DNA of 62,944 nucleotides, filler included, from Pelomyxa schiedti (lineage: Eukaryota; Protista; Evosea), in the NCBI GenBank assembly GCA_020536535.1. It is 7 parts of 7 records of this genome, joined end to end, with 100 filler letters (N's around TTAATTAATTAA, not from the genome) between each part and the next. Parts side by side here need not be neighbours in the genome. Positions count along the whole stretch, not along the records: positions 22,397 to 48,507 come from JAHLWZ010000760.1; 6 more parts are not named here. One strand, 5' to 3'. Numbering within the stretch: the stretch's first letter is position 1; the number at the start of each line of letters is the position of its first letter. Under the pieces are notes generated by a model. The model saw nothing but the letters and a program-made list of their open reading frames with translations. It ran no database searches and was not told the origin of the DNA. A program made the translations under genes and the position numbers. Positions 1-62,944 of the stretch are shown one piece after another.

Positions 1-41
1 TTGCGGCACCACGGAGGCTAGTCAACAGAAATGGCGAGAAC

Positions 42-1050
42 ATGTCAGCGGAGTGGCTCCCGACGCTGAGCGTCCAACCCGTCACCGACGCTCGCGCTCA
101 GTTCGTCGCCTTGGCATGTGGCATCTTCTTTGACCGCCGATGTGGCCCAGGCTGTGCCGTACAACTGCTGAGGGGATCTGTCGACGTTCTGGAGATGCTC
201 GGAAGGAGGTGGGTGGTATGTGCCGCCAGGCACGTTGTGGACCTAGTTGACAATGTCGTTCGTTACCAAGATGTGCTGTGGTCTGTGAGGTGTTGCGTGT
301 CCTTGGAGCTGTCACCGACACTTGGAGTTTTGAGCGGCGCGTGCTGGATCCCCCCAATGTGGAAGGGAATACATGGCATTCCAGGGAGCAGCAACTTTAT
401 TGTAAGCCTGCAAGGGCAAGAATGTGTCATGAACAACAAAGGTCGATTTGTGAGGACCCTACAACCACCAGAGATTTACGGCACATGGATTTGCAACTCC
501 AAATGGCTGGTGAACATCATCTCTCAGTATTTCACCCTGTGGAGAATTGAGAACGTGGGTGAACCCAAGAACCCTGGGGTGCGGTTGACAATGGGCGATT
601 TGCATTGCATTAGCAGTGGCTTTCCCCCTGGTGATGGAGATGAGTTGTGTGTGATTGTAAAGGAGCAGTCAAGCTACATATTATTTGTTGACTTGCCTGA
701 TAGTCTGGAACACGGCACAATTGAGATTGCAAAAAGGGTTCCCCTGCCATACTCCTCTGCATTTAACATGCTGTGGGTTTCCACAAATGAACTGCTCACA
801 CTACATTTCTTTGAGGAGCGCTTCATGGTGTACAACACTGTATCTCAAAGGGTGAAGATCTTTTCTTCAAGATACTCAGATTTAGACACGTACAGCTCCT
901 CACACCTGGTTGCCACCCTTGACAAAGATACGGAAAACAAACTGGGCATCAAACAAGAGGTGTTTTGTGCCTCCGACTTGGATACTCCCTGCAACTGTAT
1001 TACAGACACAACAGTGCAGTTGCAATCACCTGAAGGCACAGGAGTCTATT
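42..1050 (+). CDS. 'ARAQFVALACG' family protein, member 1 (3'-truncated by contig end)
   Basis: Intronless ORF sharing DARAQFVALACG, GRxWVV, SPTLGV, CNSKWLV, LWR and LFVDL motifs with the ORFs at 12313, 15332 and 39967. Confidence 0.75.
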
Positions 1051-1150
1051 NNNNNNNNNNNNNNNNNNNNNNNNNNNNNNNNNNNNNNNNNNNNTTAATT
1101 AATTAANNNNNNNNNNNNNNNNNNNNNNNNNNNNNNNNNNNNNNNNNNNN
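1051..1150. other. Artificial contig spacer (N-TTAATTAATTAA-N)
   Basis: All-frame stop linker inside Ns. The same spacer occurs at 16081-16180, 22297-22396, 48508-48607, 49647-49746 and 53234-53333. Confidence 0.95.
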
Positions 1151-2533
1151 CACTCAGCGGTGCCGCAAAGGCATAATTCTCTTTTGGATAATTGAAAATA
1201 AATTCATCCTGCACTTCAGTCATGTAAAATGGAGTGTGGTAAGCCTCCTTCACAGGCAACAGTTTAAATTGAGGTGGAGAAATGTTGCGAAGTTTTTCAA
1301 GAGAATCGGGGTGCCCTGTGTTTCAAGGTGAATGGATCTTCATCAGTTTCAAGGAGGAACAACACACCACAGACAACTGTCTGACTTGGTGCGAGGATGA
1401 TGGACGTGAAGAGTGGCTTTGTTGGGAATTCCGCGTTGACTTGAGAAATTCGTTTCTCCAGCACAGGGAGGGGGCCTTTTGCCAGGCACATCCACGACTT
1501 TGTCATGGCTTCTTTCCCCCACTGCTTGCTATGGTGCTCGAGGGCGCAAAGGGAGCTCCTGACAGCAAGGGTCATGAGTTCAACGCATATTTCTCGCATT
1601 TTATCCATTGAGTCTTCAACATGGTAAGAACATGTGAATACAAACACCCCACCGCACATATACATACACATAAGCATATAGCATAAACAAAAAAAAAAAA
1701 AATTGCAAAAACAAATTACACCCGCGTACCGGATTTTGAAATCACACAAGCTGGGCATAAACCAGCCGAGTAACCAAGTGCAACATCAAAAGATCGAGCG
1801 AAACGGCACAGCAGGTCATCGCACTCTCTTTTCAGGTCGTCGGCGCTCCTCCTCCCATAATTGTCGCAGTCGTTTCTGTCCAGGGTGGCGGTGGGGGGTC
1901 GGTTCAACGCGGTAGTTAGGAAGCAGGTGCACGAGTACAGGTAGATCATAGGAACCAGGATTGTGGGAAAGCAAAGTACATTGTTAGGAGGCCGCTGCTG
2001 CCGGTCAACTATCCTGTTGTTTGGTTTTTTTTTTTAAGAGAAAAATGAGAGATCTGCGTTCCATCGATTACCAAGAATAAAGGTCCAAGTCGGCGATTAG
2101 AGTCACACTGTTGTTGGGCCTGAAGAACGCGGCGGCCACGTCGACCTGGTCACACAGCCTGCCCAAAGCCGCGTCCTTGTTGCCGCGAGAACGAGTCGCA
2201 GACCCCCCTGACCCACGTGTCCACCGCCCCACGCCACCCGCTGGGCGTAGGCGTCGGCGACGGCGGGGGAGGCGGGGGTGCCGCAGGCGATGGCGAGTAC
2301 GAGTACGAGGAGGGGGCTGCTGCTGCTGCTCCTGCTCCGCCGCCGCACCCGCTGCTGCGGTGCTCGCACCAGAGGGCCACTTTATCGAGGAGCCAGGCGG
2401 AGATGTCTGGGTCATCGCCGAATCCGGAGAAGACAACGAGCTTCTTAGTCGTGGCTCTAGTCGTAGTTGCTGTGGATGGTGGCGAATTTATTGCCGTGGG
2501 AGGGGTGGTGCAGGAGTAGTAGTAGTGGCTCAT
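1151..2533 (-). CDS. Multi-exon hypothetical protein (3'-truncated)
   Basis: ATG at 2533 (MSHYYYSC...) and a Pro/Ser-rich exon. A plausible 37-nt GT-AG intron gives TW|DAALGRLCDQ. A further coding-like exon lies at ~1300-1640. Confidence 0.45.
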
Positions 2534-2920
2534 GTGTAAAATTTTGAATAAAATTAACTGATAGCCAATTGGAATCAACGAAACCAACAGCGAATCTCAG
2601 AAAGAGAATTTCTGATGTTCCGGCACTATTGGTGGGGGTAGATAGAATTAACAAAGGCATAAAGTGTTTGTGCCTTGCGTGCCAGTGTCAGGTGCACGCC
2701 TTTTTACCGGATTTGCTACAGTCAAAGGAAAAAAATTCCCTTCACAGAACCATCAATCATGTGCCGGGTCTGACTAGGTAGCAAGTTGGAGAATACCGCG
2801 AATATCGCACGTCGAATACTGTTTTTTTGGCCGAACATTCGTTTTTCGAATCCCATCCTGCATCCACGAAGCTTGGAGGTTCCCAACTTGCTCTTTTCTG
2901 TGTAACAAAATTGGGAGGTG

Positions 2921-4919
2921 ATGAACGCAGAACGACCCGGGAGCTTCCCCACAAGTGCAGTCCGCTGCCGCATCACCATAAACGTCGAGATCCCCGTCCC
3001 GGATCCGGCTCCGTTACTCGTATCTCAGTTCTCCTCTTACTCAACTTCGCTGCCCTCGTCGACGAATTGTGGGCCGCAAAACGACTACCCGGGGTGGGAC
3101 CCCACACGTAGTCCCATAATCCCTGACCACCAGCCGGGCGGAGTGACCACAACAGCAACAACAGGCTCGCACGTGCGGGCTTGCGTCTCCCGGTTCCTCA
3201 CAGACCTCGCCGAGGGCCGAGACGGCGCCAACTTGGTCCTTGTCGACGACGCAGGCGCAACGATCGGCGAGGACTCGGGCATCCAACTTGGCTCCGTCGT
3301 GCACTGCAGCTGCACGACATCGTCAACGAGAGTTGGTGGTGGAGGTGGAGGAGGAATTATGGGAGCGGGGCCTGATGGCAGGGGAAACACGGCGAACATG
3401 CCCCAACCTGCAGAGTGTGTTAAAACTAACCTCAAACTAAAACGCACTTAATATGCCATAATAACAATATGGAACTAAAACGTTCCCCAGAAGAGAACCG
3501 ACATTTAATGTAGTTCCACCGGCACAGACAAACCAAATCACAGCCGCCCAACAACCTCAACCCCAAAACATTTGGCAGGACCAGCCAACAGATCCGTCCA
3601 ATTTTTACAGTGCAGTCCAGCAAAATTTTCACCCACAAAATTCCCAAGATCCCAGATTCATCCCAACTCAGCCAGGCCTTGTTTCTTGGAACAACTTGGT
3701 GTCTCTCTTTGGTGCCTCTATTCACAAAATCCACTGTCAGATTATGGGACATACAAGTGGTAGGTAGCAGCCACTCTTCCTCATTTTTGTCTATCTGACT
3801 GACTGGGTATTTATTCACAAGGTACTATCTCCAGTCCCCAGAGTTATTTTGTCCCACGTGCGAATTTGTAAGTTTCTCCAACCAAACAACATACTCCTTT
3901 TTTTAACTCTTCTTCTTCTTCTTCCCCATTTTTGGGAGGCAGTGACAGGTTGAAATTCTATCTCACAATTGATAAGACAGCACAGAATCCGCAAGTTGAC
4001 GTGGTACTAAGGCAATCTTATTATTTTCTATCATTCTAACAACTCCTAGCATGTACTTGCGGACTGGTACCAGCCATGGTTCCATGGATTTTGTGACCAT
4101 GAGGAGGTTCAGACCCTGTTGAGGAGTCACACTGAACGGAACCGCCGGCCCTACTTCTTAGTCCGGTGCCCAATGAGGGTAACAGTCAACCGCTTCTACA
4201 ATCTATGTATCTACACTCCTGACCCACTGGTATTGTTTTATCTCCCACCCCGAATACACAAAAGTGCGACACCATCAAATTAACACGAAACATGAAACAC
4301 GAAACACAAAACACAAAAACAACACAACACAATACAATAACAATACAAAACAAAAACAGCACAAAACAAAACAAAACAAAACAAAACAAAACAAAACAAA
4401 ACAAAACAAAACAAAACAAAACAAAACAAAACAAAACAAAACACAACAAAACACAACAACAACAAAAGCGATAGCCAACAAGCATATGTCAAATAGGTAC
4501 ACCACGATATCTTCATCGCGCATCGGCGGCCAGGGGAGCTCCTCTACTTCATGACCGGCGACAACACGGCCAACAGCCACGTCGGCGACTGGTGCGGCTT
4601 CTACACCGTGCCCTCGTTCCCGACCTCCACGCCGGTCGAGCACATCGTCGCCGACTTCTCGCGGCACGCCGCCGGGCTGCGCCACTCCGCGTCGCTGTCC
4701 GACCACGTGGCGCACGTGCTGGGCAGCACGGAGTACCTGCGGGGAACCAGCCCCGCGTACCTGGAATGCCCTGCTTGCCCCCACTCGGGATCGCTGGGGC
4801 TGGGGCAGCTGGGATCAAGCGGCAGAGGAGTGAGCTTCCTGCCACCCCCGGGTACCTATCAATGCCTTCCACAGCCCAACAGCGGCTACACAAACATGGC
4901 CGACCAGAACAAACTCTGA
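2921..4919 (+). CDS. Multi-exon SH2-domain protein
   Basis: Exon 4050-4229 reads HVLADWYQPWFHGFCDHEEVQTLLRSHTERNRRPYFLVRCPMRVTVNRFYNLCIYTPDPL. It splices (GT 4230, AG 4496) to VHHDIFIAH...PVEHIVADFSRHAAGL. This gives the SH2 WFHG, FLVR and betaD-His motifs. Linkage to the 5' exons is inferred. Confidence 0.7.
4285..4466 (+). repeat. (AAAAC)n microsatellite inside the SH2-gene intron
   Basis: Pure AAAAC run at ~4363-4442 with degenerate flanks, within intron 4230-4496. Confidence 0.95.
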
Positions 4920-4944
4920 TGGAATGCAAAAAAAAAAAAAAAAG

Positions 4945-5016
4945 TTCCGATGCCGGGAATCGAACCCGGGGCCACTGAGTGAAAGTCAGAGATGTTGCCA
5001 ACTACACCACATCGGA
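4945..5016 (-). tRNA. tRNA-Glu (TTC)
   Basis: 72-nt cloverleaf: TCCGATG/CATCGGA acceptor stem, anticodon loop CTTTCAC, GGTTCGATTCC B box, followed by poly-T on the - strand. Confidence 0.93.
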
Positions 5017-5118
5017 TTTCACCAACTTCATCCTCTTGAGGACTTCTTTTGAACTTTGCCAAAGGGAGATTTGAGTACCATTTTGACACCACTGACAGAG
5101 GGATGATTCTCAAAGCAA

Positions 5119-5190
5119 TCCGATGTGGTGTAGTTGGCAACATCTCTGACTTTCACTCAGTGGCCCCGGGTTCGATTCCCGGCATCGGAA
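5119..5190 (+). tRNA. tRNA-Glu (TTC), identical divergent copy
   Basis: Exact reverse complement of 4945-5016, followed by a TTTTT Pol III terminator. Confidence 0.93.
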
Positions 5191-5455
5191 CTCTCTTTTT
5201 GAGTTCATTTTTCCTTTTTTTTTTTTTTACAGGGAGACAAGGATCAATGGAGGGTAGCGTCGAATTCCCACACACGCAGAGAATGATCCCAGTTGGCACA
5301 AAGAATTTTGTTGTCCAGAACTCTGCAGTAAGTTAGTAAGGCTTGAATTGAGGGAAGGAAGCGTGTTTTTGTTGTTGTTGCAAAGTAATTAATTAATGAG
5401 TAGCTATTGACTGCCATTTTGGATTGTTTATTATTATTTACTTATAAGTAGATAA

Positions 5456-8400
5456 CTAAATAACTAGATAAATAGAATTGGTTCCTCCGGCCCACCTGAG
5501 AGCGGTTATGCGGCTGCTGCTTCCTTTTGGGGTCTCCAATGAGTTTCGTTGAATGAACGATGACATGGTTGTTGTCTTGATTATGTTCGGTATGTTCGGG
5601 TCGCGGCCCCAAACAACGGCGTGGCCATCACCACCCCCTGTGACCACAAACCGGCCCATAAGCGGCGCAATGTGTGTAATTTCGTCGGAGTGTCCCGAAT
5701 CCAACGAAACGGGAGCACTCCCGCAAACGGAAGCTGTTGCCGAAGTCGACCATATCTGAGAATATTTGAATTTGGCTGAGTACGCGGCGGTACGGAGAAA
5801 AAAATGTACAAACTTTGAGAGTGGAATCAGAAGCAACGGAAAAGGCTTTCTCCTCTTTAACATTCCAGTAAATATCGTTCACTGGGCCATGATGATAGTC
5901 ATAAGTTGAAGAACGATTGGCCTCCAAGTCCCATTGTTTAATTCCCCCATCTGTATCCATTTTTATTGTTTGGTTGCTTTATTAAGAGGGAAGAAAGAAA
6001 AACGGACCATAGCTCCCTGTGAGGATCCTAGTTGATGGAGAAAGGTGTTTGGGATTGTTATTTGCATTGCTTGCCATGCATTTGATCCAGTCTTTGTGCC
6101 CTTTCAGTACAGCTTGCTCTGAGGCTTTTTTCAAATTCCACACTCTTAGTGTTGCAGTCAGCAGAGTGATCATATTTTTGGGATGCATACCGGATATCAG
6201 TATCTCTACTTCCAGATATGATGTGCTCACAATCACAAAGTACGCATGTGATTGCCCCAGAGTGAGTAGATAATTTCGTGATGGAATTTTTTATCCTGCA
6301 ATAACCATTCCATCAATTTTCCACTTTGACAAGAAAGTGCATCAACCTTTGATCCCATAAAACGACATGATTATCGTAAGAACCGGATACAATGAGATTA
6401 TGAGGTTCGTAGATGGAAATGCAAGAAATTGAACTCTAGTCCCTTTTGTAAGAAAAAAACAAGGATAGAAAATGAAACCTTGTGCCCTCTGAGTGACCGC
6501 AGTTTGTGCAGTCGAGAAGGATCCCAAACTTTAATTGTCTTGTCATAACTGCCACTGATAATACGAGAATTCAAAACATCCCACTCAAGGCAGTTCACCC
6601 ACCCTTGTAGCATGTTAAAAACAAAGCGGAAAAAAAAGGTGAAGATACTTGCCTGTGTGATCTGAAAGAGTTCCTTTGCAAGTGTGGCTTGCACAGTCCC
6701 ATAGTTTGATTGTCGAATCACAACTTGCAGTGGCAAATGTGTCCATATTATCATGACAAATAGCCAACACGGGGGCGTGATGACCTTCGATGTTATGCAC
6801 AATGCCACAGTTTCTCTCTTTTGTTGATTGTCTGAAAAACAAACTGGCGTTACATTTGAGAAAGCTAGAATTTTGTACATACACACTGTGGGTTGCAAAC
6901 CGCATGTTGGACGCAAAGCTGGAATATTTTTGAGTTGACTTGACTGCAGCAGGCTTTTTCAAAACTTTCTTAAACAACATATTGTGAGAGTGAAGGGAAT
7001 TTACCACGTTTGTGGGACCACCTTCAAAGGACTTCCACATTGCAACTACCCATTCGCGTTGCTTTCTATTGTCATCCAACTGACTCCAGCCAACTTCAAT
7101 GGAGTCAGACTCAAACTGGAAAGTGTGTTAGCACAAACACTCCCATTTCCGAGAGGAAACCTTTTCTTCAGAGGTTTTATAAAGAGATTCCTTTTGCAAT
7201 GCAGTAATAGCATCAATCTGCACTAATATTGGTTTTGGAGAAGTGTGGTGGGAGACGTCTATACAGAGTCATCGTTTAAATCCATTTTGGTCATATTTTG
7301 ACTGAGTTTATCCAAAATTGCTGTGTGTTCAGGATCCAGGCGTGACAGTACACACATTTTACTGATAAATCTGCGCATTATGACTGCAGCAACAGCCAGG
7401 TTGGTCATCTTAAAAGCTTTTCGACTAGACTGAGAAGAGAGTATATGGGGTTGATTGCTCACTGATATCACAGAGTATATTTACAAGTTGATCCTGTTCC
7501 TTGTTGATAAGAGAGACTTTTTGAGGAGGTGATTTAGTTTTCCAGTTATTCTGTTCCGTGGTAATGTCGCCATACAAACTCCGGCATAGACTAGACGCCT
7601 TTTCTGTGAATACAGTATTACTGCAAGGAGTTGTTATGGTAAAAAATAATACGAAGGAAATAGTGTTCCCAAAATCTAACGTTCTGCCACATGTCTAGAT
7701 TTCGTACTCTGGCGTAAACAAACTCCTCTGCACCATCCCTTATGTGGTGGTAGATGCAGATTACTTCCAGGAATAAAGAGAGTGTACCCTCTGTATCCTT
7801 TCTTGTAGTGTTAGTTTGTTAGAACAAGTAATAGATAATCCACACTCATTCACACCTGAGAGGAAGTAGTCTCTCGGAAATTTGTTTGAATTAAATCAAC
7901 AAGGAGAGAATAGGACTTGTCACACAAGCGACCAGGGGGTTTCTGGAATGGTTTAGTCTAGAAATTTCTTTCTTTTGTTTACAGTGCTGTGTTGTTGGCC
8001 AAGAAGCTGTATTGCAAAAGCTTGTCTTCCTTGAGGCTGTTTGAAAATCTCCTCTAGATGTGTGATCTCTGAGGAATCCATTAAGAGGATTGCTGTTACT
8101 ACTTTTGCTTACCTCCTTGGTCGATTGCTTCAGTATTGGCGGTAAACAGTGCATCTGTTAAATTTTTTATCATTCCAAGTTGTGATGCCGTAAGCTGTTG
8201 TTCACTGCTCACTGCAATTACGGCTTCCTGTGAGCCTCGTGCAGCAGCTGATGTAGTCTTATGGTGATGGCACTTTTGTGGAAACACAATATGTCTAAGT
8301 CTGCATTACATTATATACTAGACATACTTTGTATGATTCTGTCTCTGGTAAAGTCATGGGAACAAGCTCGAGCATTTCAATATGCAGAGGGAGTAAGGTC

Positions 8401-11366
8401 ACACCATGGCCTTCAACAAGGTGAGAGCGTTGAATAAAATACGGGAAGGGAACGTTTTTTCTTCAGCTTGATGTTGGGGAATCCATCGAACATGGCCGAA
8501 GTTGTGTGTCTTTCACTCTCAAAATCGGAAATTAACAGAGACAAACTCTCTGAAAACGAGGCTGTAGAGAGATCCGCGGAAAGTAAATCAGTGAAGGCAT
8601 TTTCTGGATTGGCATTTTGGTGTTCTAGGAATGAGTAGAAATTATGGGTATTGCACAGGCACTCAAAGAAGGCCTATCCGTACAGTAACTACAAGAGTTG
8701 AGGGGTAAGTGAAATTACTTACCTTGCAATCTGGACGCAAGTTTATAAAAATTGAGGTGCTAAAGGTGATAACCGGTTTCTCAAAAACTCTTATGAACTC
8801 AATGGCAGATTTGTAAAATCTTGGAGGGAAGTTCATTGACGTTAAGGAGCCAGAAAGGGTACCTGAGGATAGATACGAAGAACCTCAGGAAACACGTTCT
8901 CACCGCGGTAGCAAAGAGATGTGCAGATGATATATTGGCTGGTCCAGATATTGACGAAGATGAAGGTTCCCATGGGTCCACAGTAATTGTATCACACATT
9001 ACAACATCTGGCTGTACAACTCGCTTCAACTCTGCAAACATTTTATGAGTAAGGCTATATTCCCGCCTCACTTCCAATTACCTTCTTGCAACATAGAGTT
9101 CTCTGGTTCTGGAAACGCTGGAAGTTGTTGTGGGAATCGTGTGGTGGCAGTATCGAGATCAATGAGAACGACATCCTGAGTTGTTTTTTGTCAAGAGAGG
9201 AAACGATAAATGAGGAAATTTACAGCTGGAATGAAGCATTTATGCAACATATTCTTAGGTATTCCAAGTAAAAAGGGAGATGGCGTGTTGAATATCGACA
9301 CAATACTGTTTGGAACAAGGGGTATCAATGGATGGTGCCACGTAAATGGGTACAGAAGGGATGTTAAGACAGTACAAGCAGTATTTAGTAATTGACTGTG
9401 ACTGAAAGAATGTCATCAATGTGTCACTATAAAAAGATGGCATACGCAGAGCACAATACCACTCGCTCTTCAAGTAGCAAAGATTTGAAGATATTTAGAA
9501 CTACATCTACACCAAGACTTTGGAACAGAAGTTCAACAGAGACCTAAGTACAGAATTATAAAAGATGTACTGAGTGTTCGCACTTACATCTATAATAGGT
9601 AAACCTCCTTCTGGAGGCACATGAACAGCAGAAATGTCAAGGGTGGACTCAGATGGAAGGTTGTGGGAATCATCTGCTGGAGGCTCCAACAGAGGTGGAG
9701 AAAAGCATACATGCACGCATTGCCCTGGAACTACCACAGGTATTTTGGCAAGATTATTGAGAAACAGTTCCAGTGGAATGCGCCATTGCTGTATATATAG
9801 GGCATTGTACATCATTCTCAGCCATTTCCTTTGTTTTTTGTCAATTTAGTTGTGGATGATGCGTGGAAGGACTTACTGTTGGAAAGTAAAGAGTGGTTCA
9901 GACGCCCATAAGCCAAGACACCTGGGAGCATAAATATTAAGCTCATCTTCGGGCAGTGGCAGGTCTGGATGCCGTGAAAATCTTTTGGAAATGAGGAACA
10001 TCAGTGAAATTTAAGTGCATACACTTGCCATAGTGAATTCAAAGTTTCTTTCGAAAGCACTTCAAAATGTGTGATGTGTGTAATGTAGATCCTTGTGAGG
10101 GAAACATTGTTAATCGACTCAGTTTATCAAGAGATATAATAGGGATGTTACCTTCCACCATAGCGATCGGGGATAGAAAAGCTATGCATTGAAGGTGCTT
10201 GTGCCGACTTGTGTAAATGTAGCCCTGTAGGGAAGCAAAACTAAAAAAAAACAGTTGAGCAGCAGGAGTTTGATTGGGCGATTTACTTTCCACAGAAATG
10301 GTGGCAAATCAGCAGCTTCAGGATACGACGCTACAAGTTTTGCAGAAAAATCTACATTACAAATATCACCGAGGGTATCTCCTATGGAGAAATTAGATTT
10401 CCCCCAAAAAGGAAAAAAAATAAGAAAACCCTTCTCAGCAGAGGTCAGCAGCTCTTTGTGGAGGTCGGTGGGTTGAACAACAAAAAACACCGATATTGTC
10501 TAATAGTTTGAATTGAGTGAAAAGAAAATAAGGTCTCCTCTATACTTGGTGTCTGTGCTTCGGTTTTTTCACAGGCAGGAAAGACTGTAAAGAGGGGGTA
10601 CTGTGTCAATGTTAAATTCAAACTATAAGTCGAAGGCATAGAAATACCTCTTCAGTATTACTGGTACAGGCGGTAGTGGTTTCGTTGGGACATTTGGAGT
10701 CCCTTCAGCACCCTGTGGCCTCGCCTTGCTGGTTGCACTTGAAGCTTTCCCATCAACTGCAGCAGCAGAAGAATTAGTGTTTGTAGTTTGCTGGCTGGGT
10801 GCAGAATCTGCCTCAACTGGCTCACTATCAATGGCCACAACACAGGAGCTGTTGGACTTTCCACCAACAGCAATTGGTGTGGTTTCAATCACATTGGTTT
10901 GCTCACTACTACTGTTTATTACAGTGGTCTCAGCACCCAACTTAGAAACAGAATTTTTGGTCCCAGTCCCATAATCGCCACCCGCGTTGGTTGCCCCAAC
11001 ACCAACAACTCCCGGGGATGTTCCCATAACCGCGCCTTTGCTGTTAGGCTGAGGCGCCGAGGACTGGGGAGGGGGGCTATTCGCAGTTGCATTTGGTGAC
11101 GACTCCGCTGTAGTTGCGTCAGCGGGCGTCGGAGATTTGCAACTGACGGTGTTGCGACGGTGACGCGAGGAGGAGGAAGCAGACGTGGCGCCACCTCCGC
11201 CAACGGAATTGTGGGAGTGCCGCGACGACCGAGAAGACGAAGCGGGCGTGGGCTCTGGATTTGGGGCAGCCACAGCGGTTGCGGCCTTATCGCGATTATG
11301 GGAATGAGAGTGGTGACTGTGACTGCTCTTGCTCGTTGTAGTCGTAGTGCCTTCTGTTGTCGACAT
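5456..11366 (-). CDS. DENN-domain + C-terminal WD40 protein (putative Rab GEF, DENND3-like architecture), many exons
   Basis: DENN motifs: YAPRCLGLWASEPLF, LTSLLYPFTWHHPLIPLVP, TPSPFLLG, DVVLIDLD, VRTCFLRFFVSIL. WD40 repeats: GHHAPV..ATASCDSTIKLWD, ISGSYDKTIKVWD, GHKDWIKC, GHSDEIT..TGGGDGHAVVW. Ser/Thr-rich N-terminus from ATG 11366. Confidence 0.88.
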
Positions 11367-11409
11367 CGCTTCGTCTTCGTAGCGGTGGATTTTGTTCTTT
11401 TTGTTTTTG

Positions 11410-12313
11410 ATGGGCATCGGCCAAGCAACGAAACCGAAAAGCCGGACGGCCGATGCCGAGCGCAAGTGCATGGTGCTGATTATGGGACAGCAGGGTGTTG
11501 GAAAGACGTCTATTTTGCAGCAGTGGGCCGATGTAAGTGTGGTTGTTATCGTGCCATCTCGTACGATAACATAACTCCGGCTCAAGGTTGTGTCAATAGG
11601 GAAGGATAGACGAATTATGGGATCCCACCATAGAGGACGTGAGTTCGAATTCATTGCATTGCTTTGCGATTTTCCTGATATTCATCAGTTCGCAGGATCG
11701 GAAAAAAATGGTGGACGTGGATGGTACTGCCGTTAAAATGCATGGATTGGAGTACAGTTGCGTTTTGTCCTTTTTTTTAAATCCAGTAGTATCTTGAATA
11801 TGTTATAATTATCTTTACCCATTCGTTGACTTTGGGAAAAAGTACATTTTCCCTCCTCTCCTCCAATGCGTGACTGTGCAATCCATGTCGCAAATTCCTG
11901 TATCATTTTGTATTCAGTCACCAGCAGAGAGTCTTTTGAACACGTGGCAGACCTGAGGTATCACCACTACCAAGTGAGTGATTCTAAATCTCTTTTAGAA
12001 ACAGAGTCCTACAAATGAAGGCAGGGATGACTCCATGTTCCTTTCTGTTATGTGGAAACAAGGTAGACCTCACAACAGAACGGGTTGTAACCTGTGACAA
12101 TCCATGCACAATTCCAACTCATCTTTACCAGAGAGGTGTCGGCCAAAGAACAAATTAATGTGGATGCACCATTCCTTATCCTTGCTCAGCAGTTCCTCAA
12201 AACGTAAGGTTTAGAGTTTCATTTTATGCACCCCTTTAGTTCAAACGAGAGTCATTTGGGTTTCGTTTCCTTCTTTGAGATTCTTACCTTTTCTGAAATC
12301 AGAAATTCGGTGA
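11410..12313 (+). CDS. Ras-family small GTPase, multi-exon, divergent
   Basis: G1 GQQGVGKT, effector WDPTIED (11618-11638), MRDCAI..IILYSVTSRESFEHV, G4 GNKVDL, G5 EVSAK. The G3 exon and the 3' end are uncertain. Confidence 0.82.
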
Positions 12314-13712
12314 TGATTCCCCTGAGACTGACCGTTGCCCTGGACGCACGAGCGCAGTTCGTGGCGCTGGCGTGCGGGGCTCGTTCCGCCTGTTGTCTGC
12401 TGTCCTCAGTCCCCAGTGTTTTGGCTGACGAAATAGGGCGCGGCTGGGTGGTCACCTGCGCGCGCTGCTGCGCATTATGGGAGACCGGGGAGACCTTTAC
12501 GTGCGGGGACTGCTGCCCGGTCGTTTTTTTTGGGGTTTCGCACACCCTGGGGGTTGTGTGGCTTAACCTGAGAGTGTTTGGAGGATCTGATTTTGATGCA
12601 CCGGGGGCTTGTGTGCACCCCGTGATTCCTGGGTGTTACTTGGGGTGCGGGAAGTGGCTTGCTATTATGGGAGACCTGGAGGAGTGGCCAAGCTCACCTT
12701 CTCTGGTTTTTGTGGTGGACAGTGATGGGAGGTTTGTGGGAAGAGTAACTGGAATAACTATTTCCCCAAGGGAAATCATCAACTTTGAGAGCAATCAGCA
12801 CTGGTTGGTCATGTGCAAAGAACCAAGCCTCGTTGTGTGGAAACTCCAGAACGGAGACCCTATTGGAAAATGCGTAGTTCTGGAGGCCCCACACAGATGG
12901 ATTTGCAGCAGTGTAACATTCCCACAGGGGTCGAGTGACAATGAAGTTGTCACTGCTGCATTGGACCCTCGTGGTTCTGTTTGTATTCTGTTCATTGACT
13001 TACTCAGAAGTTTTATGGAAGCAAAGTTGGTTGTCCTGAGGTGTGTTTCAGTACNNNNNNNNNNNNNNNNNNNNNNNNNNNNNNNNNNNNNNNNNNNNNN
13101 NNNNNNNNNNNNNNNNNNNNNNNNNNNNNNNNNNNNNNNNNNNNNNNNNNNNNNAGTGACAATGAAGTTGTCACTGCTGCATTGGACCCTCGTGGTTCTG
13201 TTTGTATTCTGTTCATTGACTTACTCAGAAGTTTTATGGAAGCAAAGTTGGTTGTCCTGAGGTGTGTTTCAGTACTCCATACACAAACTAGTGGTTATGG
13301 GGACACACTGCCCATTTCGTCAGCTGAATTCTTCATGCTCCATTTTCCATTGAGTGATGCAGAGGACCGGGGCTATCTTCTGGTAAACAAAGAAACTGGT
13401 CAGGAAATTGCCTTCATCTTTGACAATCACCACTTGCTTTTTATCAGACCTTCACACCTCGAAATGTGGCTGATCTGCATGCAAAATCCTCATTCCATCA
13501 TTCAGCCTATTTCCCGTGAATATGGGGTCTCTGACACCCAGAATGGGAGCACAATTTCTCGTAATTACCATGACCTTGAAACTGGCCAAGTACTCCTTGT
13601 ACTTACACGCACAATGCTAACAAGCACAGGTACTCAAGGTAAATCACAGCAACAACACATCCATCAAGTTTGCAGCCCTAGGCCTCAATCACCACCTTGG
13701 CCCCAAGTTTAA
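12313..13712 (+). CDS. 'ARAQFVALACG' family protein, member 2
   Basis: Family motifs present. The N gap at 13055-13154 has duplicated flanks, so the two ORFs probably join into one. Confidence 0.72.
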
Positions 13713-13740
13713 GATAAAACAATAAGAATACTCTCTTGGC

Positions 13741-14427
13741 TTAGTCCTTTTCCTCCATTACCACAATCCCCCTGGCCTTCCCATTGTTGTCCTCACTGTT
13801 GCGTGTGTCTAGGACACACATCTGGCCCTGTATGAGTGTTCCCGTGTAGTGCACAGTGTAGCCCTCCCACGGTGATGAGAACGTGGCAGTGACATCAAGT
13901 GCGCCAGTGTGGCGGCTGTATGTGCCTGACAGTGTCTTGGTGGGTGCACTGGGGTCGTCATCATTGCGGCATGTCCCGTACACATTGTTGCCCTCATCGA
14001 CCTATGTGTAGTGATGTGCCCAGCTCATATCAGCAAAAAGTTACGGTGCCAAGTGTTTGTTTGGAGTTGCTTAATTTTTAGGTTGTTTGCGTCTATTGTG
14101 TTTGGTTGCAGAGGGTGGTGCAGGTTGAATTTGGCAGGTTGTGTTGGGTTTACCTCGAAGGCAAGGGCCCAACCAGGAGTTACATAGTCTTTTTCAGTCC
14201 ATTCGGTCTGCGGTGCCCATATCGTAGCAGCGCCCTTGTTGTCCTTCCCTCCTATCCTCACACTTATCTTCCTCGTCCTTTTTCCAGTGGAGTACAAAGA
14301 AAAAAAAACCCAAAATAAAACAAAAGGGGAGACGGGTAAAGGTGACTCCAAGTTTGAAGGCGCGTTATCCACACTGTAACACACATAGACAAAACGCAAC
14401 GCACCCAGCAGGAGCACTCGTCGACAT
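13741..14427 (-). CDS. Small 3-exon hypothetical protein (~130 aa, beta-rich), tandem copy 1
   Basis: MSTSAPAG | RKISVRIGGKDNKGAAT..WALAFE | VDEGNNVYGT..RGIVVMEEKD*. Exons are conserved and introns divergent relative to copy 2. Confidence 0.75.
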
Positions 14428-14535
14428 CCGCGCTTGGACACGAGTTTGATGTGATTTCGCACCCTTTGCTAAGGTGAAAAAAAAACCAACGGTGATGACT
14501 TCTCTACCAAAACCTGCAGGCCAATCAAACATTTA

Positions 14536-15098
14536 TTAGTCTTTTTCCTCCATTACTACAATCCCCCTGGCCTGGCCACTGTTGCCGTTGCTGTCGTTGG
14601 TGTCAAGTACACACATCTGACCCTGTCTGAGGGTTCCAGTGTAGTGATAGGCATATCTCCACTCCACTGACGGTGCTGAGAATGTGGCAGTGGTATCAAG
14701 TTCGCCAGTGCGGCGGCTGTATACACCAGTCATTGTCTTGGTGGGGGCACTGGGGTCATCAGTAGAGTAGGTACCATTCACAGTGTTATGCTCATCAACC
14801 TATGTCAAAAACGATTTTAGGAATTTGGCAGGTTGTTGGGTTTACCTCAAAGACAAGCTCCCACCCAAGAATATTAAAGTCTTTCTCGGTCCATTCAGTC
14901 TGCTGTGACCATTCCGTAGCAGCGCCCTTGTTTTCCTTCCCTCCTATCCTCACACTTATCTTCCTGCCACTGTTTCCAGGGTGGAAAAGAGAAAGAAAAA
15001 GGGCGTCAAGGTGATAAAAAAAAACACGCACTGCCGTTATACACAAAAAAAAAAACAACGCACCCAGCAGGAGCAGGAGCAGGAGCACTCGCCGACAT
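14536..15098 (-). CDS. Small 3-exon hypothetical protein, tandem copy 2
   Basis: MSASAPAPAPAG | RKISVRIGGKENKGAAT..WELVFE | VDEHNTVNGT..RGIVVMEEKD*, with the same intron positions as copy 1. Confidence 0.75.
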
Positions 15099-15331
15099 CT
15101 TGTGTTAAAATCTGATTTGTTTTTGTTGTTTCATTTAACCCTGTTATTCCTGTGAAACAAACCGTTTTCGGTCAACGATAATCAATTGGTTGAACCAATG
15201 GGCCAACAACATGTCCATTCTGATGTGGAAGGTCCGCATGCTGTTTTTCTTTTACTGTCGCGGCTCCTCTCTTGGAGAGAGAGGCAGGTTGTATCACATG
15301 GGACCGATCACATCGTTCAATAATCGGTTTT

Positions 15332-16080
15332 ATGGAGTCGTGCGCGGCGTTGCCTCTTTGTGCCGAGCGGGTGTTGGACGCGAGGGCTCAGTTCGTTGCT
15401 CTGGCGTGTGGTTCCATGATTGACAGGTGCGGGCCCGCGTCTCCCGCGAGGCTGTTGTCTGCATCCCCCCACGTCCTGGCCGACGAAATCGGGCGTGCGT
15501 GGGTCGTTTCTGTGTGCCGCGAGTTGGCTGAGGTTGTGTGGCACGCGGATTGCAGGCACTACAGCAGGTGCTGTGTGGTGGTCGTCGTGGCTGGTGTGTC
15601 ACATACCATGGGGGTCGTGTGGGAGATTGTGAGCGCCTTTGATGGGTACTCTGGCCCAAGTGTCCCGTGGGGGAGCCAGTTGTCCATAAGCTCGCTCGCT
15701 GTTGGTTGCTTCCTGGGTTGCGGAAAATGGCTGGCATGTGTGCTGCCTGGGACCGTTCAATTACTCCAGTGTTTGTGATGAACTCTTCTGGGAGGCTTGT
15801 TGGCAGAATTCCGGACTTCCAGGTGCGGCCAGTGTTCTTCAAGAACTTTGCAAGTAATGGGGAGTGGCTGGTTCTGAATTCCAACAACGGAATTACAGTG
15901 TGGAGGCTTCAGTGTGGATTACCAACACTCAGTGGGACTTTTGTGAAGCTGGATGCGGATAGGAGTATATTTTTGTCAATTGTAGAAGTCAGGTTCCCTC
16001 CTAATTGCCGTGATGAAGTGGCCCTTGTCTGTAACAGTGATCTATTGTTTGTAAATTTGCAATCCAGTTTTGAGACTTCA
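15332..16080 (+). pseudogene. 'ARAQFVALACG' family member 3, frameshifted near 15735-15770 and truncated by contig end
   Basis: Homology to member 2 switches frame between CGKWLA and VFVMNSSGRLVGR. Could be a pseudogene or a sequencing error. Confidence 0.6.
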
Positions 16081-16240
16081 NNNNNNNNNNNNNNNNNNNN
16101 NNNNNNNNNNNNNNNNNNNNNNNNTTAATTAATTAANNNNNNNNNNNNNNNNNNNNNNNNNNNNNNNNNNNNNNNNNNNNTTGACCCAACACGTAGAAGT
16201 CACATGTAGAAACTACATTACTTTTCTGTTGTGAAACGAG

Positions 16241-16870
16241 CCAGCTTCTTTCCAATACTGGAAATAAAGAACTTGGGCTGAAATTACTCCTTCAAACGGC
16301 TGCTGCAGCATCAAATAATTCCCTTGACGAACTTTGTAATACTTGCATGTGGTTTCGAAGGCGTTCACCATTTATGAATATCTTCAACAAAGTGGACCAC
16401 GCAAGGTACTGGCGCAGACATCAGCACTTCCTGAAATTGAACCTAGATGCCGTGCATTTTTGCGACTCTCTTCGCTATTTTGGTCTCCCGAGGTAGGCCC
16501 CAAAATTGGTGCCGGAATACTGCCAACCACCATCCCGATTTATGCTTGAGGGTGATGCTTGTATGCAAAATACCCTCGACTTCATCAACTGGCGCAGAGA
16601 CAGTGACCCAGATACACCCCTTCATCTCGTTGATTCAAGAAAACAGCAGTGTTCAAACGAAAGTTTGTTCTATTTTTCCCTTGGTTTCCTTTTACACTGC
16701 ATTGGGTGCATTGATAACACCCCCAAACAGAATTGCTTGTGCAAATTCTTGGTTCAGACATGTTCTACCGTTCCGTCGTTAGATCCAAAGGTAAAAAAAA
16801 AATAAATTTAGCTTACCCTCGGAGGGTGTCGGACCCACTCATTGTGCTTGGTATCATTTTTGCCTTGATT
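16241..16870 (+). pseudogene. Possible degenerate Vps35-like C-terminal fragment
   Basis: Pieces in different frames (LGLKLLLQTAAAA, VVSKAFTIYE, RCRAFLRLSSLFWS, QIHPFISLIQ) follow the order of Vps35 C-terminal motifs. Confidence 0.3.
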
Positions 16871-17221
16871 CCACTTTGGTGCATCAGCGGCTCCCCATTT
16901 TTGAGAAGTATCATACGAGTTACCCCAAAGTATCAATTCACAACGCCATCCGATGGCGAGGGTAATATTCCTTTCCCGAGGTACCTTGATAACAACAAAG
17001 AAACTCCAGTGCGATGCATTATGGGATGCTGCGGACTTGTCGGTCTGAAGTTGGTGCTGTTCTGCGTATGGGAGTACTGTGCGCCTGGGAAGTGTAGTGT
17101 ACCTAGGTGGTTTCCCATAGTAGCAGTTGCAAAGTCTCAATCCTCCTTAGAGTGGATTCATTATGAGATTCTGTAAAAATCTAATCAATGTTTTTCAGTT
17201 TTCTCTTGAAAACGCCGGTTC

Positions 17222-18966
17222 ATGGGTAACGGCCATCCCAACAACACACGCCCAACGGCAGCACCCTCATCCCCGTCTGACGTCCCATCATCGACCACCA
17301 GCAGTTCCACAGGCACCACAAACGGGGACACCAACAACAGCCAGACGACAGCGAAGAAGCAGCAGCACCACCACAAGGCCCCCCGAACCCCTCCCACTGC
17401 CGCCTCATCCCCTTCATCACAGTCACAACCAGCTTCCCATAATTCCACAACTGCCCCCGCTGCTTCCCAACAATCCCAACAGCAACAACCCGCTGCACCC
17501 GCCCCTTCATCAACCGAAACAGCAGCAACACCCCCATCCCCACCAGTATCCACGTCCTCCTCATCGTCGTCGCCGACTCGCACACCTCCGCCGACATACC
17601 CTCCTCCTCGTCCTCCCCCTCCTCCTCCCATAATTGCGAGTACCACGGCGGCTTCAGCTTCTTCCGCGCCTCCGGTGTTCATGGAACCAGAGTGCGTTAG
17701 CAGACTGAGGGATAATCCCGTTTTGCTTGTTTCCCTATGTGAGAAGCTATCACCATCACACTGTGAGCAACTTTTTACTATGCTCTGTTCCCCACCTACT
17801 TCCACTCCCAAATCATCTTCTCATTCTCCTAGTCCTACCACTACTTCTACTTCTTCTTTTTCTTCTGATCAAATCCTGCCTGAGGGTTCACCTCCCCCTG
17901 TGAGTAAGGAAGCTGCTGAGGCTGCTCTCAGGGTGCTGGTGAGAAGGGGACTGTGCTCTTGCATGAGCAGGATTCTGCAGGTCACGTTGGCAGTACCTAG
18001 CAACGAGGTCATCACAACCTGCATTAGGTCCGGGAACTATTCCACGTTTGAGCAGTTGATCACAAGACGGCTATCTTGCCACTCTGATGAGCCTATTGAA
18101 CCCATAGTGGATTCAATAATCTCCAATGGCAAAATCACCCATCTGCAATTGATTATGCACAAAGGCGTGCGTGTTACAGCACCCAGCTTCTTGCACGCTT
18201 GTAAAGAAGGACAGCCTTCCCTGGCTGAAATCCTGCTCGATTCCGGCATGATATCTCTTCCTCCTCCATCTCCCGGACCACCTCCTGATTCCTCGTGTTC
18301 TGCACAAGACACCATCAAACACGGTTCCGGACCAGACTGGGTCCCTACTGCCTTCGTGTACATTTGTGCCTGCCCACAAACCCGGCACACCCTGGTCCTC
18401 AAAATGATCCAACGGCGACCGGACCTCCCGCATCAAGCCGGAATTCTCTACGGAGAGAACTTCCTTCCCGTAATGGTTGCCAGTGCCTGCTGCAAATTGT
18501 CCTATCTACAAGTACTTCTCAAGTCCGGGGCAGCACCGGCTCAGTGCTGCCCACCAGCAACTGATGAAAGGTCACCTGTGTGCCTCGCTTTGGCAAATTT
18601 CATGCCCCGCGGGAACGGGCTGGCTCCAATCAGATGCAAGGCTACTGAGGTTCTTCCTATTGCCAAACTACTTATGCAATGGGGTGCAACCATCCCGCTC
18701 GACTTCATTTCTAAAAACCTGGCACATAAAGAAATGATAGCTGTTGCAAAGGTAATTTTTTTGGATTTTCACTTTTGGGCTTGTGGGTTTCTTTGCTGAT
18801 AACTCACCCACAAAAAAAGAGGCTGTTGCTTGACTCCATATTTGTCACAATTCTTGTGGGAATGTCCAACAAAAGGTGTGGCTCTAACAGCTCAGTGCAA
18901 CACATCCCGCTGTATATTATTAGGGACTTACACACTTTGCTGTGTCAGAACATCTTTCCTGTGTAG
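17222..18966 (+). CDS. Pro/Ser-rich protein with ankyrin-like repeats and a C-terminal box motif (2 exons)
   Basis: 525-aa ORF with ank-like units FLHACKEGQPSLAEILLDSG, VASACCKLSYLQVLLKSGA, IAKLLMQWGA. An intron at ~18752-18819 leads to the last exon ...FVTILVGMSNKRCGSNSSVQHIPLYIIRDL. Confidence 0.7.
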
Positions 18967-19021
18967 TTTTAAAATTTAGAAAAAAGGAAAATATGTACCC
19001 TTAGCTTCTCCTTTCTTTCCA

Positions 19022-22000
19022 TCATTCCAAACGAGAACGCTTCCTGCTTGGGATAATTATTACTGTTTGGTCATGTTGGGGTCCCTGAGGGTTCTTCCTG
19101 ACAATGCTGTCCTGCTGTTGTGGAGGTACAGGTTCTGTGCGAGAGAGCTTCTGAATCAACAATTCTTTGAAAGGGTGGTGGTTGCTGTAATCCTCATCCT
19201 CTTCGTTCATGTTCTCTGAATTCGGGCCTTTTAGTTTTGTATGTGGTGTGTGGTTTTGGGTGCTTGAGAGGGGAGTTTGTGTGGTTGTTGCAGTGGGTTT
19301 TTTTACTGTTTGACTCATGGATGTTGAAGATACCGTTTTGGTAGTGGATGATGATGTTTGGCTCGTGTGTGATATAGATTGTGCTGCGGGTCCGCGAATT
19401 TGTTGATGTCGATGTTCCTGCGTTGATGGTTTTACTGGGTGTTGGTTTTGCTCTTGCACTGGCATTCTTCTCAGTTGCTTTTTTTCTGGCACAGGATGCT
19501 GCTGTTGGTTTCTTAATGGCTGATTCTCTACTTGTTTATGGGGAATTGCTTTCTCAGGGTCTTTGGTGTGTGCTTGTGGCTTGACCTTTGGTGTGATGGA
19601 TTTCTTTGCTGGCGGAAGTTCCGTTTTTTGTACTTGTGGTGACGGTTGTGAAGTGCTGGTGGTGTTTGTGGATGTGGTTTGCACGGGACCTGGTGTTGTT
19701 TCTGGAGTCGGTCTGGAGTGCAGAAACTCATAAAACCGAAGGGCATGGGGGTTTTTAAAGGACAAATGTGTAGGATTGAATCCATCTCTTATGGTCAAAC
19801 CTTCAAGTGCCCGGACTCGCGACAGAGCTTCGAAACAACCTGAGAAAAATAACAGTGTTGGGGGAAGTTACCAACGTAAGCTTGCCCCGATACAAAGACC
19901 TTTTGAATGGTATTAGAGAAGCTAAAAGAAAGGTTGGCTTACATCTTTTATGCTGACTTCCACTATATAAGAGAAGTTAAGTTTGAGCAATCACAACCAG
20001 TGTCATACCGCGATTTAGTGTCATGCCTTGGCTTTTATGAATAGAAATGGCCCAAGCAAGTTTCAGAGGGATTTGTTCCATAGTAGCGGACGAGTACAGT
20101 GATTCCACAGTGAATTCAGCAGGTAAAACAACAGTGGCGTCAGGTACACCTTTGAACATCAGCGAGGTTACCCACTCAGTCAGCACATACCATCGAATTT
20201 CACGAGGGGAATGTATGCATTCTTGTTGGCAAGAAACCACCTTGTGCATAATGGCCACTCTTTTCGTCGCTGTATTGAGATCTCGGAAACCACTTCACGT
20301 GAATCTTGATCAAGAAGGGCTATCACAATGCCTTGTCGCCCGTTTACAAGTTCATCACTGAGATTTCGCAGAAGAATAACCTGGTATTTGAGTCATTGAG
20401 GAGTTGAGCTTTGACTGAGTTACCTGTGACCCAACTTTCAACTGGAGATTTTCAGGGGTTAAGAGTGGGTCAAGGAGGTGTAGTAAATTCAAGTCGTGTG
20501 CAGGGTTGCAATACTTAACACCTTTAAATTCTGCCAATTCACCTTGAAGGTTGTAAGTAAGAAAAGCAATATAAACTGCAGCTTGACCGGGAAGATGTTC
20601 CAGCGCACATGCATTGTAGCCATCAACACTTTCATTCTTGGGGAAAAGGAGTATGGGATGGCATTGACCGTCACGGTAACTTGACCCTGGAGGGACCAAC
20701 CGTTTTTTCAACAGGGCAATCGTCTTTGATACCTTAGGTATAAAGAAAGACGCAGTGGTAAAACCTTTTGGCTGGGATGACCAAGCCTTATCTCTGACAA
20801 AGCTGTAATGAACTCCTTGTCCCTTTTTTTTTTTCCAATCAAAAACCAAACACTTTTTTTAGGGGCTGTACTTACTGCTGCCTGAATACTTGTTTCAGCT
20901 CGATTAAATTGGGAACACATTCCAAGAATGTGTCTGCTTCAAAGCACATCTTATTCATGTAATACGTCTCCAACTTGAGAAAATCCTCATCTGCTTTATT
21001 GGCTGGGACTACTATAGTTCTATATATCCCAAAGTCACAACGGAGAAGTTGACAAAAAGAACTTACTTCCGGGAAGACACTGGTGGTAACTGGAAAAAGT
21101 CACCCTATCCCAAAAAAATCAGTGTGGAAAAGTCCGAGTGTGAGGAAACTCACAGATAAAACAAGTTGTAGCCCCCCAAAGGGACTGAGATCGTTTCGGA
21201 TATTACGACCAATTGCATCCAATCTGTGAAAAAGTGCTGCATCCAGCATAGATACCTGTATAATGTGAGTAAGGTCTTGAAAAAAAGCCGGGCACACTTC
21301 GTCTATTATGAGAACATCTGTATTTTCCCAGTTATCCCTCCTTGCCCAGGCACCCGCTATATGAGCTGCAGATGATGCTGTCTAACACAGCCAAGGTGAA
21401 TGAACATTGGAGGTTGTACTTTCGAAACCAAAAGTCAACCTTAATTCCCGCCCAGTGATGAAGAGTAACACCTCCAATGTTGACTGCCGCAATTCCTGAC
21501 GGGAAAGCATGAAGGATTAGAAAGGCGCATTATTAAAGTCGCAAAACGAACCTGTAAGTGCTGTCACTGCTACTCTGCAGTCCGTAGATTTCAGTAGGTC
21601 AACAATTCTTCGGAGAAGTAAAGATTTCCCTGTTCCAGCACAACCTTGGGAGAGGTAAGGGNNNNNNNNNNNNNNNNNNNNNNNNNNNNNNNNNNNNNNN
21701 NNNNNNNNNNNNNNNNNNNNNNNNNNNNNNNNNNNNNNNNNNNNNNNNNNNNNNNNNNNNNGCAAAACGAACCTGTAAGTGCTGTCACTGCTACTCTGCA
21801 GTCCGTAGATTTCAGTAGGTCAACAATTCTTCGGAGAAGTAAAGATTTCCCTGTTCCAGCACAACCTTGGGAGAGGTAAGGGCTTTTAATCCTATCAAAA
21901 GGCTTTAAACCTGTGAAAAATACACTGTTCCCAGCCATCACGAGGTCCACAACATGTTGCTGCTCTGCTGACAGAGCTACACATGACTGAGGAGATGTGT

Positions 22001-22296
22001 AATAGGGATACACTCCAATTTTGCCGTATCCTCTTGGGTTATTTCCCAATGATTGAGCAACAGGTGGTGTCCACGTTCTTTTTGGGCGTGGTGCTGGTCT
22101 CTGAGTTTGTTTTGGCTGCTGATGAGGTGTCGGACATTGTCGCATTCGGTCCTCTGTAGTTCTATAGAGTGATCCTGCTTTGAACATTGGTGCCATTGCT
22201 TGTGGAATTGTTTGTGATGACATTGATGACCCCGGCGACTGCAGTGCTGATGAGCACGTTGATGGAGGCAACTTTGGATGTGCAGGTACAACTGGC
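19022..22296 (-). CDS. PIF1: PIF1-family 5'-3' DNA helicase, multi-exon (5' end may be truncated)
   Basis: LSAEQQ, FTG|CAGTGKS, VAVTALTGIAA.NIGGVTLH, LIIDEVSM, PFGGLQL..GDFFQLPPV, QIPLKLAWAISIHKSQGMTL, GQAYVALSR. Low-complexity tail ends in basic RKRSRLE. Confidence 0.9.
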
Positions 22297-22706
22297 NNNN
22301 NNNNNNNNNNNNNNNNNNNNNNNNNNNNNNNNNNNNNNNNTTAATTAATTAANNNNNNNNNNNNNNNNNNNNNNNNNNNNNNNNNNNNNNNNNNNNGCAC
22401 TTGTGGGAGGCCGAAAAACAAAGGAAACTTACCAGCATCGCGTGGGTCGCTTCCTTTTTGTTTCTTACGAAAACGGTGATCACTTTTCCACCTACTGAGA
22501 AATCTTCAAATTGGAGATTGAGGTGGAAGGGTGCTGTCCCACAAACCTCTTTTTGGTTACTCTCTATTGAATACAAGAGATTGAGCTAAGGACATCGATA
22601 TTGTGTCTGACTTTTTCGTTCCAAGACCAAAGGACACCAGATCATCATCAAAACACACGAGAGACAACGAGAACAACGTATCGTTGTTCTTCGCTTGTGG
22701 GATTTA

Positions 22707-25700
22707 ATGGCGACCACGAGAAATGCAACGGCAAAAGCCACAACCACAACCACGCCCATCAGCAACACCAATAATAGCACCCATAATACCTGTATTATTA
22801 GTGGTATCAGTAGTAGCAAAAACACCGATGGAGATCAACAACAACAGTTGCATTTTCATTTACTAATGTTACCTGACATAGTTATGACACAGGTGATTTG
22901 TTTCCCTGTTTTTTTTTTTTTTTTGTTTTGGGGAATATAGCTGTATGTGTTGCCCTCACTAAAGCACAGTTCTGTGCATTTTTGTGTATTTAGGTGATAT
23001 GGATGTTGCCATTGGTCGGGGTGGTAGCATTGGGTGGAACATGTTCTGCACTGAGGAAGCTAACTTTGGATGAAACCTTTTGGTAACAGCCCTATTTCCC
23101 ATTTCATTTAATTTGTATTTCACCTGACAGTACCGCCACAGGGAGCGTGCAGTAAAGAATAATACAAATGCAAAAACTTCTTCAGCTGCATCGCGGTTGA
23201 TAACTTTGAAGCAATTGACCTGGAGGCAGTTGTACTTCCAGCACCGTTTGTACCTCTTGCGTTATCTCCTCCCATAATTCTCAAAAGGATTGTTCAATGG
23301 CTCCTGCCTCAAAGATGCAGAAGTTGTTGAGTCTCTGATTTTGCCAACTCCCGAGTACGAACATGATAAAGCCGCTTATTTGCTCCAACTCGCTGTATAG
23401 TAGTTTGATTTGCTTTTTTTGCCTGATGGGTCGTCCCTCAGGAATACTACAAGTATTCTGGCAAAATCCAACAGTACAAGGAGAAATTGGATTCTCTACA
23501 CAAGATGTATGTATCACTTAAGGCTCACATTGAAGCTGGACTATGTGCATTGGAAAAATCAAAACTGTACAGTTGGGAAGACAAAGTTATCAACGAAACC
23601 GCGGGAGTATCTGAGTTCCATCTCAAGGTCAACAACCAACCTTTGCGCACCTGACATTGCAACAGGAACAAGCAATTAAGTCGGCCATGATGCACTTTGG
23701 TGAAGGGAAGTACTGGGAGTGGGCCCTGGAGTACATGGAAATACTGCGTGCTCAAATCTCCAAATCCCTGGCTGCGGTCCGCCCAACAGGAGGAGGGAGT
23801 GGAGATAAAACTTCACATCTGATGTCATCTAAGTCTTCTGGGGCACCTGTCAAGACAGGCGTTCCTTTCTTACAACCAGCAGTCAGTGGAGTAACATTGA
23901 AACTGGAAGCAAAGCTTGCAGGTTTCCAGGTACAATTTTTTCCTTCCCTACATTTGGCTGGTTAACGTAATGGAAAAAAAAGCCTTTGAAAGAAATGTAC
24001 ACCAAATGCCTACAAACCCACGATCGACTTTTTGAACAGTACTTTTTAGTTGGTATGCAGTGAGTAGTCTTCTGTTTTCTCAATAAAAACAGAGTTTACT
24101 GGCAAATGCGATGCCTTTGGCAAAAATGTTGAGGTACAGTGTAAAGTAAAATAGTAACGTTCAAATAATATATACTAGAACAAAAAATTCATCATGAGGG
24201 GAGATGAAGGTGAAAGAATATTGCCCTTTGTAAAAAAACTGCAAGCCAGATTTAGCAAGGCAAAAATAATATACACAAACACTTCGGAACGCGAGGGAGA
24301 ATGTATGCCTGCCCTTCCGTTTTTCCTTCTAACTGTGTGCAGGTATTTATGTGCACTCATGCGATCCTGTAATTTTAACACCGCACTTGGCAACTATGCT
24401 TAATCTTCCATACAATCCTCCCAAGATACCTGAAGATGGTATGAAAAACAATCTCAACACACTTTTCTCAATTCCTGTGTAGCTCTCCCAAAATCACGGG
24501 CTTTTTACAACCAGCTAGATTTGCGAGTTTTTGTCTACACAAAGCCGTTTATGAAAGATGTCCCACCAGGCACATCTCTCAGTGAGGAAGAGAAATTTAG
24601 TGCAAGTTTCGTTTCTGTTTTATTCCTCAAGTAACTACAAACAGAAACTTTGGATCTCCCAGACGTACCTCGTCACAGGGCATTCATTCCCTTACCTGTT
24701 GCGACGTGCGGAAATTGTGAAAGAAAAGGAGGCATGACTGACACAATTTTTCCAACTTTAAGTGACAGTTCGAGTTTAGATCCTAAAGTGCCCCCTTGAG
24801 AATGCTTGTGACTCGCTAAAAGCCAAGACAAGAGATATCCGACTCAAGGCAGAGGCAACGAACGCAAAACCAACTCCACAATCGATTAATTCACTTTCAA
24901 TGGCAATATCAGGTATGTTGCTTATTCTGAAGATGTGACTCGACTCAAGGTATATTCCAGGTGTTGTTGATGCTGCTGTAAGTGGTGGTGTGAAGCACTA
25001 TATGGGAGCTTTTTTGACACGAGAGTTCATTGAAAACAATCACACACAACAGAGGCTGGTCAAAAAACTGATTGTTGAATATTCTCCCACACACTTGCTT
25101 TCTTACGGGCTTCCAGAAACGTCTTCATGCCCAAAGGCACGCACTTTTTGATGCCATTCAAATTCATAGGAACGTAACTCCAACTGAAATGAATTCTCTG
25201 CATGATAAGTTGGAGGGTACATGCAATAGATAGTTCCATGAAAGTTAACATTAAAGTAGGTTGCTTTGAACAGTGGAAAAAGACCCTTGAAGAAAAATGT
25301 GATTATGCTGATAGTATCATTTATACCAGTCGTTCCTCTTCCTCTGTTTCATCACTATCTCGTTCCATCCCTCCTTTTTCAGCCTCCACACCTGACCTAC
25401 TGGTGGGTTGCATTTATTTCTCTCTTGATATTCATCATTCCCTCCTGACAGAGTGAAATTACCGGTTCACTATTTTCCAGCAGAGACAGAGTAACCTTCT
25501 TTCAAAGCAAATATAAATCTAAGCAGTTTGTAGGAGTCTCCAGTGGAATTGCAAGGTATCTCTTTTCTCATCTCGTGGGTTCGATATTCCTGAATGAAGT
25601 CCACCACACAATATTCCAGAGAGAACTGAACGGCGGCGCAGAAATTTATCGCTTTCGTATGGGAGTCCTTTCAGCAGGAAATTGATGCTGGAGCAGGTCT

Positions 25701-27775
25701 TTCTCTCTAAATAACTGTTTGTTTGTCATTAAAACCTCACATAGAAAACACACCACAATTCCGAAATAAACGTTCCTGGGAGTGAAAGTTCCCAAGATTC
25801 TCTGGCATCATCGTCTGCAAGTGTGCACAGCTGTGGCAGTGCTGAGCGGGAAAAGCAGCGCGAGCGTGTTGTATGTTGCTCTCTATTTTCACATCACAAG
25901 TCACTCACCCCAAAAAATAAAGATGCTGCTTCAACCTACCCGCGGTAAGTTTCCCTGTTGTTGTGTCACACTTCTCCATTTACATTGTTCTTCCTTTTGG
26001 AAAATTCAGAGCACAGTGAAGACCCGAAGCGGGAGTCATCAAGTTTGATGCATTTGGATGCCACACAAAGCCAAAGCAGCCAAGCGGGAAGTTCTTTCAG
26101 ACATGCTCGAAGAAATGCGAACACAAAAATGGTTCCTGTGGTGTCTCCAGTTCACCCCACTACCACAAAGGTAAATTTCAAAACAATATCTTGAGTACGC
26201 CGATACTTACCACTCATCAGGTCGGACCACCACTTCCAACACCTCAGACCCCTTCCCAACCAAGCGGTTATGCAGTAACCACTCCAATCAATTTTCCCCA
26301 ACTGACATTATTTCAGCCGATTAAAGAACTTGAATCTGTACAAAGTGAGCTTGAAGACTGGAAATCCAAGTGCACTGTTTTCAGAGAACAAGCAGAACTC
26401 AACACAACAAAACTTCTGTCGTGCCAAGAGTTGGTTGAACAACTCCAGAGGGACAATAAATCGCTGGTACTTTACCCAATATGCATCACAACACTAAAAC
26501 CAGCCAACTAACTCGCACCCAAGACAGAAGAAATCAATCACTTGAAAACCAATAACGAAGAAACAGATAAGACGCTGTTACAGGCAAAAAAAACCCTCTG
26601 CATCGGCTGCTTCTACGTATTAATTTCCCAAATAGGCACAAGAGGATCTGGAAGAATGTAAGGGCCTACTGGCGGAAGAACAGAAAAAATCGGCAAAGTT
26701 CAAGGCAAGCCTCAAACAAACCAGAAAACAGAACAAAGAAACAGCATCACTTTTGGAAACTGCGGTAAGAGCCATTTTGTTTCTTTTTTTTTTTCTTTTC
26801 TAAACTTATTTTCCAGATGGGAAAAGAAAAATCTGTGGCTCAGGAGCTGAAAAAGTTTAACTTTCCCCCCAACATCACATTTCCCTCCCATTGACATTTA
26901 ATAATAAGATTCAAGATTGCCGTTGGGGCACCGGGCACAACTTCCGATGAAAGGCATGCAACACACCACACTCACGTCATGAAAAGTAACCCATCATTGA
27001 CAGCAACTTTTCAGTGGCAGACATCACAGCCGCGTTTCAACTGGCACTCTCGCGAATCAATGAACTCACTGCGAACCAATACATGGTGGCCACCGGGTTT
27101 GTTCTTCCCCCATTTGTTACACACACCACATTGAGACAAAGCTCACCAAGATAATAATTCCGCCCACACAGACCCAACAACAACCGGAAATACAAGAGAG
27201 TGAGGTCACTTACACTCCAAGGAGGCACCCCAACATTTTCCTGGATTCCAAACAATAACTTTCCACCCCTGCAACCTCGTTTCAACGCAAATACAATTCG
27301 GAACAGAGCAACAACTCCCACAAACTGCACAACATCAACTCAACAACAATCACAACCACAATCACAACAAAACAGCGCCACCAACAGCAACATCATCATC
27401 CCACAAGCAACATTTTTCCTGCCACCGTCCGGCAATTCACTCACACCCCCGCCGCTAATAACAGCAACAACAAACACCAACGCACTATCTGCAACAACAA
27501 CAGCGGCCGGATCGAGGCCATCAACGCCATCAACAACATCATCATCCCCAACAGGATCGAGGCCAACAACTCCTTCGTCATCGTTAAAGCCAACAGGCAC
27601 ACCACCACAACCATCAGCCTCATCGAAATCCAACACCACCAGCAACAGCACAGATACTAATCCATCGATGGCCCAACAAACAACAGTAGCAAACCCACGG
27701 GGCAACAAACACAAATCACACAGAAAACGCGCAAGCAACACAAACAGAACAACAGCAACCAACAAACAATCATGA
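22707..27775 (+). CDS. DOCK-family (DHR-2) Rho/Rac GEF with coiled-coil and Ser/Thr tail, multi-exon
   Basis: HFGEGKYWEWAL, RLFEQYFLV, KFIMRGDEGER..FVKKLQARFSKAKII, FVYTKPFMK, HSFPYLLRRAEIV, PLENACDSL, GVVDAAVSGGVKHY. Confidence 0.8.
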
Positions 27776-27882
27776 AAGAAGAGAGGAGAATACACACCCT
27801 CATGAGCTCATCAGTGATGAATTTCAGTAGTTCCTTTGTTACGGACCACCAACTGCCTAATTAAAAGTTCATCGTTGAACCA

Positions 27883-30506
27883 ATGGCAACAACGCGTGGT
27901 GTTGTTGAGTTTGTTGCGAACGCGAAGTTGTCTAGCGGTGTGTACACAGGTCGGCTGGTCAACAACAAACGCGACGGCAGGGGCAAGATGACGTTTCAGG
28001 AGCGGCTCAGCTCCTACGACGGCGATTGGAGGGACAACATGATGCACGGCCGAGGGGTTGTGACGACACCCGAAGGTACGTACGATGGCGAGTTCCGAGA
28101 CAACGACGTGGATGGGTGGGGTGTGTTCCGATTCACAGGCGAGGCATGTTGGGGTGAGGGCGTGTGGCGTCGGGGTACACTCACGAGGGGAACGCGGCAC
28201 GACTCAAACGGGGTCGACGTGAAGGAGGGCGAGTGGGCTGTGAATGAAGCGACAAAGCGCATGATACAACAAGGGTGGGGCGTGTGGAGGAAGAGGATGA
28301 TGATCAACCGTGATGGTGGGCACTACACGGAAGCTACTGCTGCCGCCAAGCTGAACGCGCAAGCTGTGATGGTGACTGTGTATGAGGGCGAGTGGAACAA
28401 CGACCAGAGGCACGGGCACGGGATGTGGAGGTCACCGGAAACAGGCACGATCTACTGTGGTGAGTGGGACCACGATGTGATGAGCGGAACAGGGAGGATG
28501 CTCATTGGTGACAACAGCCGCTACAAAGACCCAGGAGGGAGCTACGTGGGTGGCATGAAGGATGGAGAGTTCCATGGGGAGGGTGTGAGGTTGTTGTCAA
28601 ACGGCGACAGGTATCAGGGACACTGGGAGCATGACAAGGAGCACGGGAACGGGACGAAGAGGTGGGCCAGGGATGGGTCATCGTTCACTGGTGTGTGGGA
28701 GAGGGGTGTCCCTGTCAAGGGAACAATGGAGTGGCCAAACGGTGACATGTTCACTGGCACATTCACAGACGAAACAGTTGGAGAGGGTGTCATGTCACTC
28801 TCACAATTGCACAGCAACGATAGAGAGAGGTCAGCCGAGCTTGGGAACAACAAAATAAAGGGGAGCCTGAGAGGCAACACATTCCACGGAGCTGATGGTG
28901 CCGCCTTGCACGTGATGGGATCGTCACTGCCACACTTGTATCACAGTCAACTCCTCAAGGTGTTCACTCCTCTATCCCTCTAAAACAGACATAACAGAAG
29001 AGTAAAAAAAAACCCAGAAAGTGCAAGAGGAACACAACAACGAGTGGGAAACTGAAAGAAATAAATGGAACATGGAAAGGGCACGGCTTCAGACCAAGTT
29101 GAATGCAGCAGAACTGTCGATCAAGGTGTGCAGCCACCTGGGTTCTTCCTCATAACAATAAAAAATAGGAATTGACCAAACAAAGAGCACTGGAAGAAGA
29201 TGATTCATTACCATTTCTTGTGGTTCACGACACTTCAACTGTTGGAGCAAGCCAGCAGCAACACGAGCCATCACGGGCACTGTCTGAACTTAGCACAGCA
29301 TTCAAGTTTGCCACCAAGTTACGATCGCAGTTGAAAAACGCAGCCCCATTGTTGATTTCAATGGAGGAGTCCGTTTCTGAACTGAAGCGGTCCCTTGAAA
29401 GTGCCACAGAAAGGAACCAGGCCCTTGATATTCACTTGAGGGGACTGGCAAATCTGAGGGAAGCACTTGAAAAGGCAGTTGAGGAGTCAGACACAAGGTG
29501 TACGGAGATTCTCGGCCAAACACTGACAGTGGAGACCAGCGAGTCAGAGATACAGCAGTGCTCCAGGAACATCTCATCATTGATGAAGAAGCTTCTGGTA
29601 ATCAAGCCATGTAACAATGCAGATCAACAAGGACGAGAACTTCCATCCAAAGGTAAATTTCAGTGATAAAACGACACACCCACACACACACAGATATCAA
29701 CAAGTTGATTACTCTCAAACCGTGGTTGAATGTCAAAACTCTGGAACATTCTCCACCATCTTCCTCAGCAGCAGAGCCATTCACAACATTACTGAGAGAG
29801 ATCACTGAAACGTCTTTGACTTTCCTGACACAAGGGGGATGCCTCAAGTTTGACAACTGCAACAATGTCTCTGAGCAGCACACAGTGTTGCACAAGGAGT
29901 GCCGATCACAGGCAACACTGGGTCAGGAACTCCACAAGGAAATCGAGGACCTCCTTGCAACGTGCCAGGGGCTCAATGAGGCATACAAACGCAAGTACAT
30001 GGTGATGCGTGGTCTTGAGGGTGACGAGCAGTTCATGTCGCACCCTGATGTGTGGTCTCAGCTCTCTGAGTTGCTCCCTCGTTCACTTCAGTCGTTGATG
30101 GATGTAACGTTGTCCAAGTGCTCATCCTCATCGACAATAACGCAACAATCACAGCCTCTCCCTCCTTCTACAGCAACAAAAACGCAGCAGCCAGGATGCA
30201 CGCAGGGCTCTGGAATCTTCACAACAACAGCAACCACAACTGGTGAGCCCACCAGCAACCAAGTGACCAACAACACTGGTCTGATGAGCAGCACGATCAG
30301 CATAGAGTGCATTGTGTGTGATGAGAGGCCACGCAGTGTCAGGTTCCACCCTTGTGGCCATGGTGTCTGCTGCTCTGAGGTACTGTAACAATAACAAAAA
30401 GCAAACACAACTAATCGACAACACAAAAACGTAGTGTGCGTCAAATGTGAGGAAGTGCCCGTTCTGTCGTTCTCTGATCCAACAGAAACAAAAGTTGTTC
30501 CTCTGA
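27883..30506 (+). CDS. MORN-repeat - coiled-coil - RING (C3HC4) protein, putative E3 ligase
   Basis: Many YxGxW..HGxG MORN repeats and a heptad region. RING CIVCDERPRSVRFHPCGHGVCCSE|CASNVRKCPFCR spans a GT-AG intron. Stop at 30504-30506. Confidence 0.85.
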
Positions 30507-30549
30507 AACAAAAAAAATTGCTTGAGAAGTGTCCTGTGTACTTCCACCA

Positions 30550-31331
30550 AGTTGAGAACGCGAAGTTGGCTGTCGGTGTGTACACAGGTCGGATGGTCAA
30601 CAACAAACGAGACGGCAGGGGCAAGTTCACGTGGCAGAAAAAGGACGGGCAGCACACCTACGACGGCGACTGGAGGGTCAAACTGGTGCACGGCCGAGGG
30701 ACTTACACTGGCCAGACGGTGGGACGTACGACGGCGAGTGGAGCGACGGCATCAGGGACGGGTGGGGTGTGGAGTGCCTCGCAGGTGGGGGGCAGACTCA
30801 CGAGGGGAACGTGGCGCGACCCAAACGGGGTCGACGTGAAGGAGGGCGAGTGGGTTTGGAATGAGTCCACGAACTCCTACAAACTACAAGGGTGGGGCGT
30901 GTGGAGGAAGGGGATGATCGACTTGGGTTCGGGTACCTACACTGAAGCAACAGGATCTGCTGCTGCCAAGCGTGATTTCTTGTGGTGAACGACACTTCAA
31001 CTGTTGAAGCAAGCCAACACCAACACGAGCCATCACAGGCACTGTCTGAACTGAACACAACATTCAAGGTTGCCACCAAGTTACGATCACAGTTGAAAAA
31101 CGCAGCACCTTTGTTGGTCTCACTTGAGGAGTCAGTCTCATCACTGAAGCAGTCCCTTGAAAGTGCCACAGAAAGGAACCAGGAACTGGCCGTTCACTTG
31201 AGCGAACTGGCAAATCTGAGAGAGGCACTCGACAAGGCAGTTGAGGAGTCTGAAACAAGGTGCAAGGAAATTCTTGGGCAAACATTGACAGTGGAGAGCA
31301 GTGCGTCCGAGATACGGCAGTGCTCCAGAAG
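30550..31331 (+). pseudogene. Degenerate MORN-RING paralog (5' part), frameshifted, internally deleted, cut by the transposon
   Basis: DNA similarity to 27915-28350 fused to the 29210-29570-like region. Homology ends at the CATAAC TIR. Confidence 0.8.
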
Positions 31332-32280
31332 CATAACTGGCGCACGGTGGCGCACTTTGAACCACAGGAAAATTGCTCTGTAAAACACAAAGTGCGCCGA
31401 TTTTCGCACATCTGCGCCAGTGTACCACTGGCGCACTTCAGGTCACGTGAAAAGTCCTCTTCCAAAACACAAAGTGCACCGCGGCGCACTTCGCGACAAG
31501 TAATTTGGTGATTCGTGCCGATGAAAAGGGTCATCGTTATTGGCCCCCCAGCAACCGTTTGGCACAAAAACCACCAGACTGGAGACCCCTTTGCACAACA
31601 CACCCAACCACACCACTCACTGCGCGGTGTGACCACACAGCAGCAAGAACCACATCGATTTTTTTTTGGATACAAAATCAATTTTTTGATGGGTCTTGTT
31701 CTCGGTCTGGTGTTGGTTCCCACTGTTGGCAGTGGTGTCATTGTACGCCCCATAACAATGGGTACATATTCCCGTTGTCGGTGTGTTGTTCGGTTGCTGT
31801 GGGAGGGAGAACCAGCCCTCTTCCCAAATTCGGCTCAGTTCACTTTCACAGAAAACAATCTACTCTTGATTGGTTTCGTTCTCCCTCTGGTGTTCGTTCC
31901 CATTGTTGCCAGTAGTACGGCTCTGTACCTCATGACAAGAGGTACATAGTTCCGGTGTTTTTGCGGTGTTTGGTTGATATTGTATGGAGAACCAGCCTTA
32001 GCAATGTTCCTCCAATCTGCTGATCTCTCATTCGTTCTCCCTCTGGTGTTGGTTCCCACTGTTGCTTGTAGTGCGGTTCTGCACCCCATAACAAGGGGTA
32101 CATAGTACCCTTGTTGTTGCGGTGTTTGGTTGATGTGGGATGGAGAACCAGTCTTAGCAATTTTCCCATAAACTTGATGGGCTGGATTCAGGGAATCTCG
32201 TTTGTGGGACAACTAACTAATCATGGCCCTCTTCAGTGAGTTCATGAACAGATACCCTTTCTGTACTCCACAAGTGGAAA
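31332..32280 (+). mobile_element. Truncated left arm of a TIR DNA transposon
   Basis: Starts CATAACTGGCGCACGGTGGCGCACTTTG and is a close copy of 33486-~34530. Confidence 0.75.
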
Positions 32281-33483
32281 CTTGAACACAGCATTCAAGG
32301 TTGCCACCAAGTTACGATCGCAGTTGAAAAACGCAGCACCTTTGTTGGTCTCACTTGAGGAGTCAGTCTCATCACTGAAGAAGTCCCTTGAAAGTGCCAC
32401 TGAAACGAACCAAGCACTTGCTGTTCACTTGAGCGAACTGGCAAATCTGAGGGAGGCACTTGAAAAGGCAGTTGAGGAGTCTGAAACAAGGTGCAAGGAG
32501 ATACTTGGGCAAAAACTGACAGTGGAGAGCAGTGAGTCAGAGATACGGCAGTGCTCCAGAAATATTTCATTGTTGATGCAAAAACTTCTTGGAATCAAAC
32601 CGTCATCATCATCAATCAATGAAGAACAACGAGGCACAATACCAGTCCAAGGTAAGCATCATACAATTCTTCAACTGCTCCAACGATGCACACAGACATC
32701 AACAAGTTGATGACTCTCAAACCATGGTTGCAGTTGCAAACCTTGTTGGAACAATATCCACCCTCCTCCTCTTCTTCATTGGAGCCTTTATCGCTGCTGG
32801 TGAGAGAGATCACACATACGTTTGACAGCTGTAGCAAGGTCATCGAGCAGCACACACTGTTCCAGAAGGAGTGTGATTCACAATTCACCCTGTGTCAAGG
32901 TCTCCATGATGAAATCGGGGAGCTCTTTGCAGCATGCCAGGGCCTCAACGAGGGATACTCACGCAAGTACATGGTGATGCGTGGTCTTGAGGGTGACGAG
33001 AGTTTCATGTCGCACCCTGATGTGTGGCATCAGCTCTCCGAGTTGCTGCCTCGTGCACAACAGGTGGTCATGGATATCACATTGGCAAAGTTCACGTCAG
33101 GGAAAGTGCCACCAGGTTCCCAGCAGCAGGCTGGGTGCACTGCTTCTGGCTCTGCCTCCATCCCACCGAGAAGCACAACAGAAACGGCAACAAACAGCAG
33201 CATTCACCCACAACCACAAAAGCAAGGAGGGATCAACATCACAACACTGATTGCATCGTGTGCGATGAGAGGCCACGCAACGTCATGTTCCATCCATGTG
33301 GCCACACTGTCTGCTGTTCTGAGGTATTTACCGCCACCATCACAACCCACACAACAGTCATCACCAAAACTAACTGTGGTGCCACCAACAACAACACCAC
33401 GACAACAACACAAACAGTGCTCATCGAACGTGAGGAAGTGCCCATTCTGCCGTGCTCAAATCCAGCACAAGTTGGTCCTCTGA
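32281..33483 (+). pseudogene. MORN-RING paralog, 3' half (coiled coil + RING), frameshift before the RING
   Basis: Homologous to 29290-30506 including introns. The RING (DCIVCDERPRNVMFHPCGH..KCPFCR) is out of frame with the upstream exon. Confidence 0.78.
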
Positions 33484-33485
33484 TC

Positions 33486-36400
33486 CATAACTGGCGCACG
33501 GTGGCGCACTTTGAACCACAGGAAAATTGCTCTGTAAAACACAAAGTGCGCCGACCATTTTTTGGGTCGGCGCAGTTTCGAACTGCGCCCGGCGCACTTT
33601 GTGTTTTTTTTTTCCGAGAAATCGAAACCCAAAGTGCGCCGATTTTCGCACATCTGCGCCAGTGTACCACTGGCGCACTTCGGGTCACGTGAAAAGTCCT
33701 CTTCCAAAACACAAAGTGCGCCGCGGCGCACTTGTCGACAAGTAATTTGGTGATTCGTGCCGATGAGAAGGGTCGTCGTTCTTGGCCCCACAGCAACCGT
33801 TTGGCACAAAAACCACCAGACTGGAGACCCCTTTGCACAACACACGCAACCACATCACTCACTGCGCGGTGTGACCACACAACAGCAAGAACCACATCGA
33901 TTTTTTTTTGGATAAAAATCGATTTTTTGATGGGTCTTGTTCTCGGTCTGGTGTTGGTTCCCACTGTTGGCAGTGGTGTCATTGTACGCCCCATAACAAT
34001 GGGTACATATTCCCGTTGTCGGTGTGTTGTTCGGTTGCTGTGGGAGGGAGAACCAGCCCTCTTCCCAAATTCAGTTCACATTCACAGAAAACATATCTAA
34101 TCTGATTGGCTTCGTTCTCCCTCTGGTGTTGGTTCCCATGGTTGCCAGTAGTACGGCTCTGTACCTCATAACAAGAGGTACATAGTTCCGTTGTTTTTGC
34201 AGTGTTTGGTTGATATTGTATGGAGAACCAGTCTTAGAAATGTTCCTGCAATTCACTGATCTGTCTGTTGATCTCTCCATTCGTTCTCCCTCTTGTTGCT
34301 TATAGTGCGGTTCTGTACCCCATAACAAGGGGGACATAGCACCGTTGTTGTTGCGGTGTTTGGTTGCTGTTGGATTGAGATTATGGGCCGACGGAATCAG
34401 GGAATCTTGGCTTGATGACTGAGTGCCAAGTTGGACAACTATTTCTGGCCATTCAGGAACCAGCGAGTTCATTCTAACAGATACCAGTGAACTCACCCTT
34501 TGTGTTCTCCACAAAGTATACGAACTTGGATTACTGAGGACTGAGTGGAATCTTATATTGTCAAAAAACAAACAAGGATGTTATCTTTGTGTCTTCGTTA
34601 TCTCAGGCAGTTTAGGGGTAGATTCTGCGGTAATAATCTAAGGTCAAGGTCAGTGCTCTGCACAGCTGGATGCACGAATACAGCAATAGGAACGTGGCAC
34701 ACAGTTTAACATGTTTGATTACATCCACACTTGAGAATTGATTTGAACATCACAGCCTTTTAACCCAACCCCACAAACTCTTAATTCTCTCACTCCATTT
34801 GGTTTCTTCCTCTGTGGTACTGTTAGCTTCTGTGGGCTCGAGAATAAGTCCCACAGAGGAAGAAAACGAGTGAGAGTGAAGAGAATAAAGAGTGTTCTCT
34901 TGTTTGTTTGGTCGTTGTTGTTGTAAGAGGGTAAAAAGGGAGTGTGTAAAATCTCGCAGAGCGGTTGTGCGATTGGGTTAAAAGGCTGCGATGTTCAAAT
35001 GGATTCTCGGACAAGTGTGCATGTGATCAAAACCGCCTGCCGCGTTCTTATTGCTGTATTTGTGCGCCCAGCTGCGCTGTGCGCTGATCATTACATTCGC
35101 TGTCTCATTCTGGTAATAGTCCAGATTCGGCTCAGTCCTCAGTCTCTCCAATCCCGCAAAAGCGCGCCAGACTTCAGAGCCTCGCGAGCAAGGCCGAGTT
35201 CGTGTACTTTGTGGAAGTACACAGTACTTATTCTCAAGCCCACAGAATCTACCCTTAAACTGCCTGAGATAACGAATCACACACGAATCCTTAAACCACA
35301 CATCTTGTGTTTCAACAGGTATTACACAACCTTGAGCTCAACCTTCAGGGACTCAGCAGTACACACAAGGATCTGAGGTGCACTTGAGGGAATTTCTGGA
35401 ATAAGGGAGTGTCAACTCAGGACACACTGGCAGAACTCATCAGGCTTGAAGTTGTTGTTTCCCTGCCTGCGTTCTCAACGTGGCCTCAAAGCTCACCACA
35501 CCAACCAAATACTTATTCATGATTTGCTCTCTGGGCGACTTCCATTCTGTTCCTTAGAACGTAAAACTTGATTACAGAGCCCAACTCCAATTGTGGGAAG
35601 TGTTGGTTCCCACTGAGACTCACAGTGGCCACCCTGGGCAGTTAGAATCCACCAAACACAGCCTGGTTAACTTGTGGCGCACCTTGGACCACAGGGTTTT
35701 GACTGGAACACAAAGTGCGCCACTTGGGTTCCTAGTGGCGCACTTCGTACACTGTATTGTACAGCAGGATTTTCCATTCCTCGGCGCACTTTGTGTTGGA
35801 GTGGAAAAAAATTCACTCAAACTGTGTGTCTATTGCAGGGAACTGAAGGTTCTCTTGTGCTTTACCTCACAGGAACCCAAGCTTACACTGTCCACACTGA
35901 GCTCAGTGAAATCAGAAATCAAACAGATCCAGAGTATTAACAACCACCCTATTTCCTCCAGAAACACCCCAACAGCAGGAAACAGTGGGACAGGTTACCC
36001 CTTTGTTCCAAGGCATGACGCACACATCATTGCCAACAGTTGAGAAAGACACAATTGAGGGTGATGGGTCTGTGTTGTGTCATGTCTGCAATTTCTGCTC
36101 CCTGCTGGGATACCTCCATGGCATAGATAGGGATGGATGGGATCTGGAATCAGTGGCATCACCAATTGACACGGAGAGTGAACGACAATCAGCAGCACTC
36201 ACAAGTTCACGTTTCCCGGCATCGGCATTGAGAAAACACAAAGTGCGCCCCTCGGCGCACTTTGGGACCGACGGTTGACATGACACAAAGTGCGCCAAGT
36301 GGCACCATGGCGCACTTTGTGTCATGTCGTTGGCCCAGTCAAAAAACACAAAGTGCGCCGGTCGGTCGGCGCACTTTGTGTTCGTGGTGGTAGAGTGTTG

Positions 36401-36683
36401 TGGTTCACTTGGGAAACATGTTGTTCAGTTGTTTGAGCCAGTGTACAACACGAAAAACGTTGGGGGCACACGATTCCCACCATTTATTCATCCTTTTTAC
36501 AAAATCGAAGAAATCCACATCAAAGTTACATAACACAAAGTTGCGCCGCGGCGCACTTTGTGTCACGTGGTTTTTCAGAGTCGGTTCGCCAAAGAGCGCA
36601 TTTGGCGCACTTTGTGTTCAATGTCCGCTCAGGCGCACTTTGAGACAATGAAACACAAAGTGCGCCACCGTGAACCAGTTATG
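33486..36683. mobile_element. Non-autonomous TIR DNA transposon, 3.2 kb, CA...TG ends, many subterminal repeats
   Basis: 28-bp TIRs with 2 mismatches: CATAACTGGCGCACGGTGGCGCACTTTG / CAAAGTGCGCCACCGTGAACCAGTTATG. More than 20 AAAGTGCGCC/GGCGCACTT motifs near both ends. No transposase recognised. Confidence 0.8.
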
Positions 36684-36988
36684 AAGCACCAAGTCAGATC
36701 GTCTTGCTGCAGTCAGCACCAAATGAGAGGAGACAAGTGCATAAACAATGAACTCAGTTAGTTAATCCTGGGTGCGTTGGTCCCTTCCCGGTTGGCTAAT
36801 CGACTTCTGTGTCTGACTTAGTGGTATGGAGAGATTCCCCACTTAGGGTTTCAGGTACCAATTTGGGCACGAATTCAGCTCTCCAATGCATACAAATTGT
36901 GTTAAACCTCCCAGAGCCATCCAAATTGGGGAATGTGGGCACACTTTGGTTTCAGGGTCACTTTGAGGAGGAGCGGCGGAAATGGGGG

Positions 36989-39795
36989 TTACGTCTGTGC
37001 TATCTTGACAGTGTTGTGGTTGTAAATGTTTACAGCAGGATACAAACCCAGTGGGACGTTGTTCACTGTTGCAGTTGCGTTGTTGTGTCGTGGCCATGTT
37101 GCAGTGAGCGTGAGTGTGCGTGCGTCATACCAGAACATAACATCCTCACTGCCCCCGCTGGCTCTGAACGTGGGTGTGCTGCCTGGGAAACGCCAGGAGT
37201 CATTGTTTGTGCTCCAGCCATACATACTGTACGGATCCACTGCGTTTTGGTTCACCGGCCTCTGAATGAGTCCATAGGAAACCCAGTGGTATCCATCTGC
37301 TTCCTTGAGGTCAGAGATTGAGAATTGCCACTCATACACGCGGTCAGGATCAGAGAGCTGTGTGGTGGCTGTCACTGTCGATTGTCGGTGTTGGTGGGGG
37401 CTGGATACTGGCTTGTGCACGATTGACTTGTCATTTGGTGGGATCACAAGGAGGTTACCGCAGCACCCTGTGTCCCACTCCCATGTTGTTGTATCTATTT
37501 TGGTGAGGAAGTGATTGATGGGTTGAACAACAAACGGCAACACACCAAAAAGCAGAGTGGATGAAACATGTTGACCGGCAACTGTGAGAGTCAATGTTGC
37601 TTGGTCGTAATTGTTGTCTCGGGCTTGTGGTGGTGGCACTGTGCACATGATTACAGTGTGTGGGTGTGTCACCTCTATGTTGAAGCACATTAGTCCTGTG
37701 TGTTTTTGGAATCAGATAATCAGATGAAGATAAATGGAGTGTATCACACCATTGACACACACTGTTATTTCATGGGGTGAGGTTCCAAACCCACGACCTG
37801 TGATTGTTACCCTCTCACCTTGTCGATGAACCCTTGTGACGTTCTGAATCTCCGGTCCTGTGTGTGCCTGTTGTGAGATTTTTCTTGAGGTTGAAAAGCA
37901 CAACAAACCTGGGAATGAGAACCTCGTGTCATTTGGCCTGTGAGCAGGAGCCCCAAACACAGAGAGTGACACAGGGAGGTCACATCCAACACCACAATCT
38001 GGCAAAGTGAAAGTGAGAACCGAGCCAGGAGTGACAATGTTCACGTTTGTGCACTCGGATTCACCAACTCGCACTTGAATGTCTTGGTTCTTTGCCGACG
38101 GTGCCCACTGTCCACACAGTGTCACTGAACGTACTCCTGTTACTCTGGCGTCGGCTGTTGTTTCCTCCTTGATGCATTCAAGCACTGGTCCTGTGTTTTT
38201 ATCAGATAATAAGCGGGGGAAATGAAGCAACCAACCAGTTGAGATGTAACAGAGGCCAGGAATCATTGATTTGAAGGGTTCAATGTCATCAGTGCGACAA
38301 CTCAAATTTGCACTGACACAGGGTGTCAAGTTCTCCGGTTTGCATTCAACTTGCTGTTTTCCTTTGCGTAAGAGCGTGGGGATGTGTCCCGCAAGTTAGG
38401 TTGTTGAAATAACAATTACCCTCAGGATGACAGTGAGCGAATCACAAGATTCGATGATTTTAAAGGGATCACCAGTCTTCAGGATTGATTCAAACTTGGA
38501 TTTGAAATTCTCAACGTGCATCACTCCCGCTGTGATGCTCTCAAGTTGCTTTGACAACTCACATGCTGTTTTTAAAAACAAATGTCAAAAAAAAAAAAAA
38601 AAAAGTGAAAGGGAAAGAGAACTAGTGGACACGCACTCTTGGAGGATGCAATTGACCTTGACAACGAAAGCAGTTCCTCTTGTCTTCTTTGCAATCTTGA
38701 AATCATCTCACTGAATTCCCAGCTGACTTTTTCCTCAAACTCACTGTGAACCTTGTTGTTTTTGAATTGGTTGAAAGAAAGAAATACATGCATTCAAAAA
38801 AACCTGTTTCACATTTGAGATCACTGGCTCAATGGACTTTGCACTCAAGCTCAAATCTGTTTGCAATTTGGTGAGTTTCTGCACAAAGGCCTCAACACTC
38901 GATTTCTTGGTGCTGCACAAATCTTCCACAGTCGAAATGTTGTGCCCCTTCAATGCGAAATCAGCAAAATGAGCGAAGGTAGGAACAAACAAACCTTGTG
39001 GGAAGATGAGAACGAGCATGTCGGGCAAATGAATGTGCCATCACTCTCACAGAACAAGTCCAGTTGAAGCCGGTGCTTCTCACACATCATCCTTCCTGTT
39101 TGTTCATCAGATAAATAAAAAACAAGTGAGAGAGGGGTTGGATTGCCTTCGGGTGCCGGATCCACGACAGCAGACACAGGGTCACATTTCACATGTGACA
39201 CCGAACCAGGAGCCCAGTGTAAGTTGGACCAACAAGATTCACAGAAAAACATTGGGGAACCCCCGCCCAGTGTCCTCGTGCACTCCTTGCACCAGTACTT
39301 GGCACTCACTCCCATAACTCCCATCGCTGTGCACTTGCTGCAACTCATCACGACGCCACCGCCACTGGTGGCCCTGTTCGCTGCGAATTTGGCTGCTGCA
39401 TCTGCCGATGGTGGTGATTTGTTGGGGGGCGTCAGTTCGCGCACTGTGGCGTCCCTTGTGGCCCCGCACACGCCGCACCACACTCGCAACGCGGCTGCCG
39501 ACGTCGGCGAGTTGCGGTCCCCATCCCCAGGAACACCGCCGCCGCCGCCGGTTGCCGCACCCTGACGCGAAATGGAGGATTGTGGGATGTCCCTCGAGAA
39601 CGTGACGATTGCTTCGCTGCAATCGCCACACACCACGTGGCCACACCCTGGCTCAACAACAACATGGTGACCACCACCACCACGCTCCGACGACGACACG
39701 TTGGGTTGTTCGATTATGGGATCCCTGCACACACTGCATCGTCTTTGTTGTTGTTGGTGTGTTGATGGTGGTGCGGCGGTTGTCACCCCTGCCAT
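36989..39795 (-). CDS. TRIM-like protein A: RING-Bbox1-Bbox2-coiled coil-IPT-IPT-PRY/SPRY
   Basis: RING CSVC..CGHVVCGDC..CGVC. B-box1 CSKC..CKEC..CESC..H..H. B-box2 CEKH..LFCESD..ICPTC..HKGH. Heptad exons. IPT VTITGRGFG. SPRY WD..YEW..YGL..YGW..YD..LYPAV. Confidence 0.82.
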
Positions 39796-39966
39796 TGAAG
39801 CAACAATTTTATGTGAAAATCAGGAATTCATCAGTCGAAGTAAAAGAATCCCTGTTCTCTGGTTGTAAATACTGGGCACACCACTTGGTACTTTGTTCAC
39901 TGTTGCACTTTGCAACTGTGGGAGACGATAGTGAAGTAGTTTCTGAGCCTCAGAAACCGGAAAAAA

Positions 39967-41415
39967 ATGTTTGATGGTGCCGGTGACGCACTGGAGCGGT
40001 ACACCACAGCCAAATCGCAAGTCCTGGCCATGCTATGTTCTGCAGTTGGGTCGTTGAGTGCCCATAACTTTAGCACACAAAACAAAACTGATGTAGAAGT
40101 GACGATACTTACAAACAAAAAAACAAAATACAGACACACACGCAGTGGCAGCAGTGACGACGAAAGTGGCGACAACGAAGACGACGTCCACATGGACGCG
40201 TGGAGGCCGACAACGCATCCCGTCCCATCATTGATTTCTTGGGTGCGCTCAGCTGATTTGTTCAGGGAGTGGGCTGAGAACTGGGTTCTGAGGCCTGACC
40301 AAGAGGCCGTGTTCTTGCCATTGAAGCACTCGCCTCAGGGATGTGGCTCCGTGACTGCGTGGTACTTGTATGTCAGTGTGTCACCAACACTGGGTGTCAT
40401 TGACCACTTCTGGAACCACTGTGACCGCAAGAACAGGGTGTGTGGGTGCGTGGGGCACAACAGGCTGCTGGTCTCCACCCCGAGTACAGAGAATGATTGT
40501 GTGGATTACTACATTGAGCATGCTTCACCTGGGAGTACCACTCCCTCGCAGTTTGTGTGGTCACTGGAAGGTTGTGCTGCTGCTGTGGACATTCCTGTGG
40601 CGAAGTGCAACACAAAGTGGATTGTGATATACGCTGGGCTGTATGAGCAGCTTCATGTGTGGAGGGTGGTTGGTGGAAGTGCTGTTGGAACAAGGGTGGT
40701 GCTGAGTACCAATTGTGATTTGCTCAAGGTCAACAAGCCTGATGGTTCAAAGCTCAAATATGCAACACTTGAGTTCTGCCTATTACATGACAATACCCTG
40801 ATGATATATACATCTTATAAGCCCCCAGAGAATCCAATTGAGTCTGACAAGCAAGGCAACCCACCCAGACAAGCCCCTTTGAGCAGAGCTACCTTTGTTG
40901 ATTTGGAGGAAAGCCACAGGGAAAACCACTTTGTTTTTTCATCAAAGCCCCTTGACTTTGATGATCCCTTTACAGCAGCAGTGATGAGAAATCCAGGTGG
41001 TACCCTGAACTATACTTTACACTATACCTCGCAGTGGATGACACAGTGCTCTTTCTACTTGAAACATGGCACTACCTCCCAGAAGTCACCACGGTTCCCA
41101 CAGGGGTCCCAAGTCAGCCAAATTGGCCCTATGCACCTGGTTGTTTTCTGTCCTGTGTCTGCACACAAAGATACCCTGTTTAGTGTTTACAACATAGAAA
41201 ATGACATGACTTCCCTCTGTGTTCCCTGCACTTGGGCCTCACCCAGCATCCAGCAACCATCAAGCCTTATTCTAGCAACAAGTTACCATCAACCATTTCC
41301 TTCAGAACCTACAGAAATGCATCTATCACTGCACGAGGGTGTCACTGGTGTGTGCCTTGGAATGTTCTCTTTTGTGGTGAACCCTGATTTTTTTCTCTCC
41401 ATGGACTTGGTGTAA
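39967..41415 (+). CDS. 'ARAQFVALACG' family member 4 (divergent, complete, 482 aa)
   Basis: AKSQVLAMLC, ENWVL, VSVSPTLGV, CNTKWIV, HVWRV and TFVDL match the family motifs. Confidence 0.75.
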   Translation: MFDGAGDALERYTTAKSQVLAMLCSAVGSLSAHNFSTQNKTDVEVTILTNKKTKYRHTRSGSSDDESGDNEDDVHMDAWRPTTHPVPSLISWVRSADLFREWAENWVLRPDQEAVFLPLKHSPQGCGSVTAWYLYVSVSPTLGVIDHFWNHCDRKNRVCGCVGHNRLLVSTPSTENDCVDYYIEHASPGSTTPSQFVWSLEGCAAAVDIPVAKCNTKWIVIYAGLYEQLHVWRVVGGSAVGTRVVLSTNCDLLKVNKPDGSKLKYATLEFCLLHDNTLMIYTSYKPPENPIESDKQGNPPRQAPLSRATFVDLEESHRENHFVFSSKPLDFDDPFTAAVMRNPGGTLNYTLHYTSQWMTQCSFYLKHGTTSQKSPRFPQGSQVSQIGPMHLVVFCPVSAHKDTLFSVYNIENDMTSLCVPCTWASPSIQQPSSLILATSYHQPFPSEPTEMHLSLHEGVTGVCLGMFSFVVNPDFFLSMDLV

Positions 41416-41478
41416 AATTTGCACATTAAACACAAACACAAAACCACATAAAAATCTGGTTACAAAGGATTTTTTTGT

Positions 41479-41862
41479 ATCACAACCAATGCCGAGCTCG
41501 GAAGTGGGTTTTGGACTGTGGCCCTCGCAGTGGCATCGAATTGGGGTGCCCTAACTTGTCAAATGCTTGTAACAGAAAGCGCTTCCCGAGGGTGAAAGCA
41601 CCCAAATTGTCTGAGTTTGCCAGTAAAATGTGGGCCTTGAACAAAAGTGTGCATACAGTTCTGTGCGTCTCTGTGTGAGGATTACAGCTCACAGCATTTC
41701 AGGGCAGACATCGGCACTGTCCAGGAGTTATAATCAAGGAAAGGAAACAAAAAAGGAAATTTGCACCATTCTCCCCCAGTGCCACTTCATCACAACCAAT
41801 GCCGAGCTCGGAAGTGGGTTTTGGACTGTGGCCCTCGCAGTGGCATCGAATTGGGGTGCCCT
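41479..41862. repeat. 74-bp exact direct repeat (41479-41552 and 41789-41862)
   Basis: ATCACAACCAATGCCGAGCTCGG...GGGGTGCCCT occurs twice, 310 bp apart. Confidence 0.9.
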
Positions 41863-41959
41863 GCTTTTGTTTTTTGAACTCCACCCAAAAGTGGCTCCCT
41901 GTGGTCACACACTTTTGGGTGGTTTCCTTTCTATTGACAAAAACACTTTTTTTAATTTT

Positions 41960-44900
41960 TTAGCTGCTCTCAATGCCAGTTATCTTGACAGTGTTGTGGT
42001 CGTACACTTCAACAGCTGGGTAGAGACCCCTTGGGATGTTGTTTACTGTTGCTGTTGTGTTGCCATGTAGTGGCCACTGTGCACTGAGTGTGAGTGTGTG
42101 TGCATTGTATCTTAGTGTAACTTCCTCTGTCCCACCAGTGGCTTTGAACCCCAGTGTGCCTGAAGGTAGCCTGTAGCATGGTTTGGCTGTTGACCAGCAG
42201 TACATGTCAGAGTACAGAGAGAGGTTGTGGTCAACAGGCTTCTGAATGACCCCATATGCAACCCACTGGTCTCCCTTTAGGCCAGAGATTGATAGGTGCC
42301 ACTCATACATGTGGTCACCAACTAGCTGTGTTGTAGCTGCAACTATTGATTGTGCATTTTGTGTCCGGCTGGATGTTGGCTTGTGAACTGTTGACTTGTC
42401 ATCTGACTGGATCACAAGGAGGTTTCCACAGCACTCAGTGTCCCACTCCCATGTCTCTGTTGCAGTGTGAGGTTTGAAACTTAGTTGAAGTTTCATACCA
42501 AAAGATACAGTGGATGATGCATGTTGACCAGCAACTGTCAGAGTCATCATGGCTTGTTTTGTGTTGGCATGTGGTGGTCGTGGCACTGTGCATGTGATGC
42601 AAGTGTGGGGCTGTGAAACTTCAACGTTTGTGCACAGAGCACCTGACTTCCATCAATTGTAAAAGCACCAAACACAACACATACCATTGACAGAAACAGT
42701 AATTACACTTGGTGAGGTACCAAATCCATTCCCTGTGATTGTGATCTTCCCTCCAAATTGGGGAGCCTTGGATACACTCCGAATCTCCGGTCCTATTTGG
42801 GTGATGACTCAGTTGCAGAAAGAAAGGGTTTAAGACACAGCAAACCTGGGAAAGAGAACCTGGTGTCATTTGGCCTGTCGGCTTGGATTCCAAACACAGA
42901 GAGTGAAACAGGGAGGTCATGGCCAATTCCTCCAAAGGGAGGCATGAAGGTAAGAACCGAGCCAGTAGAGACAATGTTGATGTTTGTGCACTCAGATTCA
43001 CCAACTCGCACTCTAATGTCTTGGTTCATTGCAGTTGGTGACCACCACCCACACAATGTGATATTTACAGAACCTCCACCTTTTGCACCTGTGGGTTGCA
43101 CTTCCTCCTTGGTGCATGCCAGTACTGGTCCTAAAAGTTGTTGGTTGAAAGTATTTACAAAGGACACTGGAGAAAAGACAAACTAGGTGAAATGAAACAC
43201 AGGCCAGGAATTTTCGACTTGAAGGGTTCAATGTCATTAGCAGAGGTAACAGTTGTACCGGTACAGGGTGACAAGTGTTCAGGTTTGCATACAAGTTGCT
43301 GTGTGATTTTAATGCTAAGCAGATTAAACAACAAGGAAAATACCTTGAGGATTCCAGGAATGGATTCACACAACTCAAGGATCTTGCCACCATCACAGAT
43401 TCTCAAAGTGGATGAACACTTTGACTTATACTTGTCAATGTGCTCGAGTGCCACAGAAAGAATTTCTAGTTGCTTTGACAAGGCACCAACTGTGGTGATA
43501 GGTGTGTATTAAAACAAAAAGAGTGATTCTCAGAACACACACTTTTAGAGGATGCTATTGCCCCAGAGGTTGAAAGTAGTTCCTCCTGTCTTCTTTGTAA
43601 TTGTGCAATCATGTCACTGAATTCCCTGTTGATAGTTTCATCAAACTGGCTCTGAACCTTTGTGCTTCTGGTTAAGGGTTTGTTGGAAGTGGGGAAGGAG
43701 AACCAGCTTGATTTTTTCTGTCTCAGATTTGATTGAAACAGCCAACAAATTCAGATCCACTTCCAGTTTTGACAGTTGTCCAAAGAACGCCTTTGGGCTT
43801 GGTTGATTTCTAAGAGTCAAGTCTTCAACTGAGACAACATGATGTCCCTTGTTCCGAGTCAGATTCGATTAAATTAGTGCTGATGATAACCTTGTGGGAG
43901 GAATGGAAGACACATCTTGAGCAAATAAATGTACTGTCGGTTACACAGAATACATCAAGTGGAAGCTGATGACTTTCACACATCCTCACACCTGTGTAAA
44001 GGATGTCGTGTTAGTATTGGAATGACCTGTGTGTCTGTGTCTTGTAATGTTTTAACATAAGAAAAGAAAGATTACAACCTGTAGACTCAGCCACAACAAC
44101 GGTAGGAGCAGAAAGAGGATCAGACTTGGCATGAGACCTCATGCAGGGTGCCCAATGAGCCTTTGACCAGCACGGTTCACAGTACAGCATCTTTTCTCCT
44201 CCAGAGGATGCCTTTGTGCACTCCCTGCACATGAACCTGGCAGCGACCTCAGCGTGCCCAGATGCCTGGCACATCATGCAAACCGCAACAGCAGAAGCAG
44301 AAGCGGAAGCAGCAGAGGAAGAAGAAGAAGAAGGTGCAGAAGCAGATACAGAAGCAACTGTTCTCCTCCTCTTTGGGGTTGTTGGTGCTGGCGTGCCGCT
44401 CTCTGCCGATGTGTCTCCTCCTTCTCTTTCTTCCTCGTCATTGTTTGCTACAACTACGTCCATCACAGCAGGGTCCGGTTCTGGTGGCTCCAGTTGCCGT
44501 ATCGTCGCGCTCCTTGTGCACCCGCACACGGGGCACCACAGCTCGATGGCTTCACCTGGCGTCTCCACCACAACGCCACCGGTGCTCAGACCACCCGCAC
44601 CCTCTGTTGTCAACGACGGATACAACACCGACGACGAAGAGGAGGCGCTGGAGGAGGAGGAAGAGGAGGGGGAGGGGGAGGGGCAAGGAGCGGGGATCGT
44701 TGGGGGTGGGGGTGATGACGAAGAGGAGGGGGAGGAGGAGGAGGAGGAGGAGGAGTACCTTGGGAAGTCCCTCGAGAAAGTGATTACGGCGTCGCTGCAG
44801 GCGCGGCACACGGGGTGCCCGCACGACGGGGCGAGGCGGCCCACCGGCGACAACGGACCTCGCGAGGCGGAGGCGGTCCCCTCCCCCTCTGGCGGCGAAG

Positions 44901-45045
44901 GGGAGGCCGAGGCGGAGGGAGGGGTACCCCCGACGGGCGGGGGCGGCGGGGGCACAGCGGCCGGGACGAGGAGGAGGGGATCCAGGCACACGGAGCAACG
45001 GATTGTGTTGTTGTGTGCGCCCCTGCTTGTTGTGAGCCCCGCCAT
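41960..45045 (-). CDS. TRIM-like protein B (most divergent complete copy)
   Basis: Same domain order and similar intron positions. RING CSVC..CGHPVCRAC..CPVC carries long Ser/Pro inserts. B-box2 CESH..VFCVTD..ICSRC..HKGH. Confidence 0.82.
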
Positions 45046-45085
45046 TCGTCTGTGGCTGGATAATTGATTTATGCTAAGAAACGGG

Positions 45086-48000
45086 TTACACCGATGCTAT
45101 CTTGACAGTGTTGTGGTTGTAAATGATCACAGCAGGATACAAGCCCCTTGGGACGTTGTTCACCGTTGCGGTTGCGTTGTTGTGTCGCGGCCACGTTGCA
45201 GTGAGCGTGAGTGTGCGTGCGTCATACCGGAACATAACATCCTCAGTGCCCCCGCTGGCTCTGAACTTGGGTGTGCTGCCTGGTATACTCCAGGAGCCAT
45301 TGTCTGTGCTCCAGCCATACATGAGGTGATCGCTTTTGTCCAACGGCCTCTGAATGAGTCCGTAGGCAACCCAGTGGTATCCCTCCTCGAGGTCAGAGAT
45401 TGAGAGGCGCCACTCATACACGCGGTCAGGATCAGAGAGCTGTGTGGTGGCTGTCACTGTTGATTGTGGGTATTGTTGGGGGCTGGATACTGGCTTGTGC
45501 ACGATTGACTTGTCATTTGGTGGGATCACAAGGAGGTTACCGCAGCACCCTGTGCTCCACTCCCATGTTGTTGTATCTAGTTTGGTGAGGAAGTGATTGA
45601 TGGGTGAACAACAAATGGAAACACACCAAAAAGCGGAAGAGTGGATGAAACATGTTGACCGGCAACTGTGAGAGTCAATGTTGCTTGGTTGGAGTTGTTG
45701 TCTCGGGGCTGTGGTGGCACTGTGCACGTGATGACGGTGTGTGGGTGCGTCACCTCTACGTTGAGGCACTTGACTCCTGTGTTTTGGAATCAGATAATCA
45801 GATGAAGATAAATGAGTGTAACACACCATTGACACACACTGTTATTTCACGGGGTGAGGTTCCAAACCCACGACCTGTGATTGTTACCCTCCCACCTTGT
45901 TGACGACCCCTTGTGATGTTCTGAATCTCTGGTCCTGTGTGTGCCTGTTGTGAGATTTTTCTTGAGGTTGAAAAGAACAACAAACCTGGGAATGAGAACC
46001 TCGTGTCATTTGGCCTGTGAGCAGGAGTCCCAAGCACAGAGAGGAACACAGGGAGGTCACATCCAACACCACAATCTGGCAACGTGAAAGTGAGAACCGA
46101 GCCAGGAGTGACAATGTTCACGTTTGCGCACTCGGATTCACCAACTCGCACTTGAATGTCTTGGTTCTTTGCCGGCAGTGCCCAGTGTCCACACAGGGTA
46201 ACCGAACGTTCTCCTGTTCCTCTGGCGTCTGCTGTTGTTTCCTTCTTGATGCATTCAAGCACTGGTCCTGTGTTTTTTATTCAGAACAGCGAGTTGGGGG
46301 AAGTGAAGCAACCAACCAGTTGAGATGTAACAGAGGCCAGGAATCTTTGATTTGAAGGGTTCAATGTCATCAGTGCAACAACTCAAAGTTGCACTGACAC
46401 AGGGTGTCAAGTGCTCCGGTTTGCATTCAATTTGCTGTTTTCCTTTGCGTAAGAGTGTGGGAATGTGTCCCGCAAGTTAGGAGATTGAAATAACAATTAC
46501 CTTCAGGATTACACCAACTAAGTCACAAGATTCGATGATTTTAAAGGGATCATCAGTCTTCAGAATTGCCTCAAACTTGGATTTGAAATTCTCAATGTGC
46601 ATCACTCCCGCTGTGATGCTCTCAAGTTGCTTTGACAACTCACATGCTGTTTTTAAAAACAAATGTCAAAAAAAAAAAAAGTGAAAGAGAAAGACTGTCG
46701 ACACACACTCTTGGAGGATGCAATTGACCTTGACAAAGAAAGCAGTTCCTCTTGTCTTCTTTGCAATCTTGAAATTATCTCATTGAATTCCCGGCTCACT
46801 TTTTCTTCAAACTCACTGTGAACCTTGTTGTTTTTGAATTGGTTGAAAGAAAGAAATACATGCATTCAAAAAAACCTGTTTCACATTCGAGATCACCGGC
46901 TCAATGGACTTTGCACTCAAGCTCAAATCCATTTGCAATTTGGTGAGTTTCTGCACAAAGGCCTCAACACTCGATTTCTTGGTGCTGCACAAGTCTTCCA
47001 CAGTCGAAATGTTGTGCCCCTTCAATGCGAAATCAGCAAAATGAGCGAAGGTAGGAACAAACAAACCTTGTGGGAAGATGAGAACGAGCATGTCGGGCAA
47101 ATGAATGTGCCATCACTCTCACAGAACAAGTCCAGTTGAAGCCGGTGCTTCTCACACATCATCCTTCCTGTTTGTTCATCAGATTACAACACAAATGAGA
47201 GAAGGATTGGATTACGTTCGGGTGCCGGATCCGCCACAGCAGACACTGGGTCACATTTCACATGTGCCGCCAACCCAGGAGCCCAATGAGTGTTGGACCA
47301 ACAAGATTCGCAGAAAAACATCAGGGAACTCCCTCCAAATATCTTCGTGCACTCCCTGCACCAGTACTTGGCACTCACTCCCATAACTCCCATCGCTGTG
47401 CACTTGCTGCAACTGGTGCTGCTGTTCGCTGTGTGTTTGGTTGTTGCATCTGCCGATGATGGTGGTGATTCGTTGTGCGGGGGCGTCAGTTGGCGCACTG
47501 TGGCGTCCCTTGTGGCCCCGCACACGCCGCACCACACTCGCAACGCGGCTGCCGACGTCGGCGAGTTGCGGTCCCCATCCCCAGGACCGCCGCCGCCTGT
47601 GCCACTTCCACGTTTTGTGGCCGAACCCCCCCGCGAGGCAGAGGATTGTGGGATGTCCCTCGAGAACGTGACGATGGCTTCGCTGCAATCGCCACACACC
47701 ACGTGCCCACACCCTGGCTCAACAACAACATGGTGACCGCCACGACCACCACGACACGCCGNNNNNNNNNNNNNNNNNNNNNNNNNNNNNNNNNNNNNNN
47801 NNNNNNNNNNNNNNNNNNNNNNNNNNNNNNNNNNNNNNNNNNNNNNNNNNNNNNNNNNNNNGAGGATTGTGGGATGTCCCTCGAGAACGTGACGATGGCT
47901 TCGCTGCAATCGCCACACACCACGTGCCCACACCCTGGCTCAACAACAACATGGTGACCGCCACGACCACCACGACACGCCGACGACGACACGTTGGGTT

Positions 48001-48106
48001 GTTCGGTTATGGGATCCCTGCACACACTGCATCGTCTTTGTTGTTGTTGTGTTGGTGGTGGTGGTGCCAACACAGCAGATGCAACACCCGTTGTCACCCC
48101 TGCCAT
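45086..48106 (-). CDS. TRIM-like protein C (close paralog of A)
   Basis: Highly similar to A including introns. The N gap at 47762-47861 has duplicated flanks. Confidence 0.82.
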
Positions 48107-48156
48107 CGAAAGGACACCACAATTTTACGTTAAAATCAATATTTTGTTTTTTTTCA

Positions 48157-48507
48157 TCAGTCGACGTCAATCATCCCTGTTATTTTGACAGTGTTGTGGT
48201 TGTGAATACTTACAGCGGGATACAGGCCACTTGGCACGTTGTTCACTGTTGCGCTCCTCAACTGGAGTCCCTGCGCTGTCCACGTCGCAGAGAGCGAGAG
48301 TGCTCGCGGGTCATACCTCAGTGTAACTTCCTCACTGCCGCCCGTGGCCTGGAACGCGGGTGTGGTCAGTGGTAGCCTCATGTGCTTGCCGTCCGTTGTC
48401 CAGCCGTAAATGTCCCTGTACTGCAGTTCGCTGTTGTCAAGCGGCCTCGGCATCACTCCGTAGGACACGAGCTTGTCTTGGTGCTCTCCCTTGAGCCCGG
48501 AGATTGA
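48157..48507 (-). CDS. TRIM-like protein D, SPRY C-terminus only (contig end)
   Basis: ISGLKGEHQDKLVSYGVMPRP..YGWTTD..YDPRALSLSATW..LYPAVSIHNHNTVKI. Confidence 0.72.
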   Translation of the reverse strand, partial: SISGLKGEHQDKLVSYGVMPRPLDNSELQYRDIYGWTTDGKHMRLPLTTPAFQATGGSEEVTLRYDPRALSLSATWTAQGLQLRSATVNNVPSGLYPAVSIHNHNTVKITGMIDVD

Positions 48508-48607
48508 NNNNNNNNNNNNNNNNNNNNNNNNNNNNNNNNNNNNNNNNNNNNTTAATTAATTAANNNNNNNNNNNNNNNNNNNNNNNNNNNNNNNNNNNNN
48601 NNNNNNN

Positions 48608-49646
48608 TCGCTGGTGTCTCGGTCCCAGCAGCAGTCGCCCCCTTCGTCTTCATCCGCAACACACACCAGCACCACCACCACCAACGGCACAGCCACTACT
48701 ACCGCCGCCGCCACGACGACTACTACGACGAGTAGCAGTAGTAGTAGCAGCACTGGGGGCCGCCTTAGCACGGGGGGTGACACCACGAGCATGATATTTG
48801 ACGGGATGGTGGTGTACGTGGTCGGTGGGGGCATGGGCATGGGCATGAGCATGAGCATGCGCACGGGAACGGGGAAGGGGGCCGGGGCCGACGTAGCGGT
48901 TGGGGATGCGGTGGGGAGGGGGGCCCTGTGGTCAAAGACACTCAACAACAGGGTGTGCCGTGTGTTGTGCCGTGTGTTGTGCCGTGTGTTGTGTTGTGTT
49001 GTGTTGTGTTGTGTTGTGTTGTGTTGTGTTGTGTTGTGTTGTGTTGTGTTGTGTTGTGTTGTGTTGTGTTGTGTTGTGTTGTGTTGTGTTGTGTGAATGT
49101 CTAATGTGTGTTGGTGATATGATAGGTCACTCATGTTATACACGATGATGAGCCCCAGGATGTGATGCACGATCTGGTTGAGGTTGTTACACAATGCTGT
49201 ATGTAAATTCGGTGTAATTTCGCACTTGTAGAAAGCTTCGGCGATTGGTGCTAGAGTCGTTCACAAGACATTTTTATTGGACTCCATCTTATGCAATTGC
49301 AAACTGGAAGAGTCTGACTACGAATATACTGTACGTAATTGTATTTGAATTGGGGAATATTGATGACAAGCTTGCAAGATAAGAAAGAGAGCTGGATATC
49401 CAGCCGTTGAAGGTTGCACTGTTAAGCTAGCTTCCCTCTCATACACCCTGATTTCTTGTAGAAGAAGACCGAAAACCAAAGAGACCCCGGGTTGAAGAGG
49501 AAACCACTTCAGAACCTCAGGGTTATCCTCAATTTAAACTACCACCTGCCTACACTTACACAAACTAGCGAAATGGTTCTGGAAATCTGAAAAAGGATTG
49601 GTAGAATATAGTGCAGCTGCATCCTTAAAGTTGGATGCCGCCTACA
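48608..49646 (+). CDS. BRCT + WWE domain protein fragment, multi-exon
   Basis: IFDGMVVYVVG..GALWSKTLNNR | VTHVIH..LVE | KASAIGARVVHKTFLLDSI..LEESDY gives a BRCT domain. The last exon AKWFWKSEKGLVEYSAAASLKLDAAY is a WWE start. Confidence 0.65.
48953..49095 (+). repeat. (GTGTT)n microsatellite inside the BRCT-gene intron
   Basis: Pentamer run beginning at the GT donor (48953). The intron ends with AG at 49125. Confidence 0.95.
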
Positions 49647-49746
49647 NNNNNNNNNNNNNNNNNNNNNNNNNNNNNNNNNNNNNNNNNNNNTTAATTAATT
49701 AANNNNNNNNNNNNNNNNNNNNNNNNNNNNNNNNNNNNNNNNNNNN

Positions 49747-52700
49747 AAAAAAAGAACAAAGAGCAAGCAATTCTGATTGACCTTGGGTGTGCAACAAAAT
49801 TCCCCACAAGTGACAGGGCATTTGAGACTGAAACGGTGTCACTCATGTCCATATCAGGAAATCAAAGGCATCGAGCACCCGAAATTATCAATGGAATTGC
49901 GCGATACAGACAGAAGCCAGACCGTGCATCAAAATTGCTCTGTGACAAGGTACCCCCCAGGTCTTTTTTTGGAGTGTTTGTATTTATGGTAGAAATTCTT
50001 TATGTCAATCATATCCACTCTTTCTCGCCATTAAACAGCAACCATCATTTGAACTTGGATGCATTTTGTTTGAACTCGCAATGTGCGGACAACATCCGCT
50101 TCCAGGATACCCTGGTGGCTATGGCCCAAGTGGTGAGGTAACGTTCTCACTTGAGAGTGAGGAACGGTTCCCGATGAAACCACCGGCATTCCCAAAAGAG
50201 TTCTGCAACCTCGTCCGGTCATTGTTGCAGTGTGATCCTGAGAAAAGGATGCCTCTGTTGAAAGCATCAGAGATGCTCTCGAACATTGTTCCACCATGCC
50301 CTGCTGATCTCCTCTCGTTTTACTCTTGTGTTGTGCCTCCTCTGACAAGTGATGCCGGTTTTGAGAAATACAACAAACTGCAAACTTTTCACTTACCCAA
50401 ATACCAAACAACCACAGGAATCCTTACAGTCAAGGCAACGTGTCAGATACTTTGTGGTTGTTCCTCAAAAGACTGTTCCACAACACTCCACAACGCACTT
50501 GAACTCGAACCCCTGTTTTCACCAGCGTTATTGCTTTTTCATTACCTCAGTTCTTGTTCTGTGGTTGACGGCACTTCTTCTTGTCAACACCGACAAGGGA
50601 TCCTCGGAGCCCTCACAGGCAAGATGGCCACATTCACAACCACAGATGTGGAATTCATGAGAGCCATCATCAACAAGAAACACAGAACCACACTTCCTGA
50701 ATTGGTTTTGACAGCACTCTGGACGAGGCATGTCTCCCAAAAAACTGATTGCCACAGCAACACCCAGTTGATTTTGCAAAAAGCACCAACAGCAATAAAA
50801 ACGCAGCCACTGATTTCCAGTTTTCTGAGGGATGTCATTTGCCCACGAAACGAGATGATGATGGAAGCACTTTTTCAGTTGGATGTGGGAAACATTGACT
50901 CCGCCCTTGCCCTAGTTGCTGACGCAACCTCCCTGTTTGATTCTAAGATGATGATCTGCAACAGTTTACGACTGCCCTCATTTCTTTTTTTAACCTCAAA
51001 AAAAAAGGAGAGACCGAGACAAATCAGTGCAAATACCTGCCTGGATTGTTGTTCCTTTATTGCCTTCGTTGTGTCATTAATGATCACGTGGCGTTGCATC
51101 AGCATATACCGCCAAACCTGTCATCAGCTTTCTCACATGCACTTTGCCCCCAACCGAAATTGGGAGACATTTGTGTAAGCACGTTGAAAGTCGTCAATGC
51201 AACTGCATATTGTGGTGAGACATTGTGTCTAAATATAGAAGACGTGACCAGTGAGTGGTGCGACCTTGTTTCCGCAGCAGGCAGGGTATCCCCAACAACA
51301 GGACAACAGTGGGCCCACACTTATTTTGTTGGATTGTGGCGACATTTCTGTTCTGACAACCAAAGCGAAGGTGCAGCACACATTTGGGAGCAACTGTGCT
51401 CAAAGACGTGTGGGCCACATCCTCTTGGCAGCGCTAGTGGACTCCAAATACACTGGTGGGCTTCCTCTATGACATGTCTGGCCAGATGTTTTCGCTGGGG
51501 ATGTGATGGTGTTGACAAGGACAGAGACAAAGCAGTGTCACTGTATCAGATGGCTGCTGATGTGGGTGATTCCCAAGCAATGTATGTGCTGGGTGGTTTG
51601 TACAGAAGAAATGGTGTTGAAAAGGATGTGAGTAAGGCAATTACACTCACACAGAAAGCCGCTGATGCAGGTCATTCCGGGGCAATGCACAGCCTTGGCA
51701 AGTGTTATAAATACGGCCGTGGTGTTGAGAAGAACGTGAAGATGGCAGTGTTACTGTTCCAGAGGTCCTCTGACGCCGGCAACTCCAGCGCAATGCACAG
51801 CCTTGGCTTGTCTTACAGATATGGCATTGGCGTTGACAAGGACACTCACAAGGCAGTGTCACTGCTCCAGAGTGCCTCCGACGCTGGCAATGTCGGCGCA
51901 ATGTGCACCCTTGGTGAGTGTTACGAGAATGGCAAAGGTGTTAGCAAAGATATGCGCAGGGCTGTGATGTTGTATCAGATGGCTGCTGATGCAGGTGATT
52001 CTGCGGCAATTAAGAATCTTGGGGTATGCTATGAGACCGGGAATGGAGTTGACAAGGACATTCACAAGGCTGTTTCACTTTATCAGAGGGCCGCTGATGC
52101 TGGTAATTCCAACGCAATGTTCATCCTTGGCTGGCATTATGAAAATGGCAACGGTGTTGACAAGGACATTCACGAGGCTGTTTCACTTTACCAGAGGGCC
52201 ACTGATGCTGGTAATTCCGGCGCAATGTTCATCCTTGGCTGCCGTTATGAAAATGGCCGCGGTGTTGACAAGGACATTCACAAGGCAGTTTCACTTTACC
52301 AGAGGGCCGCTGATGCTGGTGATTCCGACGCAATGTGTAACCTTGGCTGCCGTTATGAAAATGGCAACGGTGTTGACAAGGACATTCACAAGGCTGTTTC
52401 ACTTTATCAGAGGGCCGCTGATGCTGGTAATTCCAACGCAATGTACATCCTTGGCTGGTGTTATTGGGATTGCGATGGCGTTGACAAGGACATTCACAAG
52501 GCAGTTTCACTTTTCCAGAGGGCCGCTGATGTCGGTAATTCCTACGCAATGTGCACCCTTGCTGAGTGTTACATGAATGGAGAGGGTGTTGACAGGAACA
52601 TCCACAAGGCAGTGACTCTGTACCAGCGGGCCGCCGACGCTGGGATAGCCTACGCAATGTTCAAGCTTGGTGAGTGCTACTGCAACAGCAATGGTGTTGC

Positions 52701-52944
52701 CCAGGACATTCACAAGGCTGTTGTGCTGTGGCAGAAGGCCGCCGATGCTGGCGACGACAGGGCAATGTGCAGCCTGGCATTGTGTTATGATTATGGTGAG
52801 GGTGTTGACATTGACCACGCCAGGGCAGATGCGCTGCGGCAGAGGGCCGCCGGTATGGGCAACAAGGAGGCCGTTACTCGATTGTTGAGAGATAAAGGAA
52901 CGCACAATGACGATGCATCAAGGCAGGACGAAGAGGGGTTTTGA
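49747..52944 (+). CDS. Protein kinase C-lobe + 13 Sel1-like repeats (5'-truncated)
   Basis: AILIDLG, GNQRHRAPE, LGCILFELA, LLQCDPEKR. After an intron come 13 repeats of AMxxLGxCYxxGxGVDKDIHKAVSLYQRAADAG. Confidence 0.85.
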
Positions 52945-53427
52945 CATTGAGAAATAAAACCGTTTGTTGCCCATTGATTTCGCGTGGCGAAACTTTTTTG
53001 ATTGCTGAAGGGATGGATGATGCGGCGGTTGGTCGTATTGTGAACAAATTCGCGACCAACGAACGAGAGTACATGGGATGGTTGCAAGTTTTGGCAGAGG
53101 TTTTTGTTGTTTTTTTTTGTTTTATGTTCTAACGTTGTCTCATCAGGTGTTTTTGTATCCTTTGCGATCAAGTTACATTGCACACGATCTGCAAATGCAT
53201 GCTCTCTTTTCAAATTCCAAGGAACTGTTGCGCNNNNNNNNNNNNNNNNNNNNNNNNNNNNNNNNNNNNNNNNNNNNTTAATTAATTAANNNNNNNNNNN
53301 NNNNNNNNNNNNNNNNNNNNNNNNNNNNNNNNNGTACGATTTTTTCTTTCTTCGCTCCCGACGTCGCGTCCGTCATCGCCCCTCCGCAACCTACTTCACA
53401 CCTTGTTTATTTTTTGTCCTTCGGATC

Positions 53428-54683
53428 TTGATTATCCAAAAAAGCCGTCGGTGCCCTGGAGGACTGCGCACTTGCGGCTGCCCTACACACATACACACAC
53501 ACAGGCATGAACGAGGGAGAGGAGTATCGGAACAAGTCATTAGCAACTTGAGTGTCCATTTCACGAAAACCTCTTCGACGTGTAATTGCATTATTTTGAA
53601 TGGCCGCGCTGTGTCTCGCATCTTATACAACGATCTCCGCGTCGCCCCCGAGGTGAGCACTCGTCCTGCTCAACGAGGCCCCTCAGGCCCAATTAGCAAA
53701 AACCCGGCACAAAAAACGACCGAGGAAGACAAAGTCGTGGGGCAGTGCGAGAGGCTGACGGGGGAGATGCCAGACCAGGGCCTCGAGGCACTTATGGGAC
53801 GGCTGGTTCGGTACCGAGAACTGGCGTGTAGTGCTCCGAAAGTATGTTTGTGATTGGGATTTCGCTGACGCTGAAGGGAATCACTCACGAGTTGGTTGTG
53901 AGCGCGGAATGCTTCATAATGAGAGGGATTTGACCTATCCTGCTATTGCCTGGCGTTTGCCTCCGGTTTTGTGACCCCCCAAAAAAGTACTATACCCGTG
54001 AACAGAAGGTGCTGAAGACTCCTTAGAGTGGGGATTTGGCCATGAAACACCCTTCTGCTCGCACTTCCTGCAATCAATAAGAACTGGCTATGAACTTCCC
54101 TCAGTGAGATTTCTATTCGCAGGCCTCCCCATTCAGTGGATTGTGAACTGGCTCATCGTTCATTTCACTTGCTGAAGTGTCATTATTTTACTCCACAGGC
54201 GGTAGGACTGAGTTGGTGCTGGTAGATTTCTCAAAGTGGGGCTTGCTGTCAAGATCCTGCCCCAGGAACAGGGCCCATAATATGTATTTACACTCTGAGA
54301 TCAGCTGCTCCAGAAATTTTTCAGAAAAACCAAACAAGCTCATAAATCTTGGAGGAGAACCGGTACCGAAACGTCTGTCCACACGATTACAGCCACCAAC
54401 CACTGTGTATGATTGGTGTCAGATCTAACATGTTTTTACAGCGTTTTGGGCCTGACTGCACGTCATGCAGATCGACCTGCCACCCAATTTCCCACCGTAT
54501 TTTGTAATACAAGAGCAACCAGACGAGATCAAGATGTTTTCTATCAGAAAAGATGCTTCTTGCAACTTAGTTCTAGATTTTCCCCTTGTAAACAATAAGC
54601 ACACCGTGATCTTCGTTAAGCGAGGGCTTGGGGAGACCTTTCTTGTAGATTTGAGGTACCCCACTCACAGTCCCTCTCTCTAA
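53428..54683 (+). pseudogene. Unidentified multi-exon gene or relic
   Basis: Several coding-like segments with GT-AG boundaries, but no consistent full frame and no recognisable domain. Confidence 0.25.
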
Positions 54684-55539
54684 CCTCCTTTAGTTCCTGT
54701 GGCACAGAAGCGCACAGGAGAGCTATTCACCACATGTTGGCTCCATTGAATTCTGGATTTGAAATAGGAATACCACTTTACCTGGATGCTAGTGGGATTT
54801 TGTGAAGTATGTTTCTTTTCCTTTTTTGTAAAGTCCCTAAGTCTTCCTCTTACTGAACTGTAGAAGTTTACTTTAAGTTCCAATTGGGTCCATCAGCCCC
54901 AGAGAGGCTTGGATGTCCACCAAACGTGTGTAATCACTTTATTTATTTTTTCTTTCCTGAAAATGCCATTAGCATGCAATTTTCCAAAAGTATGAACTCA
55001 CTGATAGAAGACTTGGCCAAGGGGCCTCAGCAACTGTTTATGAGGCGTTTTCATGTGAGAGATGGGAGTGGAATGCGATCAAAGTGTTTAAGGCATTGGA
55101 GGTTCAACCTATACATTCCACTCCCATCTCAATACATTCCATTTCAGGCATTGTGAACCAAGGGTCAAGCAATACTTTGGGGGAGCTGTGTCTTGCATTT
55201 GGTTCATAGGCCAGAGTTTCCATATGAGTGCTTGGGCTGGTGAGAGAATGGTGAGAAGACCAGGAAACATAACATTTCTGAAACTCTTTGGAAGTGTTTG
55301 AAGCAAAGGGGTATTTACCTTGTGGTGAACAGTGGCCCCCACTGGGAAAAGTGGGGCCCTTACTCCTATCAGCATCACCAATATAGGGGGGTTCTCCAAA
55401 GAAACTGTTGATATCCAATGGGTACCTGTGCAGTCCTTGAGTAGTGTGCTGACCCTCCAGAGATTGGAGGTTATCAGAAATCTGCTCTTTTTTTTTTTCC
55501 TTTTGAAAAACCACTTACGGTGCTGTGGATGCCATCAAC

Positions 55540-57040
55540 AAAGGGGTTGATGTAGTATCTGTCATTCTCTTAAGTACAATAAGACATGATGCCCTGCAAA
55601 CCCTGCAAACCAAGTGCAACCACAATGTCAAAGTATGAGAGGAGGTGGTGGTTGGGTTGCTCCAAGGAGCCCTGCAGTTTGAGGGGGTGGTTGCAAAAGC
55701 GGAGATGAAGTTTGAGTGCATTGTGGTTGTACTTGGTTTGCAGGGTTTGCAGAGCATCGTGTCTTATTGTGCTCCACAATGTCATTCACATGGTAGACAA
55801 TGTTTTTGATCACATTACACAAAATACACATTGGTGAACATGTAATTTGCACTGATGCAGGTAAGCTTCTTTAGCCCTGGCTCTTGCCAAAAAAGGTTGA
55901 TAATGCAACTGTTTCTTCTTACTGATTTGCAAAGTGTACCATGTTTTGGCTAACAGTTACTTCTAGTTGCCCACATTTTTTATGGACCTAGCATCTCCAT
56001 CAAGGAATTGGAAAATGTGATCTTCACTACTTTTGAAGTTAAATAACTTTCTGCAGGCTGTTGAAGTTGCTACTGGTAATCCCAGGCCAAAGATGAAACA
56101 AGCTTGTATGTGGTGCAAACACATCTTTGGTTGATGGCTATTGCACAAACCCTGTGAATGGGAAAGAAGCTCTTTGGAATGCAATATCAGGTGCTCAGAA
56201 ACATCTCCTAATTGGGATCTCTGCACTGCCATGCTGGCAAATGCTAAAGCTACCTGTGTTGCATAAGGATGTTGGTGGGAAAAGGGAAAACAACATCAAG
56301 TTGATTTTTGCTAAGTCTGGGTATCCTGTCAGCAAGAAAGAACTGCTTGGACACACTTGTCAATTGTTTGTGTGTGTTTGAAATTGTTTATGATCTGCAG
56401 TGAGTGCTCCCTTGGTTAACCATACCAAGGAAGGATACCCAGACTTAGCAAAAATCAACTTGATGTTGTTTTCCCTTTTCCCACCAACATCCTTATGTTG
56501 TTGGGACTTTCTGACTGTTAACTGGGTTCTGTCAGCAAGAAAGAACTGCTTGGACACACTAGAGAGAAAAGTTGACATTCCTTACATTCTGACCAAAGAA
56601 AAACTTACTTTGCCATCTTCTTTGAATAGCTTTGACACAGGCCTGTGTTCAGTTGAGAACTGTGCAGATTACTGGAGTGATACCTTTGTACAGAAATGAA
56701 TTGGATGCATAATTTGATGTCTTTCAAAGAGTGGTCTTTTATTCACAGACACCTTCAAGTTCACAGTTTTTCTTGCCAACCAAGTAGACAGTGAGGCCAA
56801 AAAAGCTGATAAATGTGGCATTCTCTCTTGGGTTCAACAAACACAGATGTAACTGAAGATGTGGTTGGCATTGGAAGAAAACCAGTGATTAAGAAACAAA
56901 TGGTATCACAGGATTAGAGGGGTGGTTGAAAAAGCTGAGATGAAGTTTGAGTGGTTGCATTTGGTTTACAAGGTTTTCAGGGCCTCGTGTCTTATTGTTG
57001 TCAAAGGGGTTGATGTAGTATCTATCGTTCTCCTGAGCAC
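55540..57040. repeat. Scrambled inverted/direct repeats with a CCHC zinc-knuckle relic
   Basis: Inverted repeat ~55576-55628/55720-55771. Perfect 66-bp inverted repeat 56262-56327/56432-56497. 32-bp direct repeat at 56326/56529. Rearranged copy at 56915-57040. Confidence 0.75.
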
Positions 57041-57172
57041 TTTACAGGGCTGGTCTCCCTCTAGAATCGTGGGTGTGCCCACATTCCCTCAACTTGATCG
57101 ACTCGAGGAGGGAAATCATAAGAGAATCCAGTCGATCAAGTTGGTTGTTGACAAAACAAACAACCAAAGCGA

Positions 57173-60037
57173 ATGATACGTTTTACGGACGGGCTGGTAA
57201 TTCGTAGCTTGTTCTCGAATCTGTGCATTGTTAACAATGTGAGGCCACGGGACACTACCAGGAAGTGTGCCGTGTTTGAACTTTTATCCTCCGCCGAGTT
57301 TCCTGGAGAGAAAAACTTGAACATCGTTTTTGTAATTGACATGAGTGGCAGTATGGGAAGCCGGTGGGACAACAAGTACTGCTTTTTTTTTCAAACTGTT
57401 GTAACCAAGAAAACAAAAAAAAATATAGCGATCCTATTACACGTGCTGCCTCGGTGAAGCGGTACTTGCAGGCAATGGTCAACGTACAAAGGTTGTTTCA
57501 CGTAAGAGATTACCTGGCTGTAGTTTCTTTCGGGGATTTGGCTACAGTTCATGTTGTGGGTACTCTTCTAGAAACTGTGTGTATCATCCAGTCTAAACAG
57601 GATCGATTCATGGCACTCCAGGAAGAACAAATAGCAAATGTCAAAGAGGAAATAAGCCAGCTTCCTTTTGTCCCAGACGGAAATACCAACTTCACATCAG
57701 GTCTTGAGGAGGCAGTAGAACAACTTAGGAATGCCCCAAGGTAAGCCAACACAAGAGGTTGTGGCACCCTTATAGTCGGTAAAGGGACAACAATTCTATT
57801 ATCATAGCTCTTTCTGATGGTGGCCTAGACGAAAACGAAGCGCAAGTCTCGGCCCTCATTAGTCGTTATCTTGAGTATCCTTTTAGCTGTATCTGCATTC
57901 CTTTTGGGCGAGATGGTGACCTCAAACTTTCCTCCATCACAACGGGTCTATCAGGCTACACCAATGTATCTTTCAGCTTTCTTATATTTCAAGCTTGTTA
58001 AAGTACCCCAAGATGCCCCTAGAAACTAACTCGGAGAAAATGCTTGCTGAGACATTAAAACTTATTGCGTTCTACCGTACTGTATATGTGCAGCAGGTTC
58101 GATGTGATATCCGACCCACAAATCCTTCCATAAAGTTCCTCTATGAACCTATTCAAACAAAAGAGCTACTTCCAGCATCCTGTCTCCGCTACAATGAAGG
58201 CGGTGTGTCACTCATTGTACGGGACATTCCGTTCGTTTTAAACAAACTGGAAAAAAACCCCACCGACTTGCGGGTCATAGCCGTGCCTATGGTCGGACAC
58301 TTTGAACCTAACGGCCTTGCAGCCACTCTCACCTGTAGATGGAGCACAGGGACCACACCTCACAGGGCTGGAATAGGGGCCTTTTATAGTCACCCTGAGA
58401 AAAAATGTTTTGCCATGCAGAATATCAACCACCAGTACCGGCTCACTAAAGCACTTCTGGTGCAGCAGAACAGAACCAAGACTGAAGCACTAGATATCTC
58501 CCACATAGCACAAGGCATAATGCGCGAATATTTGCGTGGTCTCAGTGGCTCCGACGCAACTCTGGTTGAGGACAAAAATGACTACCCCTAACTCCAACAA
58601 AACCACCAAATGCACCCACTCTTACAAGGTGGTGGAAGAAAACAGACTTTTCTTTGGGTGGCAGTTCCGCATTCTGGGTACCTGAACAGAATTTCCAGCA
58701 CACCGGAGACGACCAATTTGCCGGAAAGCAAAAAAAAAAAAAATGCTTTCCGGGGTGGCGGGTATTTCTTGGGAGGAAGACGATTTCTGGGAGGTCGGTC
58801 CTCTTTTATTCAAGCTAGTGTATATATTTTATTTCTTATCCTTTACTAAAGGGAATCGCAGCCATTGACAGCTACACCGACAACGCATTTGACTTCTTGG
58901 GGTCATTCAAAACCGACGTGGAAAGAGAGTTTTTCAAAAACTCCTTTGTATCCAGTGTAGTGCTACTCACACCTACTCCGGAAAATACTATTGCACCACT
59001 GTATGTGAACAAAGCACTGAACACGCAAGTGGAAGCAGTGATGCCAAATCTGATGAGGGAATTCCACAGGCTCAGCAAGGAGATGACAATCACGCCAGTT
59101 GCCAGTTTACCACCAACTTCCAGAGAAATGCAAGTTCCTTTTTGGGCTACTTATTCAATATAACTTCGAGAACAAGGCTCACTATGCGAAAGGAGAATGA
59201 AGATTTGAGAAACCAACTTACTCAGAGCCACAGAAGAGAATGGTATGTTGCCGATACAATTAATTCTTCATCTCAATTAAAAATCAAGGAAGCTGCAAGT
59301 GGAACTTTCTGATATGCGAAGAGGGAGATCCAAATCTCGGTCTCTTGTTCTTAATAACCATCCAGCTTCTCCCTTTGAGCCCACATTGTTGGAGAAATCG
59401 TAATACAATACCCTTTGACTGCTCTCACATGCTTTAGATACAAAGCGCAACTTGACAGAAAATTTGCACACGTTGAAAACCTAGAAAGTAGAAATCAAGA
59501 ACTTGAAATAGGCAATATGAATTTACATAGGTATTAATTACACCAGGAAAATGAATTTTACATCCAACCAGGCAAATTGAGATGGCATCCACTCGGCCTA
59601 CACAAGCTGCTGTGGACCTAAGTAATCTGATAAGAGATGTAATTCATCACCTATCTTTCATTCTCTTACTCCAAAAGAGAGATGTACTGCACAACAAACT
59701 GTGCTCATTGGAGGCTTCCATTAAAGAGCTTGAAGGGCGAAATGGAGTTCTTACCCGTGAAGTGTCATACCGCACCAGGGAGTTACAGCTCATGACACAT
59801 GCCCACCACACACCGCTCCCATCAACATTAACTTCAGGGTTGAGTTCACACACAAACACAATGACAAGAGAAAAGGCTTTCTCTGTTACACAGCACCTCA
59901 GTTCCAGAAAACCACCACTACCTGTCAGACAGACACGGCCCCAAACAGCCCATACAACACCCACAACCCCACACACCACCATTTCACCACGCTACTCAGC
60001 ACCCCGACAAGTTCACTCCAACCAGCACCACTTCTGA
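57173..60037 (+). CDS. von Willebrand factor A domain protein with C-terminal coiled coil, multi-exon
   Basis: NIVFVIDMSGSM (MIDAS), LAVVSFGDLA, GNTNFTSGLEEA, IIALSDGG. Linkage to the 3' exons is inferred. Confidence 0.75.
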
Positions 60038-61442
60038 TTCCAAATCAAAAGAGGCTCTATGTGCTTTCCCAAAAAGGTATGGCCACCTGCACCACAAAAC
60101 AAAAGAGAAAATGATTATTTTGTTGCACCAATTCAGTATTACCTCTGGACATCACTCACAACCCTCCCACACACCCAAAACCAGGGTAGACTTTTTTTTA
60201 GCAAACTTTGGCTGCTTCTTTACTCAAATTAAAAGGGTTTTCCTGAGACTGTGGGGAAGATTGTCTGAACAATTGTTTTTTTCGAGCCTTTAGCACTGTG
60301 AATGCCGATGGTTGAATCAAATCCACATGCCGTGATCGTCGCAGCCAGCAACAATGTTGCATTACATGTGCATATCTGGGTCAAAGTGTGGCTGTTTTTT
60401 TCATGTCAAGTTCCTGTAAAAACAGCCATGTGCAAAACAGCTGCCCCCAAGGGTGGCTGTCTGAAGTGCTGTGGGAAGTGGCTAGCACAAAAGGTGTCCC
60501 CTGTTGTGCAGAACAGCACAGGAAGGTTGTAAATATGAGTGTGTTTGTTTTGGTTGGAAAAGCCACCTTACAATTAACAATTAACATCCTGGTAAACACA
60601 TGATAGAACAGAGAAAATGGCAGTAAGTGGCCTCCCAAGCCTCCCATTCCCAAGCAGATCCTTGTTCATAAACAAAAAAGAAACTGAGTTTTTTTTCTGT
60701 AGTGGAATCTCCTTTAACCCTACAACAACAATTCCAACAACTACATAACTCAAAGCACATTGCTCACCCAGCAAGTAATTGCCTATGTTAAATAATTAAG
60801 GAAATATTTTTTTTAATAATTGATGTAGGACCAACGTTTAGTCTCTGTTGCAAGAAGATGAATCTAGAGAAAGAAGAGTGTGAATGTTCCAGAGAAAGGC
60901 ATTTCTTTCAAGAACAAATCACTAAGTGTGAAGATTGCTCAATTGGACAAAGATAATGCAGCACTAATGGAGCCTTAGTTTAGATCATGTGCTTGTCAAA
61001 GGTTTCATTGATGGTTGCGTATTTGGCATGTTTCAGTGATCACTTGACACATGCAGAAGAACTGTGCAAACCACTCAAAGCTTGTGCATTGGGTCATACA
61101 CAAGCTTTGAGTGCAGTGATGCATGGTTGCATTGTGCAAAGCTCACTGATGCCATACACCAGGGATGACATGTATGCTTTGTTGAGTACAAAGTTGAACC
61201 CATCTGTTCATTATTGGTGTGAGCATCAGATCTATGCACCTCCAGCAAGAACTTGCAGAAGCCATGAACAGGCTACACAAATGCTTGAAAGAGACATGTT
61301 GTCAAGGACAACTGTCATCAGTACTGATGGTAGCAATTCCTGGGAGTGTCTATTAAGTCAATTAGTGGCCTTAGTGACTTTGTCCACAGTGTTGTGGTAT
61401 TAGATAATATGCTTCTGCAATAATAATATCTAATATACATAT

Positions 61443-61484
61443 ATAATATAATATAATATATAATATTATATTATATTATATTAT
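61443..61484. repeat. Perfect 42-bp AT-only palindrome
   Basis: 21-bp arms centred at 61463/61464. Confidence 0.85.
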
Positions 61485-61703
61485 TGCATGGAATCCCCAG
61501 AAGTTCTGTGGTTTGGTAAGTATGGAGTGCAGATGTTGATGTCGAGAATATATCTATTATCCTGTGAGTAATAAATGTGGATGTCACACCATTCATTGCA
61601 ACAACTTTGTAGTAAAAAAAAAAAGGTTTTTTTTCCATCACAAGTTTTGGTTTCCATGGTATTGGAGAGTCTATATGTGAGTGGGAAGAGGAGAGCTATT
61701 GGA

Positions 61704-61810
61704 GAGCTTGAAGGGGAAGAATAAGAACCAGAAGGCAAAGAATGGGAGCTGAAAGGGGAAAAATAAGACCCAGAAGGTAAAGAATTGGAGCTGGAAGGCA
61801 TAGAATAAGA
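61704..61810. repeat. ~42-bp purine-rich tandem repeat, ~2.5 copies
   Basis: GAGCT-GAAGGGGAA-AATAAGA-CCAGAAGG-AAAGAAT unit. Confidence 0.7.
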
Positions 61811-62524
61811 GGTCAGGAAGGAGTGAGGAGAGGCTAGGATGTATGGAGCCGGACTGAAATAAACAGTAGGCTTTCATCTCTGCTGCCTTCTCCCATACCT
61901 GCATAATAATTAGGAAGGGCAAGTCATTCAATCTACCTGAGTCCACAGGGAGAGCTACCAGGACTTTTCAATAAGCAGCAACCCAGGTTGTTGAACAGTT
62001 TGCAGGCAAGGTGGGAACAACAACACTTAAAGTAACTTAAATGTCACAGGGTAGACTTGATGTGTCTGCACCAATTTGTGCTGTACAGTGTTGTTTGCAC
62101 TGCTGCAGCCTCTGTCGGCCATTGAATGACACTAGGCCGGTTTCTTTTTGATCAAACAGAACTCAGGTTTCTCAGATCGAAAAAATAAAAAGGTAAAAAA
62201 AGTCCTGGGCTCAGTGATGATCGGAGCTGGCACTCCTCCTGCCAAAGCAAGATCTACAGCAAACCTGGGAGATCTCCTGATGAATCTCCGCTGTGTGGAG
62301 TGTGCGTGTGATGGTGGGGTGGAGAGAAGTGGTTTCTATCTCAGAATCAGTCACCTACTGGAAAACGACAATGTAGACCACTGCAGGCACCTTGTTGAGT
62401 GTTGCTTTGTAGGCCGTTTCAGAACTCACATCCCGCAGACCTAAATCACACTCACCCAAACCAGATATAGTTCTATCAGCAGTCGCAGTGACATCACCAC
62501 ACTGTTTAGAACCATCCTAAAGGA

Positions 62525-62944
62525 TTAGAAGTTATAGAAGTAATAGAGAACACTTTTGTTCACTTGCCGACTTTCGTTTCGGACATCTACAAGGGCTTGT
62601 CTTACAGCTTGTGTGGTTGAAGACATTGAGGAGTACATCTTCGCACACAGAAAGGAAACAACATTGTTGAAGTCAGTCTCCACAAGCCTGGAGGAGACTG
62701 CGTTCGACGCAATCACGACGTTGGTGTATTTGGCAGGCAAGGATCTGACAGCCTCAGCTTCACTTGGACTGGAAAACAATCTACGATCTGTTACTTCTAG
62801 TATTACGTGAAAACAAGACCGTCTCATCGTAGGTGATTGCGGTCCGACCCTTCTTACCCAAATACGCACGTAGGTCTCTGAGTTGTTTCCCATAGATGAC
62901 TTGACTGAACTGGTTCTGGAGGCCATCGATGCTATTCTGAAGCT
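62525..62944 (-). CDS. Hypothetical protein exon at the window edge
   Basis: Open frame of 133+ codons with protein-like composition; no motif recognised. Confidence 0.3.
   Translation of the reverse strand, partial: SFRIASMASRTSSVKSSMGNNSETYVRIWVRRVGPQSPTMRRSCFHVILEVTDRRLFSSPSEAEAVRSLPAKYTNVVIASNAVSSRLVETDFNNVVSFLCAKMYSSMSSTTQAVRQALVDVRNESRQVNKSVLYYFYNF

Follow-up and report, generated by a model that had tools for sequence, protein, structure and literature searches.

A tandem array of TRIM-like genes on a contig of the anaerobic amoeba Pelomyxa schiedti

Are the TRIM-like reading frames that lie side by side on a contig of Pelomyxa schiedti, an anaerobic amoeba (Archamoebae, Amoebozoa), genuine genes, and what kind of protein do they encode? 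The window, that is, the whole stretch of DNA analysed (62,944 nucleotides, filler included), holds at positions 22,397-48,507 the 26,111-bp contig JAHLWZ010000760.1. The initial annotation had described here a tandem array of at least four TRIM-like genes in a protist-like genome, the fourth being a SPRY end cut by the contig. The array is confirmed as real, and its host is P. schiedti, not a metazoan. A tblastn search with the exon peptides of gene A as the query found three complete copies in this piece, one incomplete copy, and no others. In other words, the minus strand carries three intact 10-exon genes (A, B, and C) plus a fourth (D) of which only the 3' end is present.

36989-39795, minus strand: gene A, complete, 10 exons, 772 codons, stop codon at 36989-36991
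39881-39918, minus strand: possible short relic similar to the 3' terminus of a SPRY exon, immediately upstream of gene A
41960-45045, minus strand: gene B, complete, 10 exons, 874 codons
45086-48106, minus strand: gene C, complete after gap collapse, 10 exons, 774 codons
48157-48507, minus strand: gene D, last 116 codons of the SPRY exon and the stop codon, cut at the end of the piece

Gene C is ~93% identical to A at the DNA level, introns included. Gene B is a diverged paralogue whose SPRY domain shares 59% identity with that of A, and the SPRY portion of D is 50% identical to it. The putative relic is a 38-nt blastn match (84%) to the end of gene D, and its position relative to the start codon of A equals that of the end of D relative to the start codon of C. 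The exons of the three complete genes, all on the minus strand, were modelled as follows.

Gene A: 39795-39147, 39095-38995, 38947-38804, 38751-38637, 38565-38420, 38353-38236, 38190-37909, 37857-37750, 37695-37546, 37494-36992
Gene B: 45045-44076, 43991-43891, 43847-43704, 43657-43543, 43489-43344, 43298-43184, 43130-42846, 42792-42685, 42642-42499, 42456-41963
Gene C: 48106-47216 (contains the gap), 47167-47067, 47019-46876, 46823-46709, 46646-46501, 46434-46317, 46267-45986, 45934-45827, 45776-45627, 45576-45089

The introns of A, B, and C are tiny (42-71 nt) with conserved phases, and the spliced models contain no in-frame stops. Splice sites are GT-AG throughout except for intron 1 of A, which is GC-AG, a class that makes up 1.59% of introns in the P. 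schiedti genome according to published intron statistics. The sequence is present in four sequencing runs, all consisting of DNA contigs and showing no splice joints. The junctions modelled in A are consistent with deposited spliced paralogues and with P0002, the deposit's own model covering the last two exons of A. Comparative proof for intron 9 of C (50 nt) comes from the reading frame, because the SPRY exon is in frame only if this intron is spliced out. The deposited annotation reduces A to a 202-aa fragment and fuses B with C.

The first exon of C is interrupted by one further feature.

47762-47982, no strand: assembly artefact, 100 N plus a 121-nt duplicate, recognised by exact identity of the two copies

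The N run occupies 47762-47861, and the duplicate (47862-47982) is identical to 47641-47761. Once one 121-nt copy and the 100 N are taken out, the exon reads in frame and aligns collinearly with A. The genome paper reports a SPAdes assembly with a largest k of 121, followed by a scaffolder using RNA-seq read pairs, which accounts for the duplicated flanks of the gap. Thus, the gap in C is an assembly artefact due to k-mer overlap, not a lesion.

Could the array nevertheless be decaying, with some copies being pseudogenes whose frames are open by chance or through artefactual assembly of a repeat family? The fragmentary and fused deposited models, the gap with duplicated flanks, the non-canonical GC donor of A, the relic upstream of it, and the fragmentary state of several annotated paralogues would fit such a scenario. 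However, the gap is explained by k-mer overlap, about 770-870 codons stay open over 10 exons with conserved phases in each of A, B, and C, and indels between A and C are either intronic or multiples of three. Substitution rates also argue against decay. The dN/dS values pooled over 10 pairs from five close copies lie between 0.2 and 0.6, and are thus below 1 in all domain classes (0.21 for B-box2 plus coiled coil, 0.31 for the first IPT domain, 0.32 for the second, and 0.60 for SPRY). For the A-B pair, dN/dS is below 1 in each exon with unsaturated dS. These rates indicate that the sequences of this family are coding and under constraint, and decay is a very improbable account of the array.

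The array is not the only one of its kind. About 21 annotated proteins, spread over at least 12 contigs and frequently arranged in tandem, belong to the family; the pairs or triplets seen on P. schiedti contigs other than this one bear out the local expansion proposed initially. Many variants at 90-99% likeness occur in DNA sequencing runs. All relatives found belong to P. schiedti, to which the family is restricted as far as seen so far; none was found in other Amoebozoa in the searched data. An exhaustive HMMER search with the last exon over 1.84 billion representatives gave no match outside this TRIM-like family, and the sole non-Pelomyxa match of the full-length family profile was a RING-B-box-filamin-NHL protein.

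What do these genes encode? The modules of gene A, all on the minus strand, follow one another in the canonical TRIM order that the initial annotation had claimed; the RING and B-box1 assignments are the weaker ones, and those of B-box2, coiled coil, IPT, and SPRY are strong.

39466-39738, minus strand: RING-like zinc module, C20-x2-C-x27-C-x-H-x2-C-x2-C-x47-C-x2-C (C3HC4 ligand pattern, weak matches)
39193-39342, minus strand: B-box1-like zinc module, C152-x2-C-x13-C-x2-C-x12-C-x2-C-x4-H-x7-H (fold; ligands invariant)
38942-39084, minus strand: B-box2, split by intron 2 (38948-38994), C-x2-H-x7-C-x7-C-x2-C-x5-H-x2-H (Pfam)
38420-38941, minus strand: coiled coil, rest of exon 3 and exons 4 and 5 (profile alignment)
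38236-38353, minus strand: linker, exon 6, between coiled coil and first IPT domain (conserved among paralogues)
37909-38190, minus strand: IPT/TIG domain 1, exon 7 (Pfam TIG on the homologous exon of B)
37546-37857, minus strand: IPT/TIG domain 2, exons 8 and 9, interrupted by intron 8 (Pfam TIG)
36992-37494, minus strand: SPRY domain, 167 codons, all in the last exon (predicted fold)

The B-box2 and coiled-coil core is, judging by sequence profiles, clearly homologous to that of animal TRIMs. The B-box2 of A scores 26.8 bits with Pfam zf-B_box (cut-off 24.1), and six of the eight paralogues scanned score 28-54 bits. The top 27 PDB matches of a family profile covering B-box2 and coiled coil are all TRIM-family (RBCC) proteins, including TRIM B-box2 structures. 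TRIM3 is the best of them (E 4.9e-13), and TRIM28 (2.4e-12), TRIM72, and TRIM5 are also present. The profile runs in register with the TRIM3 and TRIM28 coiled coils for ~100-150 positions. Likewise, hhalign aligned the family with the RING-B-box-filamin-NHL protein over 197 columns (probability 95.7%, E 9e-9), continuing through linker exon 6, for which no Pfam family match was found. Such in-register alignment shows the core, including the linker, to be homologous, whether ancient or transferred, and does not fit the earlier suggestion of a convergently built family as far as this core is concerned.

Since animal TRIMs are the nearest detectable relatives of the core, the family may be thought to have entered by horizontal transfer from an animal, or the contig to derive from a contaminating eukaryote, so that the family would be neither invented nor inherited within Amoebozoa; the genome paper describes the culture as polyeukaryotic, and other Amoebozoa yielded no relative. 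However, the family shares only ~20% identity with animal TRIMs, which would make any transfer an old one, and the last-exon search brought up no match beyond the family. Furthermore, the nine introns, one of them GC-AG, fit the published intron density and boundary statistics of P. schiedti, and the family lies beside unrelated genes on its several contigs in a decontaminated single-cell assembly. Foreign origin is therefore considered improbable.

The claim of two IPT/TIG-like domains holds, as both pass Pfam cut-offs. For the first, the homologous exon in B reaches 22.3 bits with Pfam TIG (cut-off 20.9), matching profile positions 6-84. For the second, the score is 29.4 bits in A; among the eight spliced paralogues scanned, six score 21-58 bits over nearly the whole profile. 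A and C each have two matched TIG stretches.

The C-terminal domain had been called PRY/SPRY. Pfam finds no SPRY in it, nor is there profile-level sequence similarity to SPRY, and the evidence comes from structure prediction, by which the domain confidently folds as SPRY. The AlphaFold2 model of the A domain (pLDDT 89.4, pTM 0.84) gave at least 300 Foldseek matches in the PDB at E<=1e-3, and the best 50 listed are all SPRY/B30.2. Among the matches listed are RanBP9/10 (E 1e-7) and the TRIM9 SPRY domain (TM 0.69/0.72, rmsd 3.0). A shape search of the ESM Atlas gave matches with TM 0.71-0.78; of the ten rows listed, nine are annotated with Pfam SPRY and one with zf-TRAF/RING families. The PRY half of the name did not survive: no PRY signature was found in the domain, and among the Foldseek matches listed, B30.2 structures superpose worse (rmsd 6-7) than SPRY-only ones. 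SPRY is the fastest-evolving part of the protein, as expected for a recognition module. Its variable loops carry indels, and two loop windows show dN/dS above 1, from few, non-independent substitutions; dN/dS of the whole domain is below 1.

The evidence at the N-terminus is less direct. B-box1 is suggested by its predicted fold (pLDDT 70-88 in this region). VIA-align matched it to the B-boxes of CYLD (Z 7.1) and COL2 (Z 6.1, rmsd 1.6), to TRIM28 B-box1 (Z 4.9, rmsd 1.8, 43/43 residues), and to PML B1 (Z 4.0); Foldseek ranked CYLD and PML B1 first, not significantly. The RING assignment draws on an invariant C3HC4 ligand pattern with sub-threshold matches (in A, Pfam zf-RING_UBOX 13.4 bits and zf-C3HC4 12.2 bits, both under cut-offs). 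Among eight paralogues compared, all 16 RING and B-box1 zinc ligands are kept wherever a paralogue extends over them, while the loops are hypervariable. In the RING, six ligand columns are strictly invariant in all eight, and the seven rows that extend far enough all retain the first C-x2-C pair.

Does this RING act in a ligase? It may instead be degenerate, with a purely structural or oligomerising function, and the proteins may be scaffolds or adaptors like some RING-less or inactive TRIMs. The sub-threshold scores, the weak RING fold matches (Z 3.0-3.4), and the low confidence of the N-terminal model lend themselves to this view, as do very long inserts in both RING loops: the low-complexity loops of A (27 and 47 residues) are unusually long, and those of B are far longer, with long serine/proline-rich inserts. 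Gene B also has a PKRRR motif ahead of B-box1. In many active RINGs the last zinc ligand is immediately followed by a basic residue, and by eye none was evident here. However, paralogues that are otherwise ~40% identical strictly conserve the eight ligands, a hydrophobic residue lying between the first and second cysteines, and a tryptophan ahead of the last pair, and a central helix is predicted at the place it occupies in RINGs. A non-ligase family is thus unlikely, though less so than decay or foreign origin.

The favoured model, which we hold to be rather probable, is that the proteins are RING E3 ligases acting as dimers, in which a diversifying SPRY domain serves as the recognition head. 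In this model, the parts run in the order RING, B-box1, B-box2, coiled coil, linker, IPT/TIG, IPT/TIG, and SPRY. Through the coiled coil, the proteins would homodimerise in the antiparallel fashion of animal TRIMs, the RING, aided by the B-boxes, would recruit a ubiquitin-loaded E2 enzyme, and the SPRY domain, projected on two Ig-like IPT spacers, would bind the target for ubiquitination. Tandem duplication, together with exchange between copies, would have enlarged the family. The model presumes that the genes are expressed and that the proteins dimerise, act as ligases, and recognise their targets through SPRY.

For dimerisation, a prediction is at hand. ESMFold2 gave the homodimer of the close paralogue P0001:64-250 a score of 0.59 (best of three controls, 0.00), with contact agreement of at least 96% between runs and partner pLDDT of at least 85. 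The contact pairs sum to ~326, indicating an antiparallel arrangement, and P0001:64-250 is thus predicted to form an antiparallel homodimer. Of 30 proteins solved as one-chain pairs, 21 reach the mark used, against none of 23 solved as single chains. Among eukaryotes, 17 of 29 reach it, and only one of seven does so without an older solved relative, so the pass of P0001 may be memory of solved TRIM coiled coils.

How do these proteins compare with known systems? TRIM classes VII and X (TRIM2, TRIM3, TRIM71, and TRIM45) consist of RBCC and a filamin Ig domain, with or without NHL repeats. The Pelomyxa core has its best sequence match in this group (TRIM3), the hhalign alignment is collinear up to the start of the Ig-like domain of the filamin-NHL protein, and both have an Ig-like beta-sandwich after the coiled coil. 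In Pelomyxa, however, the Ig-like domains are IPT/TIG rather than filamin and are two in number, NHL repeats are missing, and a SPRY domain is terminal. Class I (TRIM9, TRIM67, and MID1/2; RING, B-box1, B-box2, coiled coil, COS, FN3, SPRY) likewise has both B-boxes and a beta-sandwich spacer ahead of a C-terminal SPRY. TRIM9 SPRY is among the closest structures listed, and a TRIM67 cluster among language-model look-alikes is a lead only. Class I differs in having one FN3 instead of two IPT/TIG spacers, and SPRY similarity was not found at the sequence level. Class IV and its expansions (TRIM5alpha, TRIM21, and fish finTRIM; RBCC, PRY/SPRY) share multi-copy tandem clusters, a SPRY in a single last exon, and its fast evolution with variable loops, but have a PRY and no interposed IPT domains, and B30.2 structures align worse. 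RanBP9/RanBP10, Ash2L, and HERC1 provide the closest solved SPRY folds listed (E ~1e-7, TM 0.6-0.7), but in an unrelated protein context, at 14-20% identity and without a profile-level sequence match.

No TRIM subfamily other than the TRIM37-like proteins (RBCC plus MATH) has been reported outside animals; Dictyostelium has a single such gene (PMC3503706, PMC5758549). The Pelomyxa proteins are likewise amoebozoan RBCC proteins, but by domain layout they differ in having two B-boxes, an IPT-IPT-SPRY tail, no MATH, and many gene copies. The RBCC-IPT-IPT-SPRY combination and such an expansion have not been described outside animals. Because SPRY changes fastest, the copies probably differ in the targets they recognise, and the family may have a role in immunity or symbiont control.

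The piece of the window that carries the array is contig JAHLWZ010000760.1 (26,111 bp) of assembly GCA_020536535.1. The initial annotation had called the genome protist-like, and this is right: the last exon of gene A is 100% identical to the Pelomyxa schiedti protein KAH3758545.1 (Pelo_9652), so the contig is not metazoan. P. schiedti is an anaerobic, free-living archamoeba (Amoebozoa). A tandem array of at least four TRIM-like genes had also been proposed. When the exon peptides of gene A were searched against the piece by tblastn, three complete copies, one incomplete copy, and no others were found, and every family gene of the piece lies on the minus strand. The array and the other features of the contig are as follows.

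27883-33700, plus strand: second tandem family, three repeated units, probable RING E3 genes
31660-32166 and 33901-34400, open frames on the minus strand: two blocks, each of three tandem units of ~175 nt
36989-39795, minus strand: gene A, complete, 10 exons
39881-39918, minus strand: short relic similar to a SPRY exon end
39967-41415, plus strand: 482-codon open frame between A and B
41960-45045, minus strand: gene B, complete, 10 exons
45086-48106, minus strand: gene C, complete, 10 exons
48157-48507, minus strand: gene D, 3' end of the SPRY exon, cut by the end of the piece

The complete genes comprise 772 (A), 874 (B), and 774 (C) codons with no internal stop in any of them, and gene D keeps just the final 116 codons of its SPRY exon. 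By eye and in a three-way alignment, the introns of A, B, and C are 42-71 nt long, begin with GT and end with AG, and have conserved phases. The sole exception is intron 1 of gene A, which is GC-AG, a class that makes up 1.59% of introns in the P. schiedti genome (genome paper). A nine-exon model, in which the last exon is one stretch of 704 nt, leaves gene C frameshifted and was rejected. A ninth intron restores the frame; it measures 51 nt in A, 42 nt in B, and 50 nt in C, a length at which only splicing keeps the SPRY exon of C in frame. The junction of the ninth intron is also used in the deposited Pelo_9652 model, and six further junctions are present in deposited spliced paralogues. The deposited models are Augustus, PASA, and EVM predictions that incorporate transcript data (genome paper). 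The only runs that contain the array sequence are four DNA runs from one sample, whose contigs there have no splice joints; these runs include many family variants at 90-99% likeness. Questions about whole proteins were answered with deposited spliced paralogues (P0001, P0016, and others), and the exons of the window were searched singly.

The deposited annotation of the contig is wrong for these genes. It truncates A to a 202-residue fragment (36989-37648) and merges B with C as a single product of 1550 residues (41960-47648). The fusion is probably due to the short intergenic spacers of 40-50 nt; from stop to start, the spacer is 50 nt between D and C and 40 nt between C and B. Two other deposited proteins, P0001 (1366 aa) and P0006 (leucine-rich repeats plus a TRIM-like part), resemble similar fusions of adjoining genes. 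The scaffold gap in gene C also has a simple explanation. The 121 bases on one side of the run of Ns (47641-47761) are identical to those on the other side (47862-47982), and removing the Ns together with one 121-nt copy restores the reading frame of exon 1 of C and its collinearity with gene A. The genome was assembled with SPAdes at k up to 121 and then joined by an RNA-seq-based scaffolder (genome paper), which accounts for the gap as an unmerged k-mer overlap. It appears that exon 1 of C was bridged by RNA read pairs, and the gap should close as a 121-bp overlap.

The second tandem family on the contig has a different makeup. Each of its units encodes MORN repeats (Pfam 85 bits), a coiled-coil-like stretch, and a C-terminal zf-C3HC4_3 RING (25.9 and 30.3 bits; cut-off 27), and the direct repeats are 72-89% identical. 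The ~175-nt unit blocks are found downstream of units two and three. The 300 nt directly upstream of each block are duplicated as well (94% identical), and the minus strand of the blocks has repeated open frames that are alike at their starts. The open frame between A and B is deposited as a 454-aa protein and matches no Pfam family. A tRNA scan of the piece found none.

The B-box2 and the coiled coil tie the family most firmly to TRIM proteins. The B-box2 spans the junction of exons 2 and 3, has the canonical ligand spacing C-x2-H-x7-C-x7-C-x2-C-x5-H-x2-H, and matches Pfam zf-B_box at 26.8 bits in gene A (cut-off 24.1) and at 28-54 bits in six out of eight scanned paralogues. For the coiled coil, Pfam TRIM_CC reached just 15-17 bits (cut-off 30). 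A B-box2 plus coiled-coil profile, built from 12 family members, was compared with solved structures. It matched TRIM3 (4.9e-13) and TRIM28 (2.4e-12), followed by TRIM29, TRIM72, TRIM5, TRIM41, TRIM39, MID1/2, and TRIM21; the best 27 structure matches were all TRIM-family (RBCC) proteins. The alignments to TRIM3 and TRIM28 stay in register through the B-box2 and ~100-150 positions of the coiled coil. Further evidence comes from the sole non-Pelomyxa match of the full-length profile, a RING-B-box-filamin-NHL protein; hhalign aligned 197 columns with it, ending where that protein's Ig-like domain begins, at a probability of 95.7%. The family had been thought possibly to be convergently built. 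The profile matches and the hhalign alignment argue against this, and at the level of sequence the core of B-box2, coiled coil, and linker shares ancestry with that of animal TRIMs.

Does the coiled coil dimerize as in other TRIMs? For the B-box2 and coiled coil of the closest annotated paralogue, homodimer prediction gave 0.59, and the best of three controls gave 0.00. The runs agreed on at least 96% of contacts, the partner pLDDT was at least 85, and the contacts were antiparallel about residue 163. Of 30 proteins solved as pairs of one chain, 21 reached the mark used for a dimer, as against none of 23 solved as single chains; the eukaryotic figures were 17 of 29 overall and just 1 of 7 for those that had no older solved relative. 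The pass may thus be a memory of solved TRIM coiled coils, and the model is to be read as likeness to a TRIM coiled coil, not as binding.

N-terminal to the B-box2, eight paralogues (~40% identical) retain two sets of eight zinc ligands wherever their sequence extends over them, and the loops between the ligands are of low complexity and hypervariable among the eight. The first set has the C3HC4 spacing of a RING, C-x2-C...C-x-H-x2-C-x2-C...C-x2-C. The RING named in the initial annotation is likely but not proven, because the ligand pattern is kept, yet the Pfam scores of 12-13 bits are below the cut-offs and fold matches to RINGs reach Z 3.0-3.4 at best on a low-confidence AlphaFold2 model of exon 1 (overall pLDDT 54.7, poor). 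Foldseek with the N-terminal model gave no match at E<=1e-3, and the N-terminal profile had no significant match in the PDB, with the CYLD B-box at E 0.19. The second set is modeled better (pLDDT 70-88) and resembles a B-box1. It matched the B-boxes of CYLD (Z 7.1) and COL2 (Z 6.1, rmsd 1.6), TRIM28 B-box1 (Z 4.9, rmsd 1.8), and also PML B1, all at Z values below 8, which the tool itself describes as not decisive. The score for Pfam ANCHR-like_BBOX was 18-22 bits, below its cut-off, in two paralogues, in one of them on the B-box2. A B-box1 is optional in TRIMs. Between the RING and B-box1, after an acidic stretch, exon 1 of gene B (44076-45045) has a conserved motif rich in proline, lysine, and arginine (P-K-R-R-R). 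The motif is also found in the deposited proteins P0016, P0019, P0020, P0021, and P0001 and is absent from A and C; it looks like a nuclear localization signal.

Two IPT/TIG domains had been placed after the coiled coil, and both score above the Pfam gathering cut-off. IPT1 matched TIG (PF01833) at 22.3 bits against 20.9 in exon 7 of gene B, over profile positions 6-84, and IPT2 matched at 21-43 bits in paralogues. TIG scores were 29.4 bits for gene A and 30.8 bits for gene C, and TIG matches in P0001 reached 58 bits. Neither fn3 nor Filamin was matched after the coiled coil in the exons or paralogues at E<=0.1; only TIG was.

The C-terminal domain had been called PRY/SPRY. Sequence profiles do not detect it: Pfam SPRY (PF00622) and PRY (PF13765) had no match at E<=1 in any exon of the window or at E<=0.1 in eight paralogues, and the family profile of the domain found nothing at E<=10 among PDB sequences. 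Its predicted fold is informative. With a 15-row family alignment, AlphaFold2 modeled the last exon at pLDDT 89.4 and pTM 0.84; the first 15 residues of the modeled stretch (36992-37537) are intron-coded and of low pLDDT, which leaves the result unaffected. Foldseek with this model gave at least 300 matches at E<=1e-3, and the best 50 were all SPRY or B30.2. An ESM Atlas shape search gave TM by query of 0.71-0.78, with Pfam SPRY in 9 of 10 rows among the matches listed. The SPRY-only folds of RanBP9/10, Ash2L, HERC1, and TRIM9 (rmsd 3.0) fit best, in the range 3.0-3.9, whereas B30.2 structures fit worse (rmsd 6-7). Based on the fold matches and the better fit to SPRY-only domains, the C-terminal domain is a SPRY, with no PRY part shown. 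In other words, the SPRY half of the claim is borne out by the model and the PRY half is not.

How widespread is this architecture? An exhaustive HMMER search of 1.84 billion representatives with the last exon yielded just 15 matches, all at least 47% identical, and the 10 that were looked up were all P. schiedti proteins. Word-indexed searches, limited to 8000 scored candidates with lengths 0.55-1.75 times that of the query, returned only P. schiedti proteins and a single distant filamin-NHL TRIM, and two scans of metagenomes found no family member. P. schiedti is thus the only carrier in the searched data. ESM Atlas feature searches scored below 0.9, giving leads only, and combined TIG and SPRY in no cluster. 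In the Atlas, Pfam SPRY and zf-B_box occur together in clusters of 58-59 proteins, and one such cluster has a record from Heterolobosea, so B-box plus SPRY may occur in other protists. Within P. schiedti, the proposed local expansion holds: there are ~21 annotated proteins on at least 12 contigs, in tandem pairs or triplets on several. On contig JAHLWZ010000520.1, a partial further SPRY exon (L002:5-262) lies just upstream of the P0018 gene, which is also in a head-to-tail array cut by the end of the contig. The depositor's pipeline names a few members 'tripartite motif-containing protein 38/41/50', and the P. schiedti genome paper makes no mention of TRIM, B-box, or SPRY. The papers found on TRIM evolution report no TRIMs outside animals other than TRIM37-like (MATH) genes, of which Dictyostelium has a single one (PMC3503706, PMC5758549).

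Genes A and C are ~93% identical, introns included, and B is far more diverged. Rates were taken from ten pairings among five close copies: A, C, and three that lie on other contigs. Pooled over these pairings, dN/dS was 0.21 in B-box2 plus coiled coil, 0.33 in the linker, 0.31 in IPT1, 0.32 in IPT2, and 0.60 in the SPRY. Within the SPRY, dN/dS is above 1 in two loop windows, and two other loops have indels and high dN; with small counts and non-independent pairs, this pattern is only suggestive. The second gene of locus L004 (9800-12000, P0017) differs from the A group by a dS of ~1.0 in B-box2 plus coiled coil and of 0.14-0.29 in the IPT and SPRY parts. This mosaic suggests that paralogues have recombined or undergone gene conversion. 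The SPRY-like relic at 39881-39918 lies just upstream of the start of A and mirrors the position of the end of D before C, suggesting that the duplicated unit began inside the SPRY exon.

The best reading is that of a lineage-restricted family of TRIM-like proteins, probably dimeric RING E3 ligases. The array genes would be expressed; the RING module would provide ubiquitin ligase activity, the coiled coil would dimerize the protein, and a SPRY head carried on two IPT spacers would bind a target and diversify among tandem copies. Immunity or the control of endosymbionts would be a plausible function in an amoeba that houses bacteria and methanogens (PMC10579272). One possibility, which we regard as improbable, is that the RBCC/Ig-like/SPRY layout already existed before animals or evolved separately in Archamoebae. 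In Pelomyxa, whose cell is full of endosymbiotic bacteria and archaea, it would then have expanded into a diversifying intracellular recognition system that tags microbes, the vacuoles of symbionts, or viruses with ubiquitin.

In animals, cell-autonomous immunity relies heavily on TRIM ligases that carry SPRY heads, which were long regarded as an animal invention. A full core of RING, B-box1, B-box2, and coiled coil in an archamoeba would date complex TRIM architectures earlier or reveal an old transfer, and the new IPT-IPT-SPRY tail, the ~20 or more copies, and the fast-evolving SPRY have the same implication. If the recognition reading were true, it would mean TRIM-based cell-autonomous surveillance outside animals. 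The family would also be an experimentally approachable candidate for intracellular cargo recognition in a symbiont-laden amoeba.
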